From Solirubrobacterales bacterium (GTDB lineage Bacteria; Actinomycetota; Thermoleophilia; Solirubrobacterales; 70-9): DNA of 44,045 nucleotides. Location of the stretch: positions 1 through 44,045 of the forward strand of contig JBOGYZ010000326.1 in assembly GCA_050697015.1 (NCBI GenBank), given 5' to 3'. Below the pieces are notes generated by a model. It was not told where the DNA came from and searched no databases. It was given only the letters and a program-made list of their open reading frames with translations. The first letter of the stretch is position 1. Every line of letters starts with the position of its first letter. Both the position numbers and the translations under genes were made by a program. Below, in pieces: positions 1-44,045 of this stretch.

Positions 1-1
1 C

Positions 2-1063
2 GCCTCCGCGGCCGCGCCCGTCTACATCTCCGAGGTGGCGCCGCCGGAGAGCCGCGGGCGGCTGGTCACCTTCTTCCAGCTGGCGGTGACGATCGGGATC
101 CTCGTCGCCTACCTGGTCGGCCTCGCCTTCGACGCCAGCGAAGGCTGGCGCTGGATGCTCGGGCTCGGCTGCGTGCCGGCGCTCGCGCTCGCCTTCGGCA
201 TGCTGCGGATGCCGCAGAGCCCGCGCTGGCTGGTGATGAAGGGCGACGACTACGCGGCGCGCGCGGTGCTGGCGAAGATCCGCGTCGACGACCCCGACAC
301 GATCGACCGCGAGCTGGAGGAGATCGAGGAGTCGGTGCACACCGACGCCAAGGCCGGCTCCTGGTCGGACCTCCTGCAGCCGGCGGTGAAAGCGGCGCTG
401 GTGGTCGGCATCGGCCTGGCGATCCTGCAGCAGGTGACCGGCATCAACACGGTCATCTACTACGCGCCGACGATCATCGAATTCACCGGCGTCAACTCCT
501 CGGCGGGCTCGATCCTCGCCGCCGTCGGCGTCGGCATCATCAACGTCGCCTTTACCCTCGTCGCGATCCGCCTGCTCGACAAAGCGGGACGCCGGACGAT
601 GCTGATGATCGGCGTCTCCGGCATGGTGATCTCGCTGGTCGCGCTCGGCGGCGCGTTCGTCGGCGGAGGCGGGTCGACCGTCGCCTCGGTCGTCGCGATC
701 CTCAGCCTGATGGCCTTCGTCGCCTCCTTCGCGATCAGCCTCGGGCCGATCTTCTGGCTGCTGAACGCGGAGATCTACCCGCTCGGCGTGCGCTCGAAGG
801 CGGCCGGGCTGGGGACGATGGCGAACTGGACCTTCAACTTCATCGTCTCGCTGACCTTCCTGCTGCTGATCGAAGCACTCGGGCGGGCGGGCGCCTTCTG
901 GTTCTACGCGGCGATCGGCGTGGTGACGCTGTGGTTCTGCTGGAAGTACGTCCCGGAGACCAAAGGCAAGCCGCTGGAGGAGATCGAGGCCGAGTTCGAA
1001 GCGCGCGCCGCGACGAAGAGCACGGCGCCCGCGGCGCCCGGCCCGGTCGAGCCGGTCGGCTGA
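2..1063 (+). CDS. MFS sugar-porter family transporter (5' end cut by window edge)
   Basis: The frame is open from nt 2 (..PVYISEVAPPESRGRL.., the sugar-porter PESRG loop motif). It has many hydrophobic TM-like segments and a C-terminal PETKGKPLEEIE motif. The first start in the ORF track (35) is internal. Confidence 0.9.
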   Translation, partial: ASAAAPVYISEVAPPESRGRLVTFFQLAVTIGILVAYLVGLAFDASEGWRWMLGLGCVPALALAFGMLRMPQSPRWLVMKGDDYAARAVLAKIRVDDPDTIDRELEEIEESVHTDAKAGSWSDLLQPAVKAALVVGIGLAILQQVTGINTVIYYAPTIIEFTGVNSSAGSILAAVGVGIINVAFTLVAIRLLDKAGRRTMLMIGVSGMVISLVALGGAFVGGGGSTVASVVAILSLMAFVASFAISLGPIFWLLNAEIYPLGVRSKAAGLGTMANWTFNFIVSLTFLLLIEALGRAGAFWFYAAIGVVTLWFCWKYVPETKGKPLEEIEAEFEARAATKSTAPAAPGPVEPVG

Positions 1064-1108
1064 ACCGACCCCGTCGGGCGCCCTGCCGCGCGCCGGTACC
1101 CTTGTCCG

Positions 1109-2032
1109 ATGCGCGTAGACGAGATCATCGCCGGCAAGCGACCAACCTTCTCGGTCGAGTTCTCCCCGCCCCGAACCCCGGAGGGCGAGGTATCCCTGTT
1201 CGAGACGGCGCGCCAGCTGCGTGAGCTGGAGCCGGACTTCGTCTCCGTCACCTACGGCGCGGGCGGCTCGACCCGCGACGGCACGGTGGAGATCACCCGG
1301 GCACTGAAGGACGACCTCGGCTTCGAGACGATGGCCCACCTGAGCTGCGTCGGCGAGACGACCGCGGGGCTCTCGGCGACGCTCGACAAGATCGCCGCGG
1401 CGGGGATCGAGAACGTCTTCGCGCTGCGCGGCGACCCGCCCCGCGGACAGAGCGACTTCGAGCAGCACGAGGGCGGGCTCGGCAGCGCCGCCGACCTGAC
1501 CCGCTTCATCGAGGCCGGACCCTGGGACTTCGCCCTCGGCGGCGCCTGCTTCCCGGAGGTGCACCCGGAGGCGCCCGATCTGGAGACCGACCTCGCCTAC
1601 CTGAAGCAGAAGGTCGAGGCCGGCGCCTCGTTCCTCACCACCCAGCTCTTCTTCGACAACCAGGTGTACTTCGACTTCGTCGCCGCGGCGCGCGCGGCGG
1701 GGATCGAGGTGCCGATCCTGGCCGGGGTGATCCCGGTCGGCAGCTTCGCCCAGACGAAGCGGATCTGCGAGCTCTGCGAAGCCTCGATCCCGGCGCCGCT
1801 GGAAGCGGCGTTCGAGGCGGCCGGGGACGACCCGGAGCGCGAGTTCGAGCTCGGCGTCGCCTTCGCCGCGCAGCAGTGCTCGGAGCTCCTGATCGCCGGC
1901 GCCCCCGGGATCCACTTCTACGCGCTGAACCGGGCGGCGGCGACGCGCGCGGTGCTGGGCGCGCTGAAGGCCTCGAAGCCGTGGGAGCGGACCCGCGGCG
2001 ACGCCTCCACGCTGGCCGGCCGGATCAGCTAG
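1109..2032 (+). CDS. metF: 5,10-methylenetetrahydrofolate reductase
   Basis: 307-aa ORF with an ATG start. The blocks FSVEFSPPRT, VSVTYGAGGSTR and FALRGDPP are typical of the MetF/MTHFR family. Confidence 0.9.
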   Translation: MRVDEIIAGKRPTFSVEFSPPRTPEGEVSLFETARQLRELEPDFVSVTYGAGGSTRDGTVEITRALKDDLGFETMAHLSCVGETTAGLSATLDKIAAAGIENVFALRGDPPRGQSDFEQHEGGLGSAADLTRFIEAGPWDFALGGACFPEVHPEAPDLETDLAYLKQKVEAGASFLTTQLFFDNQVYFDFVAAARAAGIEVPILAGVIPVGSFAQTKRICELCEASIPAPLEAAFEAAGDDPEREFELGVAFAAQQCSELLIAGAPGIHFYALNRAAATRAVLGALKASKPWERTRGDASTLAGRIS

Positions 2033-3032
2033 CTCGGTAGGCGGGGAAGTAGCCGCCGGCGTCGCGGGTGCCGGTGAGCGCCGCGTAGGACTCCGGGTCG
2101 CAGACGACCTCGGAGGTGCGCCACGCGAGCGTGCGGTTGGCGTAGCCGCGCTTGAACTCCTCCAGCGCGTCACCGGGCGTGATCCCGCCGCCGAGGTTCA
2201 GCGGCAGCTCCAGCTCGCTCGCGTGCTCGATCAGCCGGGCGAGAACGTTCTTCATCGGCGAGTCGCCGAGGCGCGAATCGGCGCTGCCGCTGAGGTAGTA
2301 GTGCAGGTAGCCGTCGCTGACGCAGGCGATCGAGGCGGCGGCCGGGGCGCCGTCGGGATCGGTGGCCAGCGCCAGCCAGGTGCGCTCGGCGCCGAAGATC
2401 TCGTCGAAGTAGGCAGCGCCGAAGAAGTAGTGCGACGCGGCGTCGGTCCGGCGCATGGTCTGCTCGTAGAGGTCGAGGAAGGCGGCGCGCTCCTCGGGGC
2501 TCGTCTCCGTCCCCGGGATCAGCTCGACCGCGTATCCCGACTCGAGGTTGCGGCGGACCTGGCGGCGGTCGCTCGGCCGACTCTTCGGCTTCAGTGCCGG
2601 GTCGTGGATCTGGACCACGTTGCGCTCGGTCGGACCCGCGAGCGGCACCAGGTCGAGCCGGTGGCGGATGAAGACCGAGACGAGCCCGGTGCGATGGAAG
2701 TCGATCCCGGTCGGGTCGATCCCCCCCGGTGCGTTCGCACTTTGGTCCGCTATGCGGAAACTTCTGCGAACGCCCTCGTCGGCGTTCACGGTGAAGCCCG
2801 GGTAGCCGTATGGAGACACCGCGTCGAGGTCGGGGCCGCCGTCGATCTCGCGGACGATGAGCGGCGCCAGCAGCTCGGCGTCGGCGAGCTCTATCCGCAG
2901 GGTGTGGGTGGCGCGCTCGGCGGCGAGGAAGTGGGCACCGCGGAAGAACTCGCTCGGGTGGCCGCCGACACCGCCGACGGCCGAGGCGCCGCCGTCCTCG
3001 ATCAGCTGCGCGAAGGGCCTAGAACTACTCAC
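2025..3032 (-). CDS. FemAB/BioF2-like acyltransferase (GNAT-fold) family protein
   Basis: The last ~335 aa of the 422-aa ORF read as real protein (VSPYGYPGF, YLHYYLSGS, GDSPMKNVL, LNLGGG, LEEFKRGYAN). The Arg/Ser/Pro-rich first ~87 aa overlap the upstream GNAT gene and are rejected. Start placed at GTG 3032, which overlaps the GNAT stop by 8 nt; CTG 3005 is an alternative. The 3' end overlaps convergent metF by 8 nt. Confidence 0.6.
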   Translation of the reverse strand: MSSSRPFAQLIEDGGASAVGGVGGHPSEFFRGAHFLAAERATHTLRIELADAELLAPLIVREIDGGPDLDAVSPYGYPGFTVNADEGVRRSFRIADQSANAPGGIDPTGIDFHRTGLVSVFIRHRLDLVPLAGPTERNVVQIHDPALKPKSRPSDRRQVRRNLESGYAVELIPGTETSPEERAAFLDLYEQTMRRTDAASHYFFGAAYFDEIFGAERTWLALATDPDGAPAAASIACVSDGYLHYYLSGSADSRLGDSPMKNVLARLIEHASELELPLNLGGGITPGDALEEFKRGYANRTLAWRTSEVVCDPESYAALTGTRDAGGYFPAYRAS

Positions 3033-3576
3033 CGAACAGGTCGGTGGTGGCGGCCCGGAACTCGTCCGGGAGGACGCCCCAGACCTCGCAGTCGTCGGGC
3101 GGTTCGCCCTCGCGCGCGAGGTGGGCACGCATCGTCCCCTCGTACTTCCAGCCCTGGCTGGCGACGGTCTTCTTCGCGATCTCGTTGCGCGCCGGGATGC
3201 GCCCGTATACCCGGTGGGCGCCGAACTCGTCGAACGCCTTCTTGATCGTCTGGGCCTCGGCGCGCCGCCCCACGCCCTTGCCGCGCACGTCATCTCCGAT
3301 CAATGCGCCCAGCTCCGGCGCGGTCTGGCGGAAGAGCCCGTAGAGGGCGGTGAAGCCGACCGGCTCGTCGTACCCCTCGACCACGATCGCGTACTTGCGG
3401 TCCTCGTCGGAGCCCGCGACCGCCCGCTTCGTCCAGGCTTCGGCTTCCTCCAGCGAGAAGCTCCCCCGCTGCTCCATCAGCGACTTCGTCGCCTCGGGGT
3501 TGTTGAACCAGCGGTGGACGGCGGGCGCATCGCCCTCCTCGAAGGCGCGCAGGCTGACCTCGGGTCGATCGCTCAT
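3025..3576 (-). CDS. GNAT family N-acetyltransferase (RimJ/RimL-like)
   Basis: The translation has the typical layout: LRAFEEGDAPAVHRW.., ..GYDEPVGFTAL.., the acetyl-CoA loop RGKGVGRRA, and ..HRVYGRIPARN... ATG 3576 is preferred over the GTG at 3594, which lies inside the direct repeat. Confidence 0.85.
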   Translation of the reverse strand: MSDRPEVSLRAFEEGDAPAVHRWFNNPEATKSLMEQRGSFSLEEAEAWTKRAVAGSDEDRKYAIVVEGYDEPVGFTALYGLFRQTAPELGALIGDDVRGKGVGRRAEAQTIKKAFDEFGAHRVYGRIPARNEIAKKTVASQGWKYEGTMRAHLAREGEPPDDCEVWGVLPDEFRAATTDLFGE

Positions 3577-3589
3577 CCGCGGAACCCTA

Positions 3590-3630
3590 CCCACGACTCA
3601 CTCGGGGGACACGCCCTCGCCGGTGAGGAC
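3590..3630. repeat. Left copy of a 41-bp direct repeat (orphan duplicate of the sugar-transferase 3' end)
   Basis: Identical to 4870-4910 except C3618 versus T4898. On the minus strand it reads VLTGEGVSPE-stop plus 8 nt but has no gene body upstream. Confidence 0.9.
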
Positions 3631-3653
3631 GGACTCCGTAGCGGGAGACCTCG

Positions 3654-3956
3654 CTAAACGACGACAGGGACCTCTAGGCCGCGGCGGTCAAGCGCTTTCT
3701 GAATGACTCTCTCGACATCCGGCGAAACGCCATGGATAGCGAGCCTGAAATCCAGAATTCCATTCCGCACTTCTTCGGCCAGACATGCGACAAACTCATC
3801 AGCGAATGAATGGCTGGTGGCGATCACCCCGGTGAAATCCAGTACGACCTCACTCTCGTCCTCAGCGGTTCTCGCGAGGTCCTCGCGCATCTGAGTTCCA
3901 AGCGGACGGGTCGCGAGAGTCTTTCCCCGTTCCGCGAGCGCGTAGCTGTACGACAT
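3654..3956 (-). CDS. STAS-like (DUF4325-like) small protein
   Basis: 100 aa, ATG preceded by GAGGAGG. The core ..VVLDFTGVIATSHSFADEFVACL.. matches my memory of the DUF4325/anti-sigma-antagonist-like layout. Sampled lines are lower GC than the flanks. Confidence 0.65.
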   Translation of the reverse strand: MSYSYALAERGKTLATRPLGTQMREDLARTAEDESEVVLDFTGVIATSHSFADEFVACLAEEVRNGILDFRLAIHGVSPDVERVIQKALDRRGLEVPVVV

Positions 3957-4015
3957 TCGCCTCCTCTCTCTCGAACGGTGTCAGGCCTAGTCAGTTTAGA
4001 AAGACGATCGGAAGC

Positions 4016-4861
4016 TCAGACTGACACAAGGTCGTAGGTCATCCAGGTGCCGCGCCGGAATTGCGACGCCGGGAAAGTCTCAATCTTTCGATTTTCCTGA
4101 ACTATCTGGAGACGACAGAAGCCGCTGGCCGAGAGGATGTCCATCTGGGCGCCGTGGAGGGAGCGCGTCAGCGCCGCTTCAAAGGTCGAAGAAAAACCGA
4201 TCCCTCGATGTGGATGCCCGGTACCGGTGATGTGTTCGTCGGTTGCACGCGCGATCGCGTAGCCGTCGTCAGTCCAATCGGGGTAGCGCTGACGTATGTG
4301 CTCCGGGATGCCCATCCCGAGATCCCCGATGGCGATCGAGATCTGCCGGCGAGGGTCGGTGACCCGCCTCACTGCCACGTACGCACCGAGCGGATTTGCC
4401 CCGTGCTCGATTGCATTCCCGCACATCTCCGAGACGGCTTGGAAAGTCGCCTCGCCCAACGCTGAAACATCTGGGAGGTCGTACTCGAGGATCTCCTTCG
4501 TGCGTCTCGCCACCTCCTCGACCTCCAAGAACTCCCGCATCTTCGTTACCGGAAGAACAGCATCGTCTTCTCGGGCCTCTCTCTCGTCCCCGACGTGCAT
4601 CGCATCAAAAAGACGGCGTGCCTCTGGCTCTACTGGTGGAACTACCTCGACAGTCCGCCCTTGCAGCCTGTGCCAGTCCACGAACACCCGCAGCCGCACG
4701 GCGAACATTGGGTGGATCGGCGCCCCGAGCTTTCTGCAGTCAACGACGGCTACTTCAGGCAAGGCATGGCTGAGAGGGAAATCGTCCTTCCAGCCACGGT
4801 CGCCGCTTCGGCTTCCAAGTTCCTTACGCCAATCCATGTAACGGACCCTACGTCTCCACAC
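4016..4861 (-). CDS. GHKL (Bergerat-fold, RsbW/SpoIIAB-like) ATPase/kinase with an extra N-terminal domain
   Basis: N-box SEMCGNAIEHG, G1 box IGDLGMGIP and a G2-like GTGHPHRGIGF are present. About 130 aa of N-terminal extension has no recognised motif. GTG start at 4861; ATG 4837 is an alternative. Confidence 0.7.
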   Translation of the reverse strand: MWRRRVRYMDWRKELGSRSGDRGWKDDFPLSHALPEVAVVDCRKLGAPIHPMFAVRLRVFVDWHRLQGRTVEVVPPVEPEARRLFDAMHVGDEREAREDDAVLPVTKMREFLEVEEVARRTKEILEYDLPDVSALGEATFQAVSEMCGNAIEHGANPLGAYVAVRRVTDPRRQISIAIGDLGMGIPEHIRQRYPDWTDDGYAIARATDEHITGTGHPHRGIGFSSTFEAALTRSLHGAQMDILSASGFCRLQIVQENRKIETFPASQFRRGTWMTYDLVSV

Positions 4862-4869
4862 GGAGGGTC

Positions 4870-4910
4870 CCCACGACTCACTCGGGGGACACGCCCTTGC
4901 CGGTGAGGAC
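4870..4910. repeat. Right copy of the 41-bp direct repeat (true 3' end of the sugar-transferase CDS plus 8 nt)
   Basis: See 3590-3630. It covers the last 10 codons and the stop (4878-4880) of the sugar transferase. Confidence 0.9.
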
Positions 4911-5441
4911 CGGGAGGATCGTCAGGGCGAGGATGCGGAGGTCGAGCCGGGGGGTGCGGTGTTCGACGTACCAGTCGTCGAGCTCGGCCCGTTCGGGCCA
5001 GGTGATGTCCGCGCGGCCCTTCACCTGCGCCCAGCCGGTGATCCCGGGCAAGACGCGGAAGCGGGGGTGGCCGTGGAGGTCGAAGTAGTCGAGGTGGGCG
5101 GGCAGGGCCGGGCGGGGTCCGACGATCGCCATCTCGCCGCGCAGCACGTTGATCAGGTTCGGGATCTCGTCGATCGAGGTGCGACGCATCAGCTCGCCGG
5201 GCTTCGTCACCCGCGGGTCGCCCTGGCCGACCGCCGTCCCGACCCCGACCGGGTCGGAGCCTTCCTTCATCGTCCGCAGCTTCAGCATCTCGAAGACGCG
5301 GCCGTCCTTGCCGACGCGTCGCTGGCGGTAGACGACCGGCCCGCGGCTGTCGAGCTTGATCCAGATCGCCATCGCGAACAGGACCGGGGAGAGGATCAGG
5401 AGCCCGAGGGCGGCCAGGAGGCGGTCGGCGGCGTGGGGCAT
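4878..5441 (-). CDS. Polyprenyl-phosphate sugar-phosphate transferase (bacterial sugar transferase, WbaP/ExoY-type, short form)
   Basis: The last 187 aa of the 429-aa ORF carry a single N-terminal TM, then KLDSRGPVVYRQRRVGKDGRVFEMLKLRTM, DEIPNLINVLRGEMAIVGPRP and GITGWAQV. The upstream Arg/Pro-rich part is rejected. Its ATG shares one base with the GT2 stop (TGATG). Confidence 0.9.
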   Translation of the reverse strand: MPHAADRLLAALGLLILSPVLFAMAIWIKLDSRGPVVYRQRRVGKDGRVFEMLKLRTMKEGSDPVGVGTAVGQGDPRVTKPGELMRRTSIDEIPNLINVLRGEMAIVGPRPALPAHLDYFDLHGHPRFRVLPGITGWAQVKGRADITWPERAELDDWYVEHRTPRLDLRILALTILPVLTGKGVSPE

Positions 5442-6625
5442 CAGCGGGTCCCTGCTGCCTTCTCCCAGCGCCCGCCGGAGCCGTGGCGGAGGCGGTCCCA
5501 GAGGCCGAGGACGATCGAGGCCTGGGTGAGGACGTAGTAGCGGCAGACGCGCACCACGGTGTCGTCGGGAAGGCGGTTGGAAAGCGCCGCGACGGCGAGC
5601 AACGCCAGCTGGACGATCAGGGTCAGGTAGTAGAACCAGCCGGTCCCCAGCAGCACCAGGTTGGCGAGGAGGACGAGGATGTGGAGGAAGGGCGTCGCGT
5701 AGCGGAGCAGCCGGTGGCTGAAGAGCTCGAAGGCGAACAGCGGTGGGTAGCCGCGCGGGACGATCATGCCTTCCCCGACGACGATGTCCCAGAGGCCGAC
5801 CATCATCCGCCGTTTGCGGGCGAACTCGCCCTCGATCGTCGGCACCATCTTCTCCTTGGCGCGCGCCCCCGGTGCATAGAGGGAGCGCAGGCCGCGCTTG
5901 GCGAGCCGGAAGGGGAAGCTGAGGTCGTGGCTGCCGGACGGCGGCAGGTCTTCGTAGGCGCTGCGGCGCACCGCGTAGATCGCGCCGTTGCCGGCGGTGA
6001 TCCCGGCCAGCTCGGACTCCATCGTGCGGATGCCCATCTCGTAGCGCCAGTAGGCGCCCTCGAGGTTGTCGCCCTCGGGGTCGAGGAAGCGGACCTGGCC
6101 GCAGACGTAGCCGACGCGCTCGTCGGCGAACGGGGCGAGCAGCTCCTCCAGCGCGTTCGGCGCCCACTCGCTGTTGGCGTCGGAGAAGGCGAGGATCTCG
6201 CCGACGGCGTCGGAGACCGCTTCGTTCAGGGCGACGACCTTGCCGCCGGGCGGGAGCTCGAGGACGAGGTCGGCGCCGGCGGCGCGCGCCCGCTCGGGCG
6301 TCTCGTCAGTGGAGCCGTCGTCGGCGACGATGATCTGCAGCCGCTCGCGCGGCCAGTCAAGTCGCAGCGCGTTCTCGACTTTCGGCGCGATCACCTCCTC
6401 CTCGTCGTAGGCGGGGATGATCAGGGACACCATCGGCACGTCCTCCGGCGCGCGCCCGGTCGTGCCGGCGGCGAGGCCGGGGGGGCGCGGCGCCCGCGGG
6501 CCGCCCATCGTTTCCCGCCCGCGCCGGGCGGAGACGAGGACCCGGAGCACGAACGGGTAGCCGACCTGGGCGAAGACGATCGCCGGCGCGCAGACCCAGA
6601 AGACGATCGAGGCGAGCGTCGTCAC
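5441..6625 (-). CDS. Membrane-associated family 2 glycosyltransferase
   Basis: 394 aa from GTG 6625, in a GTGA overlap with the GT4 stop. Motifs: SLIIPAYDEE, IIVADDGSTDET, AFSDAN, C-terminal TM segments. Confidence 0.85.
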   Translation of the reverse strand: MTTLASIVFWVCAPAIVFAQVGYPFVLRVLVSARRGRETMGGPRAPRPPGLAAGTTGRAPEDVPMVSLIIPAYDEEEVIAPKVENALRLDWPRERLQIIVADDGSTDETPERARAAGADLVLELPPGGKVVALNEAVSDAVGEILAFSDANSEWAPNALEELLAPFADERVGYVCGQVRFLDPEGDNLEGAYWRYEMGIRTMESELAGITAGNGAIYAVRRSAYEDLPPSGSHDLSFPFRLAKRGLRSLYAPGARAKEKMVPTIEGEFARKRRMMVGLWDIVVGEGMIVPRGYPPLFAFELFSHRLLRYATPFLHILVLLANLVLLGTGWFYYLTLIVQLALLAVAALSNRLPDDTVVRVCRYYVLTQASIVLGLWDRLRHGSGGRWEKAAGTR

Positions 6626-7737
6626 GGGCGCGCCAGCAGCTCCTCGTAGAGCGCCAGGGTGAGGCGGGCGGCCTCGTCCCAGGAGTAGGGCCCGGCGGCG
6701 GCGGCGCGGGCGGCGGCGGCCAGCTCCTCGCGCGCGGCGAGATCGTCGACCAGCTCCCGCAGCACCGCGGCGAGGGCGCCGGTGTCGCCGGGCGCGACGA
6801 GCCGCGCGGCGCCGTGCTCGGCGACCTCCGGGAAGCCGCCGACCGCGCTCACCACCATCGGCTTGCCGAAGGCGAGGCCGGTGTAGAGGACGCCGGAGTG
6901 CTCGGCGTCCAGATAGGGCAAGGCGATGATGTCGGCGCGGCGGAAGATCGCCGGGATCTCGGCGTCCTCGACGAAGCGGGTGACGAAGCGGACCTTGGCG
7001 CCGGTCAACGCGGCGGCCTCGTGCAGCGGCTCGACCGACATCCGCGGGTTGCCGACGATCCACAGCTCGGCGCCCTCGACCTCGGTGAACGCCTCGAGCA
7101 GGTTCTCCAGCCCCTTATAGGGGCGCAGCAAGCCGAAGGAGAGGACCACCGGCCCCTCCGCCCCCTGCAGCTCCTCCGGCAGCGGCTTCTCCTCCGGCAG
7201 CCGGGTCAGATAGTCGAAGGCGCCGTGGGGGATCACCCGCACGCGATCAGCCGGCAGCCCGACTTCGTCGCGCAGCCGGCGGGCGCCGTGCTCGGAGTGG
7301 GCGACGACCGCGTCCATCGCGCCGAACACCTTGTGGGCGCCACGGGCGGCGCGACGGCTTGCGTTCGGAGGCAGGATGTAGTGAGCGGTCATCACCCGGG
7401 GGCGGGTCGACGGCAACAGGCGCCGGTCGATCCCTGGCAGGGTCAGCCACTGGTAATGGACGAGGTCGGCATCCGTGGGCGCGCGTTTGAACGCCCGCAT
7501 GTCCCGCAGGTGCTCGGCGGCCTTGAACGGCAGCCGCGCCGAGGAGGAGAGCCCGCGCGAGGCGGTGCGCTTATAGAAGCGCTCATCGACCTCGTAGCCC
7601 TCCGCCTCGGGGACCGGCCCGTAGAGGAACTTCGTCGTGACCAGCTCCACCTCCGCCCCCCCACGCGCGAGCGCCGCGGCAAGCGCGCGGTCATAGGGCG
7701 GCGTGAAGGCGGATGGATCGACGAGTTGGACTTTCAT
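6622..7737 (-). CDS. Family 4 (GT-B, GT1-type) glycosyltransferase
   Basis: 371 aa. The C-terminal half has the EHSGVLYTGLAFGKPMVVSAVGGFPE retaining-GT signature (E-x7-E region). Confidence 0.9.
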   Translation of the reverse strand: MKVQLVDPSAFTPPYDRALAAALARGGAEVELVTTKFLYGPVPEAEGYEVDERFYKRTASRGLSSSARLPFKAAEHLRDMRAFKRAPTDADLVHYQWLTLPGIDRRLLPSTRPRVMTAHYILPPNASRRAARGAHKVFGAMDAVVAHSEHGARRLRDEVGLPADRVRVIPHGAFDYLTRLPEEKPLPEELQGAEGPVVLSFGLLRPYKGLENLLEAFTEVEGAELWIVGNPRMSVEPLHEAAALTGAKVRFVTRFVEDAEIPAIFRRADIIALPYLDAEHSGVLYTGLAFGKPMVVSAVGGFPEVAEHGAARLVAPGDTGALAAVLRELVDDLAAREELAAAARAAAAGPYSWDEAARLTLALYEELLARP

Positions 7738-7991
7738 GATGGTGAGAGGTGTTGTCTGTAGGCGCTTTGTCTGCGCGGAAGTATCAAGCGTGCCGGTACC
7801 AAGTTCTTTAGGTACGGCCTTGAGCGGTGTGGAGAAATTGGATGGTTCGATAGCTCTCTACTGGTTGAACGCTACTTTGACCGTTCAGCGAGCGCTCAGC
7901 GCAACGACATAGGGCGGGAGCGTCCGCGCTCCGCTGTTCGAAATGCGCCGCATAGGCGGATAAGGAACGCCGGAGGGAGAGCACGGCCAGG

Positions 7992-8936
7992 GTGATCGCC
8001 CAAGGCGAACTATCGTGGCCGGTTGTGGAGCTTTCTTACTGCGTGGTGAACACGAACGGGCGGGATTTCCTGCTTTCCTGCCTAGCCGCGATCGAGGCGA
8101 CGCATCCGGTCGGGGTCGAGCGGGAGGTGCTGGTGCTCGACAACGCCTCGACCGATGGGTCGGCTAAGGCAGTGCGGGCTCTTGGCGGCGACATCGAGCT
8201 GATCGAGCAGGCGCGGCCGACGGGGAAGGCTGCCAACGACTCGCTTCTCATGGAACGGGCGAAGGGGCGCTATTGCCTGCTCCTCAACGAGGACTCGGAG
8301 CTGAAACCGGGAGCCGCGTCGGTCCTCATGGCCGCGCTCGATGACGACCCGCGGGCCGCTGCGGCGACCCCGCAGCTGCTCGACTCGAACGGCGCCCCCT
8401 ACCCCTGCGCGTGGCGCTTCCCCGGCGTCGGCACGGCGCTCGCCGGTGCGCTCTTCCTGCACCGGTGGCTCACCGTGCAGAGCACCGGGAAGGTGACGCG
8501 CCGGGTCGACTGGGCGCAGTCGAGCGCGTTGATGGTCCGCCGCGAGGCGGCTGCGGAGGTCGGCTTCATGGATCCCGACTTCTTCGTCTACTACGACGAG
8601 TGCGACTTCGCCAAGCGGCTCGCGGAGGCGGGTTGGCACGAGCTCTTCGTCCCCGGCGCCGCCGCCGTCCACCGTGACCAGCTCTCGAGCGACCTCGCCG
8701 CCGGCCTGCCGCGGATCGTCGAATTCCACCGCAACCGCGACCTCTACATGCGCAAACACCATGGGCGGATCGCGGCGCTCGCGGTCCGCGCGCTCACCGC
8801 CTGGTCCTACGCCGTGCGCGCGCTCGTGGCGACCGTCATCCCCGGCCGGCCGGCCGAGGTGTACCGCGCCCACGCACTGCAGGCGCTGTTCCCGGCGCGC
8901 GGCGCCGGGATACGTGACCGCGCGGAGGCGGGCTAG
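7992..8936 (+). CDS. Family 2 glycosyltransferase (rhamnosyltransferase-like)
   Basis: Motifs: SYCVVNTNGRDFL, VLVLDNASTDGS, LLNEDSEL, FFVYYDECDF. The start is uncertain (GTG 7992 or GTG 8025). Confidence 0.8.
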   Translation: MIAQGELSWPVVELSYCVVNTNGRDFLLSCLAAIEATHPVGVEREVLVLDNASTDGSAKAVRALGGDIELIEQARPTGKAANDSLLMERAKGRYCLLLNEDSELKPGAASVLMAALDDDPRAAAATPQLLDSNGAPYPCAWRFPGVGTALAGALFLHRWLTVQSTGKVTRRVDWAQSSALMVRREAAAEVGFMDPDFFVYYDECDFAKRLAEAGWHELFVPGAAAVHRDQLSSDLAAGLPRIVEFHRNRDLYMRKHHGRIAALAVRALTAWSYAVRALVATVIPGRPAEVYRAHALQALFPARGAGIRDRAEAG

Positions 8937-9115
8937 TCGACTTTCGCGTCGCTCTTCGCGGCAGCCTTCTCGGAGTCACCCGTGATGGCGCCTTTGAACT
9001 CGCGCATGCTCCTGCCGAGGCCACGACCCGCCTCCGGCAGGCGTTTGGGACCGAGGACGAGCAGGGCGATGATCGCGACGATGGCGATCTCAAGGGGTCC
9101 TATCTGAGAGAACAT
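8933..9115 (-). CDS. tatA: Twin-arginine translocase subunit TatA/E
   Basis: 60 aa: MFSQIGPLEIAIVAIIALLVLGPKRLPEAGRGLGRSMREFK.. is the canonical TatA N-terminus. The upstream part of the 122-aa ORF is rejected. Confidence 0.9.
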   Translation of the reverse strand: MFSQIGPLEIAIVAIIALLVLGPKRLPEAGRGLGRSMREFKGAITGDSEKAAAKSDAKVD

Positions 9116-9191
9116 GGCTCCATTATCGGCATAAAGACTGGGAAACGCGAGTAAAGATCCTGAGAGAGGAACCTGGGTCCCCGCCCGGCGG

Positions 9192-10751
9192 CTAGAAACG
9201 CGAGTCTTCGTCCATGCGCTCCACTTCGTAGATCTCGCCCGGGTCGCCGTCGACCGCGGCGGGTCGGGCGCGCAGGGCGGCGAAGCTCGCGGCCAGCTCA
9301 CCCGGGTGGCGCAGGCGGGCCAGCCAGCCGCGCTCTTCGGCGGTGAAGAAGCCCGTGGCGAAGAGGGCGACGGGGAAGAGCAGGCCGAGGACGAGGCGCC
9401 CGACGAAGCCGCCGAAGCCCGCGGCCGGCAGCGCCAGCTCCCCGAACGCGATCAGCACCGCGGCGGCGAAGATGATGCGGGCCAGGCGGCCCCATTCGTA
9501 GGGCACCGGGAAGAGGCGCTCGGTGAACCAGTACATCAGCGCGATCACGACCAGGTAGGAGCCAACCAGGGCGAGCCCGGCGCCGACGATTTCCAGGGGC
9601 GGCACCAGGATCAGGTTCAGCGCGACGTTGGCGGCGAGCGCGGCCAGGGCCGCCGGCAGGTTGTACTCGGTGCGCCCGGTCCGTCCCAGGATCACCACCA
9701 TCACCATGTAGAGCGCGTAGAGGGTGACCGCAGCGGCGATCAGCCCGACGACTTCGTAGGCGTCGAAGAACTTCGGCGCGACGAAGAAGCGGATCAGGTA
9801 CTGCGCGAGCAGCCACAGCCCGACCACCAGCCAGGTGCAGCCGGCGAGGAAGAGCGTGATCACGGTGGCGTAGGTGCGGCGCGCCTCGTCGTCGTTGCGG
9901 ATCGAGTAGGCAAGCGGCGGCCAGGCGAGCTGGAAGCCGCGGACGAGGACGTTGACCGCCTGGGCGAACTTCACCCCCACCGAATAGACGCCCGCCTCGG
10001 CCGCGCCGAGGGTCCGCAGGATGATCAGGCGGTCGACGAAGTTGAGCAGGTAGAGGCTGACCTCGGCGGGCATCGTCGGCAGGCCGAAGCGGAGGAGCCG
10101 TTTCAGCAGCGGCGGGTCGAGCCGGAGGGTGAGGCGCCGGCGCTGCTCGAAGATCAGCATGAGGACAAAGGCGGCGCCGACGATGTAGGAGCCGAGCAGC
10201 AGCCCGCGCGCCCCGTCCCCCACCCCGACGACGAGGACGATGGTGAGCGCGATCGTCGCGAGGACGTTGGCGATCGTGGTGAGGAAGTAGGCGCGGGCCC
10301 GCTCGTCGAGGCGGTAGAGCGTCAGCAGGTATTCGAACAGCGTCGCCACCCAGAGGCCGCCGATCGCGATCCGGGTCAGTTCGATCGCCCCGTGCAAATC
10401 GCCCGGCTTGGGATCGAGCAGCGCTTCTGCCAGCGGCCCGGCGAAGGGCAACGCGATCAGCGCGCCGATCGTCGCGAACCAGAAGAGCCCGGAGAAGGTG
10501 GCGCCGACGACCCGCGCCTGGTCCTCGTCCTCGCGGTAGTAGAAGCGCAGCACCGCCTCGATCAGCCCAAGGCGGACGACGATGCTGGCGGTGACGACGG
10601 CGGCGAAGAGGACTTCCGCGTAGCCGTAGTCGGCCCGCGAGAGGTGGCGCGTGTAGAGCGGCAGCAGCGCGACCGCGATGAGCTTCGAGATGATGCTCGC
10701 CGCCGTGTAGGCGGCACCGGTCGTCGCCAGGCGGCGCAGGTATCCGGACAC
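9192..10751 (-). CDS. Polysaccharide/oligosaccharide flippase (MOP superfamily, Wzx-like)
   Basis: 519 aa with about 12-14 hydrophobic segments. The N-terminus ..AYTAASIISKLIAVALLPLYTRHLSRADYG.. is typical of Wzx/PST family proteins. Confidence 0.85.
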   Translation of the reverse strand: MSGYLRRLATTGAAYTAASIISKLIAVALLPLYTRHLSRADYGYAEVLFAAVVTASIVVRLGLIEAVLRFYYREDEDQARVVGATFSGLFWFATIGALIALPFAGPLAEALLDPKPGDLHGAIELTRIAIGGLWVATLFEYLLTLYRLDERARAYFLTTIANVLATIALTIVLVVGVGDGARGLLLGSYIVGAAFVLMLIFEQRRRLTLRLDPPLLKRLLRFGLPTMPAEVSLYLLNFVDRLIILRTLGAAEAGVYSVGVKFAQAVNVLVRGFQLAWPPLAYSIRNDDEARRTYATVITLFLAGCTWLVVGLWLLAQYLIRFFVAPKFFDAYEVVGLIAAAVTLYALYMVMVVILGRTGRTEYNLPAALAALAANVALNLILVPPLEIVGAGLALVGSYLVVIALMYWFTERLFPVPYEWGRLARIIFAAAVLIAFGELALPAAGFGGFVGRLVLGLLFPVALFATGFFTAEERGWLARLRHPGELAASFAALRARPAAVDGDPGEIYEVERMDEDSRF

Positions 10752-10761
10752 GGGCGGAAGC

Positions 10762-12267
10762 CTAGGCGGCGTCGGGGACTGTGGTCGCCCGCGCCGCGCG
10801 ATCAGGAGCGCCGCTGCGCGCGGCGGCGAGGGAAGCTCCTATCGCCATCAGCACCCAGGTGATCGGATCCTGGAAGAAACCGGCGTAGGCCATCGTGTGG
10901 ACCAGCAGGGCGACGAAGGCGGCGAGGATCGCGGCTCGGGCGATGAAGACGTACATCGGATCGCGATCGGGCCCGCGCGCCCAGAGCCCCGCCCCCATCG
11001 TCCAGAGCGCGACGACGACGAGGGCGACGTATGCGGCCAGACCGATCACGCCCTGCTCGGAGGCGACCGTGACCGGCTCGGTATGGGAGATCGTCACCGC
11101 CGCCCTGCCGCCTTCGAGGTGATTTTTGTACGCCTGCTGGAAGGAGCCCGAGCCGTAGCCCCACAGGGGCCGGTCCGAGAAGAGTTCGGCGCCGCCGGAG
11201 ATGAGGTGCGAGCGACCGGACGTGTCGACGTTGAATTTATCCGCGGTGATCTTGCCCGAGCCGCCGACGAAGAGCACCACCAGCGCCGCACCGACCGCGC
11301 CCACCACGACCACGCCGAGCGTCCAGCGCCATGACCAGCGCAGCGCCGCCAGCACCGCGAGCCCGGCGAGCAGGGCGATGAAGCTCGACTGGCTGAAGGT
11401 CTGGGCGAGCCCGAGCCAGAGAATCAGGATCGCCCCGCACAAGAGCCAGAACGGCCGCCGCTCGCGGATCCACATCACCGCCGCGGTGACGACCACCAAG
11501 ACCAGCGCCAGGTAGCGGCCGTAGATGTTCGGGTCCCAGAAGATCGAGTTGACCCGGAAGTAGGTGTGGAATTCGTTCGAGCGGATCACCGCCTCGTTCC
11601 AGAAGAGGCTTCGGCTCAGGTACTCGACGCTGCCGATGAGGACGAAGGCGATCGCGTCGCCGGTGATCAGGATCAGCGCCCAGACGAGCAGGCGGCGGTC
11701 CCAGGGCAGCTCGCGCAGGAGGATGTAGGCGAGCGTGAAGGGGACGAGGAAGAAGCAGACTTCCTGCAGCCCTTTCGAGTAGTCCTCGGAGTAGAGCGCC
11801 TGCAGCGCGTAGAGGACGACGAAGATCGCCAGCGATTTCGCCACCCACCGCGGGCGCCGCTTCTCCGCCGGCGGTGGCAGGAACATCGCCGCCACCACGC
11901 CCGCGCCGATGACGACGTAGAGCGGCACCAGCAGGTTCGCCGTTTCCCCGCCGGATTCGAGCGGGATGCGGAACGGCAGCGTGCCGATGATCGACAGCGG
12001 CATCAGGATCGGCCAGCGGCGGAACACCCAGGCCAGGGCGAGAACCAGCACGACGCCGATGACGATCGCCGCCGCCGCTTTCGCCTCGTGGTGGCGCAGC
12101 TCGACGATCTGATGGTTGTGCCACTGGTCGCCCAGGATCAGGACCGGGAAGAGGACCAGCGCCGTCAGCATCGCCGCCGAGCGCGTGCGCCCCGCGGGCA
12201 GGAGGATCGAGGCCGCGGCGCAGGCGGCGGCGATCACCAGCCCCGCGCCGGAGAAGAAGTCGCTCAA
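10762..12267 (-). CDS. O-antigen ligase/polymerase-like (Wzy/WaaL family) membrane protein
   Basis: 501 aa, polytopic. It has a periplasmic-loop-like segment followed by ..HTEPVTVASEQGVIGLAAYVAL... The TTG start is in a TTGA overlap with the upstream gene. Confidence 0.75.
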   Translation of the reverse strand: MSDFFSGAGLVIAAACAAASILLPAGRTRSAAMLTALVLFPVLILGDQWHNHQIVELRHHEAKAAAAIVIGVVLVLALAWVFRRWPILMPLSIIGTLPFRIPLESGGETANLLVPLYVVIGAGVVAAMFLPPPAEKRRPRWVAKSLAIFVVLYALQALYSEDYSKGLQEVCFFLVPFTLAYILLRELPWDRRLLVWALILITGDAIAFVLIGSVEYLSRSLFWNEAVIRSNEFHTYFRVNSIFWDPNIYGRYLALVLVVVTAAVMWIRERRPFWLLCGAILILWLGLAQTFSQSSFIALLAGLAVLAALRWSWRWTLGVVVVGAVGAALVVLFVGGSGKITADKFNVDTSGRSHLISGGAELFSDRPLWGYGSGSFQQAYKNHLEGGRAAVTISHTEPVTVASEQGVIGLAAYVALVVVALWTMGAGLWARGPDRDPMYVFIARAAILAAFVALLVHTMAYAGFFQDPITWVLMAIGASLAAARSGAPDRAARATTVPDAA

Positions 12268-12728
12268 CCGCTTCCCTTCTTCGAGTAGCTGAGGCAGTGG
12301 AGGCCGCTCGGCGGCTTGTGCAGGCGGATCGTGCCCGGCGCGGTGAGGCTGCGGCCTTCGTCTTCGAGGATCACCCGCAGCTTGTAGCGGCCGGGGGGCT
12401 GGACGACGCCGTCTTCGTTCTTCCCGTCCCAGAAGAACGTGTGAAAGCTGTAGCGCTTGAGGAAGGTGTGGCGGGCGAGCTTGGCGACGATTTCACCGCC
12501 CGGCCGGATCACCTCGACCGTCCCGTCGTTCGAGGTCGTCGTCCGGAACTTCAGCTTGATCCGCTCGCAGGGCGGCGTGAACGCATTCGAGTTCTTCTTG
12601 CCGATCCCCACCCGGTCGAGCACCAGCGGGTCGCGCTTCACCCGTTGGGCGTAGGCGAAGGCGGCGACGGTGGCGACGACGAGCAGCGCGAAGACGATCG
12701 CGGCCGCGTCAACCTTCCGCCGGGGCAT
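12264..12728 (-). CDS. Membrane-anchored protein with a FlgD-Ig-like domain
   Basis: 154 aa with an N-terminal TM (AAIVFALLVVATVAAFAY). The segment ..TVEVIRPGGEIVAKL..FFWDGKNEDGVVQPPGRYKLRV.. shows the FlgD_ig-type pattern. Confidence 0.6.
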   Translation of the reverse strand: MPRRKVDAAAIVFALLVVATVAAFAYAQRVKRDPLVLDRVGIGKKNSNAFTPPCERIKLKFRTTTSNDGTVEVIRPGGEIVAKLARHTFLKRYSFHTFFWDGKNEDGVVQPPGRYKLRVILEDEGRSLTAPGTIRLHKPPSGLHCLSYSKKGSG

Positions 12729-13521
12729 TGTCCTCGCCGACCACCACCGCGACTTTGGCTCCGTTCGACACCCCGGAGACTTCGGCGGTCATCGGCTGGA
12801 CTTTGTGGATCTGCAGCTGTTTGGCCACCGCTTTGGCCTCCGGGGCGGCGCCGCTTTCGAACATCACCACCGAGTTTTCGAACGTCGACGTCGTATTGGT
12901 GATCGCGCCGACTTCGAAGCCCTTGGCTTCGGCTTTGTCACCCCAGGTCGCGGCCAGCCCCGTCGCTTCGGTGCCGTTCAGCACCGCCACTTCGATTTCG
13001 CCGGGCTTCAGCGTGCTGCCCGCCGCGGCCTGCTTTTCCTTGCCCCCGTTCTTGCCCCCGCCGCTCCTCGCCGACTGGTCACCGCCGCTGTCGTTGCCGG
13101 TGTTCAGCACCGCGTAGGCGACCCCGCCGCCGATCAGGACAAGGACCACGAACAGCATGATCAGCAGGGCCGGGCGCGACAGCGTTTCGCCGAAGCCCGA
13201 GAACCGCTCCCGCACGCGCTCGCCGCGCGTCAGCTCGGGCAGCCCTTCCTCGCGCCGCTGACGCCGGACCTCGCGCTGCTCGACCGCGTCGTGCTCGGCC
13301 GTCCGCGACTCCTCGAGCTCGCGCAGCTCTTCGGCGCGCTGGGCGGCGATGTTCTGCGTCTGCTCCATCCGATCGGCTTCCCGCTCGGGCGCCGAGCCCG
13401 CCCAATCGCGCAGCCGGCGGATGTCGCGGCCGTGGGCGAAGAGGAGCAGCGCGAAGATTCCCAGCCCAAGGAAGGACGCCAGGCCCGCGAACGAACCGAT
13501 TCTTTCGACGGTGTGCAGCAA
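12709..13521 (-). CDS. LytR_C (LytR/CpsA/Psr C-terminal) domain membrane protein
   Basis: 270 aa: two TM segments flank a charged coiled region. The C-terminal IEVAVLNGTEATGLAATWGDKAEAKGFEV..VVMF.. is typical of LytR_C. Confidence 0.7.
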   Translation of the reverse strand: MLHTVERIGSFAGLASFLGLGIFALLLFAHGRDIRRLRDWAGSAPEREADRMEQTQNIAAQRAEELRELEESRTAEHDAVEQREVRRQRREEGLPELTRGERVRERFSGFGETLSRPALLIMLFVVLVLIGGGVAYAVLNTGNDSGGDQSARSGGGKNGGKEKQAAAGSTLKPGEIEVAVLNGTEATGLAATWGDKAEAKGFEVGAITNTTSTFENSVVMFESGAAPEAKAVAKQLQIHKVQPMTAEVSGVSNGAKVAVVVGEDNAPAEG

Positions 13522-13533
13522 AGTTGCGGAAGG

Positions 13534-15426
13534 CTACTCGTCCAGCACGACCTTCGTAGCATCTCCGCCCGGGGAGGCGATGAGGTCTACGACCCGTTCC
13601 GCCAAATTAGCCTCATCACCGGCCAGAACCAATGCTTCCAGCGCGGTGAGGGTCGAATCGACCCAATTCGGGTCCAGCGGCGTCGTGCGCACCGCCCGGT
13701 TGATTCGTTTTGCGGCGGTCGGTTGGGGGTTCTCGTAATCGCTGAAAAGGACCTCGTGGAGCTTCTCCCCAGGTCGTGGCTGGGTGAACTCGACAGCGAT
13801 GTCGGTCTCCGGCTCGTAGCCGGCGAGGCGGATCATGTTGTGGGCGAGGTCGACGATCTTCACCGGCTCGCCCATGTCGAGGACGAAGACCTCGCCTTTG
13901 CCGGCGCCGATGTCCCCGGCGCGGATCACCAGCTGCACCGCCTCCGGGATCGTCATGAAGTACCGCGTCATGTCCGGGTGGGTGACGGTGACCGGGCCGC
14001 CGCGCTCGATCTGCCCGCGGAAGATCGGCACGACGCTGCCGGAGGAGGCAAGGACGTTGCCGAAGCGCACCGAGGCGAAGCGGGTGCCCTGGTGGCGGTC
14101 GGCGGCCGCCTCGACGATCCACTCCGCCATCGCCTTCGAAGCGCCCATCACCGTCTGCGGGTTGACCGCCTTGTCGGTGGAGATGAGGACGAAGCGCTCG
14201 GCTTTCGCCGCCGCCGCCGTCTCGGCGGTGATCCGGGTGGCGATCGCGTTGTTGCGGACCGCCTCGAGCGGGTTCGCCTCCATCAGCGGCACGTGCTTGT
14301 AGGCGGCGGCGTGGAAGACGATGTCGGGCTTGAAGCGCTGCATCGTCTCCATCATCCGGTGCGGCTCGCGGCAGTCGGCGAGCACCGACTCGGCGTTGGA
14401 GAAGTGGCGCTCGTCAAGCATCTCGCGCTCGATTTCGAAGAGGTTGTCCTCGGCGTGGTCGAGCATCACCAGGAGCTTCGGGCCGACCCGGGCGATCTGA
14501 CGGCAGAGCTCGGAGCCGATCGAGCCACCGGCGCCGGTGACGAGGACGATCTTGTCCTGCAGGTAGGCGCCGACGCGGTCGATTTCGACGACGACCGGCT
14601 CGCGCCCGAGGACATCCTCGACCTGGACGTCACGCAGCTGTTTGGAGAGCTGGACGCCGCCGCGCAGGAGCTCGAAGACGGTCGGCAGGGTGCGCACGCG
14701 GATCCGCCGCTCGCGGCAGGCGGCGACGACCTTGGCGCGCAGCGTCCCCGGCGCCGAGGGGATCGCGATGATCACTTCGTCGGGATCGGTCTCGTCGAGG
14801 ATCGGGGCGATCTCGTCGGTCGAGCCGAGCACCTTGACGCCGCCGTTCATCCGCATCCCGCGCTTGCGCGGATCGTCGTCGACGAAGCCGATCGCGGTGC
14901 CGCCGAGCGCCGGGTTGAGGCGCAGCTCGCGGACGACCATCTGGCCGCCTTTGCCGGCGCCGACGACCAGCACCTCGTGCTTGGGGACCCGGTCGCCCTT
15001 CGAGGGGCGCTCGACGATCAGCCGCACCAGCAGGCGGGCGCCGGCGATCAGGATCAGGGTGAGCATGAAGTCGATCACCTCGACCGAGCGCGGCAGGCGG
15101 TGTTCGAAGGGCTGGACGACCGCGAAGGCGATCACCAGCAGGGCGCTCGAGATCGCCACCGCGCGGCCGATGAAGATGAAGTCGCGGCCGCTCACGTAGC
15201 GCCACCACTTCTGGTAGAGCCCCGCGGCGGCGAAGACGACCAGCTTGCCGGCGACGACGAAGCCGACCGACTGGGCGAACAGCACCTCGTAGCGGTGCGG
15301 CCAGCCGTGCGGGTCGTCGAGGAACCGCAGCTGGAAGGCGAGGAAGTAGGCCAACGCGATGAGTGCCGCGTCGGCGAGTATCTGCCCCACCCTGTTGCGG
15401 TAGACGGGATGGTTCAACCGGCCCAT
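13534..15426 (-). CDS. Membrane-bound NDP-sugar 4,6-dehydratase/epimerase (CapD/WbpM/PglF-like)
   Basis: 630 aa with an N-terminal 4-TM region, two Rossmann segments (VLVVGAGKGG; VLVTGAGGSIGSEL) and a YKHVP catalytic region. Confidence 0.9.
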   Translation of the reverse strand: MGRLNHPVYRNRVGQILADAALIALAYFLAFQLRFLDDPHGWPHRYEVLFAQSVGFVVAGKLVVFAAAGLYQKWWRYVSGRDFIFIGRAVAISSALLVIAFAVVQPFEHRLPRSVEVIDFMLTLILIAGARLLVRLIVERPSKGDRVPKHEVLVVGAGKGGQMVVRELRLNPALGGTAIGFVDDDPRKRGMRMNGGVKVLGSTDEIAPILDETDPDEVIIAIPSAPGTLRAKVVAACRERRIRVRTLPTVFELLRGGVQLSKQLRDVQVEDVLGREPVVVEIDRVGAYLQDKIVLVTGAGGSIGSELCRQIARVGPKLLVMLDHAEDNLFEIEREMLDERHFSNAESVLADCREPHRMMETMQRFKPDIVFHAAAYKHVPLMEANPLEAVRNNAIATRITAETAAAAKAERFVLISTDKAVNPQTVMGASKAMAEWIVEAAADRHQGTRFASVRFGNVLASSGSVVPIFRGQIERGGPVTVTHPDMTRYFMTIPEAVQLVIRAGDIGAGKGEVFVLDMGEPVKIVDLAHNMIRLAGYEPETDIAVEFTQPRPGEKLHEVLFSDYENPQPTAAKRINRAVRTTPLDPNWVDSTLTALEALVLAGDEANLAERVVDLIASPGGDATKVVLDE

Positions 15427-15480
15427 GAGGAGCCGAGTTTACGGGTGGTTCTTAAGGATCGGGCTAGAGTGTGCCGCCGC

Positions 15481-16143
15481 ATGCACGCTGCCATGCTCAT
15501 TCCCACGGCCAGCCTGACCGGACCGATCGTCGAATTCTGCGTCAACGTGATCGACGACACCGGCCTCGCGGGCATCTTCCTGCTCATGGGGGCGGCTTCC
15601 GCCTGCATCCCGATCCCGAGCGAGGCGGTGATGCTGTTCGCGGGCTTCACCGTGTCCGAAGGCCACCACTCGCTGATCGCGATCTTCCTCGCGGGCTTCC
15701 TCGGCAACATGGCCGGCTCCTGGCTGACCTACGCGATCGGCTACTACGGCCGCGTCGACCTGATGGAACGCAACAAAGTGATCCACGTCAGTCCGGCGAA
15801 ACTGGAGCGGGTCGACGGCTGGTTCAAACGGCACGGCGACGCCACCGTCCTCGTCTGCCGGCTGATCCCGCTGGTACGCGCCTTCATCTCACTCCCGGCC
15901 GGGCTGGCGAAAATGCCCTTCTGGCGCTTCACCTGGCTGACCGCCCTCGGCTCGCTCCCCTGGGTCATCGGCTTCGGCCTCCTCGGCCGCGCGGTCGGAG
16001 ACGAATGGGAAAAGTGGCGGGAACACCTCTCGATCCTCGATTACATCGTCGTCGCGGCGATCGTCGTGCTGGCCGGATATTGGCTCTACAAGCGGGTCAC
16101 GCGCGACCCCGCCGATCCCGCGACCGATACCCCGGACGCTTGA
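15481..16143 (+). CDS. DedA family membrane protein
   Basis: The last 220 aa of the 1157-aa ORF have ATG 15481 and the motifs IPIPSEAVMLFAGF, GNMAGSWLTYAIGYYG, VCRLIPLVRAFISLPAG. The rest of that ORF is antisense shadow. Confidence 0.9.
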   Translation: MHAAMLIPTASLTGPIVEFCVNVIDDTGLAGIFLLMGAASACIPIPSEAVMLFAGFTVSEGHHSLIAIFLAGFLGNMAGSWLTYAIGYYGRVDLMERNKVIHVSPAKLERVDGWFKRHGDATVLVCRLIPLVRAFISLPAGLAKMPFWRFTWLTALGSLPWVIGFGLLGRAVGDEWEKWREHLSILDYIVVAAIVVLAGYWLYKRVTRDPADPATDTPDA

Positions 16144-16946
16144 GCGAACGGCGACTGCCGGTCCACCGCGCGATCGCGCTGGGCATGGTGCAGGGCCCCG
16201 CGGAGCTGCTGCCGGTCTCCAGCTCCGCCCACATCGTCCTCCTCCCCTGGCTGCTCGGCTGGGACTGGGACGAGATCGACCCGGAGGTGCGCAAGAGTTT
16301 CGAGGTCGCCCTCCACACCGGCGCCGCCGCCGCGCTCCTGATCGGCCAGCGCCGCCTGATCGCCGAGGAGCTCCGCCAGTTCGACCTCAACCGGGCGCTC
16401 CTGCTGGCCTTCTCCTTCGCCCCGGCGGCGTTCGTCGGCTACCGGTTCGAGCGCCAGATCGAGGGGCGCCTCGGCGGGCCGCGGGCGACCGCCTTCGGCC
16501 TCCTCGCGGGAGCGGCGCTGATGGTGATCGGCGACCGCCAGCCGCAGCAACGGGGCCGCGGCGAGGCCACCCCGGCCGACGGCCTGGCCCTCGGCGTCGC
16601 CCAGGCGGCGGCACTGGCCCCGGGGATCTCCCGCAACGGCGTGACCCTCGCCGCGGCCCGCTGGCGCCGTTTCTCGCGCGAGCAGGCCAACCTCCTCTCC
16701 CGCACGATCGCCCTGCCGATCATCGTCGGCGCGACCGGCCTCAAGGGCGTCCGCCTCGCTAGACGTGGGACGACCCCGGAGCTGCGCCGCACCCTGGCCC
16801 TCGGTATCGGCGCCTCCTTCGCCTCCACCCTCGCCTCCCAGCGCCTGATCGGCCTGGTCGAGCGCGACCGCGCCCTCTGGCCCTACGCGGCCTACCGCGC
16901 GGCCTTCGCCGGCGTGGTCCTGGCCAAACTGCACCGCCAAACCTAG
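16140..16946 (+). CDS. uppP: Undecaprenyl-diphosphate phosphatase
   Basis: 268 aa from TTG 16140, in a TTGA overlap with the DedA stop. Motifs: GMVQGPAELLPVSSSAHI, PGISRNG. ATG 16185 is an alternative start. Confidence 0.9.
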   Translation: MSERRLPVHRAIALGMVQGPAELLPVSSSAHIVLLPWLLGWDWDEIDPEVRKSFEVALHTGAAAALLIGQRRLIAEELRQFDLNRALLLAFSFAPAAFVGYRFERQIEGRLGGPRATAFGLLAGAALMVIGDRQPQQRGRGEATPADGLALGVAQAAALAPGISRNGVTLAAARWRRFSREQANLLSRTIALPIIVGATGLKGVRLARRGTTPELRRTLALGIGASFASTLASQRLIGLVERDRALWPYAAYRAAFAGVVLAKLHRQT

Positions 16947-16967
16947 ATGCAGAGCCAATTCCAGATT

Positions 16968-16993
16968 TTGGACAAATTTGGATTTCACTTGGA
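16968..16993 (+). promoter_or_regulatory. Three helically phased TTGGA repeats in the AT-rich purM upstream region
   Basis: TTGGA occurs at 16968, 16978 and 16989 (10/11-nt spacing). The repeats are bracketed by the imperfect inverted repeat GCCAATTCCA / TGGAATTCGC. Confidence 0.3.
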
Positions 16994-17029
16994 ATTCGCT
17001 CTTCCTGACCGGCTGAAAGAATCGGGTCG

Positions 17030-18034
17030 ATGAGCGACGCTTACGCGAGATCCGGGGTCGACCAGGGCGCTGCCGACTCGGCGGTGGCCGGGCTGGTGCG
17101 GGCGCTGGGGAAGATCGAGCTCGGGCGGCCCTCGGCGCAGGTGCCGCTGCCGGGCCACTACGCAAGCGTGATCGAGGTGGCGCCGAACCTCGGCATCGCG
17201 CTCTCGACCGACGGGGTCGGGACCAAGCTGGTGCTGGCCGAAGCCCTGGGCAAGCTCGACACGGTCGGCATCGACTGCGTGGCGATGAACGTCAACGACG
17301 TGATCTGCGTCGGGGCGGAGCCGCTGGCGATGCTCGACTACATCGCGATCGACCGGGCGAACCCGGAGATCTGCGCAAGTCTCGGCGTCGGCCTGGCGCG
17401 CGGGGCGACCCTGGCCGGGATCGAGATCCCCGGCGGCGAGCTCGCCCAGCTCGGCGACATGGTCCACGGTGTCGACATCTCCGGCGCTTGCTTCGGCACC
17501 GTGGCGCTCGACGCGATCGTCGACGGCCGTCGCGTCGCGCCGGGCGACTCGATCATCGGCATCCCCTCCTCCGGCCTGCACTCGAACGGCTACACGCTGG
17601 CGCGCAAGGCGCTCGACGGGCTCGACATGGACGAGGACCCGGAGGGCCGCCTCGGCCGCTCGCTCGGCGAGGCCCTCCTCGAGCCGACCGTCATCTACGT
17701 CAAGCCGATCGTCGAGCTCCTGCGCTCCGAGGTCGACGTCCGCGGCCTTGCCCACATCACCTCCGGCGGGGTCAACAACCTCCTCCGCCTGGCGGCGCCG
17801 GTCGGCTACGAGATCGACGCGCCCCTCCCGATCCAGCCGATCTTCGAGCTGATCCGCGACCGGGGCGCAATCTCCGACGAGGAGATGCACGAGGTCTTCA
17901 ACATGGGCTGTGGCTTCTGCGTCGTCGTCCCCGAGAACGACGAGTCCCGCGCCCTCGACCTGCTGCGTACCCACCACCCCGGCGCCGCCCGCATCGGCCG
18001 AGTCACCGACGACTCCGGCCACGTCACCCGTTAG
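17030..18034 (+). CDS. purM: Phosphoribosylformylglycinamidine cyclo-ligase (AIR synthetase)
   Basis: 334 aa. Motifs: MSDAYARSGVD, LSTDGVGTKL, DCVAMNVNDV, GLHSNGYTLARK, HITSGG. Confidence 0.95.
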   Translation: MSDAYARSGVDQGAADSAVAGLVRALGKIELGRPSAQVPLPGHYASVIEVAPNLGIALSTDGVGTKLVLAEALGKLDTVGIDCVAMNVNDVICVGAEPLAMLDYIAIDRANPEICASLGVGLARGATLAGIEIPGGELAQLGDMVHGVDISGACFGTVALDAIVDGRRVAPGDSIIGIPSSGLHSNGYTLARKALDGLDMDEDPEGRLGRSLGEALLEPTVIYVKPIVELLRSEVDVRGLAHITSGGVNNLLRLAAPVGYEIDAPLPIQPIFELIRDRGAISDEEMHEVFNMGCGFCVVVPENDESRALDLLRTHHPGAARIGRVTDDSGHVTR

Positions 18035-18135
18035 CCGGCCTCAGTGCGTTCGCAGTAACCCGCGGATAGGGCGGAGAAGTTCGAACTCAGTCGGTGGGGA
18101 GCTGCCAGAGGGTGCCGGTCAGGGCGCTGGCCGGT

Positions 18136-18444
18136 TTAGGTGCCGGAAAACGGCGCCTCGGTCCATAGTCGAGGGTCGCACGGCATCCCCGTCCGACCGG
18201 CTACGTTGAGCCAGTGCGACATCAAGTCCGCAAAGCAGTCGGGGCCGCTGCCGATGCCCGCTTCGCTGTCCCGATAGGCCGAGCCGAAGCGGCGGGCGAG
18301 TCCGCCCATTCCCCAGATGAAGTTGAGCTCGCCGTCGAACTCGAATATCAACCTGCGCAGCGCCGGCTCGGCAGCCCACGACCAGGTGCAGGCGGGGTCG
18401 GAGTAGTAGCGAACCTCTACGGACACGTGCTCGACAATAATCAC
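18136..18444 (-). pseudogene. Truncated DsbA-like thioredoxin-fold gene remnant
   Basis: 102 aa: VEVRYYSDPACTWSWAAEP.. resembles the N-terminal half of ~210-aa DsbA-family proteins. The second active-site Cys is replaced (CTWS). The ORF ends about 100 nt from purM, with no continuation in any frame. Confidence 0.4.
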
Positions 18445-18476
18445 GCCTTGATCCCCCTCCCCACCCTCGCAGGCTG

Positions 18477-20024
18477 ATGCCTGACCGCCCCACCAGCTCG
18501 AAGATGATCGGCACCGTGCTCTCGGGCCGCTACCGGCTGGAGGCCAAACTCGGCTCGGGCGGCATGTCGACGGTCTACCTCGCCCGCGACACCACCCTCG
18601 ACCGCCCGGTCGCGGTGAAGGTCATGCACCGGGAGATGTCCGAGCAGGCCGACCAGCTCGAGCGCTTCCGCCAGGAGGCGCGCGCGGTCGCGAAGATCTC
18701 CCACCCCAATGTCGTCGCCGTGATCGACGCGGGCGAGGACGGCGGCTACCCCTACATCGTCTTCGAATACGTCGAAGGGGAGACGCTGAAGGCGCGGATC
18801 AACCGGGTGGGCGCGCTCGACGTGCAGGAATCGCTCGCCTACGCGATCGAGATCGCCCGCGGCCTCACCGTCGCCCACGCGCGCAAGATGGTCCACCGGG
18901 ACATCAAGCCGCAGAACGTCCTGATCGACGCCGAGGGGCGCGCCAAGCTCACCGACTTCGGCATCTCCCGCCAGCTGGAAAAGGACGGGCTGACGGCGAC
19001 CGGTCGCGTGCTCGGCACCACCGACTACGTCGCCCCCGAGCAGGCGATGGGACACGGTGCCGACCAGCGCTCCGACCTCTATTCGCTCGGCGTCGTCCTC
19101 TTCGAGATGCTCACCGGCCACGTCCCCTTCTCGGCCGACAGCCAGGTCGGCGTGGCGATGAAACACGTCAACGAGGAGCTGCCCGACGTGCAGGCCGACC
19201 GCCCGGAACTGTCGGCGGCGACGGCGCTGGTGGTCGAGCGGGCGACGGCCAAGGATCCGACCAAGCGCTACGCCGACGTCGGCGAGATGATCGACGACCT
19301 CTCCACCGCGCTCGAGGTCGAGGCGGCGCGCGCGGGGTCCACCACGGGCGAGGCGACCAGCGTGCTGGACGCGCTGCCGCCGGCCCAGCGCAAACTGTCC
19401 CGCCGAGCGACCTGGTCCTGGGTGGCGATCCTGGCGGCCATCATGATCGCCGCTGCGGTCCTCCTGGCGACCCAGTTGATCGGCAACGGCAACGTAGGGA
19501 ACGGCGGCAACCCTGGGAACGGCGGCAACGGCGGAGGCGGCGGGAAGACCGCCGAACACCAGGTCGCGATCGAAGAAGCGACCGACTACGACCCCGAGGG
19601 CGACGGCGAAGAGGATCCGGAAACCGTCGGGCTGGCGGTCGACGGCAACCCGACCGGAACCGCCTGGTCGAGCGAGCACTACGACACCGACACCTTCGCG
19701 GGGACCAAGGAAGGCCCGAACCCCGGCGTCGGCCTCTACGTCACCACCCAGGCGGCGGTGACGCCGAACACGATGAAGATCATCACCCCGACGCCGGGCT
19801 GGGACGCCCAGATCTACGCCGCCGCCTCCGGCCCGCCCGAAGAAATCGAAGAATGGGGCGAAGCGATCGGCGAGGTGACGAACGCCTCAAAGGAAGAAGA
19901 AGTCCAGCTCCACCTCGGCCAGGCCGCCAAATACTTCCTGATCTGGTTCACCAAAGCCTCACCCGCGAGCGATCAGGAAGGCCGCTTCCAGGTCGAAATC
20001 TCCGACGTGAAGCTGTTCGAATAG
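18477..20024 (+). CDS. Hanks-type Ser/Thr protein kinase with TM segment and extracellular C-terminal domain
   Basis: Motifs: GSGGMSTVY, VAVKV, VHRDIKPQNVLI, LTDFGISR, GTTDYVAPEQ. A TM segment (WSWVAILAAIMIAAAVLLA) is followed by an N/G-rich linker and a ~150-aa ectodomain. Confidence 0.9.
   Translation: MPDRPTSSKMIGTVLSGRYRLEAKLGSGGMSTVYLARDTTLDRPVAVKVMHREMSEQADQLERFRQEARAVAKISHPNVVAVIDAGEDGGYPYIVFEYVEGETLKARINRVGALDVQESLAYAIEIARGLTVAHARKMVHRDIKPQNVLIDAEGRAKLTDFGISRQLEKDGLTATGRVLGTTDYVAPEQAMGHGADQRSDLYSLGVVLFEMLTGHVPFSADSQVGVAMKHVNEELPDVQADRPELSAATALVVERATAKDPTKRYADVGEMIDDLSTALEVEAARAGSTTGEATSVLDALPPAQRKLSRRATWSWVAILAAIMIAAAVLLATQLIGNGNVGNGGNPGNGGNGGGGGKTAEHQVAIEEATDYDPEGDGEEDPETVGLAVDGNPTGTAWSSEHYDTDTFAGTKEGPNPGVGLYVTTQAAVTPNTMKIITPTPGWDAQIYAAASGPPEEIEEWGEAIGEVTNASKEEEVQLHLGQAAKYFLIWFTKASPASDQEGRFQVEISDVKLFE
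19494..19529 (+). repeat. 18-bp tandem duplication inside the kinase linker (VGNGGN/PGNGGN)
   Basis: gtagggaacggcggcaac / cctgggaacggcggcaac, 15 of 18 positions identical and directly adjacent. Confidence 0.85.
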
Positions 20025-20123
20025 CCCCTAGTCACTCACCGAAAGACCCCGCTTGGGTCGCCGACGATACGTCGGCCGCCAGAGAAGATCGCCGGGCCCC
20101 CGCAGATTCAGGATGCCCGATGG

Positions 20124-20471
20124 CTAAGCCGCTGCCATCTCGCCAGTCGGCGAGTCGGACACATCTTCGCGAGACTCGACACTGCTGCGAACCATTTCGA
20201 GATCGGTCTCCCGCTCGATGATGGCGATCACTTCAGCAATGCGCTGGTGAATCTCGGCATCGGTGGTTCCCATGACGTTAAACCGCAGCTTGATCGAGCA
20301 CGTCGCCATGTTCAGCGCGACGACCGGACCGAGTGCCAGGTCGGAAGCGTGATCCTCGAGGGCATCGATGACATCGTCGGAGTTTGCGTCCAAGACCTCC
20401 TCCGACATCGGGTCGGCCATGTGCATCTCCAAGAGAACGTGGGCCTCGCGGTCCCGCTTGCTGCTCGCCAT
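20124..20471 (-). CDS. Small acidic hypothetical protein
   Basis: 115 aa, D/E-rich. The ATG is preceded by AAGGAG, which lies right after the stop of the upstream small gene (13-nt gap). Lower GC than the flanks. Confidence 0.55.
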   Translation of the reverse strand: MASSKRDREAHVLLEMHMADPMSEEVLDANSDDVIDALEDHASDLALGPVVALNMATCSIKLRFNVMGTTDAEIHQRIAEVIAIIERETDLEMVRSSVESREDVSDSPTGEMAAA

Positions 20472-20484
20472 CAGCTCCTTGACT

Positions 20485-20826
20485 TTACACGTCGAGCCCT
20501 GCGGCTCGCAGGGCAGCTTTGGTGTTTTCCAACGTCCGGCTACTACTGGGCGTCATTGGGATCTTGACCCTATCGCTGTCGGGATCGGGTGGGGAGACAT
20601 AGATGTACTTGCGACGCTTCTCACATTTCCAGCCAGCGGCCCACGCTGCCTTGACAAGGAGCCGGTAGTCCTTCTTCGGGTGATTTGGACAGTTTGCATC
20701 GGGGTTTTCGACCCGCCACGGGTGGGGTTCAGGAGGTTTTTTGACCTTCGATTTGGGCTTGGACATCAGGGGCTTCGATCCTTCCGTCCGGATGCCCTGC
20801 AAATCTGTTGCGAGAGAGAGCGACAT
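20485..20826 (-). CDS. Small basic protein with a HicA-like (YcfA/dsRBD-like) C-terminal layout
   Basis: 113 aa; the alternative start MSKPKSK at 20766 gives 93 aa. The N-terminus is Lys-rich. The C-terminal KDYRLLVKAAWAAGWKCEKRRKYIYVSPP..RVKIPMTP..TLENTKAALRAAGL mirrors the helix-strand-strand-helix order of HicA toxins but lacks the catalytic His. Confidence 0.45.
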   Translation of the reverse strand: MSLSLATDLQGIRTEGSKPLMSKPKSKVKKPPEPHPWRVENPDANCPNHPKKDYRLLVKAAWAAGWKCEKRRKYIYVSPPDPDSDRVKIPMTPSSSRTLENTKAALRAAGLDV

Positions 20827-20854
20827 CGACGGACTTCTTCATTATTCGATTTAC

Positions 20855-20882
20855 GAAAACCCGCCCGGCCAGGCGGGTTTTC
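20855..20882. terminator. Bidirectional intrinsic-terminator-like hairpin
   Basis: gaaaacccgcc-cggcca-ggcgggttttc: perfect 11-bp stem, 6-nt loop, with an A-tract before and a T-tract after on both strands. Confidence 0.6.
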
Positions 20883-21026
20883 TTGCTGTCGGGAAGCTAT
20901 TGGGCGAGGCGGACGGCTTTCGAGTAATGAATCGACCGAGTACTCGACAGAGATGTCGCTAAACCGAACGCGGAACCCGACCGCTGCCATGCGGCGCAAA
21001 TCCACTTCGCGCTCTCGGTCCTTTCC

Positions 21027-21050
21027 AAAAAAGCCGGTAGACGTACCGAC
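21027..21050 (-). terminator. Intrinsic terminator of ddl
   Basis: The minus-strand RNA GUCGGUA-CGUC-UACCGGC forms a 7-bp stem with one G-U pair, followed by UUUUUU. It starts 10 nt after the ddl stop. Confidence 0.7.
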
Positions 21051-21059
21051 CCGAGAGGC

Positions 21060-22025
21060 TCAGAACTCGTAGGAGCGGGCGCGCTGGTGGCGCTCGATCG
21101 CGAGGGTGACGAGGCGGTCGCAGAGGTCCGGGTAGGAGAGGCCGTCGGCCTCGAGGAGCTTCGCGTAGACGCTCGTCTCGGTGAAGCCGGGCATCGTGTT
21201 GATCTCGTTGACGAGCACCGTGCCGTCGGGCTCGACGAAGAAGTCGCAGCGGGCGAGGCCGGAGCAGCCGGCCAGGCGGAAGACCTCGGCGGCGAGCTCG
21301 CGCACGCGGGTCGTCTCGATCTCCGAGATCGGCGCCGGGACCGCCAGGTCCATGCCGCCCTCCGCGTACTTCGCCTCGTAGTCGTACCACTGGGCGTGGG
21401 CGAGGATCTCCCCTGGCATCGACGTCCGCGGGTCCTCGTTGCCGAGCACCGAGCACTCGATCTCGCGGCCATGGGCGGAGGCCTCGACGATCACCCGCGG
21501 GTCGTGCCGCAGTGCCGTCTCGATCGCCGCGTCGAGCGCGGTGAGATCCTCGATCCGGGTGATGCCGACGCTCGAGCCCATCCGCGAGGGCTTCACCCAG
21601 AGCGGCGTGTCAAGCTCGGCGCAGCGCTCCCGCCAGCCCTCCTCGCCGACCTCGACGAAGTCCACCTGTGGGATCCCCTGCCCCGCCAGGATCCGCTTCA
21701 GCGTGAGCTTGTCCAGGCAGGTCGCCGAGGCCAGCACGTCGGAGCCGACGTAGGGCAGGTCGAGCATCTCCAGCAGGCCCTGCATGCTGCCGTCCTCGCC
21801 GAAGGGGCCGTGGAGGACGGGGAAGACGACGTCGGCGCCGAGCAAGCCGCCACCGGGGACCAGCTCCACCGCCGCGCCCGCGGCGCTCCAGCGCCCGTCA
21901 CGGCCGATCCGCACCTCGACCACCTCATGCCCGCCTTCCTCCAGGCCTTTCATCACCGACGCGCCGGAGTTGAGCGAGACCTCGTGCTCGGAGGAGCGGC
22001 CGCCGCTCAGCACCGCCACCCTCAC
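21060..22025 (-). CDS. ddl: D-alanine--D-alanine ligase
   Basis: 321 aa from GTG 22025, in a GTGA overlap with the pknB stop. Motifs: VAVLSGGRSSEHEVSL, FPVLHGPFGEDGSMQGLLE, LWVKPSRMGSSVG, EINTMPGFT. The upstream 327 aa of the ORF are rejected. Confidence 0.95.
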   Translation of the reverse strand: MRVAVLSGGRSSEHEVSLNSGASVMKGLEEGGHEVVEVRIGRDGRWSAAGAAVELVPGGGLLGADVVFPVLHGPFGEDGSMQGLLEMLDLPYVGSDVLASATCLDKLTLKRILAGQGIPQVDFVEVGEEGWRERCAELDTPLWVKPSRMGSSVGITRIEDLTALDAAIETALRHDPRVIVEASAHGREIECSVLGNEDPRTSMPGEILAHAQWYDYEAKYAEGGMDLAVPAPISEIETTRVRELAAEVFRLAGCSGLARCDFFVEPDGTVLVNEINTMPGFTETSVYAKLLEADGLSYPDLCDRLVTLAIERHQRARSYEF

Positions 22026-23941
22026 GGTTCGTTCCCTTCTCCTTCGAGGCCTTCGGCTTCTTCGGGTTCTTCTTCTTCCGGGACGACCGCGGCGCGCTTG
22101 CCGACGATCAGCGTCACTTCCGAGCCCGGCGTCAATTCGGTGCCGCCGTGCGGGGACTGGCGCGTCACCACGCCGATCTTCGCTTCGTTGCGCGTTTCTT
22201 CTTCCTCGACCACCGGGGACAGGCCGGCGGCGCGCACTTCTTCCACCGCTTCGCGACGTTCGAGGCCGACCACGCCCGGCATCTTCTTCGTTTCCCGCCC
22301 GGAGGAGACGACGATCTGCACGGTCGCCCCCGGTTCCAGTTCCTGGCCGGCGCTCGGCGACTGGCGCAGCACGCGCCCGACGGGCTGGTTCGATTCCTCT
22401 TCGCCGACTTCCGGCGTCAGTCCGCGCGCGCGGATTTCCTGCACCGCGAGGCGCCGCTGCTTGTCGACCAGGACCGGGACCTTGACCAGCTTCGGCCCGG
22501 TCGAGATGAAGAGCGTCACGGTCGAGCCGTGGATGGCGACCGAACCCCCGGGCGGTTCGGTCTTCACCACGTCGCCTTCTTCGACTTCCTTCGAGTTGAT
22601 GCTTTCGGTCGCGACTTCGAATTCGGCGGCTTCCAGTTTCTTCGTCGCTTCGGCGCGGCTGAGGCCGTTGACCCTCGGCACCGCGCCTTCGCCCGGCCCG
22701 ATGCTGATCGTCAGCGTCACCCCCGGCTTCGAGCAGAAGAGAGTGAGGAACGAGCAGTCTTCTTCGGCCTCCTTGCCGGGCGGCGCGGGCGAGGGATCTT
22801 GCTCGAGTACGGTCCCCGCCTCGACCTGCCGATGCACCTGCTTGGGCGGCTGGTTCACCGTGAAGCCGCGCTGTTCGAGGATTTCTTCGGCCCGCTGCAG
22901 GCTGCGGCCTTCGACGCTCGGCACCGGGGTGGTCGGGTTGGAGCGGCCGGCGAAGATGCCGATCAGCGCGCCGATCAGGATCGCCACCAGGGCGGCGAGG
23001 ATCCACCAGTTGCGCCGCCGCTTGCGCTTCGCCTCGGGGTCCTCCTCGCCCTCCTCCACGGGAACCGCGACGACCGGCGGCAGTGCCGCGAAGGACGTGG
23101 TCCCCCGCCCGGCGCCGCCCGGTTCGCGCATCGCCTGGTCGAGCGCGGCGATGAAGGCGTCGGCGCTCTGGAAGCGCTGCCCGGGGTCCTTCTCCAGCGC
23201 CCGCATCACCACCGCATCGAGCGCCGGGCTGACCCGCGGCTGGATCGAGCTCGGCCGCTGCGGCATCTGCGAGACCTGTTTCATCGCCACCGCGACCGCC
23301 GATTCCCCCTCGAACGGAACTCGCCCGGTGAGCGCCTCATAGAGCATCACGCCGATCGAGTAGAGGTCGGACACGGCGGTGACTTCGAAGCCCTGGGCCT
23401 GCTCCGGCGAGAGGTAGTGCGGCGTCCCCATCACCGAGCCGGTCTGGGTGATCTCCGAGACGCCGGCGCGGGCGATACCGAAATCGGTGACGACCGCCTT
23501 GCCCTCCGGGTCGACGATCACGTTCTGGGGCTTCAGGTCGCGGTGGACGATCCCCTGGCGGTGCGCGTACCCGGCCGCCTGCAGGACCTGGCGGATCACC
23601 GCGACCCCCTGCTCGACCGTGATCCCGGAGTCGATCAGCTGCTTCAGCGTCGGCCCCTCCACGTACTGCATGGCGATGTAGTAGGTGCCTTCCCATTCGC
23701 CGCGGTCGAAGACGGCGACGATGTTCGGGTGCTGCAATCCGGCGGCCGACTCGGCCTCGCGCTGGAAGCGCATCACGAACTCGCGGTCCTGGGCGAGCCG
23801 CGTGTGCAGGACCTTCAGCGCGATCCGCCGCTGAAGGTGGGTGTCCTCGGCAAGCCAGACGTCGGCCATGCCGCCGCCGCCGATCTTCGAAAGCACCGAA
23901 TAACGCCCGTCGACGACCGAGCCGACCTCGACCTCAGCCAC
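22022..23941 (-). CDS. pknB: PASTA-domain Ser/Thr protein kinase
   Basis: 639 aa. Motifs: GGGGMADVW, ALKVL, VHRDLKPQNVIV, VTDFGIARA, GTPHYLSPEQ. A TM segment (WWILAALVAILIGALIGIFAG) is followed by three to four PASTA-like repeats (VPSVEGRS.., VPRVNGLS.., VPVLVDKQ.., MPGVVGLE..). Confidence 0.95.
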   Translation of the reverse strand: MAEVEVGSVVDGRYSVLSKIGGGGMADVWLAEDTHLQRRIALKVLHTRLAQDREFVMRFQREAESAAGLQHPNIVAVFDRGEWEGTYYIAMQYVEGPTLKQLIDSGITVEQGVAVIRQVLQAAGYAHRQGIVHRDLKPQNVIVDPEGKAVVTDFGIARAGVSEITQTGSVMGTPHYLSPEQAQGFEVTAVSDLYSIGVMLYEALTGRVPFEGESAVAVAMKQVSQMPQRPSSIQPRVSPALDAVVMRALEKDPGQRFQSADAFIAALDQAMREPGGAGRGTTSFAALPPVVAVPVEEGEEDPEAKRKRRRNWWILAALVAILIGALIGIFAGRSNPTTPVPSVEGRSLQRAEEILEQRGFTVNQPPKQVHRQVEAGTVLEQDPSPAPPGKEAEEDCSFLTLFCSKPGVTLTISIGPGEGAVPRVNGLSRAEATKKLEAAEFEVATESINSKEVEEGDVVKTEPPGGSVAIHGSTVTLFISTGPKLVKVPVLVDKQRRLAVQEIRARGLTPEVGEEESNQPVGRVLRQSPSAGQELEPGATVQIVVSSGRETKKMPGVVGLERREAVEEVRAAGLSPVVEEEETRNEAKIGVVTRQSPHGGTELTPGSEVTLIVGKRAAVVPEEEEPEEAEGLEGEGNEP

Positions 23942-23980
23942 GCTTCTCCCCTTTCGTGATCACCTTGTCAGCCATCGTCC

Positions 23981-25444
23981 TCATTCGCCGTTCAGGATCG
24001 TTTCGGCCACGTCGCGAAAGATCGGTGCGGCCACATCACCACCGAATTCTTCGGTGCAGGACACCGTCGCGGCGATCGCGATCTTCGGATTGTCGGCAGG
24101 CGCGAAGCCGACGAACCAGGCCTGGTTCTCCGCTTCGCCGCCGCCGCACTCCTTGTTGTTCGGCGTTTCCGCCGTGCCGGTCTTGCCCGCCACCGGAACA
24201 CCGGAGATCGCGGCGTTGGTCCCGGTGCCTTCGTCGACCACGCCTTCCATCGCCGTGGTCAGCTCTTCCGCCGTCTTGGACGAGATCGGTTCGCCGTAGA
24301 CGCTCGGGCTCATCTTCTTGGTGACGCTTCCGTCGACGTTCACCACGCGGCTCCAGATCTGCGGCTTCATCAACTTCCCGTGGTTGGCGACGGCGGCGAC
24401 CACCATCGCCATCTGCAGCGGCGTCACCGCGAGGCGCTCCTGGCCGATCGCCACGCGCGCCAGGTCGACCGGGTCGTTACGGGTCAGGAGTTCGTTCTTT
24501 TCGAGATCGAGGACGCCGCTCGCCGAGAGTTCATCTTCGGGCAGGTCGATCGGCGGCTTCGTGTTGAAGCCGAACTTTTCCATCATCGAGAAGAGCTTGT
24601 TCTGGCCGACTTTCTGGCCCAGCTGCCCGAACCAGGTGTTGACCGAGTTGGTCAGCGCGGTATCGAGGGAGATGCTGCCCCAGTCTTGATCGAAGTCGTT
24701 GGCGAGAACGTGGCCTTCGTCGATGATCGAGCCCGGCGCGTTGATCGTCGTTTCCGGCGTGATCAACCCGGATTCCAGCCCCGCCGCCGCGGTCACGACC
24801 TTGAAGGTGGAGCCGGGCGGGAAAGTGGCCTGGGTCGCACGGCTGAAAAGCGGCGTCCGGACTTCCTGTTCGTTCCACTTTTCGAGGTTCTTCGGGATCG
24901 CGTTCGGGTTGAAGCCCGGATTCGCCGCCACCACCTTGACCTTGCCGGTGCTCGGTTCGATCGCCACCACAGCGCCGTAGCCTGCGCTTTCGAGGTCGTG
25001 CATCGCCACTTCCTGCGCCTTCGGATCGAGGCTCGTGACGATCTGTTCGCCTTCCTGCTTCTTCCCGCTCAACTGATCGATGATCGTCCCGAATTCCGAT
25101 TCTTCGCCGGTCAGTTCCTCGTTGTGGTACTTCTCGAACTCGGTCTGCCCGTATTTCACGTAGCTGTAGCCGATCGGATGGCCGAAGAGCGAGCCCATCG
25201 GATAACGGCGGATGAAGCGCCTGCCGGTTCCATGGCCCTTGGAGTAGGACTTCGCGATCACCGACCCGTCGTCGGCCAAGATCCGCCCACGCGGGATCTG
25301 CTGCTGCTCCAACAGCGGCCGCTGGTTGTATTTCTGTTCCTTCAACGCCTTGGCGTCGAAGACCGACCACCAGGACGTGAAGCCGATCAGGATCGCGAAG
25401 AGGACGATGATGAAGCCGAAGAGCTTGATGATCTGGCGGTTCAC
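23981..25444 (-). CDS. pbpA: Class B penicillin-binding protein (transpeptidase)
   Basis: 487 aa with an N-terminal TM. Motifs: STFK (PGSTFKVVTAA), SxN (TNSVNTWF), KTGT (AGKTGTAE). Confidence 0.95.
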   Translation of the reverse strand: MNRQIIKLFGFIIVLFAILIGFTSWWSVFDAKALKEQKYNQRPLLEQQQIPRGRILADDGSVIAKSYSKGHGTGRRFIRRYPMGSLFGHPIGYSYVKYGQTEFEKYHNEELTGEESEFGTIIDQLSGKKQEGEQIVTSLDPKAQEVAMHDLESAGYGAVVAIEPSTGKVKVVAANPGFNPNAIPKNLEKWNEQEVRTPLFSRATQATFPPGSTFKVVTAAAGLESGLITPETTINAPGSIIDEGHVLANDFDQDWGSISLDTALTNSVNTWFGQLGQKVGQNKLFSMMEKFGFNTKPPIDLPEDELSASGVLDLEKNELLTRNDPVDLARVAIGQERLAVTPLQMAMVVAAVANHGKLMKPQIWSRVVNVDGSVTKKMSPSVYGEPISSKTAEELTTAMEGVVDEGTGTNAAISGVPVAGKTGTAETPNNKECGGGEAENQAWFVGFAPADNPKIAIAATVSCTEEFGGDVAAPIFRDVAETILNGE

Positions 25445-26784
25445 GACAGCGCCCCCAGCGGTTCAGAGCGTTCGTTGTTCGTCGCGCCCTCTTCGGCTTC
25501 GCGCCTGGCGCGGTCGGAGACCAGCAGCAGCAGCGCCAGGAGGACGAAGTTGGCGACGATCGAGCTGCCGCCGTAGGAGACGAAGGGCAGGGTGACGCCG
25601 GTCAGCGGGATCACCCGGGTGACGCCGCCGATGATCACGAAGGCCTGGATCGCGAAGACCGCCGTAAGGCCGGTCGCCAGCAGCTTCGAGAACCCATCGT
25701 TGGCCAGCAGCGCGACCTTGAACCCGCGGGCGGTGATCAGCAAATAGGTGGCGATCAGGCCGCAGGCGCCGAAGAGGCCGAGCTCGTTGACGATCAGCGA
25801 GTAGATCGTGTCGGTCTGCGCCGCAGGCAGCAGCGTCGCCTTGGTGCCTGGAATCGTGATCAGCCCCTGGCCGAAGCCTTTCCCGAAGAGCCCGCCGTCG
25901 GCCTGGGCGAAGATCGACTGCAGGATCTGGTAGCCAGTGCCCTGCGGGTCGCTGTAGGGATGGAGCCAGATCTCGACCCGGTCGTGGACGTGCGGGACGG
26001 TGGTGACGATGAACCAGGCACCGACCAGGAAGAGCAGCGACCCGATCACGACGAAGCTGAAGCGGCCGGTCGCCACGTAGAGCAGGGCGAGGAAGGCGGC
26101 GAAGAACATCAGCGAGCTGCCGAGGTCTCGGATGAAGACGAGCAACAGCATCGTCGCGCCCCAGACCACCAGCATCGGCCCGAAGTGTTTGATCGGCGGC
26201 AGGGTCACGCCGAGCACCCGCCGCGCGCCGACGATCAGCACCTCGCGGTTCTCCCGCAGGTAGGAGGCGAGGAAGACGACGATCGCGAGCTTCGCGAACT
26301 CGGCCGGCTGGAAGGAGATCGGGCCCACCTTCACCCCGAGATAAGCCCCGTTGACCTGTTCCCCGATCCCCGGCAGGCGCGGCGCCAGCAAGAGCAGGAT
26401 GCCGACCGTGGCGATGATGTAGCGGTAGCGCTCCAGCACCTCGTAATCGCGCAGGAACTGGATCGTCAGGGCGAAGAGGACGAGGCCGAAGACGAACCAG
26501 TTGGCCTGGTTCCGGGCCAGGCTTTCGTCGATCCGGTAGATCATCACCAGCCCGAACGCGGTCAGCACCGCCATCAGCGGGAAGAGGTACGGGTCGGCGT
26601 GCGGCAGGCGGATCCGCAGGTAGATGTGGGTCGCCAGGCAGAGGGCGAAGAAATAGGCGCCGTAGGTGAGGCTGAGGTTGCCGAGCTTCGAGTTCTCCTG
26701 GGCGAAGACCGCGGCGAATCCGGCCGTCAGCAGGAGCGCCACGGGGATGAGGGCGAGCATCTCGCGGTTGCGGGCGCGGGTCAT
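25441..26784 (-). CDS. rodA: SEDS family peptidoglycan glycosyltransferase (FtsW/RodA)
   Basis: 447 aa, polytopic. Motifs: FQPAEFAKLAIV, SDPQGTGYQILQS, PAAQTDTIYS, PFVSYGGSS. It has 4-nt overlaps with both pstP and pbpA. Confidence 0.95.
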   Translation of the reverse strand: MTRARNREMLALIPVALLLTAGFAAVFAQENSKLGNLSLTYGAYFFALCLATHIYLRIRLPHADPYLFPLMAVLTAFGLVMIYRIDESLARNQANWFVFGLVLFALTIQFLRDYEVLERYRYIIATVGILLLLAPRLPGIGEQVNGAYLGVKVGPISFQPAEFAKLAIVVFLASYLRENREVLIVGARRVLGVTLPPIKHFGPMLVVWGATMLLLVFIRDLGSSLMFFAAFLALLYVATGRFSFVVIGSLLFLVGAWFIVTTVPHVHDRVEIWLHPYSDPQGTGYQILQSIFAQADGGLFGKGFGQGLITIPGTKATLLPAAQTDTIYSLIVNELGLFGACGLIATYLLITARGFKVALLANDGFSKLLATGLTAVFAIQAFVIIGGVTRVIPLTGVTLPFVSYGGSSIVANFVLLALLLLVSDRARREAEEGATNNERSEPLGALS

Positions 26785-28037
26785 CCGCCGGCCTTTTCTT
26801 CAATCCCGGTCGCCGGTTCCGAGGTCGTCGTCGCTTCCGTGACCCCCTGGCCGCGTTCGATTTCTTCCAGCAGCTTCACCGCGTCATCGCGCGAGCGCAC
26901 GCTCTGGCCGGTCACCGCGTCCTTGCGTTTTTCGGGCAGCGATTCGGTCTGGACCGGGGACGAATGCTCCTCCGTGTAGAGCTTGACGCCGAAGGGGAGC
27001 TCGTAGGGGACGCCGCGGTAGAGGGTGACGCGACCGGCTTCGTCGGTGCCGAGGAACCAAGTGTGGTGGAGGCCGTAGGTGGCGCCGAAGACGATCGCCC
27101 CGATCACGACCAGCAGGGCGAGGACCCCGGCGACTCGTTTCATGATCTTCCGCCGCCGGCCCGGGCGACGGGACGCGTCGGCTGCCTCGCGTCGTTGCCG
27201 CGAGGCGTCGGCGGCGGCGCGGCGGCGCACCTCGGTCGCGGTCAGCCCCGCGTCGGTGGCGCTCGAGCCGATCAGCGTCGCGCCCTCCGCCGTCCCCGCG
27301 TCGAGGCCCGGTTCGGCCGCGTCGACGACCTTGAAGGCGATCACGCTGATGTTGTCGCGGCCGCCCGCCCGGTTGGCTTCGTCGACCAGGGCGCGGACCG
27401 CGTTCGGCATCGAGGTGGCGCGGGTGAGCAGGCGCTCGACATGCTCGTCGTCGAGCATCGTGGTCAGCCCGTCGGAGCAGAGCAGGAAGATGTCCCCCGC
27501 CTGCGCCGGCACCGTCTGCAGGTCGACCTCAACCTCCGGTTCGGGCCCGACCGAGCGGGTGATGATCGAGCGCTGCGGGTGGTCCTCGGCCTGCGCCTCG
27601 GTCAGCTGCCCTTTGCGCCGCATCTCCTCGACCAGCGAGTGATCGCGGGTGAGCCGTTCCAGCTTGCCCCGCCGGAGGCGATAGGCGCGGCTGTCGCCGA
27701 CGTGGCCGATCGCCACCTCGTCGGAGCTCTCGTCGAGGATCGCCGCGGTGGTCGTCGTCCCCATCCCGGACAGGTTCGGGTCTTTGTTGGCGAGCGAGTA
27801 GACGGTGCGGTTGGCGCCTTCGATCGTCTCCTTCAGAACCCGCTCCGGCGGCGCCTCGGGGAGCGGGCGGTCGAAGGCGTCGACGACGGTCTTCGAGGCG
27901 ACCTCGCCGGCGCGCGCCCCGCCCATCCCGTCGGCGATGACGAAGAGCGGCGCGCGGACGAAGACCGAGTCCTCGTTGGCGCTGCGCTGGCGCCCGGTGT
28001 CAGTGGCGTAGGCCTGATCGGTGATCCGCAGCGTCAT
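26781..28037 (-). CDS. pstP: PP2C-family Ser/Thr phosphatase with TM segment and ectodomain
   Basis: 418 aa. Motifs: TDTGRQRSANEDS, ADGMGGARAGEVAS, LLCSDGL, GGRDNISV. A TM segment (VAGVLALLVVIGAIVFG) follows. Confidence 0.95.
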   Translation of the reverse strand: MTLRITDQAYATDTGRQRSANEDSVFVRAPLFVIADGMGGARAGEVASKTVVDAFDRPLPEAPPERVLKETIEGANRTVYSLANKDPNLSGMGTTTTAAILDESSDEVAIGHVGDSRAYRLRRGKLERLTRDHSLVEEMRRKGQLTEAQAEDHPQRSIITRSVGPEPEVEVDLQTVPAQAGDIFLLCSDGLTTMLDDEHVERLLTRATSMPNAVRALVDEANRAGGRDNISVIAFKVVDAAEPGLDAGTAEGATLIGSSATDAGLTATEVRRRAAADASRQRREAADASRRPGRRRKIMKRVAGVLALLVVIGAIVFGATYGLHHTWFLGTDEAGRVTLYRGVPYELPFGVKLYTEEHSSPVQTESLPEKRKDAVTGQSVRSRDDAVKLLEEIERGQGVTEATTTSEPATGIEEKAGG

Positions 28038-28059
28038 CTCTCCACTAACCCGCCCACCG

Positions 28060-28530
28060 TCAGGAAGCCTCGAACCTGAAGACCGTGTCGCCGATCTGGA
28101 TCGTGTCGCCGTCGACCAGCTCCGCCTCGCCGTTCAGCGCCGCCCCGTTCAGCGTGGTGCCGTTGGTCGAGTTCATGTCCTCGACGTAGTGGCGTCCTTC
28201 GCGGGAGAACGATCGCGCGTGGATGCCGGAGGCATAGCGGTCATCGATCTGCACGTCGGCCTCCTTGGAGCGGCCGATCGAGAGGCCGCCGATCAGGTCG
28301 AAGCGCTCGTCCCGGGTCAGCCCGCCACCGCGCTCGGCGATCAGCCAAGCGTCGTTGCCCCGCTGCACCTCGGCGCCGCCGACCGCGGCGTGGAAGCCGG
28401 TCGCGTCAGGCGCGGGCGCCGCCGTCCGCCGCAGGTCCCGAAACGCGCTCCGCGCGATCACCAGCAGGAACAGGAAAAGGACGGCCAGGAAGCCGAATTT
28501 CAGCGCGGTTGAAAGGGGGTCGTAGGCCAC
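28060..28530 (-). CDS. fhaB: FHA-domain membrane protein (FhaB/FipA-like)
   Basis: 156 aa with an N-terminal TM. The C-terminal FHA domain shows GRSKEADVQIDDRYASGIHARF.., STNGTTLNG. Confidence 0.85.
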   Translation of the reverse strand: MAYDPLSTALKFGFLAVLFLFLLVIARSAFRDLRRTAAPAPDATGFHAAVGGAEVQRGNDAWLIAERGGGLTRDERFDLIGGLSIGRSKEADVQIDDRYASGIHARSFSREGRHYVEDMNSTNGTTLNGAALNGEAELVDGDTIQIGDTVFRFEAS

Positions 28531-28585
28531 TCGTTCAGCACCTTACGGTCCGGGCCTGAAGCTAGACAGGCCGCACGTGGTCGAT

Positions 28586-29362
28586 CTACTGCTCGATGTC
28601 GAACAGGAAGGTGGTGGTGCCGATCGTCACCTGGTCGCCCGGGTTGAGGCGGGTTGAGGTGACGCGACGGCCGTTCACCTTGATCCCGTTGGTCGAGCCG
28701 AGGTCGACGATCTGCCAGTCCCCCGCCTCGGAACGGCGCAGCTCGGCGTGGCGACGGGACACGTTGGGGTCGGCGAGCACGCACTCGGCCGATTTCGAGC
28801 GGCCGATCGTGGCGCGCGGGCCGTCGAAGACATAGCGGCGGTCGTCGAGCGAGACGACGGCGCGGGTGGAGACCAGCGCGCGGACGTCCTGCTCCGGTTC
28901 TTTGGGCCGCTGACGGTCGCGCTCGCGGACCGCCGAGTAGACCATCGTGTGGCCCTCTTCGCCCTGGCGGGGCGCCTCGCCCTCGCGGACCGGCGCCTTC
29001 ACCATCCGCGGCTGGATCCCGAACTCACCGAGGCGCAGGCGCTCGTCGGTCTGGAACTCGACCGCGGGCCGGGTCAGCAGGTCGTAGCCGCGCCGACGGG
29101 CGTGCTCGAGCAGGTACCCGGACAGCTCCTGCTCCAGCGAGCGCTCGTAGCCTTCGAGCTTCGAGCGGTCCTGGCGGGAGAGGAAGACGGTGTACTCGTT
29201 GGGGACGTAGACGCGCTGGACCGAGGCGGTCTTGTGCGCGTCCATTTCCTTGGCCAATTTGCGGGCCAGTTCGACCGGCTGGACCTCGGAGCTGAAGGCG
29301 CGCGAGAACACGCCCTCGACGAGGCCTTCGATCCCGGACTCCAGTTTGCGCAGAATGGCTAT
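28586..29362 (-). CDS. fhaA: FhaA-like protein (DUF3662 N-domain + C-terminal FHA)
   Basis: The FHA domain is at the C-terminus (IGRSKSAECVLADPNVSRRHAEL, STNGIKVNG). The conserved N-terminus (A)ILRKLESGIEGLVEGVFSRAFSSEVQPVE extends 17 codons upstream of the first canonical start (GTG 29311). I place the start at ATA 29362, 9 nt after AAAGGAA. Confidence 0.8.
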   Translation of the reverse strand: MAILRKLESGIEGLVEGVFSRAFSSEVQPVELARKLAKEMDAHKTASVQRVYVPNEYTVFLSRQDRSKLEGYERSLEQELSGYLLEHARRRGYDLLTRPAVEFQTDERLRLGEFGIQPRMVKAPVREGEAPRQGEEGHTMVYSAVRERDRQRPKEPEQDVRALVSTRAVVSLDDRRYVFDGPRATIGRSKSAECVLADPNVSRRHAELRRSEAGDWQIVDLGSTNGIKVNGRRVTSTRLNPGDQVTIGTTTFLFDIEQ

Positions 29363-29423
29363 AGGAACGGTTCCTTTGTCATGGCAGGGTCAAATCTCCG
29401 CCTCTGCCGAGGAGTCGGAAAGT

Positions 29424-30338
29424 TTAGGGAAGGACGAGCCCATGGCCGAGCACGACGATCGCGCCGATGGCGGCGGCGATCCCGAGCACGCCGAGTCGAA
29501 GGCCGACGCGGCGCGGGGCGCTCGGGGCGTGATCGGCGAGCTCGTCGAGCGATTCCTCGATCGTCATGCCCAGGTCCTCCAGCGAGGGACGGTGGCCGGG
29601 GCGCGGGTCGAGGCAGGCATCGATCTCCTCAGCGAGCTCCCGCGGCAGGTCGGGGCGCAGGCGGCGCAGCGGACGGGCGCGGCGGCCGATCGAGCGCGCG
29701 GTCGCGACGGCGTTGCCGCGCCGGTGCGGGTTCTCGCCGCTCCAGCACTCGTACAGCGTGAGGGCGAGCGAGTAGACGTCGGCCTCCGGGCCCGCCTCCC
29801 GGCCCTCGGCCTGCTCCGGGGCCATGTAGGCGAGCGTGCCGACGACGTCGCCGGTCTGGGTCAGACCCGCCGCGTCGGCGACCAGGGCGATGCCGAAGTC
29901 CATCAGCTTCGCCCGCGGCTGGCCGTCGACGATCTGGACGTTCTGCGGCTTGATGTCGCGGTGGATGACGCCGCGCGAGTGGGCGTGGTCGAGCGCTTCG
30001 CAGAGGTCGGCGCCGATCTCGCCGATCTCGCGGTCGGAGAGGGCGCCCTCGGTGGCCAGGCGGGCGAGCGTGTCGCCCTCGACCAGCTCGGAGACGAGCA
30101 GCGCGTTGCCGTTCTCCTCCCCCATCTCGTACAGGGTCACGATGCCCGGGTGGTTGAGGCGGGCGGCGGCCTGGGCCTCGCGCATGACCCGCTTTCCGGC
30201 CTCACCCCGCTGCTCGATCGCCTTCACCGCGACGGCGCGCTCGAGCCTGCCGTCCCAGGCCTCGTAGACCACGCCGAAGCCGCCGCTGCCGATGCGGCGC
30301 TCGATCAGGAAGCGATCAAGTACGAGTGAGCCGACCAA
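29424..30338 (-). CDS. Hanks-type Ser/Thr protein kinase, tail-anchored, no ectodomain
   Basis: Motifs: GSGGFGVVY, VAVKAI, IHRDIKPQNVQI, MDFGIA, GTLAYMAPEQ. The extreme C-terminus is a TM segment (LGVLGIAAAIGAIVVLG). Start placed at TTG 30338; the upstream 38 codons read as noncoding. Confidence 0.8.
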   Translation of the reverse strand: MVGSLVLDRFLIERRIGSGGFGVVYEAWDGRLERAVAVKAIEQRGEAGKRVMREAQAAARLNHPGIVTLYEMGEENGNALLVSELVEGDTLARLATEGALSDREIGEIGADLCEALDHAHSRGVIHRDIKPQNVQIVDGQPRAKLMDFGIALVADAAGLTQTGDVVGTLAYMAPEQAEGREAGPEADVYSLALTLYECWSGENPHRRGNAVATARSIGRRARPLRRLRPDLPRELAEEIDACLDPRPGHRPSLEDLGMTIEESLDELADHAPSAPRRVGLRLGVLGIAAAIGAIVVLGHGLVLP

Positions 30339-30357
30339 AGCAAGTTGACCTTCGCCG

Positions 30358-30395
30358 GCCGGTTCCTGCCTCCTGCCCGCGCCGGTTCCTCCTCC
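30358..30395. repeat. Direct repeat GCCGGTTCCT(G)CCTCC x2 in a divergent intergenic region
   Basis: Copies lie at 30358-30373 and 30381-30395 (one indel), 23 nt apart, just upstream of the minus-strand kinase start. Confidence 0.5.
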
Positions 30396-30584
30396 CCGGC
30401 TATCGTTGGGAAAAAGGCACCGTACGCGGGAAGAAACGGCGGCTGCGCGCAATCAGTCGCCATACTCCCGCGCCAGCCGAATCCAGCCCCGTGGGAGAGC
30501 CGCCACTTGGAGTACTCGTCTTCACGCGGTGAGGGCCGACGACAGCGTCGGCCCAGCCGCCGTCCCGAACGCCAGCAGCAGATC

Positions 30585-31553
30585 ATGCTGCGGCGCCTGC
30601 TTGCGCTGGGTGGCGCGTTGGTGGTGCTGATCCTGCTCGTGCTCGGCGTGAAGGGGTGCCTTGACGCGAGGGCCCGAGGGGCGCTGTCGAACTACTCGCG
30701 CGATGTCAAGCAGATCCTGATCGAGACCGGGCAGACCAGCAAAGACTTCTTCGGCAAGCTCGAAGAACCGGGCGGCCTCTCGGTCACCGAATTCACCGGC
30801 CAGGTGGACGCCGACCGCAGCGCGATGGCCAACTACAAGACGCGGATCGAAGGGCTGAGCGCGCCGGGTGAGATGAGCAGCGCACAGAAGTCGCTCGAAC
30901 TCGTGTACACGCTGCGCGCCTCGGCGATGGAAACGATCGCCGCGAAATTGCCGACCGCGCTGGGCGAAGCGGGCGCGGCGCGGGCGACGGCGGCGATCGC
31001 CAAACAGATGCAGACCCTCCTGGCGTCGGACATCGTCTACGAATCGGTGACGCGTCCTGAAATCAACGGCAAGCTCGCCGACGAAGGCATCACCGGTGAC
31101 GACGTGCCGAAAAACACCTTCGTCCCAGACGGGACCAAGTGGCTGGAAGAAAGCGAAGTCTCGAACGCGCTGGGCTCGGTGAGCGGCTCCAGCGGCGGCG
31201 AACCGAGCCCGGGTGTGCACGGCCTGGGCCTCGTCGGGACCAGCATCGGCGAAGCCGAACTCACGCCGGAATCGACCACCTCGGTGGTCACCGAAGGCAC
31301 GCCGGAAGTCGAAGTGACGGTCCAGAACCAGGGCGAATCGACCGAGAACGGCGTCACGGTCGTGGTGATCGCGAACGGCAAGGAAACGACCCAGGAAATC
31401 GCCGCCCTCGAAGCGGGGGCCGAAGAAACCGCGGTCGTGCCGCTGACGCCGGCGCCGGAAGGCGAAACGGAACTTGAAGTAAAAGTCGAACCGGTGCCCG
31501 GCGAGCAGTTCACCAACAACAACGAAGCGACCTACACCGTCATCTTCGAATAG
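30585..31553 (+). CDS. Membrane-anchored protein with a C-terminal CARDB-like domain
   Basis: ATG 30585 gives an N-terminal TM (LLALGGALVVLILLVLGV). The C-terminal VEVTVQNQGESTENGVTVVV..LEAGAEETAVVPLTP..EQFTNNNEATYTV shows a CARDB-type pattern. An alternative TTG start at 30507 adds an Arg-rich tail. Confidence 0.65.
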   Translation: MLRRLLALGGALVVLILLVLGVKGCLDARARGALSNYSRDVKQILIETGQTSKDFFGKLEEPGGLSVTEFTGQVDADRSAMANYKTRIEGLSAPGEMSSAQKSLELVYTLRASAMETIAAKLPTALGEAGAARATAAIAKQMQTLLASDIVYESVTRPEINGKLADEGITGDDVPKNTFVPDGTKWLEESEVSNALGSVSGSSGGEPSPGVHGLGLVGTSIGEAELTPESTTSVVTEGTPEVEVTVQNQGESTENGVTVVVIANGKETTQEIAALEAGAEETAVVPLTPAPEGETELEVKVEPVPGEQFTNNNEATYTVIFE

Positions 31554-31565
31554 TTTGGCTTTGTG

Positions 31566-32399
31566 ATGCGGATCGCCTACCTCGGACCGGCGGGGACCTT
31601 TACCGAGGACGCTCTGGGTGAAGCGCTCGGCGATGCCGAGTTCGAGCCGCTGCGCACCGACACCGTCTTCGACGCGATCCAGGCAGTGGTCGAGAGGCGC
31701 GCCGACCGCGCGCTGGCGCCGTACGAGAACTCGATCGAGGGCTCGGTCCGCGGCACCCTGGACATTCTCGCCTTCGACGCGCCGAACGTGGCGATCGTCG
31801 GCGAGCACGACTACCCGGTGCGCCAGCACCTGATCACCCGCGAGGGGATCGACCTCGGTCAGATCGAGGCGGTGCTCTCCCACCAGCAGGGACTGGCGCA
31901 GACGGCGCGGTTTCTGCGCGAGAACCTCCCCGGCGTGGAACTGCGCAGCGTCAGCAGCACCGCGGCCGCGGTCCGCATGGTCTCCGAGTCGCCGCGCCCC
32001 TGGGCGGCGGTCGGCTCGCGCGCGGCGGCGCGCCTCTACGGCTGCCAGATCCTGCGCGAGGGGATCCAGGACGAGCAGAACAACGTCACCCGCTTCGTCT
32101 GGCTGGCCCCGGAGGGCACCGCGCCGGCGGCCGGGGAGAGGTGGAAGACGTCGCTGACCTTCAGCGAGCTGGGGGACGACCGGCCCGGCGCCCTGGTCGA
32201 CGCCCTGGCCGAGTTCTCCTCCCGCGGGATCAACCTCTCCCGCATCGAGAGCCGCCCCCAGCGCTCCGAACTGGGCCGCTATTTCTTCTTCGTCGACGCC
32301 GACGGAAGCCTCGACGACGAGCTCGTGGCGGCCGCGATCGAGGCTCTCCGGGGCAAGGCCGAATCGGTCCGGATCCTCGGCAGTTATCCGATCATTTAA
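31566..32399 (+). CDS. pheA: Prephenate dehydratase
   Basis: RIAYLGPAGTFTEDA, YENSIEGSV and NVTRFVWL are present, with a C-terminal ACT domain (TSLTFSE..DRPGALVDAL..FSSRGINLSRIESRP). A GTG at 31563 is an adjacent alternative start. Confidence 0.95.
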   Translation: MRIAYLGPAGTFTEDALGEALGDAEFEPLRTDTVFDAIQAVVERRADRALAPYENSIEGSVRGTLDILAFDAPNVAIVGEHDYPVRQHLITREGIDLGQIEAVLSHQQGLAQTARFLRENLPGVELRSVSSTAAAVRMVSESPRPWAAVGSRAAARLYGCQILREGIQDEQNNVTRFVWLAPEGTAPAAGERWKTSLTFSELGDDRPGALVDALAEFSSRGINLSRIESRPQRSELGRYFFFVDADGSLDDELVAAAIEALRGKAESVRILGSYPII

Positions 32400-32434
32400 G
32401 GCGCCGCTTCCCCTCCCGCTTACAATTTCGCCGT

Positions 32435-32944
32435 ATGGCCAGGGTGCTGGTGCTCAATGCGACGTATGAGCCGATCAACGTCTGTACTTTGCGACGCGCC
32501 GCCGTGCTGCTCCTGAAGGAAAAGGCGGAGCTGCTCGAGCAACGGAATGGCGACGTCCTCCACTCCGAGCACATGACCCTCGAGCGCCCCGACGTGATCC
32601 GCCTCGTCAACTACGTCCGCATCCCCCGCGAGGCCCACCGCCGCAAGATCACCCGCCGCGCCGTCCTCGCCCGCGACTCCTGGACCTGCCAGTACTGCGG
32701 CTCCACCAAATCCGGCCTCACCGTCGACCACGTCATCCCCCGCTCCCGCGGCGGCGCCTCCACCTGGGACAACATCGTCGCCGCCTGCGCCACCTGCAAC
32801 CGCAAAAAGGGCAACCGCCTCCCCCGCGAGATCCACATGCATCCCAAGAACGCCCCCAAGCCCCCCGCCCCGACGGTCTTCATCCAGGTCGCGAGTCCGA
32901 AGATTCCGGCGAACTGGCAGCAGTACTTACCTCAGGCGGCGTAG
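32435..32944 (+). CDS. HNH endonuclease family protein
   Basis: 169 aa from ATG 32435. Motifs: CQYCGS..LTVDHVIPRSRGG..WDNIVAACATCNRKKGN. TACAAT lies 8 nt upstream of the ATG, so the transcript may be leaderless. GC is backbone-like. Confidence 0.85.
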   Translation: MARVLVLNATYEPINVCTLRRAAVLLLKEKAELLEQRNGDVLHSEHMTLERPDVIRLVNYVRIPREAHRRKITRRAVLARDSWTCQYCGSTKSGLTVDHVIPRSRGGASTWDNIVAACATCNRKKGNRLPREIHMHPKNAPKPPAPTVFIQVASPKIPANWQQYLPQAA

Positions 32945-33081
32945 CGGCGGACCTCTCGGGGGTTGCCGGGGAAGGGGTTCTGACGCCGCCCTGCCGACCG
33001 AGACTCTTCGGATGGACCAAACAGCGTGATCCTTTAAGCACACCTAGGTCGTTCCGAATAGAGCTATGCTGCATCGCCGAG

Positions 33082-33930
33082 TTGGCCAGAACACTGAGAG
33101 CAGGGACAATCGACCAACAAGAGCTTCAAGAGGCGCTGCCGCCCAACGTTGCGCTCGGGTCAAAGATTCACGACGGCGGTCAGCGCAAGGTCTACCGCGC
33201 AAAACGCGAGGGGGTGGATGTAGTCCTCAAGGTGATGCCGATCGATGCCGTGGAGCGGGCAGAACGCGAGGTTTCGATCGGCTGCACCTTCGATCATCCA
33301 AACCTGGCCCGAATCCTGGATGACGAGCTCAGCCAGCTCACCGTTGGTGAGGATGATTTCGTTTGGTTTTGCGAGGAATACATAGACGGAGAGGTCTTGG
33401 CCAGCAGAGTAGGTGTCTACGAGCCTTGCGAGGCTCTCGATCTTGCCTCTGACCTGATCGAGGCCGTTGCCTATTTATGGGAGCGGCATGATGTGGTCCA
33501 CCGGGACATCAAGCCTCTCAACATCATCCGGCGATCTTCAGGGGGCTATGTGCTCATCGATGTCGGTATTGGTCGGCACCAGGGCGATCCCTCGATCACT
33601 TCTGGCGCCCTAGGCCCCGGGACCATCGGCTATCTGGCTGCTGAGCAATACATACCGAACAAAGGTCGGATGCTCGACTCACGCACTGATCTGTTCCTAA
33701 TCGGGATAGTCGTCTTTCAGGTGCTGACTGATGTTCTTCCATTTCGCCCAAACGACCCCGACTATTACGCCAAGCTGTTAAGCGGGGATTGGCCTCGGCC
33801 CCAAGGTCTGCCGGCGCCCATATCCGAGCTCTTGGAGAGGTTTCTTGGAAGGAATCCACATCAGCGTCCGCCGATAGCGCAAGCGGCAGGAATGATCCTA
33901 GGAGCAAAGGAGGAACTTGGATGCTCTTAG
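33082..33930 (+). CDS. Stand-alone Hanks-type protein kinase domain protein (atypical)
   Basis: 282 aa with a TTG start. Motifs: VVLKV (Lys), ERAEREV (Glu), VVHRDIKPLNII, DVG in place of DFG, GTIGYLAAEQ, HQRP. The Gly-rich loop is degenerate (GSKIHDGGQRKVY). There is no TM or sensor domain. Sampled GC is ~50-65%. Confidence 0.75.
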   Translation: MARTLRAGTIDQQELQEALPPNVALGSKIHDGGQRKVYRAKREGVDVVLKVMPIDAVERAEREVSIGCTFDHPNLARILDDELSQLTVGEDDFVWFCEEYIDGEVLASRVGVYEPCEALDLASDLIEAVAYLWERHDVVHRDIKPLNIIRRSSGGYVLIDVGIGRHQGDPSITSGALGPGTIGYLAAEQYIPNKGRMLDSRTDLFLIGIVVFQVLTDVLPFRPNDPDYYAKLLSGDWPRPQGLPAPISELLERFLGRNPHQRPPIAQAAGMILGAKEELGCS

Positions 33931-35108
33931 TTCAGGACGGCCACCATGCTTCCGGGCACATATCCGAGGCGTTAACGGACGGCTACGCAGATGGAGCGAT
34001 CTGGAGTCCGGCTGACGAGACGCCCGACCTCCTTCGCGAGAGGGTGGGCAACGCTGCAGCCGGTGGCGTCACTCAAGCGATCGATCCGCAGCTGTATATG
34101 GCTCTGCTCGAAGACGCCAATCCAAAGAAGCATTTAAGCCATGGCCTTTTCGACATTCCTCTCCGGCAGTTCGGGTCGAAACGACTCGCGGCCATGGTCG
34201 AGCGGGTGATCGAATTTCAAGCGGCCCTACCGGTCACCCATCTACTGTCTCCCACCGTCGCAGTTTCGGCTGTGAATCATCGCTCGGCACAGATCGCCGT
34301 GAACCTTGCGGAGACCTCGCTCGAAGTCGCTGCTGACCTAGCAGACGGCAGACCACTGTTGGTGAGCGCTGCACTGGATCGGGACATTCTGGCCGACTCC
34401 GAAGCGGTGAATGCGATGCTCGACGAGCTAACTAGCTACCGCGCGGACGGCTTCTACCTCCTATTTGAGATCGACCCCGGTATGGACGGCGTGCGGCAAG
34501 CTGCGCTCCTCGGGGAAGCCCTGTATGTGGTTCACATACTTTCGTCTGTGCAGGGTCTTCCTGTGTGGGTTGGTTACGCCGGGGTCCAAGGGTACTTACA
34601 CCGCGCCGTCGGAGCGGAAGCCTTTGGCGCCGGTTGGTTCCAGAAGCAGCAGTGGTGGAGCACGTCGCACTGGAGCGGTTCTAAAGGAGGGGGCGGCAGA
34701 CCGCCGAGAAATCGCCTCTACCTTGACACTCTTCTTGGAAGCCTCCTGATCGAGCCAGAGTTCGCGAGTATCTACTCGCAGAGACGGGATGTGAGCTTGG
34801 CTTCCGACCTCTTGACGGGAGCCGGTGTCCTAGCTGCGAGCTTCCGCTCTTCGGCTCCAGCGGATCCAGGGCGTAGCCCATGCGCCGCACAACTCCTGCA
34901 AATTTGCCGAGACCTCGACCGACGTATCACGGGAGACCTACGCGCCGACTTGGATCGGATTGATGCTGACCTTGCGGGAGCTGAGCAGTTATACCGACGA
35001 ATAGAGGACGTAGGAGTACAACTCCACGGACGAAGCTCCGCCGCACAACTCAGCGTATGGCGGGCCGCAGTTGATGCCTTTTGCATACGAGCTGGCGTGA
35101 ACCGCTAG
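33921..35108 (+). CDS. Hypothetical 395-aa protein, predicted alternating beta/alpha (barrel-like) fold plus helical C-terminus
   Basis: The ATG is preceded by AAGGAGG and overlaps the kinase stop by 10 nt. I recognise no family motif. Eight short hydrophobic strands alternate with amphipathic helices (see findings). Confidence 0.7.
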   Translation: MLLVQDGHHASGHISEALTDGYADGAIWSPADETPDLLRERVGNAAAGGVTQAIDPQLYMALLEDANPKKHLSHGLFDIPLRQFGSKRLAAMVERVIEFQAALPVTHLLSPTVAVSAVNHRSAQIAVNLAETSLEVAADLADGRPLLVSAALDRDILADSEAVNAMLDELTSYRADGFYLLFEIDPGMDGVRQAALLGEALYVVHILSSVQGLPVWVGYAGVQGYLHRAVGAEAFGAGWFQKQQWWSTSHWSGSKGGGGRPPRNRLYLDTLLGSLLIEPEFASIYSQRRDVSLASDLLTGAGVLAASFRSSAPADPGRSPCAAQLLQICRDLDRRITGDLRADLDRIDADLAGAEQLYRRIEDVGVQLHGRSSAAQLSVWRAAVDAFCIRAGVNR

Positions 35109-35117
35109 CCACCAGAA

Positions 35118-36044
35118 TTAGGTGGACACGAGTGTGGATTGCGTGCGACCGTGGGCGATGGGGCGAAGCTCACTCGACATTCTAGCTTTCGATCTCTCTG
35201 CGGACCACCGAACGAATAGGTGCTCTTCCAGTATGAGCCTCTGAAGTGTACGGCCGACCCGGAAGCGGGGCTGTCTCACGATGCGGAGTCCATCAGACCC
35301 AACGACCGCAATTCCGACGCCGCGCAGGGACGGATTCTGGCGAGGCACACGAGGCAGGTAGTTCTCGGGAAACACCAACCAGCCACCGTTGAGAAATGGT
35401 GCAGACATCTGTACTTGCCTGGCCGCTGATTTCCACCGCCCCGTCTTGGCCTCCACGCCCACGCCGCGTGCTCCCGCCGGGAGGAACGCTGTGCTGAGCA
35501 CGAAGTCCGCTTCATCTCGGAACCCGATACCTCGCTCCACGAGCTCCGCGACCGCCCTCCTTACCCGACGTCTGTCGCCTATCCCTACCTGCGGTGAGCA
35601 CAGCCTGTCTAACGACGCCCCGCCTCCAAGCCGCCGCACGGCGGCGGCAACGGCCAACGGCAGCGGAGCGGTACACGGCGCTATTCCGCTGTCGAGACGA
35701 CGCTGGAGTACGTCGGAATTGAACGACCCCACCCAAAGGTCCAACCGAGAGTCGAATAGCTCAAACTCCGGGATCACCACGACTGAATCACACTTAGGCG
35801 GGGCTAGAAGCGCGGGGGATAAGGCCGCCGCCTCGTGCAGAGGCGCCTCTTTCGTCGGAACTCCGCGTTGCCCGATTGCGTAAGTTCGAGGCTCGAGATA
35901 GGTAGCCGAAAACCCCATGGCCCTACCGTAGCGCCTGCGCCCACCGGCCAGCACAGCGGACCGAATTATCGCGAGGGCTCCTTGGTCAACGAGCGATTCA
36001 CTGCCCTGGGGGGAGCCGGGTAGGTCCCGACTGAGCCTCCACAA
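35118..36044 (-). CDS. Hypothetical protein with wHTH-like segment and PD-(D/E)xK-like C-terminal core
   Basis: 308 aa from TTG 36044, or 266 aa from ATG 35918. ..DEADFVLS..GVGVEAKTGRWKSAARQVQ.. fits a D..ExK..Q nuclease motif. The preceding LAVAAAVRRLGGGASLDRL..RRVRRAVAELVERG looks winged-helix-like. Lower GC than gyrA. Confidence 0.5.
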   Translation of the reverse strand: MWRLSRDLPGSPQGSESLVDQGALAIIRSAVLAGGRRRYGRAMGFSATYLEPRTYAIGQRGVPTKEAPLHEAAALSPALLAPPKCDSVVVIPEFELFDSRLDLWVGSFNSDVLQRRLDSGIAPCTAPLPLAVAAAVRRLGGGASLDRLCSPQVGIGDRRRVRRAVAELVERGIGFRDEADFVLSTAFLPAGARGVGVEAKTGRWKSAARQVQMSAPFLNGGWLVFPENYLPRVPRQNPSLRGVGIAVVGSDGLRIVRQPRFRVGRTLQRLILEEHLFVRWSAERSKARMSSELRPIAHGRTQSTLVST

Positions 36045-36162
36045 CTCGCTTGCGGGTTCCTCGCGCCGTCAGGCGCGATCTTCATTCCTCCGACCGTAAG
36101 GGAGGAGGTGCGCGAAGGCGGGGCCTACCCGGCTCCCCCGCCCTCGCTACGTCCTGTTCGAG

Positions 36163-38727
<2,565 letters not shown>

Positions 38728-38931
38728 TAGTGCACCTCCACTTTCACACTGTTCACATTCAAAGCATCATCAAGTAACGGCGAATCTTCCAATTGTGAGT
38801 CCCACGCACGGGTGCGAAAACCAAGCAGGTCGGTGGACACAGGGAGTGAGGGGAGGTGAGCGCACTTACAGTGCGTGATCCGACCCGAACGACCGAGGAC
38901 GCCGAGATGCGCCGGTTTGCAGCGCCCGCCC

Positions 38932-41800
<2,869 letters not shown>

Positions 41801-41804
<4 letters not shown>

Positions 41805-42910
41805 GCCGCCTCCACCCCGGGGTCGCCCTGACCCTCGACGACGCCCGGGCGCGGCATCCGCACCATCGACTCCCTCGCCGCGAGCGGCAGGGACTCTTCG
41901 TCGGCAGCGGTGATCAGCGTCTGCCCGCCCGTCGCGAGGCGGGCGACGAGTCGTTCCCGCCGGCCCGGGTCGAGCTCGCTCATCACGTCGTCGAGCAACA
42001 GCAGCGGGGTGACGCGCCGGGCCTCCAGCAGCGCCTCGCGCTCGGCGAAGAGCAACGCGAGGAGCGCGGCGCGCTGTTGCCCCTGCGAGCCGTATTTGCG
42101 CAGCGCCCGGCCGTCGAAGCTCAGCTTCAGCTCGTCGAGGTGGGGGCCCCAGGAGCTGCGGCCGAGCTTGAGGTCGGCATCGCGGCGCTCACCCAGGCCG
42201 GCGCGGATCTCCGCCGCGTCGCCCGCGGCCCGTGGCGCGTAGGCGAGCTCGCCGCCCTCGAGCCCCAGCTCGGCCAGCGCCGACGCGAACGCGGGCGCCA
42301 GCTCCGCCACCGCCTCGGCTCTCGCCGCAACCAACGGGGCGGCGGCCTCGGCGAGACCGGCATCCCAGACGTCGAGCCCATCCGGCGATCCGTAGCCGGC
42401 GGCGATCCGCGAGATCATCGCGTTGCGCTGCGCCAGCGCCTGGCCGAAGCGTTTACGCAGCTCGCCGCGCGCGGGCCAGCGGGCGGCGAGGAAGCCGTCG
42501 AGGTGCGCACGACGCTCGGCGGGCGGGCCCTTGACCAGGCTGAGGCGGTCCGGCGCGAAGACCGCCACCGGCGGCCGCGAGCGCGCGATCGTCGCCGGGT
42601 CCGCGGTCGAGCCGTCGAGCAGGTGGCGGCGCCCCTCGGTACGGCTCACCGACGCCAGGAGCCGCCGCTCGATCCCGTCGTCGTCGCGCACCGTCGCCTC
42701 GGCGCGCGCCAGGCTCTCGCCGAACGGGATCAGCTCCCGCCGGTCGGACGTGCGGAACGAGCGCCCGGTCAAGGCGAAGTAGAGCGCCTCGACCAGGTTC
42801 GTCTTACCGACCCCGTTGGGGCCGACGACGCTGGTGATCCTCGGCCCGAGCAGCACGCGGACGCGCTCGAGGCTGCGCAGCGGGCTGGTTTCGATCGCGG
42901 TGACGAGCAC
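41801..42910 (-). CDS. recF: DNA replication and repair protein RecF
   Basis: 369 aa with Walker A (GPNGVGKTNLVEA), an SMC-like signature (GSQGQQRAALLAL) and Walker B (LLLDDVMSELD). Confidence 0.95.
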
Positions 42911-42924
42911 CGGCCCCGGCGCTC

Positions 42925-44031
42925 CTAGACGTTGAGACGGATCGGCATCACGAGGTAGCGGAAGTCTTCGTTCTCGACCGGCTGCATCAGGCCCGGCCGC
43001 AGCGGCGAGATCAGGCGCAGCAGCACCTCGTCGCCTGCCACGCTTTCGATCCCCTCGCGCAGGTACTCGGGATTGAAGCCGATCTCCATCGGCTCGCCCT
43101 CGAAGACGGCGGGCATCGTCTCGCGCGCGTCGCCGACGTCGGGCGTCTCGGCGGAGACGGTCAGCTCCCCCGGCTCGAGGGAGAACCGCAGCGGCGCGTT
43201 GCGCTGGGCGAGCTGGCTGATCCGCCGCGCCACGTCGAGGAACTCCGACCGCGGCAGCCGCACGTCGTGCTCGTAGGACTCCGGGAGGAGCTGGCGGAAG
43301 TTCGGGAACTGACCCTCGATCAGCCGCGTGGTCAGCGTGATCGAGCCGGCCTCGAAGATCGCCTGGTTCGCCTGCAGCGTGATCGACGCCTCATCCACCC
43401 CCTCCCCGGAGAGAACCCGCGCCAGCTCGCGCAACGCCCGCGCCGGGATGTTCGCCTCGATCTCCCCGCTCAGCGCCGTCTCGAGCTCGGTCCGCTTCAC
43501 CGCCAGCCGGTAGGAGTCGGTGGCGACCATCGTCATCTCGGTCCCCGAGGCGGTGACGAAGACGCCGGTCAGCACCGGGCGCATGTCGTCGCGTGAGGCC
43601 GCGCGGGCAACGAGGTCGATGCTCTCCGACAGCGCCGACGCCGGCATCTTGATCGGCTCCGCGTCGCTCGACGGCAGCTTCGGGAAGTCCTCGGCCGGCA
43701 GCACCCGCAGGTGGAAGCTCGAGCTGCCGCTGCGGATCTCCACGTCGCGCTCCGCCTCACGCGTCTCGATCTCCACCGTGTCGTCGGCGAGCGAGCGAGC
43801 GACTTCGGCGAGCAGGCGCCCTGGCAGCAGGACCGAGCCGCCGCCCTCCACGGTCGCCTGCACCGCGGTGCGCAGGCCGAGGTCGAGGTCGGTGGCAGAC
43901 AGCGTCGCCTGCCCCTCGCCGGCCTCGATCAGGACACCCGACAGAGCCTGGGTCGCGGCGCGGGTGGAGACCGCACGCGAGACGGTAGAGAGCTTGGAGA
44001 CGAGTTGTTCGCGTTTGGTCGTGAGCTTCAA
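42925..44031 (-). CDS. dnaN: DNA polymerase III beta sliding clamp
   Basis: 368 aa with the typical three-domain clamp sequence (MKLTTKREQL.., ..LPGRLLAEVARSL.., ..MPIRLNV) in the conserved dnaN-recF order. Confidence 0.95.
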   Translation of the reverse strand: MKLTTKREQLVSKLSTVSRAVSTRAATQALSGVLIEAGEGQATLSATDLDLGLRTAVQATVEGGGSVLLPGRLLAEVARSLADDTVEIETREAERDVEIRSGSSSFHLRVLPAEDFPKLPSSDAEPIKMPASALSESIDLVARAASRDDMRPVLTGVFVTASGTEMTMVATDSYRLAVKRTELETALSGEIEANIPARALRELARVLSGEGVDEASITLQANQAIFEAGSITLTTRLIEGQFPNFRQLLPESYEHDVRLPRSEFLDVARRISQLAQRNAPLRFSLEPGELTVSAETPDVGDARETMPAVFEGEPMEIGFNPEYLREGIESVAGDEVLLRLISPLRPGLMQPVENEDFRYLVMPIRLNV

Positions 44032-44045
44032 AGGTTGCCTCAGAT

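Follow-up and report, generated by a model that had tools for sequence, protein, structure and literature searches.

A predicted kinase–STAS gene pair at a probable recombination hot spot in a Solirubrobacterales glycan cluster, and the probable origin of its flanking direct repeat

CapK and CapS, a GHKL kinase and its STAS partner, regulate immune operons (Chambers et al., EMBO J 2026, PMC13373217). CapK has the architecture HTH–STAS–GHKL and resembles anti-sigma-factor kinases, while CapS, a repressor, carries where helix 2 begins a serine that is absolutely conserved, and has a C-terminal wHTH (PMC13373217). The kinase, CapK or VapK, is activated by ssDNA, and phosphorylation frees the partner; in the VapKSC toxin–antitoxin system a third gene encodes a VapC/PIN toxin, which is bound by VapS (PMC13373217). 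The partner-switching modules SpoIIAB–SpoIIAA and RsbW–RsbV likewise associate a GHKL serine kinase with a single-domain STAS antagonist.

We analysed a stretch of 44,045 nt of the Solirubrobacterales contig JBOGYZ010000326.1 (the window, WIN in locus comparisons; individual related loci are labelled L001–L179). A cassette of two genes that resemble these lies there in a Wzx/Wzy glycan cluster, between BT, a gene for a small phosphoglycosyl (sugar) transferase, and a GNAT gene, and all these genes are on the minus strand. The start codon of BT (4878–5441; 187 aa; PF02397 Bac_transf, E 4.5e-57) shares bases with the stop codon of the GT2 gene that precedes it (TGATG). The GNAT acetyltransferase (Acetyltransf_3; 3025–3576; 183 aa) is 80–96% identical across all relatives, whether the cassette is present or absent.

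The cassette is bounded, as the initial annotation had noticed, by a 41-nt direct repeat (3590–3630 and 4870–4910), whose copies agree at 40 of 41 positions, the sole mismatch being C3618/T4898; the chance expectation is none in 100 shuffles. The right, proximal copy is indeed the true end of BT, and comprises the last 33 nt of the coding sequence, including the TGA (4878–4880), and the 8 nt GTCGTGGG (4870–4877). The left, distal copy is an orphan, which repeats the 33-nt BT 3' end with its TGA (3598–3600) and GTCGTGGG (3590–3597), and is separated by 13 nt from the GNAT ATG that follows it at 3576. These 13 nt (3577–3589) form a promoter-like element, a -10 TAGGGT (3584–3589) followed by 7 nt, with the same layout in empty sites.

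The copies enclose 1,239 nt with the two genes that had been recognised there, one for a HATPase_c/GHKL protein of 273 aa (4016–4837) and one for a DUF4325 STAS-like protein of 100 aa (3654–3956; PF14213, E 8e-7), separated by a conserved 59-nt spacer (3957–4015) in which GGAGG stands 5 nt ahead of the STAS-gene ATG. From the STAS stop to the orphan runs a 23-nt tail, CGAGGTCTCCCGCTACGGAGTCC (3631–3653), homologous to the tails of L170 and L176. The listed GHKL reading frame starts at a GTG (4861); homologues begin at the ATG at 4837, and the cassette leader (4838–4869) then consists of a 19-nt small hairpin region (4851–4869), a -10-like TAGGGT (4845–4850) and 7 nt. The hairpin is weakly supported, with a conserved stem of only 4 bp and a folding z of -1.8. 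TANNNT is found 6–8 nt ahead of the start in most filled loci, and the layout TAGGGT-N7-ATG seems typical of leaderless actinobacterial genes. It had been suggested that the cassette can exploit read-through transcription of the operon; such a dependence is not required, since the cassette has its own TAGGGT-N7-ATG, as the GNAT gene does. Control of the bldA type through TTA codons was considered and rejected, each gene having 0–1 TTA.

The GHKL protein is predicted to be a CapK/VapK-like serine kinase. Its Bergerat ATP-binding domain, with the N box E..NAIEH and the boxes G1 DLGMG and G2 GTGHPHRGIG, follows an N-terminal beta-alpha domain (residues 1–100). HATPase_c is detected in 20 of 20 homologues, the window protein itself scoring below the Pfam gathering threshold (24 vs 26.4 bits). 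Foldseek confirms the Bergerat fold of the structural model, at a level where kinases are not separable from GyrB/Hsp90-type ATPases. In the model, a beta-beta-alpha-beta-alpha-beta domain precedes the GHKL domain; no HTH was detected in this N-terminus, and neither Pfam nor a profile–profile comparison with the STAS protein revealed any likeness to STAS.

The STAS protein is the predicted phospho-acceptor partner of this kinase. No second domain is present in it or in any of the 84 homologues found, and the motif S48-H-S50-F-A-D-E-F is invariant, both serines included. Among PDB structures, its model (pLDDT 92) is best matched by the SpoIIAA chain of the SpoIIAA–SpoIIAB complex (1TID_B; TM 0.65, Foldseek probability 1.0), and RsbV (6M36) is also near. 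By sequence the protein falls in DUF4325, the match to the STAS_2 family being below threshold. Searches with both cassette proteins returned nothing but a sub-threshold DrmA match in PADLOC, nothing beyond a weak SpoIIAB match in NCBIfam and, with profiles included, marginal matches only in PDB sequence searches.

The pair shares with CapK–CapS the adjacent order kinase then STAS, the GHKL kinase, the conserved STAS serine and a position directly ahead of further genes, in a region where other genomes have defence cargo. Unlike in CapK–CapS, no N-terminal HTH is detected in the kinase, and the neighbours are glycan-synthesis genes which are present with or without the pair, rather than an immune operon. 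Since the STAS protein is only 100 aa long and has no wHTH, it cannot be a DNA-binding repressor. VapK–VapS–VapC is similar in the size of its kinase (about 280 aa), whose GHKL part follows an additional N-terminal domain, and in its essentially single-domain STAS partner; the window protein weakly matches VapS (PDB 9z7o) by sequence (E 0.11). It lacks, however, the C-terminal inhibitory helix of VapS, and the next gene is not a PIN/VapC gene but the conserved GNAT gene, which is found without the pair in 64 species. Regarding SpoIIAB–SpoIIAA and RsbW–RsbV, the window pair has the same composition and the N, G1 and G2 boxes; the STAS fold is that of SpoIIAA, with invariant serines S48 and S50 where that system has its phosphorylatable serine, at the start of helix 2. 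By contrast, the gene order is reversed (kinase first), the kinase carries a 100-aa N-terminal domain and the STAS protein is a member of DUF4325, outside the canonical STAS families. Neither a sigma factor nor a PP2C phosphatase is encoded in the cassette or its immediate neighbourhood; the PP2C gene at 26781–28037 is part of a conserved FHA–PP2C–RodA–PBP–PknB cluster. Both window proteins are homologous, with gene order kept, to a pair on a Janibacter plasmid (E 2e-15 and 2e-10). The Janibacter STAS protein carries a wHTH matching PDB 9z71–9z73 and adjoins a ThiF/BilD-like E1, and this pair has the CapK/CapS architecture (PMC13373217).

It had been proposed that the cassette was inserted between two formerly adjacent genes, and that relatives would have a single BT end running straight into GNAT. 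Such empty sites were found, with the BT stop running into the GNAT promoter, in 64 of 79 informative related Solirubrobacterales species loci; the cassette occupies exactly this site in 8, decayed remnants in 2 (L104 and L117) and other cargo in 5. L004 is an additional empty site, which came from a metagenome scan with the sugar transferase whose other matches were mostly distant paralogues. The minimal form of the empty site is 'GAG TAG GGTTCCNNN ATG', in which the TAG stop overlaps the TAGGGT box; it is present in both BT allele groups, and the window orphan plus the GNAT leader reproduce it. Filled loci are dispersed among empty ones in the flank tree (L087/L089 and L137/L158, for example). 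In L108 and L133 the same gap contains defence-type genes, FRG (PADLOC PDC-S15, 4e-52) and GmrSD_N/NsnA (5e-28); other genes are found in it in L094, L106, L159 and L177, and REP-like palindromes also occur. A single intergenic site thus receives varied, compositionally atypical cargo among related genomes, as is expected of a hot spot. The search of a phage collection found no cassette homologue.

The gene order with the cassette is seen in more than 25 independent assemblies. The idea that the duplication was created in assembly, where a short repeat was mis-joined, has next to no probability, because the same orphan junction is found in the independent assemblies L170–L175, six separate samples, and, diverged, in L176 and L087 too.

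The initial annotation took the cassette for a mobile or site-specifically inserted one that had duplicated 41 bp of its target; a mobile element of this sort is not supported. The repeat is present in the window and in L170–L175 (26 of 33 positions), degraded in L176 and L087, and absent at at least 12 other filled loci; most filled loci, including L002, L003, L093, L105, L098, L137, L160, L164, L167, L169 and L177, have none. The window, L170–L175, L176 and L087 have junction and tail in common, with orphans that range from intact to degraded and measure about 28, 33 or 41 nt from the one shared junction. L001 has a 75-nt orphan, from a different BT allele and at another junction, and in L177 about 170 nt of a donor BT 3' end lie upstream of the cassette, that is, on the opposite side. 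Among the marks of a transposon, IS or MITE, a fixed-length target-site duplication was not found across the filled loci, nor were copies at several loci among the checked homologues of at least 59% identity. Terminal inverted repeats were not found either: the inverted motif of about 20 nt reported at the cassette ends is at chance level, its best local alignment of 13 being matched by shuffles (P = 0.14, i.e. 14%) and by random genomic pairs of 40-mers (0.33, i.e. 33%). We also rejected an integron gene cassette; an attC site is an imperfect palindrome of 57–141 nt, and the STAS–GNAT intergenic stretch folds like shuffled sequence (z = 0.28) and has no Rfam match.

It may be argued that the cassette is a site-specific non-autonomous element (a CIME or mobilisable islet), with the 41-bp repeats as attL and attR and a tyrosine or serine recombinase acting in trans at the BT 3' end. 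Like integrative elements and CIMEs, it has direct repeats that copy a gene's 3' end, and relatives with the site empty; as in CIMEs, it encodes no recombinase. Its composition is foreign, and a distant homologous pair (L179, 55% identity) is located in an island of low GC, next to tRNA-Ser and a gene for a PemK toxin. The junction is, moreover, exactly identical in the window and L170; this implies one inherited event rather than repeated events, but a site-specific process would equally yield it. We nevertheless consider such an element quite improbable: an identical core repeat at every integrated copy was not found among the filled loci, the scars of L001 and L177 differ in length, allele and side, the L170 copies are far less alike than those of the window, and the breakpoints of allele swaps fall within coding regions, where homologous recombination would place them. 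No integrase, transposase or other recombinase is encoded within the 44-kb window, in agreement with what had been noted. Further cassette copies elsewhere had been envisaged, and every checked homologue at 59% identity or more occupies this one locus.

The foreign look of the cassette was borne out when its composition was computed. GC is 0.57–0.63 within the cassette versus about 0.70 outside, and GC3 is 0.64–0.70 versus 0.93–0.97. GC3 is 0.53–0.77 in all cassette alleles and 0.90–0.99 in the flanks, a difference that holds down to about 52% allele identity. An anomaly that is kept across alleles calls for an explanation, which may be selection, silencing or continued flux.

Another reading is that the cassette is ancestral to this clade and vertically inherited, that empty sites are the product of recurrent loss (through recombination of the two flanking repeats, for instance), and that the 41-nt repeat was kept identical by intragenomic gene conversion. 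In its favour, divergence between the window and L087 is equal in cassette and flanks (about 90% identity throughout), cassette identity broadly follows BT identity, the remnants in L104 and L117 demonstrate loss, and deletion between the 41-mers would restore an exact empty site. It is nonetheless unlikely, since the minimal empty site, found in both BT allele groups, is hard to obtain by deletion, a separate loss is needed in each of the 64 species with an empty site, and the GC3 of no allele has been ameliorated. Flanks and cassette are also strongly discordant elsewhere. Between L093 and L002 the flanks are 97–100% identical and the cassette only about 70% (61–79%), with breakpoints at the BT and STAS 3' ends, which, judged from these alignments, shows allele replacement via homologous recombination; between the window and L003 the flanks are about 92% identical and the cassette about 66%.

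Filled loci without a repeat, orphans of variable length, the donor fragment in L177 and the L093/L002 discordance together make the repeat read as a recombination scar. We argue that the cassette is probably an accessory kinase–STAS module that is not mobile by itself, at a recombination hot spot between BT and GNAT, and that the repeat is a scar of combined homologous and illegitimate recombination. In homology-facilitated illegitimate recombination, which occurs in transformable bacteria, one homologous anchor is combined with one illegitimate join. An anchor in BT and an illegitimate join would explain both the variable distal orphans (window, L001) and the donor fragments (L177). A donor fragment 'BT 3' end – GHKL – STAS' would enter an empty site, with the left crossover homologous, inside BT, and the right join illegitimate, 33 nt before the recipient BT stop, so that the recipient's 'BT end – GTCGTGGG – TAGGGT – GNAT' junction would survive as the orphan. 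With the orphan kept, the GNAT promoter may retain its upstream half. The module would be gained, replaced and lost via recombination between related genomes.

In the window, L087 and L170, the orphan agrees with the BT end of its own genome at three variable synonymous sites. A single old scar is not sufficient to account for this, and concerted evolution or recurrent events are needed. The near-identity of the window copies may reflect later refreshment, by gene conversion or by recombination with empty-site alleles.

Regarding function, the GHKL protein would phosphorylate its single-domain STAS partner at S48 or S50. This partner has no DNA-binding or toxin-binding extension, and its output would most likely be phosphorylation-controlled binding to another protein, for which the adjacent glycan enzymes are obvious candidates. 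A further step, which we regard as speculative and improbable, is that the pair forms a switch that responds to stress or phage and acts directly on surface-glycan synthesis: a signal such as ssDNA would activate the kinase, and the phosphorylated STAS protein would bind or release the neighbouring acetyltransferase or phosphoglycosyl transferase and alter the glycan, a phage receptor. The module would then persist as an old polymorphism, of presence/absence and of several alleles, with a codon composition of its own, in a defence hot spot of the glycan operon.

For genome scans, this locus is a reason for caution: what resembles the footprint of a transposon or of att sites, a low-GC insert between short direct repeats, may be a recombination scar. 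It also documents a defence-type hot spot within a polysaccharide operon. Last, the predicted pair would add to the CapK/CapS–VapK/VapS family, itself newly described, a reduced form without DNA-binding or toxin output, which is tied to a single site within a glycan cluster of the Solirubrobacterales, an under-studied soil order.

All genes of the region are on the minus strand. The 41-nt direct repeat (nt 3590–3630 and 4870–4910) and the insert between its copies are real: the copies differ by a single mismatch (C3618/T4898), and a search allowing up to 3 mismatches returns these two copies only, with 0 found in 100 dinucleotide-preserving shuffles. The right copy consists of the final 33 nt (…VLTGKGVSPE-TGA) of the gene of a 187-aa Bac_transf phosphoglycosyl transferase (BT, 4878–5441; PF02397, E 4.5e-57) plus 8 nt, GTCGTGGG. 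The left copy is an orphan BT end (…VLTGEGVSPE-TGA plus GTCGTGGG), followed by the TAGGGT-TCCGCGG-ATG that starts the GNAT acetyltransferase gene (Acetyltransf_3, 3025–3576). Between the copies, two genes code for a GHKL protein (HATPase_c/GHKL, 273 aa, 4016–4837) and a STAS-like protein (DUF4325, 100 aa, 3654–3956). GC is 0.57–0.63 inside this cassette versus about 0.70 outside, and third-position GC is 0.64–0.70 versus 0.93–0.97. On the repeat, the orphan, the two genes and the GC dip the initial annotation was accurate, as it was in reporting no integrase or transposase: none, and no recombinase, was found among the ORFs of the 44-kb window, which has no tRNA gene either. The inverted 20-nt motif that it placed at the cassette ends is not above chance.

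TANNNT boxes, mostly TAGGGT, lie at 4845–4850 (GHKL) and 3584–3589 (GNAT), and such a box stands 6–8 nt ahead of both starts in nearly all related loci. This spacing is that of leaderless actinobacterial genes, as known from mycobacterial promoters, and it suggests that the GHKL and GNAT transcripts are leaderless.

The window is the origin-proximal part of an actinobacterial chromosome (dnaN, recF, gyrB, gyrA and an FHA–PP2C–RodA–PBP–PknB cluster). After these genes comes a glycan cluster of the Wzx/Wzy type, made up of a PglF-like dehydratase, Wzy, Wzx, three glycosyltransferases, BT, the cassette, GNAT and Acetyltransf_6. GC is also low at 33000–35400 (0.57–0.60), with a 282-aa Pkinase-domain ORF (33082–33930) and two ORFs, 33789–35108 (+) and 35118–36044 (−), neither of which has a Pfam match; at 19800–21000 (0.58–0.61), between two Ser/Thr kinase genes, with a 234-aa ORF (20368–21072) that has no Pfam match; and at 7650–8100 (0.59–0.61), in the divergent intergenic region of a GT4 gene (6622–7737, −) and a GT2 gene (7992–8936, +).

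The closest relatives are, without exception, Solirubrobacterales MAGs. A search with the GNAT protein, one genome per species, gave 80 orthologous loci, of which 79 are informative (L116 lacks upstream sequence). The empty site that the initial annotation predicted, BT directly followed by GNAT, is present in 64 of the 79; the GHKL–STAS pair occupies exactly the same position as in the window in 8, internally deleted remnants remain in 2 (L104 and L117), and other cargo is present in 5. In its minimal form the empty site is GAG TAG GGTTCCNNN ATG/GTG, so that the BT stop overlaps the TAGGGT box, 6–7 nt ahead of the GNAT start; the window orphan and GNAT leader form a junction of this type.

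The reading of a mobile cassette that duplicated 41 bp of its target is not supported by these comparisons. In most filled loci there is no orphan, and after the STAS stop come about 25–40 nt with another TANNNT box, often TAAGCT. Orphans are restricted to one lineage of the cassette tree, and they differ. That of the window (33 nt of BT plus the 8-nt spacer) is identical to the real BT end at 40/41 positions. Those of L170–175 share the window's junction and a homologous 23–25-nt tail, match their own BT end at 26/33 positions, and precede an empty site of the TAG-overlap type. The L176 orphan is degraded, that of L087 is truncated (about 28 nt), and that of L001 (75 nt, frame-broken) comes from another BT allele, with the join at another point. 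In L177 an extra reverse GNAT gene is followed by about 170 nt of a donor BT 3′ end, which lie upstream of the cassette. Scars that vary in length, side and allele are what one would expect of illegitimate joins; a transposase or a site-specific recombinase would not leave them.

The simplest history would be a single homologous crossover in BT combined with a single illegitimate join within the recipient's BT 3′ end, a mechanism termed homology-facilitated illegitimate recombination. Selection would tolerate such a join, since BT keeps a complete 3′ end, brought by the donor, and the promoter region of GNAT stays untouched. At three variable synonymous sites the orphans of the window, L087 and L170 match the resident BT end, which a single old scar does not account for. 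Either the copies have been homogenised, by gene conversion or by recombination between empty-site alleles and an orphan–promoter–GNAT block, or events of this kind have recurred.

Every cassette homologue of 59–93% protein identity whose context was examined (L001–3, L087, L093, L098, L099, L105, L137, L164–177 and L180) lies in the BT–GNAT gap, as does the L160 pair (52%). The sole pair elsewhere is the distant L179 (55%), in a low-GC stretch next to a PemK toxin gene and tRNA-Ser (L179:160–2013; PemK, GHKL, DUF4325, then tRNA-Ser on the opposite strand). The upstream flank (the 3′ part of GT2 plus BT) gives a tree in which filled loci are interspersed with empty ones, L087 being sister to L089 and L137 to L158, and the cassette tree conflicts with it. 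The flanks of L093 and L002 are 97–100% identical across several kilobases, whereas from the BT 3′ end to ~60 nt before the end of the STAS gene identity is only 61–79%; the window and L003 share about 92% in the flanks and about 66% in the cassettes. Between the window and L087, identity is about 90% across flanks and cassette. These diverging identities and the disagreement of the trees indicate that cassette alleles are swapped through homologous crossovers in the conserved flanks. Some cassettes are decaying: internal deletions of ~0.7–0.8 kb leave a fusion of GHKL N-terminus and STAS C-terminus in L104:4539–5000 and L117:4559–5000, STAS is truncated in L099:4671–4913, the GHKL frame is apparently interrupted in L137:3787–3951, and L146 is a further case. 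Third positions are about 30% A/T in every allele, down to about 52% identity, versus 4–8% in neighbours; control by TTA codons was ruled out as the cause on TTA counts in the alleles.

The BT–GNAT gap itself is a hot spot. It contains two families of about 60-nt palindromic elements. The first (TGTTGATGGGCCGAAAAC…GTTTTCGGCCCATCAACA) directly follows the BT stop in many empty sites and turns up elsewhere in the loci too; it occurs in L085:4261–4356, L086, L088–L091, L095, L103, L106 and L177:2090–2150, and also at L090:765–807, L095:2022–2064 and L101:2013–2055. It resembles a dispersed repeat of the REP/MITE type, and is absent from the window. The second (GAACTGCATCAAATTCT…AGAATTTGATGCAGTTC) is in the same spacer in L127, L131, L136, L140 and L153, with variants in L121 and L128. 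The gap also holds small genes without known function (L094, L106, L159), an additional GNAT gene (L108, L177) and, at L133:3115–4957 and L108:2646–4369, a 2-kb low-GC insert (0.55–0.58) of defence-type cargo, coding for an FRG protein (PADLOC PDC-S15, E 4e-52) and a GmrSD_N/NsnA-like protein (E 5e-28).

The GHKL protein has the N, G1 and G2 boxes, and HATPase_c matches 20/20 aligned homologues. Its AlphaFold model (pLDDT 81.5) comprises a separate beta-alpha domain (residues 1–100) and matches Bergerat-fold ATP-binding domains, kinases and GyrB/Hsp90-type ATPases not being separable by the model. The family is of moderate size, with 196 cluster representatives at E ≤ 1e-10, of which many have about 280–290 aa. 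The STAS model (pLDDT 92) is nearest to SpoIIAA bound to SpoIIAB (1TID_B, TM 0.65) and to RsbV; S48 and S50, within TSHSFADEF, are invariant among homologues.

A Janibacter melonis plasmid carries a pair homologous to both proteins, in the same order (29%, E 2e-15; 33%, E 2e-10). In this pair the STAS protein bears a MarR-type wHTH and matches PDB 9z71–9z73, wHTH regulators of 184–185 aa deposited next to VapS (9z7o), and the pair adjoins a ThiF/BilD-like E1; it has the CapK/CapS architecture. In this locus (L178, NZ_CP046475.1, 37231–45785), which also includes an AAA ATPase, the GHKL gene and its partner are annotated only as hypothetical protein and DUF4325 domain-containing protein, respectively. 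CapK/CapS is a DNA-damage-activated kinase with a STAS-wHTH repressor as substrate, upstream of immune operons, and in VapK/VapS/VapC a STAS-only antitoxin is released on phosphorylation (PMC13373217). The window's pair shares their kinase–STAS core; unlike CapS, its STAS protein has no wHTH, and unlike VapK/VapS/VapC, it comes without a toxin gene.

We consider as established the gene content, the homology, the conservation of the serines, and the pattern of a hot spot with recombination. The predicted GHKL kinase would phosphorylate the STAS protein, whose output would be regulated binding to another protein. Because the pair constantly adjoins BT and acetyltransferases, a glycan enzyme is the first candidate partner; this specific wiring is of low probability. 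The locus is an accessory module, driven by recombination, of the same kind as CapK/CapS–VapK/VapS, and what is new relative to those systems is its stripped-down form and its genomic context.

What the first reader, a model, noticed from the sequence alone, without database searches (positions are those of the whole stretch)
32945..36162. Low-GC three-gene island (stand-alone kinase + orphan 395-aa protein + convergent nuclease-like protein) wedged between an HNH gene and gyrA
Seen:
- The ~3.2 kb between the HNH stop (32944) and the gyrA stop (36163) is clearly less GC-rich than both flanks. Hand-counted 60-nt lines give 50-67% versus ~70-75%.
- It holds exactly three ORFs that read as real proteins.
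- The first is a 282-aa kinase-domain-only Hanks kinase.
- The second is a 395-aa protein with a strong AAGGAGG SD, and its ATG overlaps the kinase stop by 10 nt, which implies translational coupling.
- The third is a convergent 266-308-aa protein with a D..ExK..Q motif, ending 9 nt from the second gene.

Knowledge: the ori-proximal gyrBA neighbourhood is otherwise conserved housekeeping. Compact sensor/signalling enzyme plus effector modules of foreign composition are the typical architecture of phage-defence or conflict systems.

Inference: this could be a horizontally acquired kinase-controlled system that I cannot assign to any named defence family from memory. No integrase or clear att repeats are visible.
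Basis: partly seen in the sequence, partly recalled or inferred. Interest (0 to 1): 0.8.

Follow-up and report, generated by a model that had tools for sequence, protein, structure and literature searches.

The report
Mobile kinase, TIM-barrel, nuclease gene trio
A 3-kb piece of foreign DNA next to gyrA carries three genes (a protein kinase, an uncharacterised barrel-shaped enzyme and a DNA-binding nuclease) that travel together in bacteria and archaea, often beside restriction systems, which makes them a good candidate for an undescribed anti-phage or anti-plasmid system, though no function has been tested.

Summary
Window 32946 to about 36010 carries three intact genes:
- A: Hanks Ser/Thr kinase, 33082-33930 (+).
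- B: 395-aa protein, 33921-35108 (+), whose ATG overlaps the stop of A by 10 nt.
- C: convergent protein, 35118-35918 (-), 266 aa rather than 308.

The genes are foreign. Their GC3 is 0.63-0.67 against 0.84-0.94 for backbone genes, and the closest relative (L022) has HNH directly next to gyrA.

The three genes form one unit. A, B and C lie together in 32 of the 33 related loci fetched; the exception is a 1.3-kb contig holding only B. These loci come from Thermoleophilia, Chloroflexota, Bacillus and Polaromonas plasmids and a haloarchaeal plasmid. A always sits directly before B. The three proteins diverge in step (r about 0.9).

- A keeps every catalytic kinase residue.
- B is a confidently modelled TIM barrel from an unannotated family (808 clusters, no Pfam, NCBIfam or PADLOC model). 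Its closest folds are tRNA-guanine transglycosylases, but the match is weak and there is no sequence support.
- C is a PD-(D/E)xK nuclease with an inserted winged helix and a conserved E..D..ExK..Q motif.

Neighbours often include restriction-modification systems, McrBC, GmrSD, Shedu, SIR2, transposases, integrases and conjugation genes.

Best reading: an undescribed mobile three-component conflict or defence module. The function and mechanism are inferred, not shown. The PD-T4-6 hit is non-specific.

The parts
32945..33081 (+). Left junction and upstream region of the kinase gene. The promoter was not identified.
   Evidence: Synteny with L022-L026 ends at window 32944-32947, the HNH stop. 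No sigma-70-like site was found. There is no conserved upstream sequence among the cassettes.
33082..33930 (+). Gene A: stand-alone Hanks-type Ser/Thr protein kinase, 282 aa. The TTG start is uncertain by a few codons.
   Evidence: Pkinase PF00069 E=1.7e-24, above the curated cut-off. K50, E63, H140-R141-D142, N147, D160, G180-T181, D203 and R262 are invariant, P187-E188 are nearly invariant (window has A187), and activation-loop T173 is invariant, across 12 orthologues from bacteria and an archaeon. The best PDB sequence matches are the PknB, StkP and PknA kinase domains. GC3 is 0.625.
33907..33913 (+). Shine-Dalgarno AAGGAGG for gene B, lying inside the 3' end of gene A.
   Evidence: Read directly from the sequence, 7 nt before ATG 33921.
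33921..35108 (+). Gene B: 395-aa TIM-barrel protein with a C-terminal helical bundle, from an unannotated family. It overlaps the stop of A by 10 nt.
   Evidence: AF2 model: pLDDT 89.8, pTM 0.92, alternating strand/helix pattern. Best PDB folds are tRNA-guanine transglycosylases: E about 2e-5, TM 0.45-0.52. No Pfam hit for any of 56 members. 808 clusters at 50% identity match the profile. Deep invariants are Q5, G25, D55, P111, G177, Y179, L207 and G218. GC3 is 0.631.
35118..35918 (-). Gene C: 266-aa PD-(D/E)xK nuclease-fold protein with a winged-helix domain inserted between the D and ExK strands. It is convergent with B, with 9 nt between the two stop codons.
   Evidence: The start is fixed by alignment with 9 homologues. 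AF2 model: pLDDT 85.5. Top PDB fold hit is 3dnx (DUF1052, a recognised PD-(D/E)XK structure; PMC3424549), E=1.9e-4, followed by MarR/IclR winged helices. E24, E51, R58, D60 and E156 are invariant, and K158, W162 and Q168 nearly so, out to an archaeal homologue. GC3 is 0.670.
35919..36010 (-). Upstream region of gene C and the approximate right edge of the inserted DNA.
   Evidence: There is no similarity to L022 to the left of about 36020. A GGTAGG-like ribosome-binding site before the ATG recurs in the homologous cassettes.
36009..36139 (.). Backbone, not cargo. A 24-nt inverted repeat (36009-36032 / 36116-36139) encloses the hairpin 36061-36078, just downstream of the gyrA stop. It is probably the gyrA terminator and marks the right boundary.
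   Evidence: Inverted repeat I1 is 92% complementary. A terminator-like hairpin was found. The CGCCGTCAGGCGCG and GGCCTACCCG blocks are conserved in the empty-site relative L022.

Best explanation
The segment is a horizontally transferred, self-contained three-gene conflict module. It most likely defends against phages or plasmids.

Shown:
- A is a catalytically intact Ser/Thr protein kinase.
- B is an enzyme-like TIM barrel from an undescribed family.
- C is a DNA-binding (winged-helix) PD-(D/E)xK nuclease with an intact active-site motif.
- The three genes are inherited and transferred as one unit across bacterial phyla and into archaea.
- A is always immediately upstream of B and is often translationally coupled to it.

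Inferred:
- A and B are made in fixed proportion and act as a complex.
- The kinase is the switch. It has no sensor domain of its own, so B or C would supply recognition. It would autophosphorylate on the invariant activation-loop Thr173 and phosphorylate B, C or host or invader proteins.
- C is the DNA-targeting effector.
- B contributes a second enzymatic activity on a phosphorylated or nucleic-acid ligand. This could be N-glycosidic chemistry, as in its nearest fold neighbours, the transglycosylases.

My confidence that it is a functional mobile triad is about 0.9. My confidence that its role is defence or conflict is about 0.55. My confidence in the specific division of labour is about 0.3. 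The single confidence value given (0.5) refers to the statement as a defence or conflict module.
For: Foreign origin:
- GC3 is 0.63-0.67 against 0.84-0.94 for the backbone.
- The empty site in L022 has break points at 32945 and about 36020.

Unit character:
- A, B and C are adjacent in all 20 Thermoleophilia loci with enough flank.
- They are also adjacent around distant B homologues in L027, Chloroflexota L029/L030 and L031-L033.
- The same holds for the haloarchaeal plasmid CP095393.1 and for Bacillus mycoides, B. bombysepticus and Polaromonas plasmids.
- Identities of A, B and C to the window proteins co-vary, r=0.90-0.92 over 12 loci.

Active sites are conserved: kinase, C. For B the only deep-invariant acidic residue is D55, which lies just after a predicted strand.

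Mobile or defence context:
- L001: Mrr, AAA_13, Shedu SduA_C, Eco57I methylase, XhoI and a DUF3427 helicase.
- L004: a type I restriction-modification system plus IS481.
- L005: SIR2_2 plus an ISL3 transposase.
- L007: GmrSD. PIN domains (4) and integrases (2) occur among the neighbours of 7 loci scanned together.
- L028: an MmeI-type restriction-modification enzyme.
- L040: McrBC.
- L035: conjugation genes.
- L038: recombinase and integrase genes.

Decay in some copies, as expected for accessory cargo: C is frameshifted in L003, B carries an internal deletion in L021 and B is split in L040.
Against: - No experiment exists, and no characterised homologue of B or C.
- About half the contexts are plain housekeeping neighbourhoods (L002, L008, L017, L019, L021, L029).
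- Defence-gene neighbours were not tested for enrichment against a background.
- Nothing was found in phage or viral collections, which is neutral.
- The similarity of B to transglycosylases is only at fold level (TM about 0.5). Generic TIM barrels follow closely in the ranking, and hhalign against E. coli Tgt gives 0.13% probability.
- Only one acidic residue of B (D55) is invariant across the deep family, so B could be a ligand-binding or scaffold subunit rather than an enzyme.
- An A-B complex and phosphorylation of B or C are pure inference.
Confidence: 0.5

Rival explanations
1. A base-modification and restriction pair with a kinase regulator. B would be a DpdA/TGT-like enzyme that exchanges or removes a base in host DNA. 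C would cut DNA lacking the mark. The kinase would tune the balance between the two.
For: - The top PDB fold hits of B are tRNA-guanine transglycosylases, aligned over the full length.
- Phage proteins named 'queuine tRNA-ribosyltransferase' appear among the BFVD hits.
- In the window B and C are convergent, with C presumably on its own promoter, as in many restriction-modification pairs.
- C has an intact nuclease motif plus a winged helix.
- TGT homologues do serve restriction-like Dpd systems (PMC12839542).
Against: - No member matches the Pfam TGT model, even at E<=10.
- hhalign against E. coli Tgt gives 0.13% probability.
- The family has no conserved Cys/His cluster of the kind that forms the zinc site of TGT (my own knowledge of TGT): the only conserved Cys or His residues are the nearly invariant H8, H107, H250 and C329.
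- Only one Asp is invariant.
- No preQ0 or queuosine synthesis genes and no DpdB/DpdC lie nearby.
- In many loci all three genes are co-directional and overlapping.
Confidence: 0.15
2. An addiction or stabilisation (toxin-antitoxin-like) cassette. It would keep plasmids, conjugative elements and islands in the cell, with the kinase or the nuclease as toxin and a partner as its neutraliser. Any phage defence would be a side effect.
For: - Copies lie on plasmids of Natribaculum, Bacillus and Polaromonas.
- One copy lies next to conjugation genes. Others lie beside integrases, transposases and PIN toxins.
- The cassette is compact, carries no mobility gene of its own and is always inherited whole.
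Against: - Three components of 266-395 aa, each enzyme-like, are unusual for toxin-antitoxin modules.
- There is no small labile antitoxin-like gene.
- Many copies are solitary chromosomal inserts that are not on an identifiable element.
- Pseudogenised single components (L003 C, L021 B, L040 B) persist with the others intact. That would be lethal if the lost part were an antitoxin.
Confidence: 0.12
3. An ordinary accessory signalling or metabolic cassette unrelated to genetic conflict. B would be a small-molecule TIM-barrel enzyme, C a winged-helix transcription factor built on a nuclease-like scaffold, and A a kinase linking the two.
For: - The fold hits of B include PEP-mutase/isocitrate-lyase, glycosidase, DHODH and ribulose-phosphate barrels at similar E-values.
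- Conserved glycines on or just after two late barrel strands (G218, G231, G238) resemble the standard phosphate-binding site of metabolic TIM barrels (my inference).
- The middle domain of C matches MarR/IclR/CRP regulators.
- Several contexts are housekeeping.
Against: - The nuclease catalytic residues of C are conserved from Actinomycetota to Halobacteria, which is not expected for a mere scaffold.
- No transporter or pathway genes co-occur consistently.
- The distribution is patchy and cross-domain, the composition is foreign, and copies are rare: 5 of 185,579 species genomes for the close family.
- Copies recur next to restriction systems.
Confidence: 0.15

Closest known systems
Single-gene Ser/Thr kinase defence systems (Stk2 of Staphylococcus; PD-T4-6 of E. 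coli)
   Same: Both have a Hanks-type Ser/Thr kinase with all catalytic residues intact, carried on mobile DNA or defence islands. PADLOC PD-T4-6 models match A at E=1.9e-30.
   Different: Those systems are single genes (my own knowledge). Here the kinase is a bare 280-aa catalytic domain that never occurs without B and C. The PD-T4-6 match is generic: the window's housekeeping kinase scores 2.7e-73.
Dpd 7-deazaguanine DNA modification/restriction system (DpdA, a TGT homologue, plus nucleases and helicases)
   Same: Both pair a TGT-shaped TIM barrel with a nuclease in a mobile island. TGTs are the best fold match of B. The role of DpdA is described in PMC12839542.
   Different: B has no sequence relationship to TGT or DpdA and no conserved Cys/His cluster like the TGT zinc site. 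There is no DpdB/DpdC and no preQ0 pathway. Dpd has no protein kinase.
TerY-P triad (vWA protein, PP2C phosphatase and Ser/Thr kinase; 'Gao_TerY')
   Same: Both are three-gene mobile modules built around a Hanks kinase. TerY-P is listed among defence systems (my own knowledge).
   Different: The triad has no vWA domain and no PP2C. The partners here are a TIM barrel and a PD-(D/E)xK nuclease. Only the archaeal copy adds a phosphoesterase, of the unrelated calcineurin-like type.
PD-(D/E)xK nucleases with an attached winged helix (many type II and type IV restriction enzymes; DUF1052 / PDB 3dnx)
   Same: C has the E..PD..ExK core, and its closest solved fold is 3dnx. It also carries a DNA-binding winged helix.
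   Different: In C the winged helix is inserted between the second and third core strands rather than appended. C matches no Pfam nuclease family. It is tied to a kinase and a TIM barrel, not to a methyltransferase.
BREX type 2 / Pgl (PglW kinase) and MADS (Mad6 kinase)
   Same: These are defence systems that include a Ser/Thr kinase domain.
   Different: A scores 19.7 bits against a cut-off of 990 for PglW, and 61 bits against 460 for Mad6. None of the other BREX or MADS components is present.

Membership tests
Hanks-type (eukaryotic-like) Ser/Thr protein kinases, Pfam PF00069 | Profile match above the curated threshold | tested here: met
   87.1 bits against a cut-off of 31.7, E=1.7e-24, covering profile positions 5-257 of 263.
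Hanks-type (eukaryotic-like) Ser/Thr protein kinases, Pfam PF00069 | Catalytic residues: beta3 Lys, alphaC Glu, HRDxKxxN, DFG Asp, GT..APE, alphaF Asp | tested here: met
   K50, E63, H140-R141-D142, N147, D160 (as D-V/I/L/M-G), G180-T181 and D203 are invariant in 12 orthologues. K144 and P187-E188 are nearly invariant; the window protein has AAE at the APE position.
PD-T4-6 / Stk2-like single-gene kinase defence | Specific homology to the defence kinases beyond the generic kinase domain | tested here: not met
   A scores 104.6 bits on the best PD-T4-6 model. The window's housekeeping PknB-like kinase (29424-30452) scores 245 bits on the same models.
PD-T4-6 / Stk2-like single-gene kinase defence | Functions as a single gene | tested here: not met
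   The kinase is flanked by B and C in 32 of the 33 related loci fetched; the exception is a 1.3-kb contig that holds only B.
tRNA-guanine transglycosylase / DpdA family (PF01702) | Sequence-profile match to TGT | tested here: not met
   No Pfam hit at E<=10 for 56 members. hhalign of the deep B alignment against E. coli Tgt gives probability 0.13%. No PDB sequence hit.
tRNA-guanine transglycosylase / DpdA family (PF01702) | Zinc-binding Cys/His cluster and a pair of catalytic Asp residues | tested here: not met
   The conserved columns contain no Cys/His cluster: H8, H107, H250 and C329 are only nearly invariant. Only one Asp (D55) is invariant across the deep family. What the TGT site consists of is from my own knowledge.
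tRNA-guanine transglycosylase / DpdA family (PF01702) | TGT-like three-dimensional fold | tested here: inconclusive
   TGTs are the top six PDB hits, aligned over the full length, but TM is only 0.45-0.52 with rmsd 8-9 A. Unrelated TIM barrels follow within one order of magnitude in E-value.
PD-(D/E)xK nuclease superfamily | E..(P)D..(D/E)xK active-site motif on the conserved core | tested here: met
   E51, D60 and E156 are invariant and K158 is nearly invariant in 11 sequences, including Bacillota-distant and archaeal members. In the model D60 lies just before strand 61-65 and E156 within strand 151-157, with K158 directly after it.
PD-(D/E)xK nuclease superfamily | Fold match to a recognised member | tested here: met
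   The best PDB hit is 3dnx: E=1.9e-4, probability 1.00, TM 0.43 on the target. 3dnx is listed as the PD-(D/E)XK family DUF1052 in PMC3424549 and PMC3045609. The match is modest.
Classical restriction-modification system | A DNA methyltransferase paired with the nuclease | tested here: not met
   None of the three proteins has a methyltransferase domain. The methylases seen nearby belong to separate neighbouring systems.
TerY-P triad | A vWA (TerY) protein and a PP2C phosphatase accompanying the kinase | tested here: not met
   B and C have no Pfam match. Their models are a TIM barrel and a nuclease with a winged helix.
BREX type 2 PglW / MADS Mad6 | NCBIfam equivalog score above the cut-off | tested here: not met
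   PglW: 19.7 bits against 990. Mad6: 61.3 bits against 460.
Anti-phage defence system (generic) | Protection of a host against phage or plasmid | not testable with these tools
   Only context evidence is available. Restriction or defence genes are adjacent in about 7 of 17 distinct contexts.

The most novel reading that the evidence does not exclude
The triad is a new, cross-domain (Bacteria and Archaea) immune system. Its signature component, B, would found a new class of effector or sensor enzyme: a TGT-shaped TIM barrel that exchanges or excises bases, or cleaves N-glycosidic bonds, in nucleic acids or nucleotides. A dedicated Hanks kinase would control it, and a winged-helix PD-(D/E)xK nuclease would work alongside it. 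That would make phosphorylation-gated base chemistry a new defence principle.
Probability: 0.12. Interest if true: 0.85.

Novelty: new variant of a known kind. Interest (0 to 1): 0.62.

Why it matters
- If the triad is a defence system, it adds a previously uncatalogued kinase-based system. It is absent from PADLOC v2, Pfam, NCBIfam and PHROGs.
- It would give a first functional handle on a family of about 800 protein clusters (B) that currently has no annotation.
- The obligate pairing of a minimal Hanks kinase with a TIM-barrel protein across bacterial phyla and into haloarchaea is an unusual and testable association.
- It could show how bare prokaryotic Ser/Thr kinases obtain their input and output specificity.
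- Copies on plasmids of cultured Bacillus mycoides and Polaromonas naphthalenivorans make experiments feasible at once.

Tried and rejected
- PD-T4-6 membership of the kinase. Rejected after a control: the housekeeping kinase in the same window scores much higher on the same models.
- TGT/DpdA membership of B. Rejected at sequence level and kept only as a weak fold resemblance.
- Sequence searches of B and C profiles against the PDB gave nothing meaningful.
- Viral contig scans for B and C and tblastn against phage genomes gave no hits, so there is no sign of a phage origin.
- A search for att-like direct repeats or terminal inverted repeats around the insert found only short, chance-level matches.
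- Alignment of cassette flanks from 11 loci found no conserved ends. The means of transfer is unknown.
- A sigma-70 promoter scan found nothing.
- Rfam found nothing anywhere in the window.
- The idea that the HNH-gyrA interval is a defence hotspot was dropped. The two genes there in L023-L026 have backbone-like GC3 and signal peptides and no PADLOC hit.
- Five full-text literature searches for a kinase/TIM-barrel/nuclease system found no description.

Full report
**1. The observation**

The interval between the HNH stop (32944) and the gyrA stop (36163) holds three real genes.
- A: 33082-33930 (+), 282 aa.
- B: 33921-35108 (+), 395 aa. AAGGAGG lies at 33907-33913. The ATG overlaps the TAG of A by 10 nt.
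- C: on the minus strand, with its stop 9 nt from the stop of B. Alignment with homologues places the start of C at ATG 35918, so it is 266 aa and not the 308-aa TTG form.

The other ORFs in the list are overlapping shadow frames typical of high-GC DNA.

The interval has GC 0.606 against 0.676 for the whole window. It is essentially the lowest stretch of its size: 0.9% of same-size windows are as low or lower.

Third-position GC separates it cleanly. The values are 0.625, 0.631 and 0.670 for A, B and C, against 0.84-0.94 for the flanking pheA, HNH, gyrA and other genes.

There is no tRNA, integrase or credible flanking repeat.

**2. It is an insertion**

The HNH protein is a highly conserved Solirubrobacterales backbone gene: 6805 homologues, the best 98% identical.

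In the closest relative with usable flanks (L022, HNH 93% identical), HNH is followed directly by gyrA.
- Nucleotide synteny with the window stops at 32945 and resumes inside gyrA.
- A finer alignment shows that window positions from about 36020 to 36162 are shared with L022. This stretch includes the hairpin CGCCGTCAGGCGCG and is probably the gyrA terminator.
- The cargo is therefore about 32946-36010.

Other relatives (L023-L026) carry two different genes in this interval. These have backbone-like GC3 (0.77-0.91) and signal peptides. The interval is variable, but I do not call it a defence hotspot.

**3. The three genes are one unit**

B has 66 close homologues (41-61% identity), all labelled hypothetical and all without a Pfam domain. 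C has 8 by word-seeded search.

I fetched contexts through encoding-contig look-ups, GTDB genomes and JGI metagenomes.
- A, B and C lie together in every one of 20 loci with enough flank. The one exception, L018, is a 1.3-kb contig holding only B.
- The 10-nt overlap between A and B is conserved in this clade.
- C is convergent in all but one locus (L020).
- Identities of A, B and C to the window proteins co-vary across 12 distinct loci, r=0.90-0.92. The genes therefore diverge as a unit.

A profile search of 1.84 billion cluster representatives shows the B family is much larger: 808 clusters at E<=1e-3 and 177 at <=1e-30, nearly all about 390-400 aa. Sampled members are 'hypothetical' with no Pfam match, and one is from Chloroflexota.

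Contexts of these distant members show the same trio.
- L027 (a 4.7-Mb genome), Chloroflexota L029/L030 and L031-L033 have a stand-alone Pkinase immediately before B, and a C homologue after it, either co-directional or convergent (hmmsearch).
- tblastn against plasmids found further copies. These are in the haloarchaeon Natribaculum breve (CP095393.1), Bacillus mycoides (NZ_CP128131.1), B. bombysepticus (CP126687.1) and Polaromonas naphthalenivorans pPNAP03 (NC_008759.1). In all four the gene order is C-A-B.

In total, 32 of the 33 related loci fetched carry all three genes, and A directly precedes B wherever its position could be read. Some of these loci are duplicates of the same contig.

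**4. What the proteins are**

A is a bona fide Hanks Ser/Thr protein kinase.
- It matches Pkinase at E=1.7e-24.
- Its best solved relatives are the PknB, StkP and PknA kinase domains.
- All catalytic residues, plus the activation-loop Thr173, are invariant from Actinomycetota to Halobacteria.
- It has no extra domain.
- Its PADLOC PD-T4-6 hit is not informative. The window's own housekeeping kinase (29424-30452, in the FHA/PP2C/FtsW cluster) scores far better on the same models.

B gives a confident AlphaFold model (pLDDT 89.8, pTM 0.92). The alternating strands and helices are typical of a TIM barrel, followed by a beta-hairpin and a C-terminal helical bundle.
- Foldseek against the PDB ranks tRNA-guanine transglycosylases first, aligned over the full length (E about 2e-5). 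TM is only 0.45-0.52, and unrelated barrels follow closely.
- BFVD gives weak hits that include phage proteins named 'queuine tRNA-ribosyltransferase'.
- There is no sequence support: no Pfam hit for 56 members, hhalign against E. coli Tgt at 0.13% and no PDB sequence hit.
- Across the deep family the invariant residues are Q5, G25, D55 (motif DPQxY), P111, G177, Y179, L207 and G218. Y219, G231, G238 and W239 are nearly invariant.
- Most of these lie on or just after predicted strands. That placement fits a ligand pocket on the catalytic face of the barrel, but it does not identify the chemistry.

C gives a good model (pLDDT 85.5).
- Its top PDB match is 3dnx, E=1.9e-4. Two surveys of the superfamily list 3dnx as the PD-(D/E)XK family DUF1052.
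- The next matches are MarR/IclR-type winged helices, for residues about 85-140.
- The motif E51..R58-x-D60..E156-x-K158..Q168 is conserved out to the archaeal and Bacillus copies.
- C is therefore very probably an active, DNA-binding nuclease with a winged helix inserted between the core strands.

**5. Context**

The close family is rare: 5 of 185,579 species genomes, all uncultured Solirubrobacterales, Gaiellales or 'Actinomycetes'. In other loci, too, the trio has lower GC3 than its neighbours.

Neighbours by locus:

| Locus | Neighbouring genes |
|---|---|
| L001 | Mrr, AAA_13, Shedu SduA_C, Eco57I methylase, XhoI, DUF3427 helicase, HNH_2 |
| L004 | IS481 and a type I restriction-modification system |
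| L005 | SIR2_2 and an ISL3 transposase |
| L003 | a DDE transposase |
| L027 | a Schlafen/AlbA_2 protein |
| L028 | an MmeI-type restriction-modification enzyme and a trailing metallophosphoesterase |
| L040 | an AAA ATPase plus McrC |
| L035 | conjugation genes TcpC, TcpE and AAA_10 |
| L038 | recombinase and integrase genes |
| L007 | GmrSD |

Among the neighbours of seven loci scanned together (L007, L008, L011, L013, L017, L019 and L021) there were also four PIN domains and two integrases. In L021 the flank carries a tRNA-like sequence.

Several copies, like the window's, are solitary three-gene inserts among housekeeping genes. I found no conserved cassette ends, so the means of transfer is unknown. 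Some copies are decaying: C is frameshifted in L003, B carries an internal deletion in L021, and B is split in L040.

**6. Interpretation**

Shown:
- A mobile, foreign, tightly linked and co-diverging trio of an active kinase, an enzyme-like TIM barrel and an active-looking DNA nuclease.
- It spreads across phyla and domains.
- It is frequently found beside restriction or defence genes and mobile-element genes.

Inferred:
- It is a conflict or defence module.
- The sensor-less kinase acts as a switch, in complex with its translationally coupled partner B.
- C attacks DNA.

Rivals are a DpdA-like modification/restriction pair, an addiction cassette and a non-conflict signalling cassette. None is excluded, and each is given with its test.

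**7. Comparison with what is known**

The trio is not a member of PD-T4-6/Stk2 (generic hit, obligate partners), TerY-P (no vWA or PP2C), BREX/Pgl or MADS (scores far below the cut-offs), Dpd/TGT (no sequence or motif support) or classical restriction-modification (no methylase).

B and C are absent from PADLOC v2, Pfam, NCBIfam and PHROGs. Five full-text literature searches found no description.

I rate it a new variant of a known kind: a kinase-containing mobile conflict system whose partner family B is entirely uncharacterised.

**8. Verdict**

Horizontal acquisition and system character are shown. The defence role and control by the kinase remain inference.
- Interest is 0.62. This is a solid, experimentally tractable candidate with an unusual cross-domain linkage between a kinase and a TIM barrel. 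It is one of many candidate systems and has no functional evidence yet.

Noticed in passing
window 32945-36162, compared with L022:3503-3924 and L023-L026:7511-9535: The HNH-gyrA interval varies among close Solirubrobacterales relatives. It is empty in L022. In L023-L026 it holds two co-directional genes of about 306-332 aa with signal peptides and backbone-like GC3 (0.77-0.91). These genes have no Pfam or PADLOC match.
   Followed up: partly
L024:9524-13321 and L026:9526-12687 (gyrA of relatives): gyrA in two relatives carries an intein (Intein_splicing, and LAGLIDADG_3 in L024), giving products of 1265 and 1053 aa. The window's gyrA (854 aa) has none.
   Followed up: no
window 20368-21072 (+): A 234-aa ORF with GC3 0.613 lies in a 1-kb bin of GC 0.591. 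It is the only other part of the window with composition as foreign as the triad. It has no Pfam match.
   Followed up: partly
window 36009-36139: A 24-nt inverted repeat (92% complementary, 83-nt spacer) encloses a GC-rich hairpin just downstream of the gyrA stop. Parts of it are conserved in L022, so it is backbone and probably the gyrA terminator.
   Followed up: partly
window 23981-30452 (- strand), compared with L023:1-4878: On the other side of pheA/HNH the backbone carries ORFs matching the conserved actinobacterial cluster seen in L023: PBP, FtsW/RodA, PP2C phosphatase, two FHA proteins and a PknB-like kinase (29424-30452). Only the kinase was checked directly. It served as the control kinase.
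   Followed up: partly
L028:7204-7893 (Natribaculum breve plasmid CP095393.1): In the archaeal copy a calcineurin-like metallophosphoesterase (Metallophos_2, E=3.7e-27) follows B by 22 nt on the same strand. It could be a fourth component, such as a phosphatase opposing the kinase or an Mre11-like nuclease. It is absent from the bacterial copies.
   Followed up: partly
L013 and L021, 3' flank of the triad (about L021:11540-11800): In L021 the sequence beyond gene C contains a tRNA-like 3' end (GGATTCGAACCTGCGACC on the opposite strand). The homologous L013 flank, as extracted, breaks off just before it. This suggests insertion next to a tRNA gene. ARAGORN was not run on these loci.
   Followed up: no
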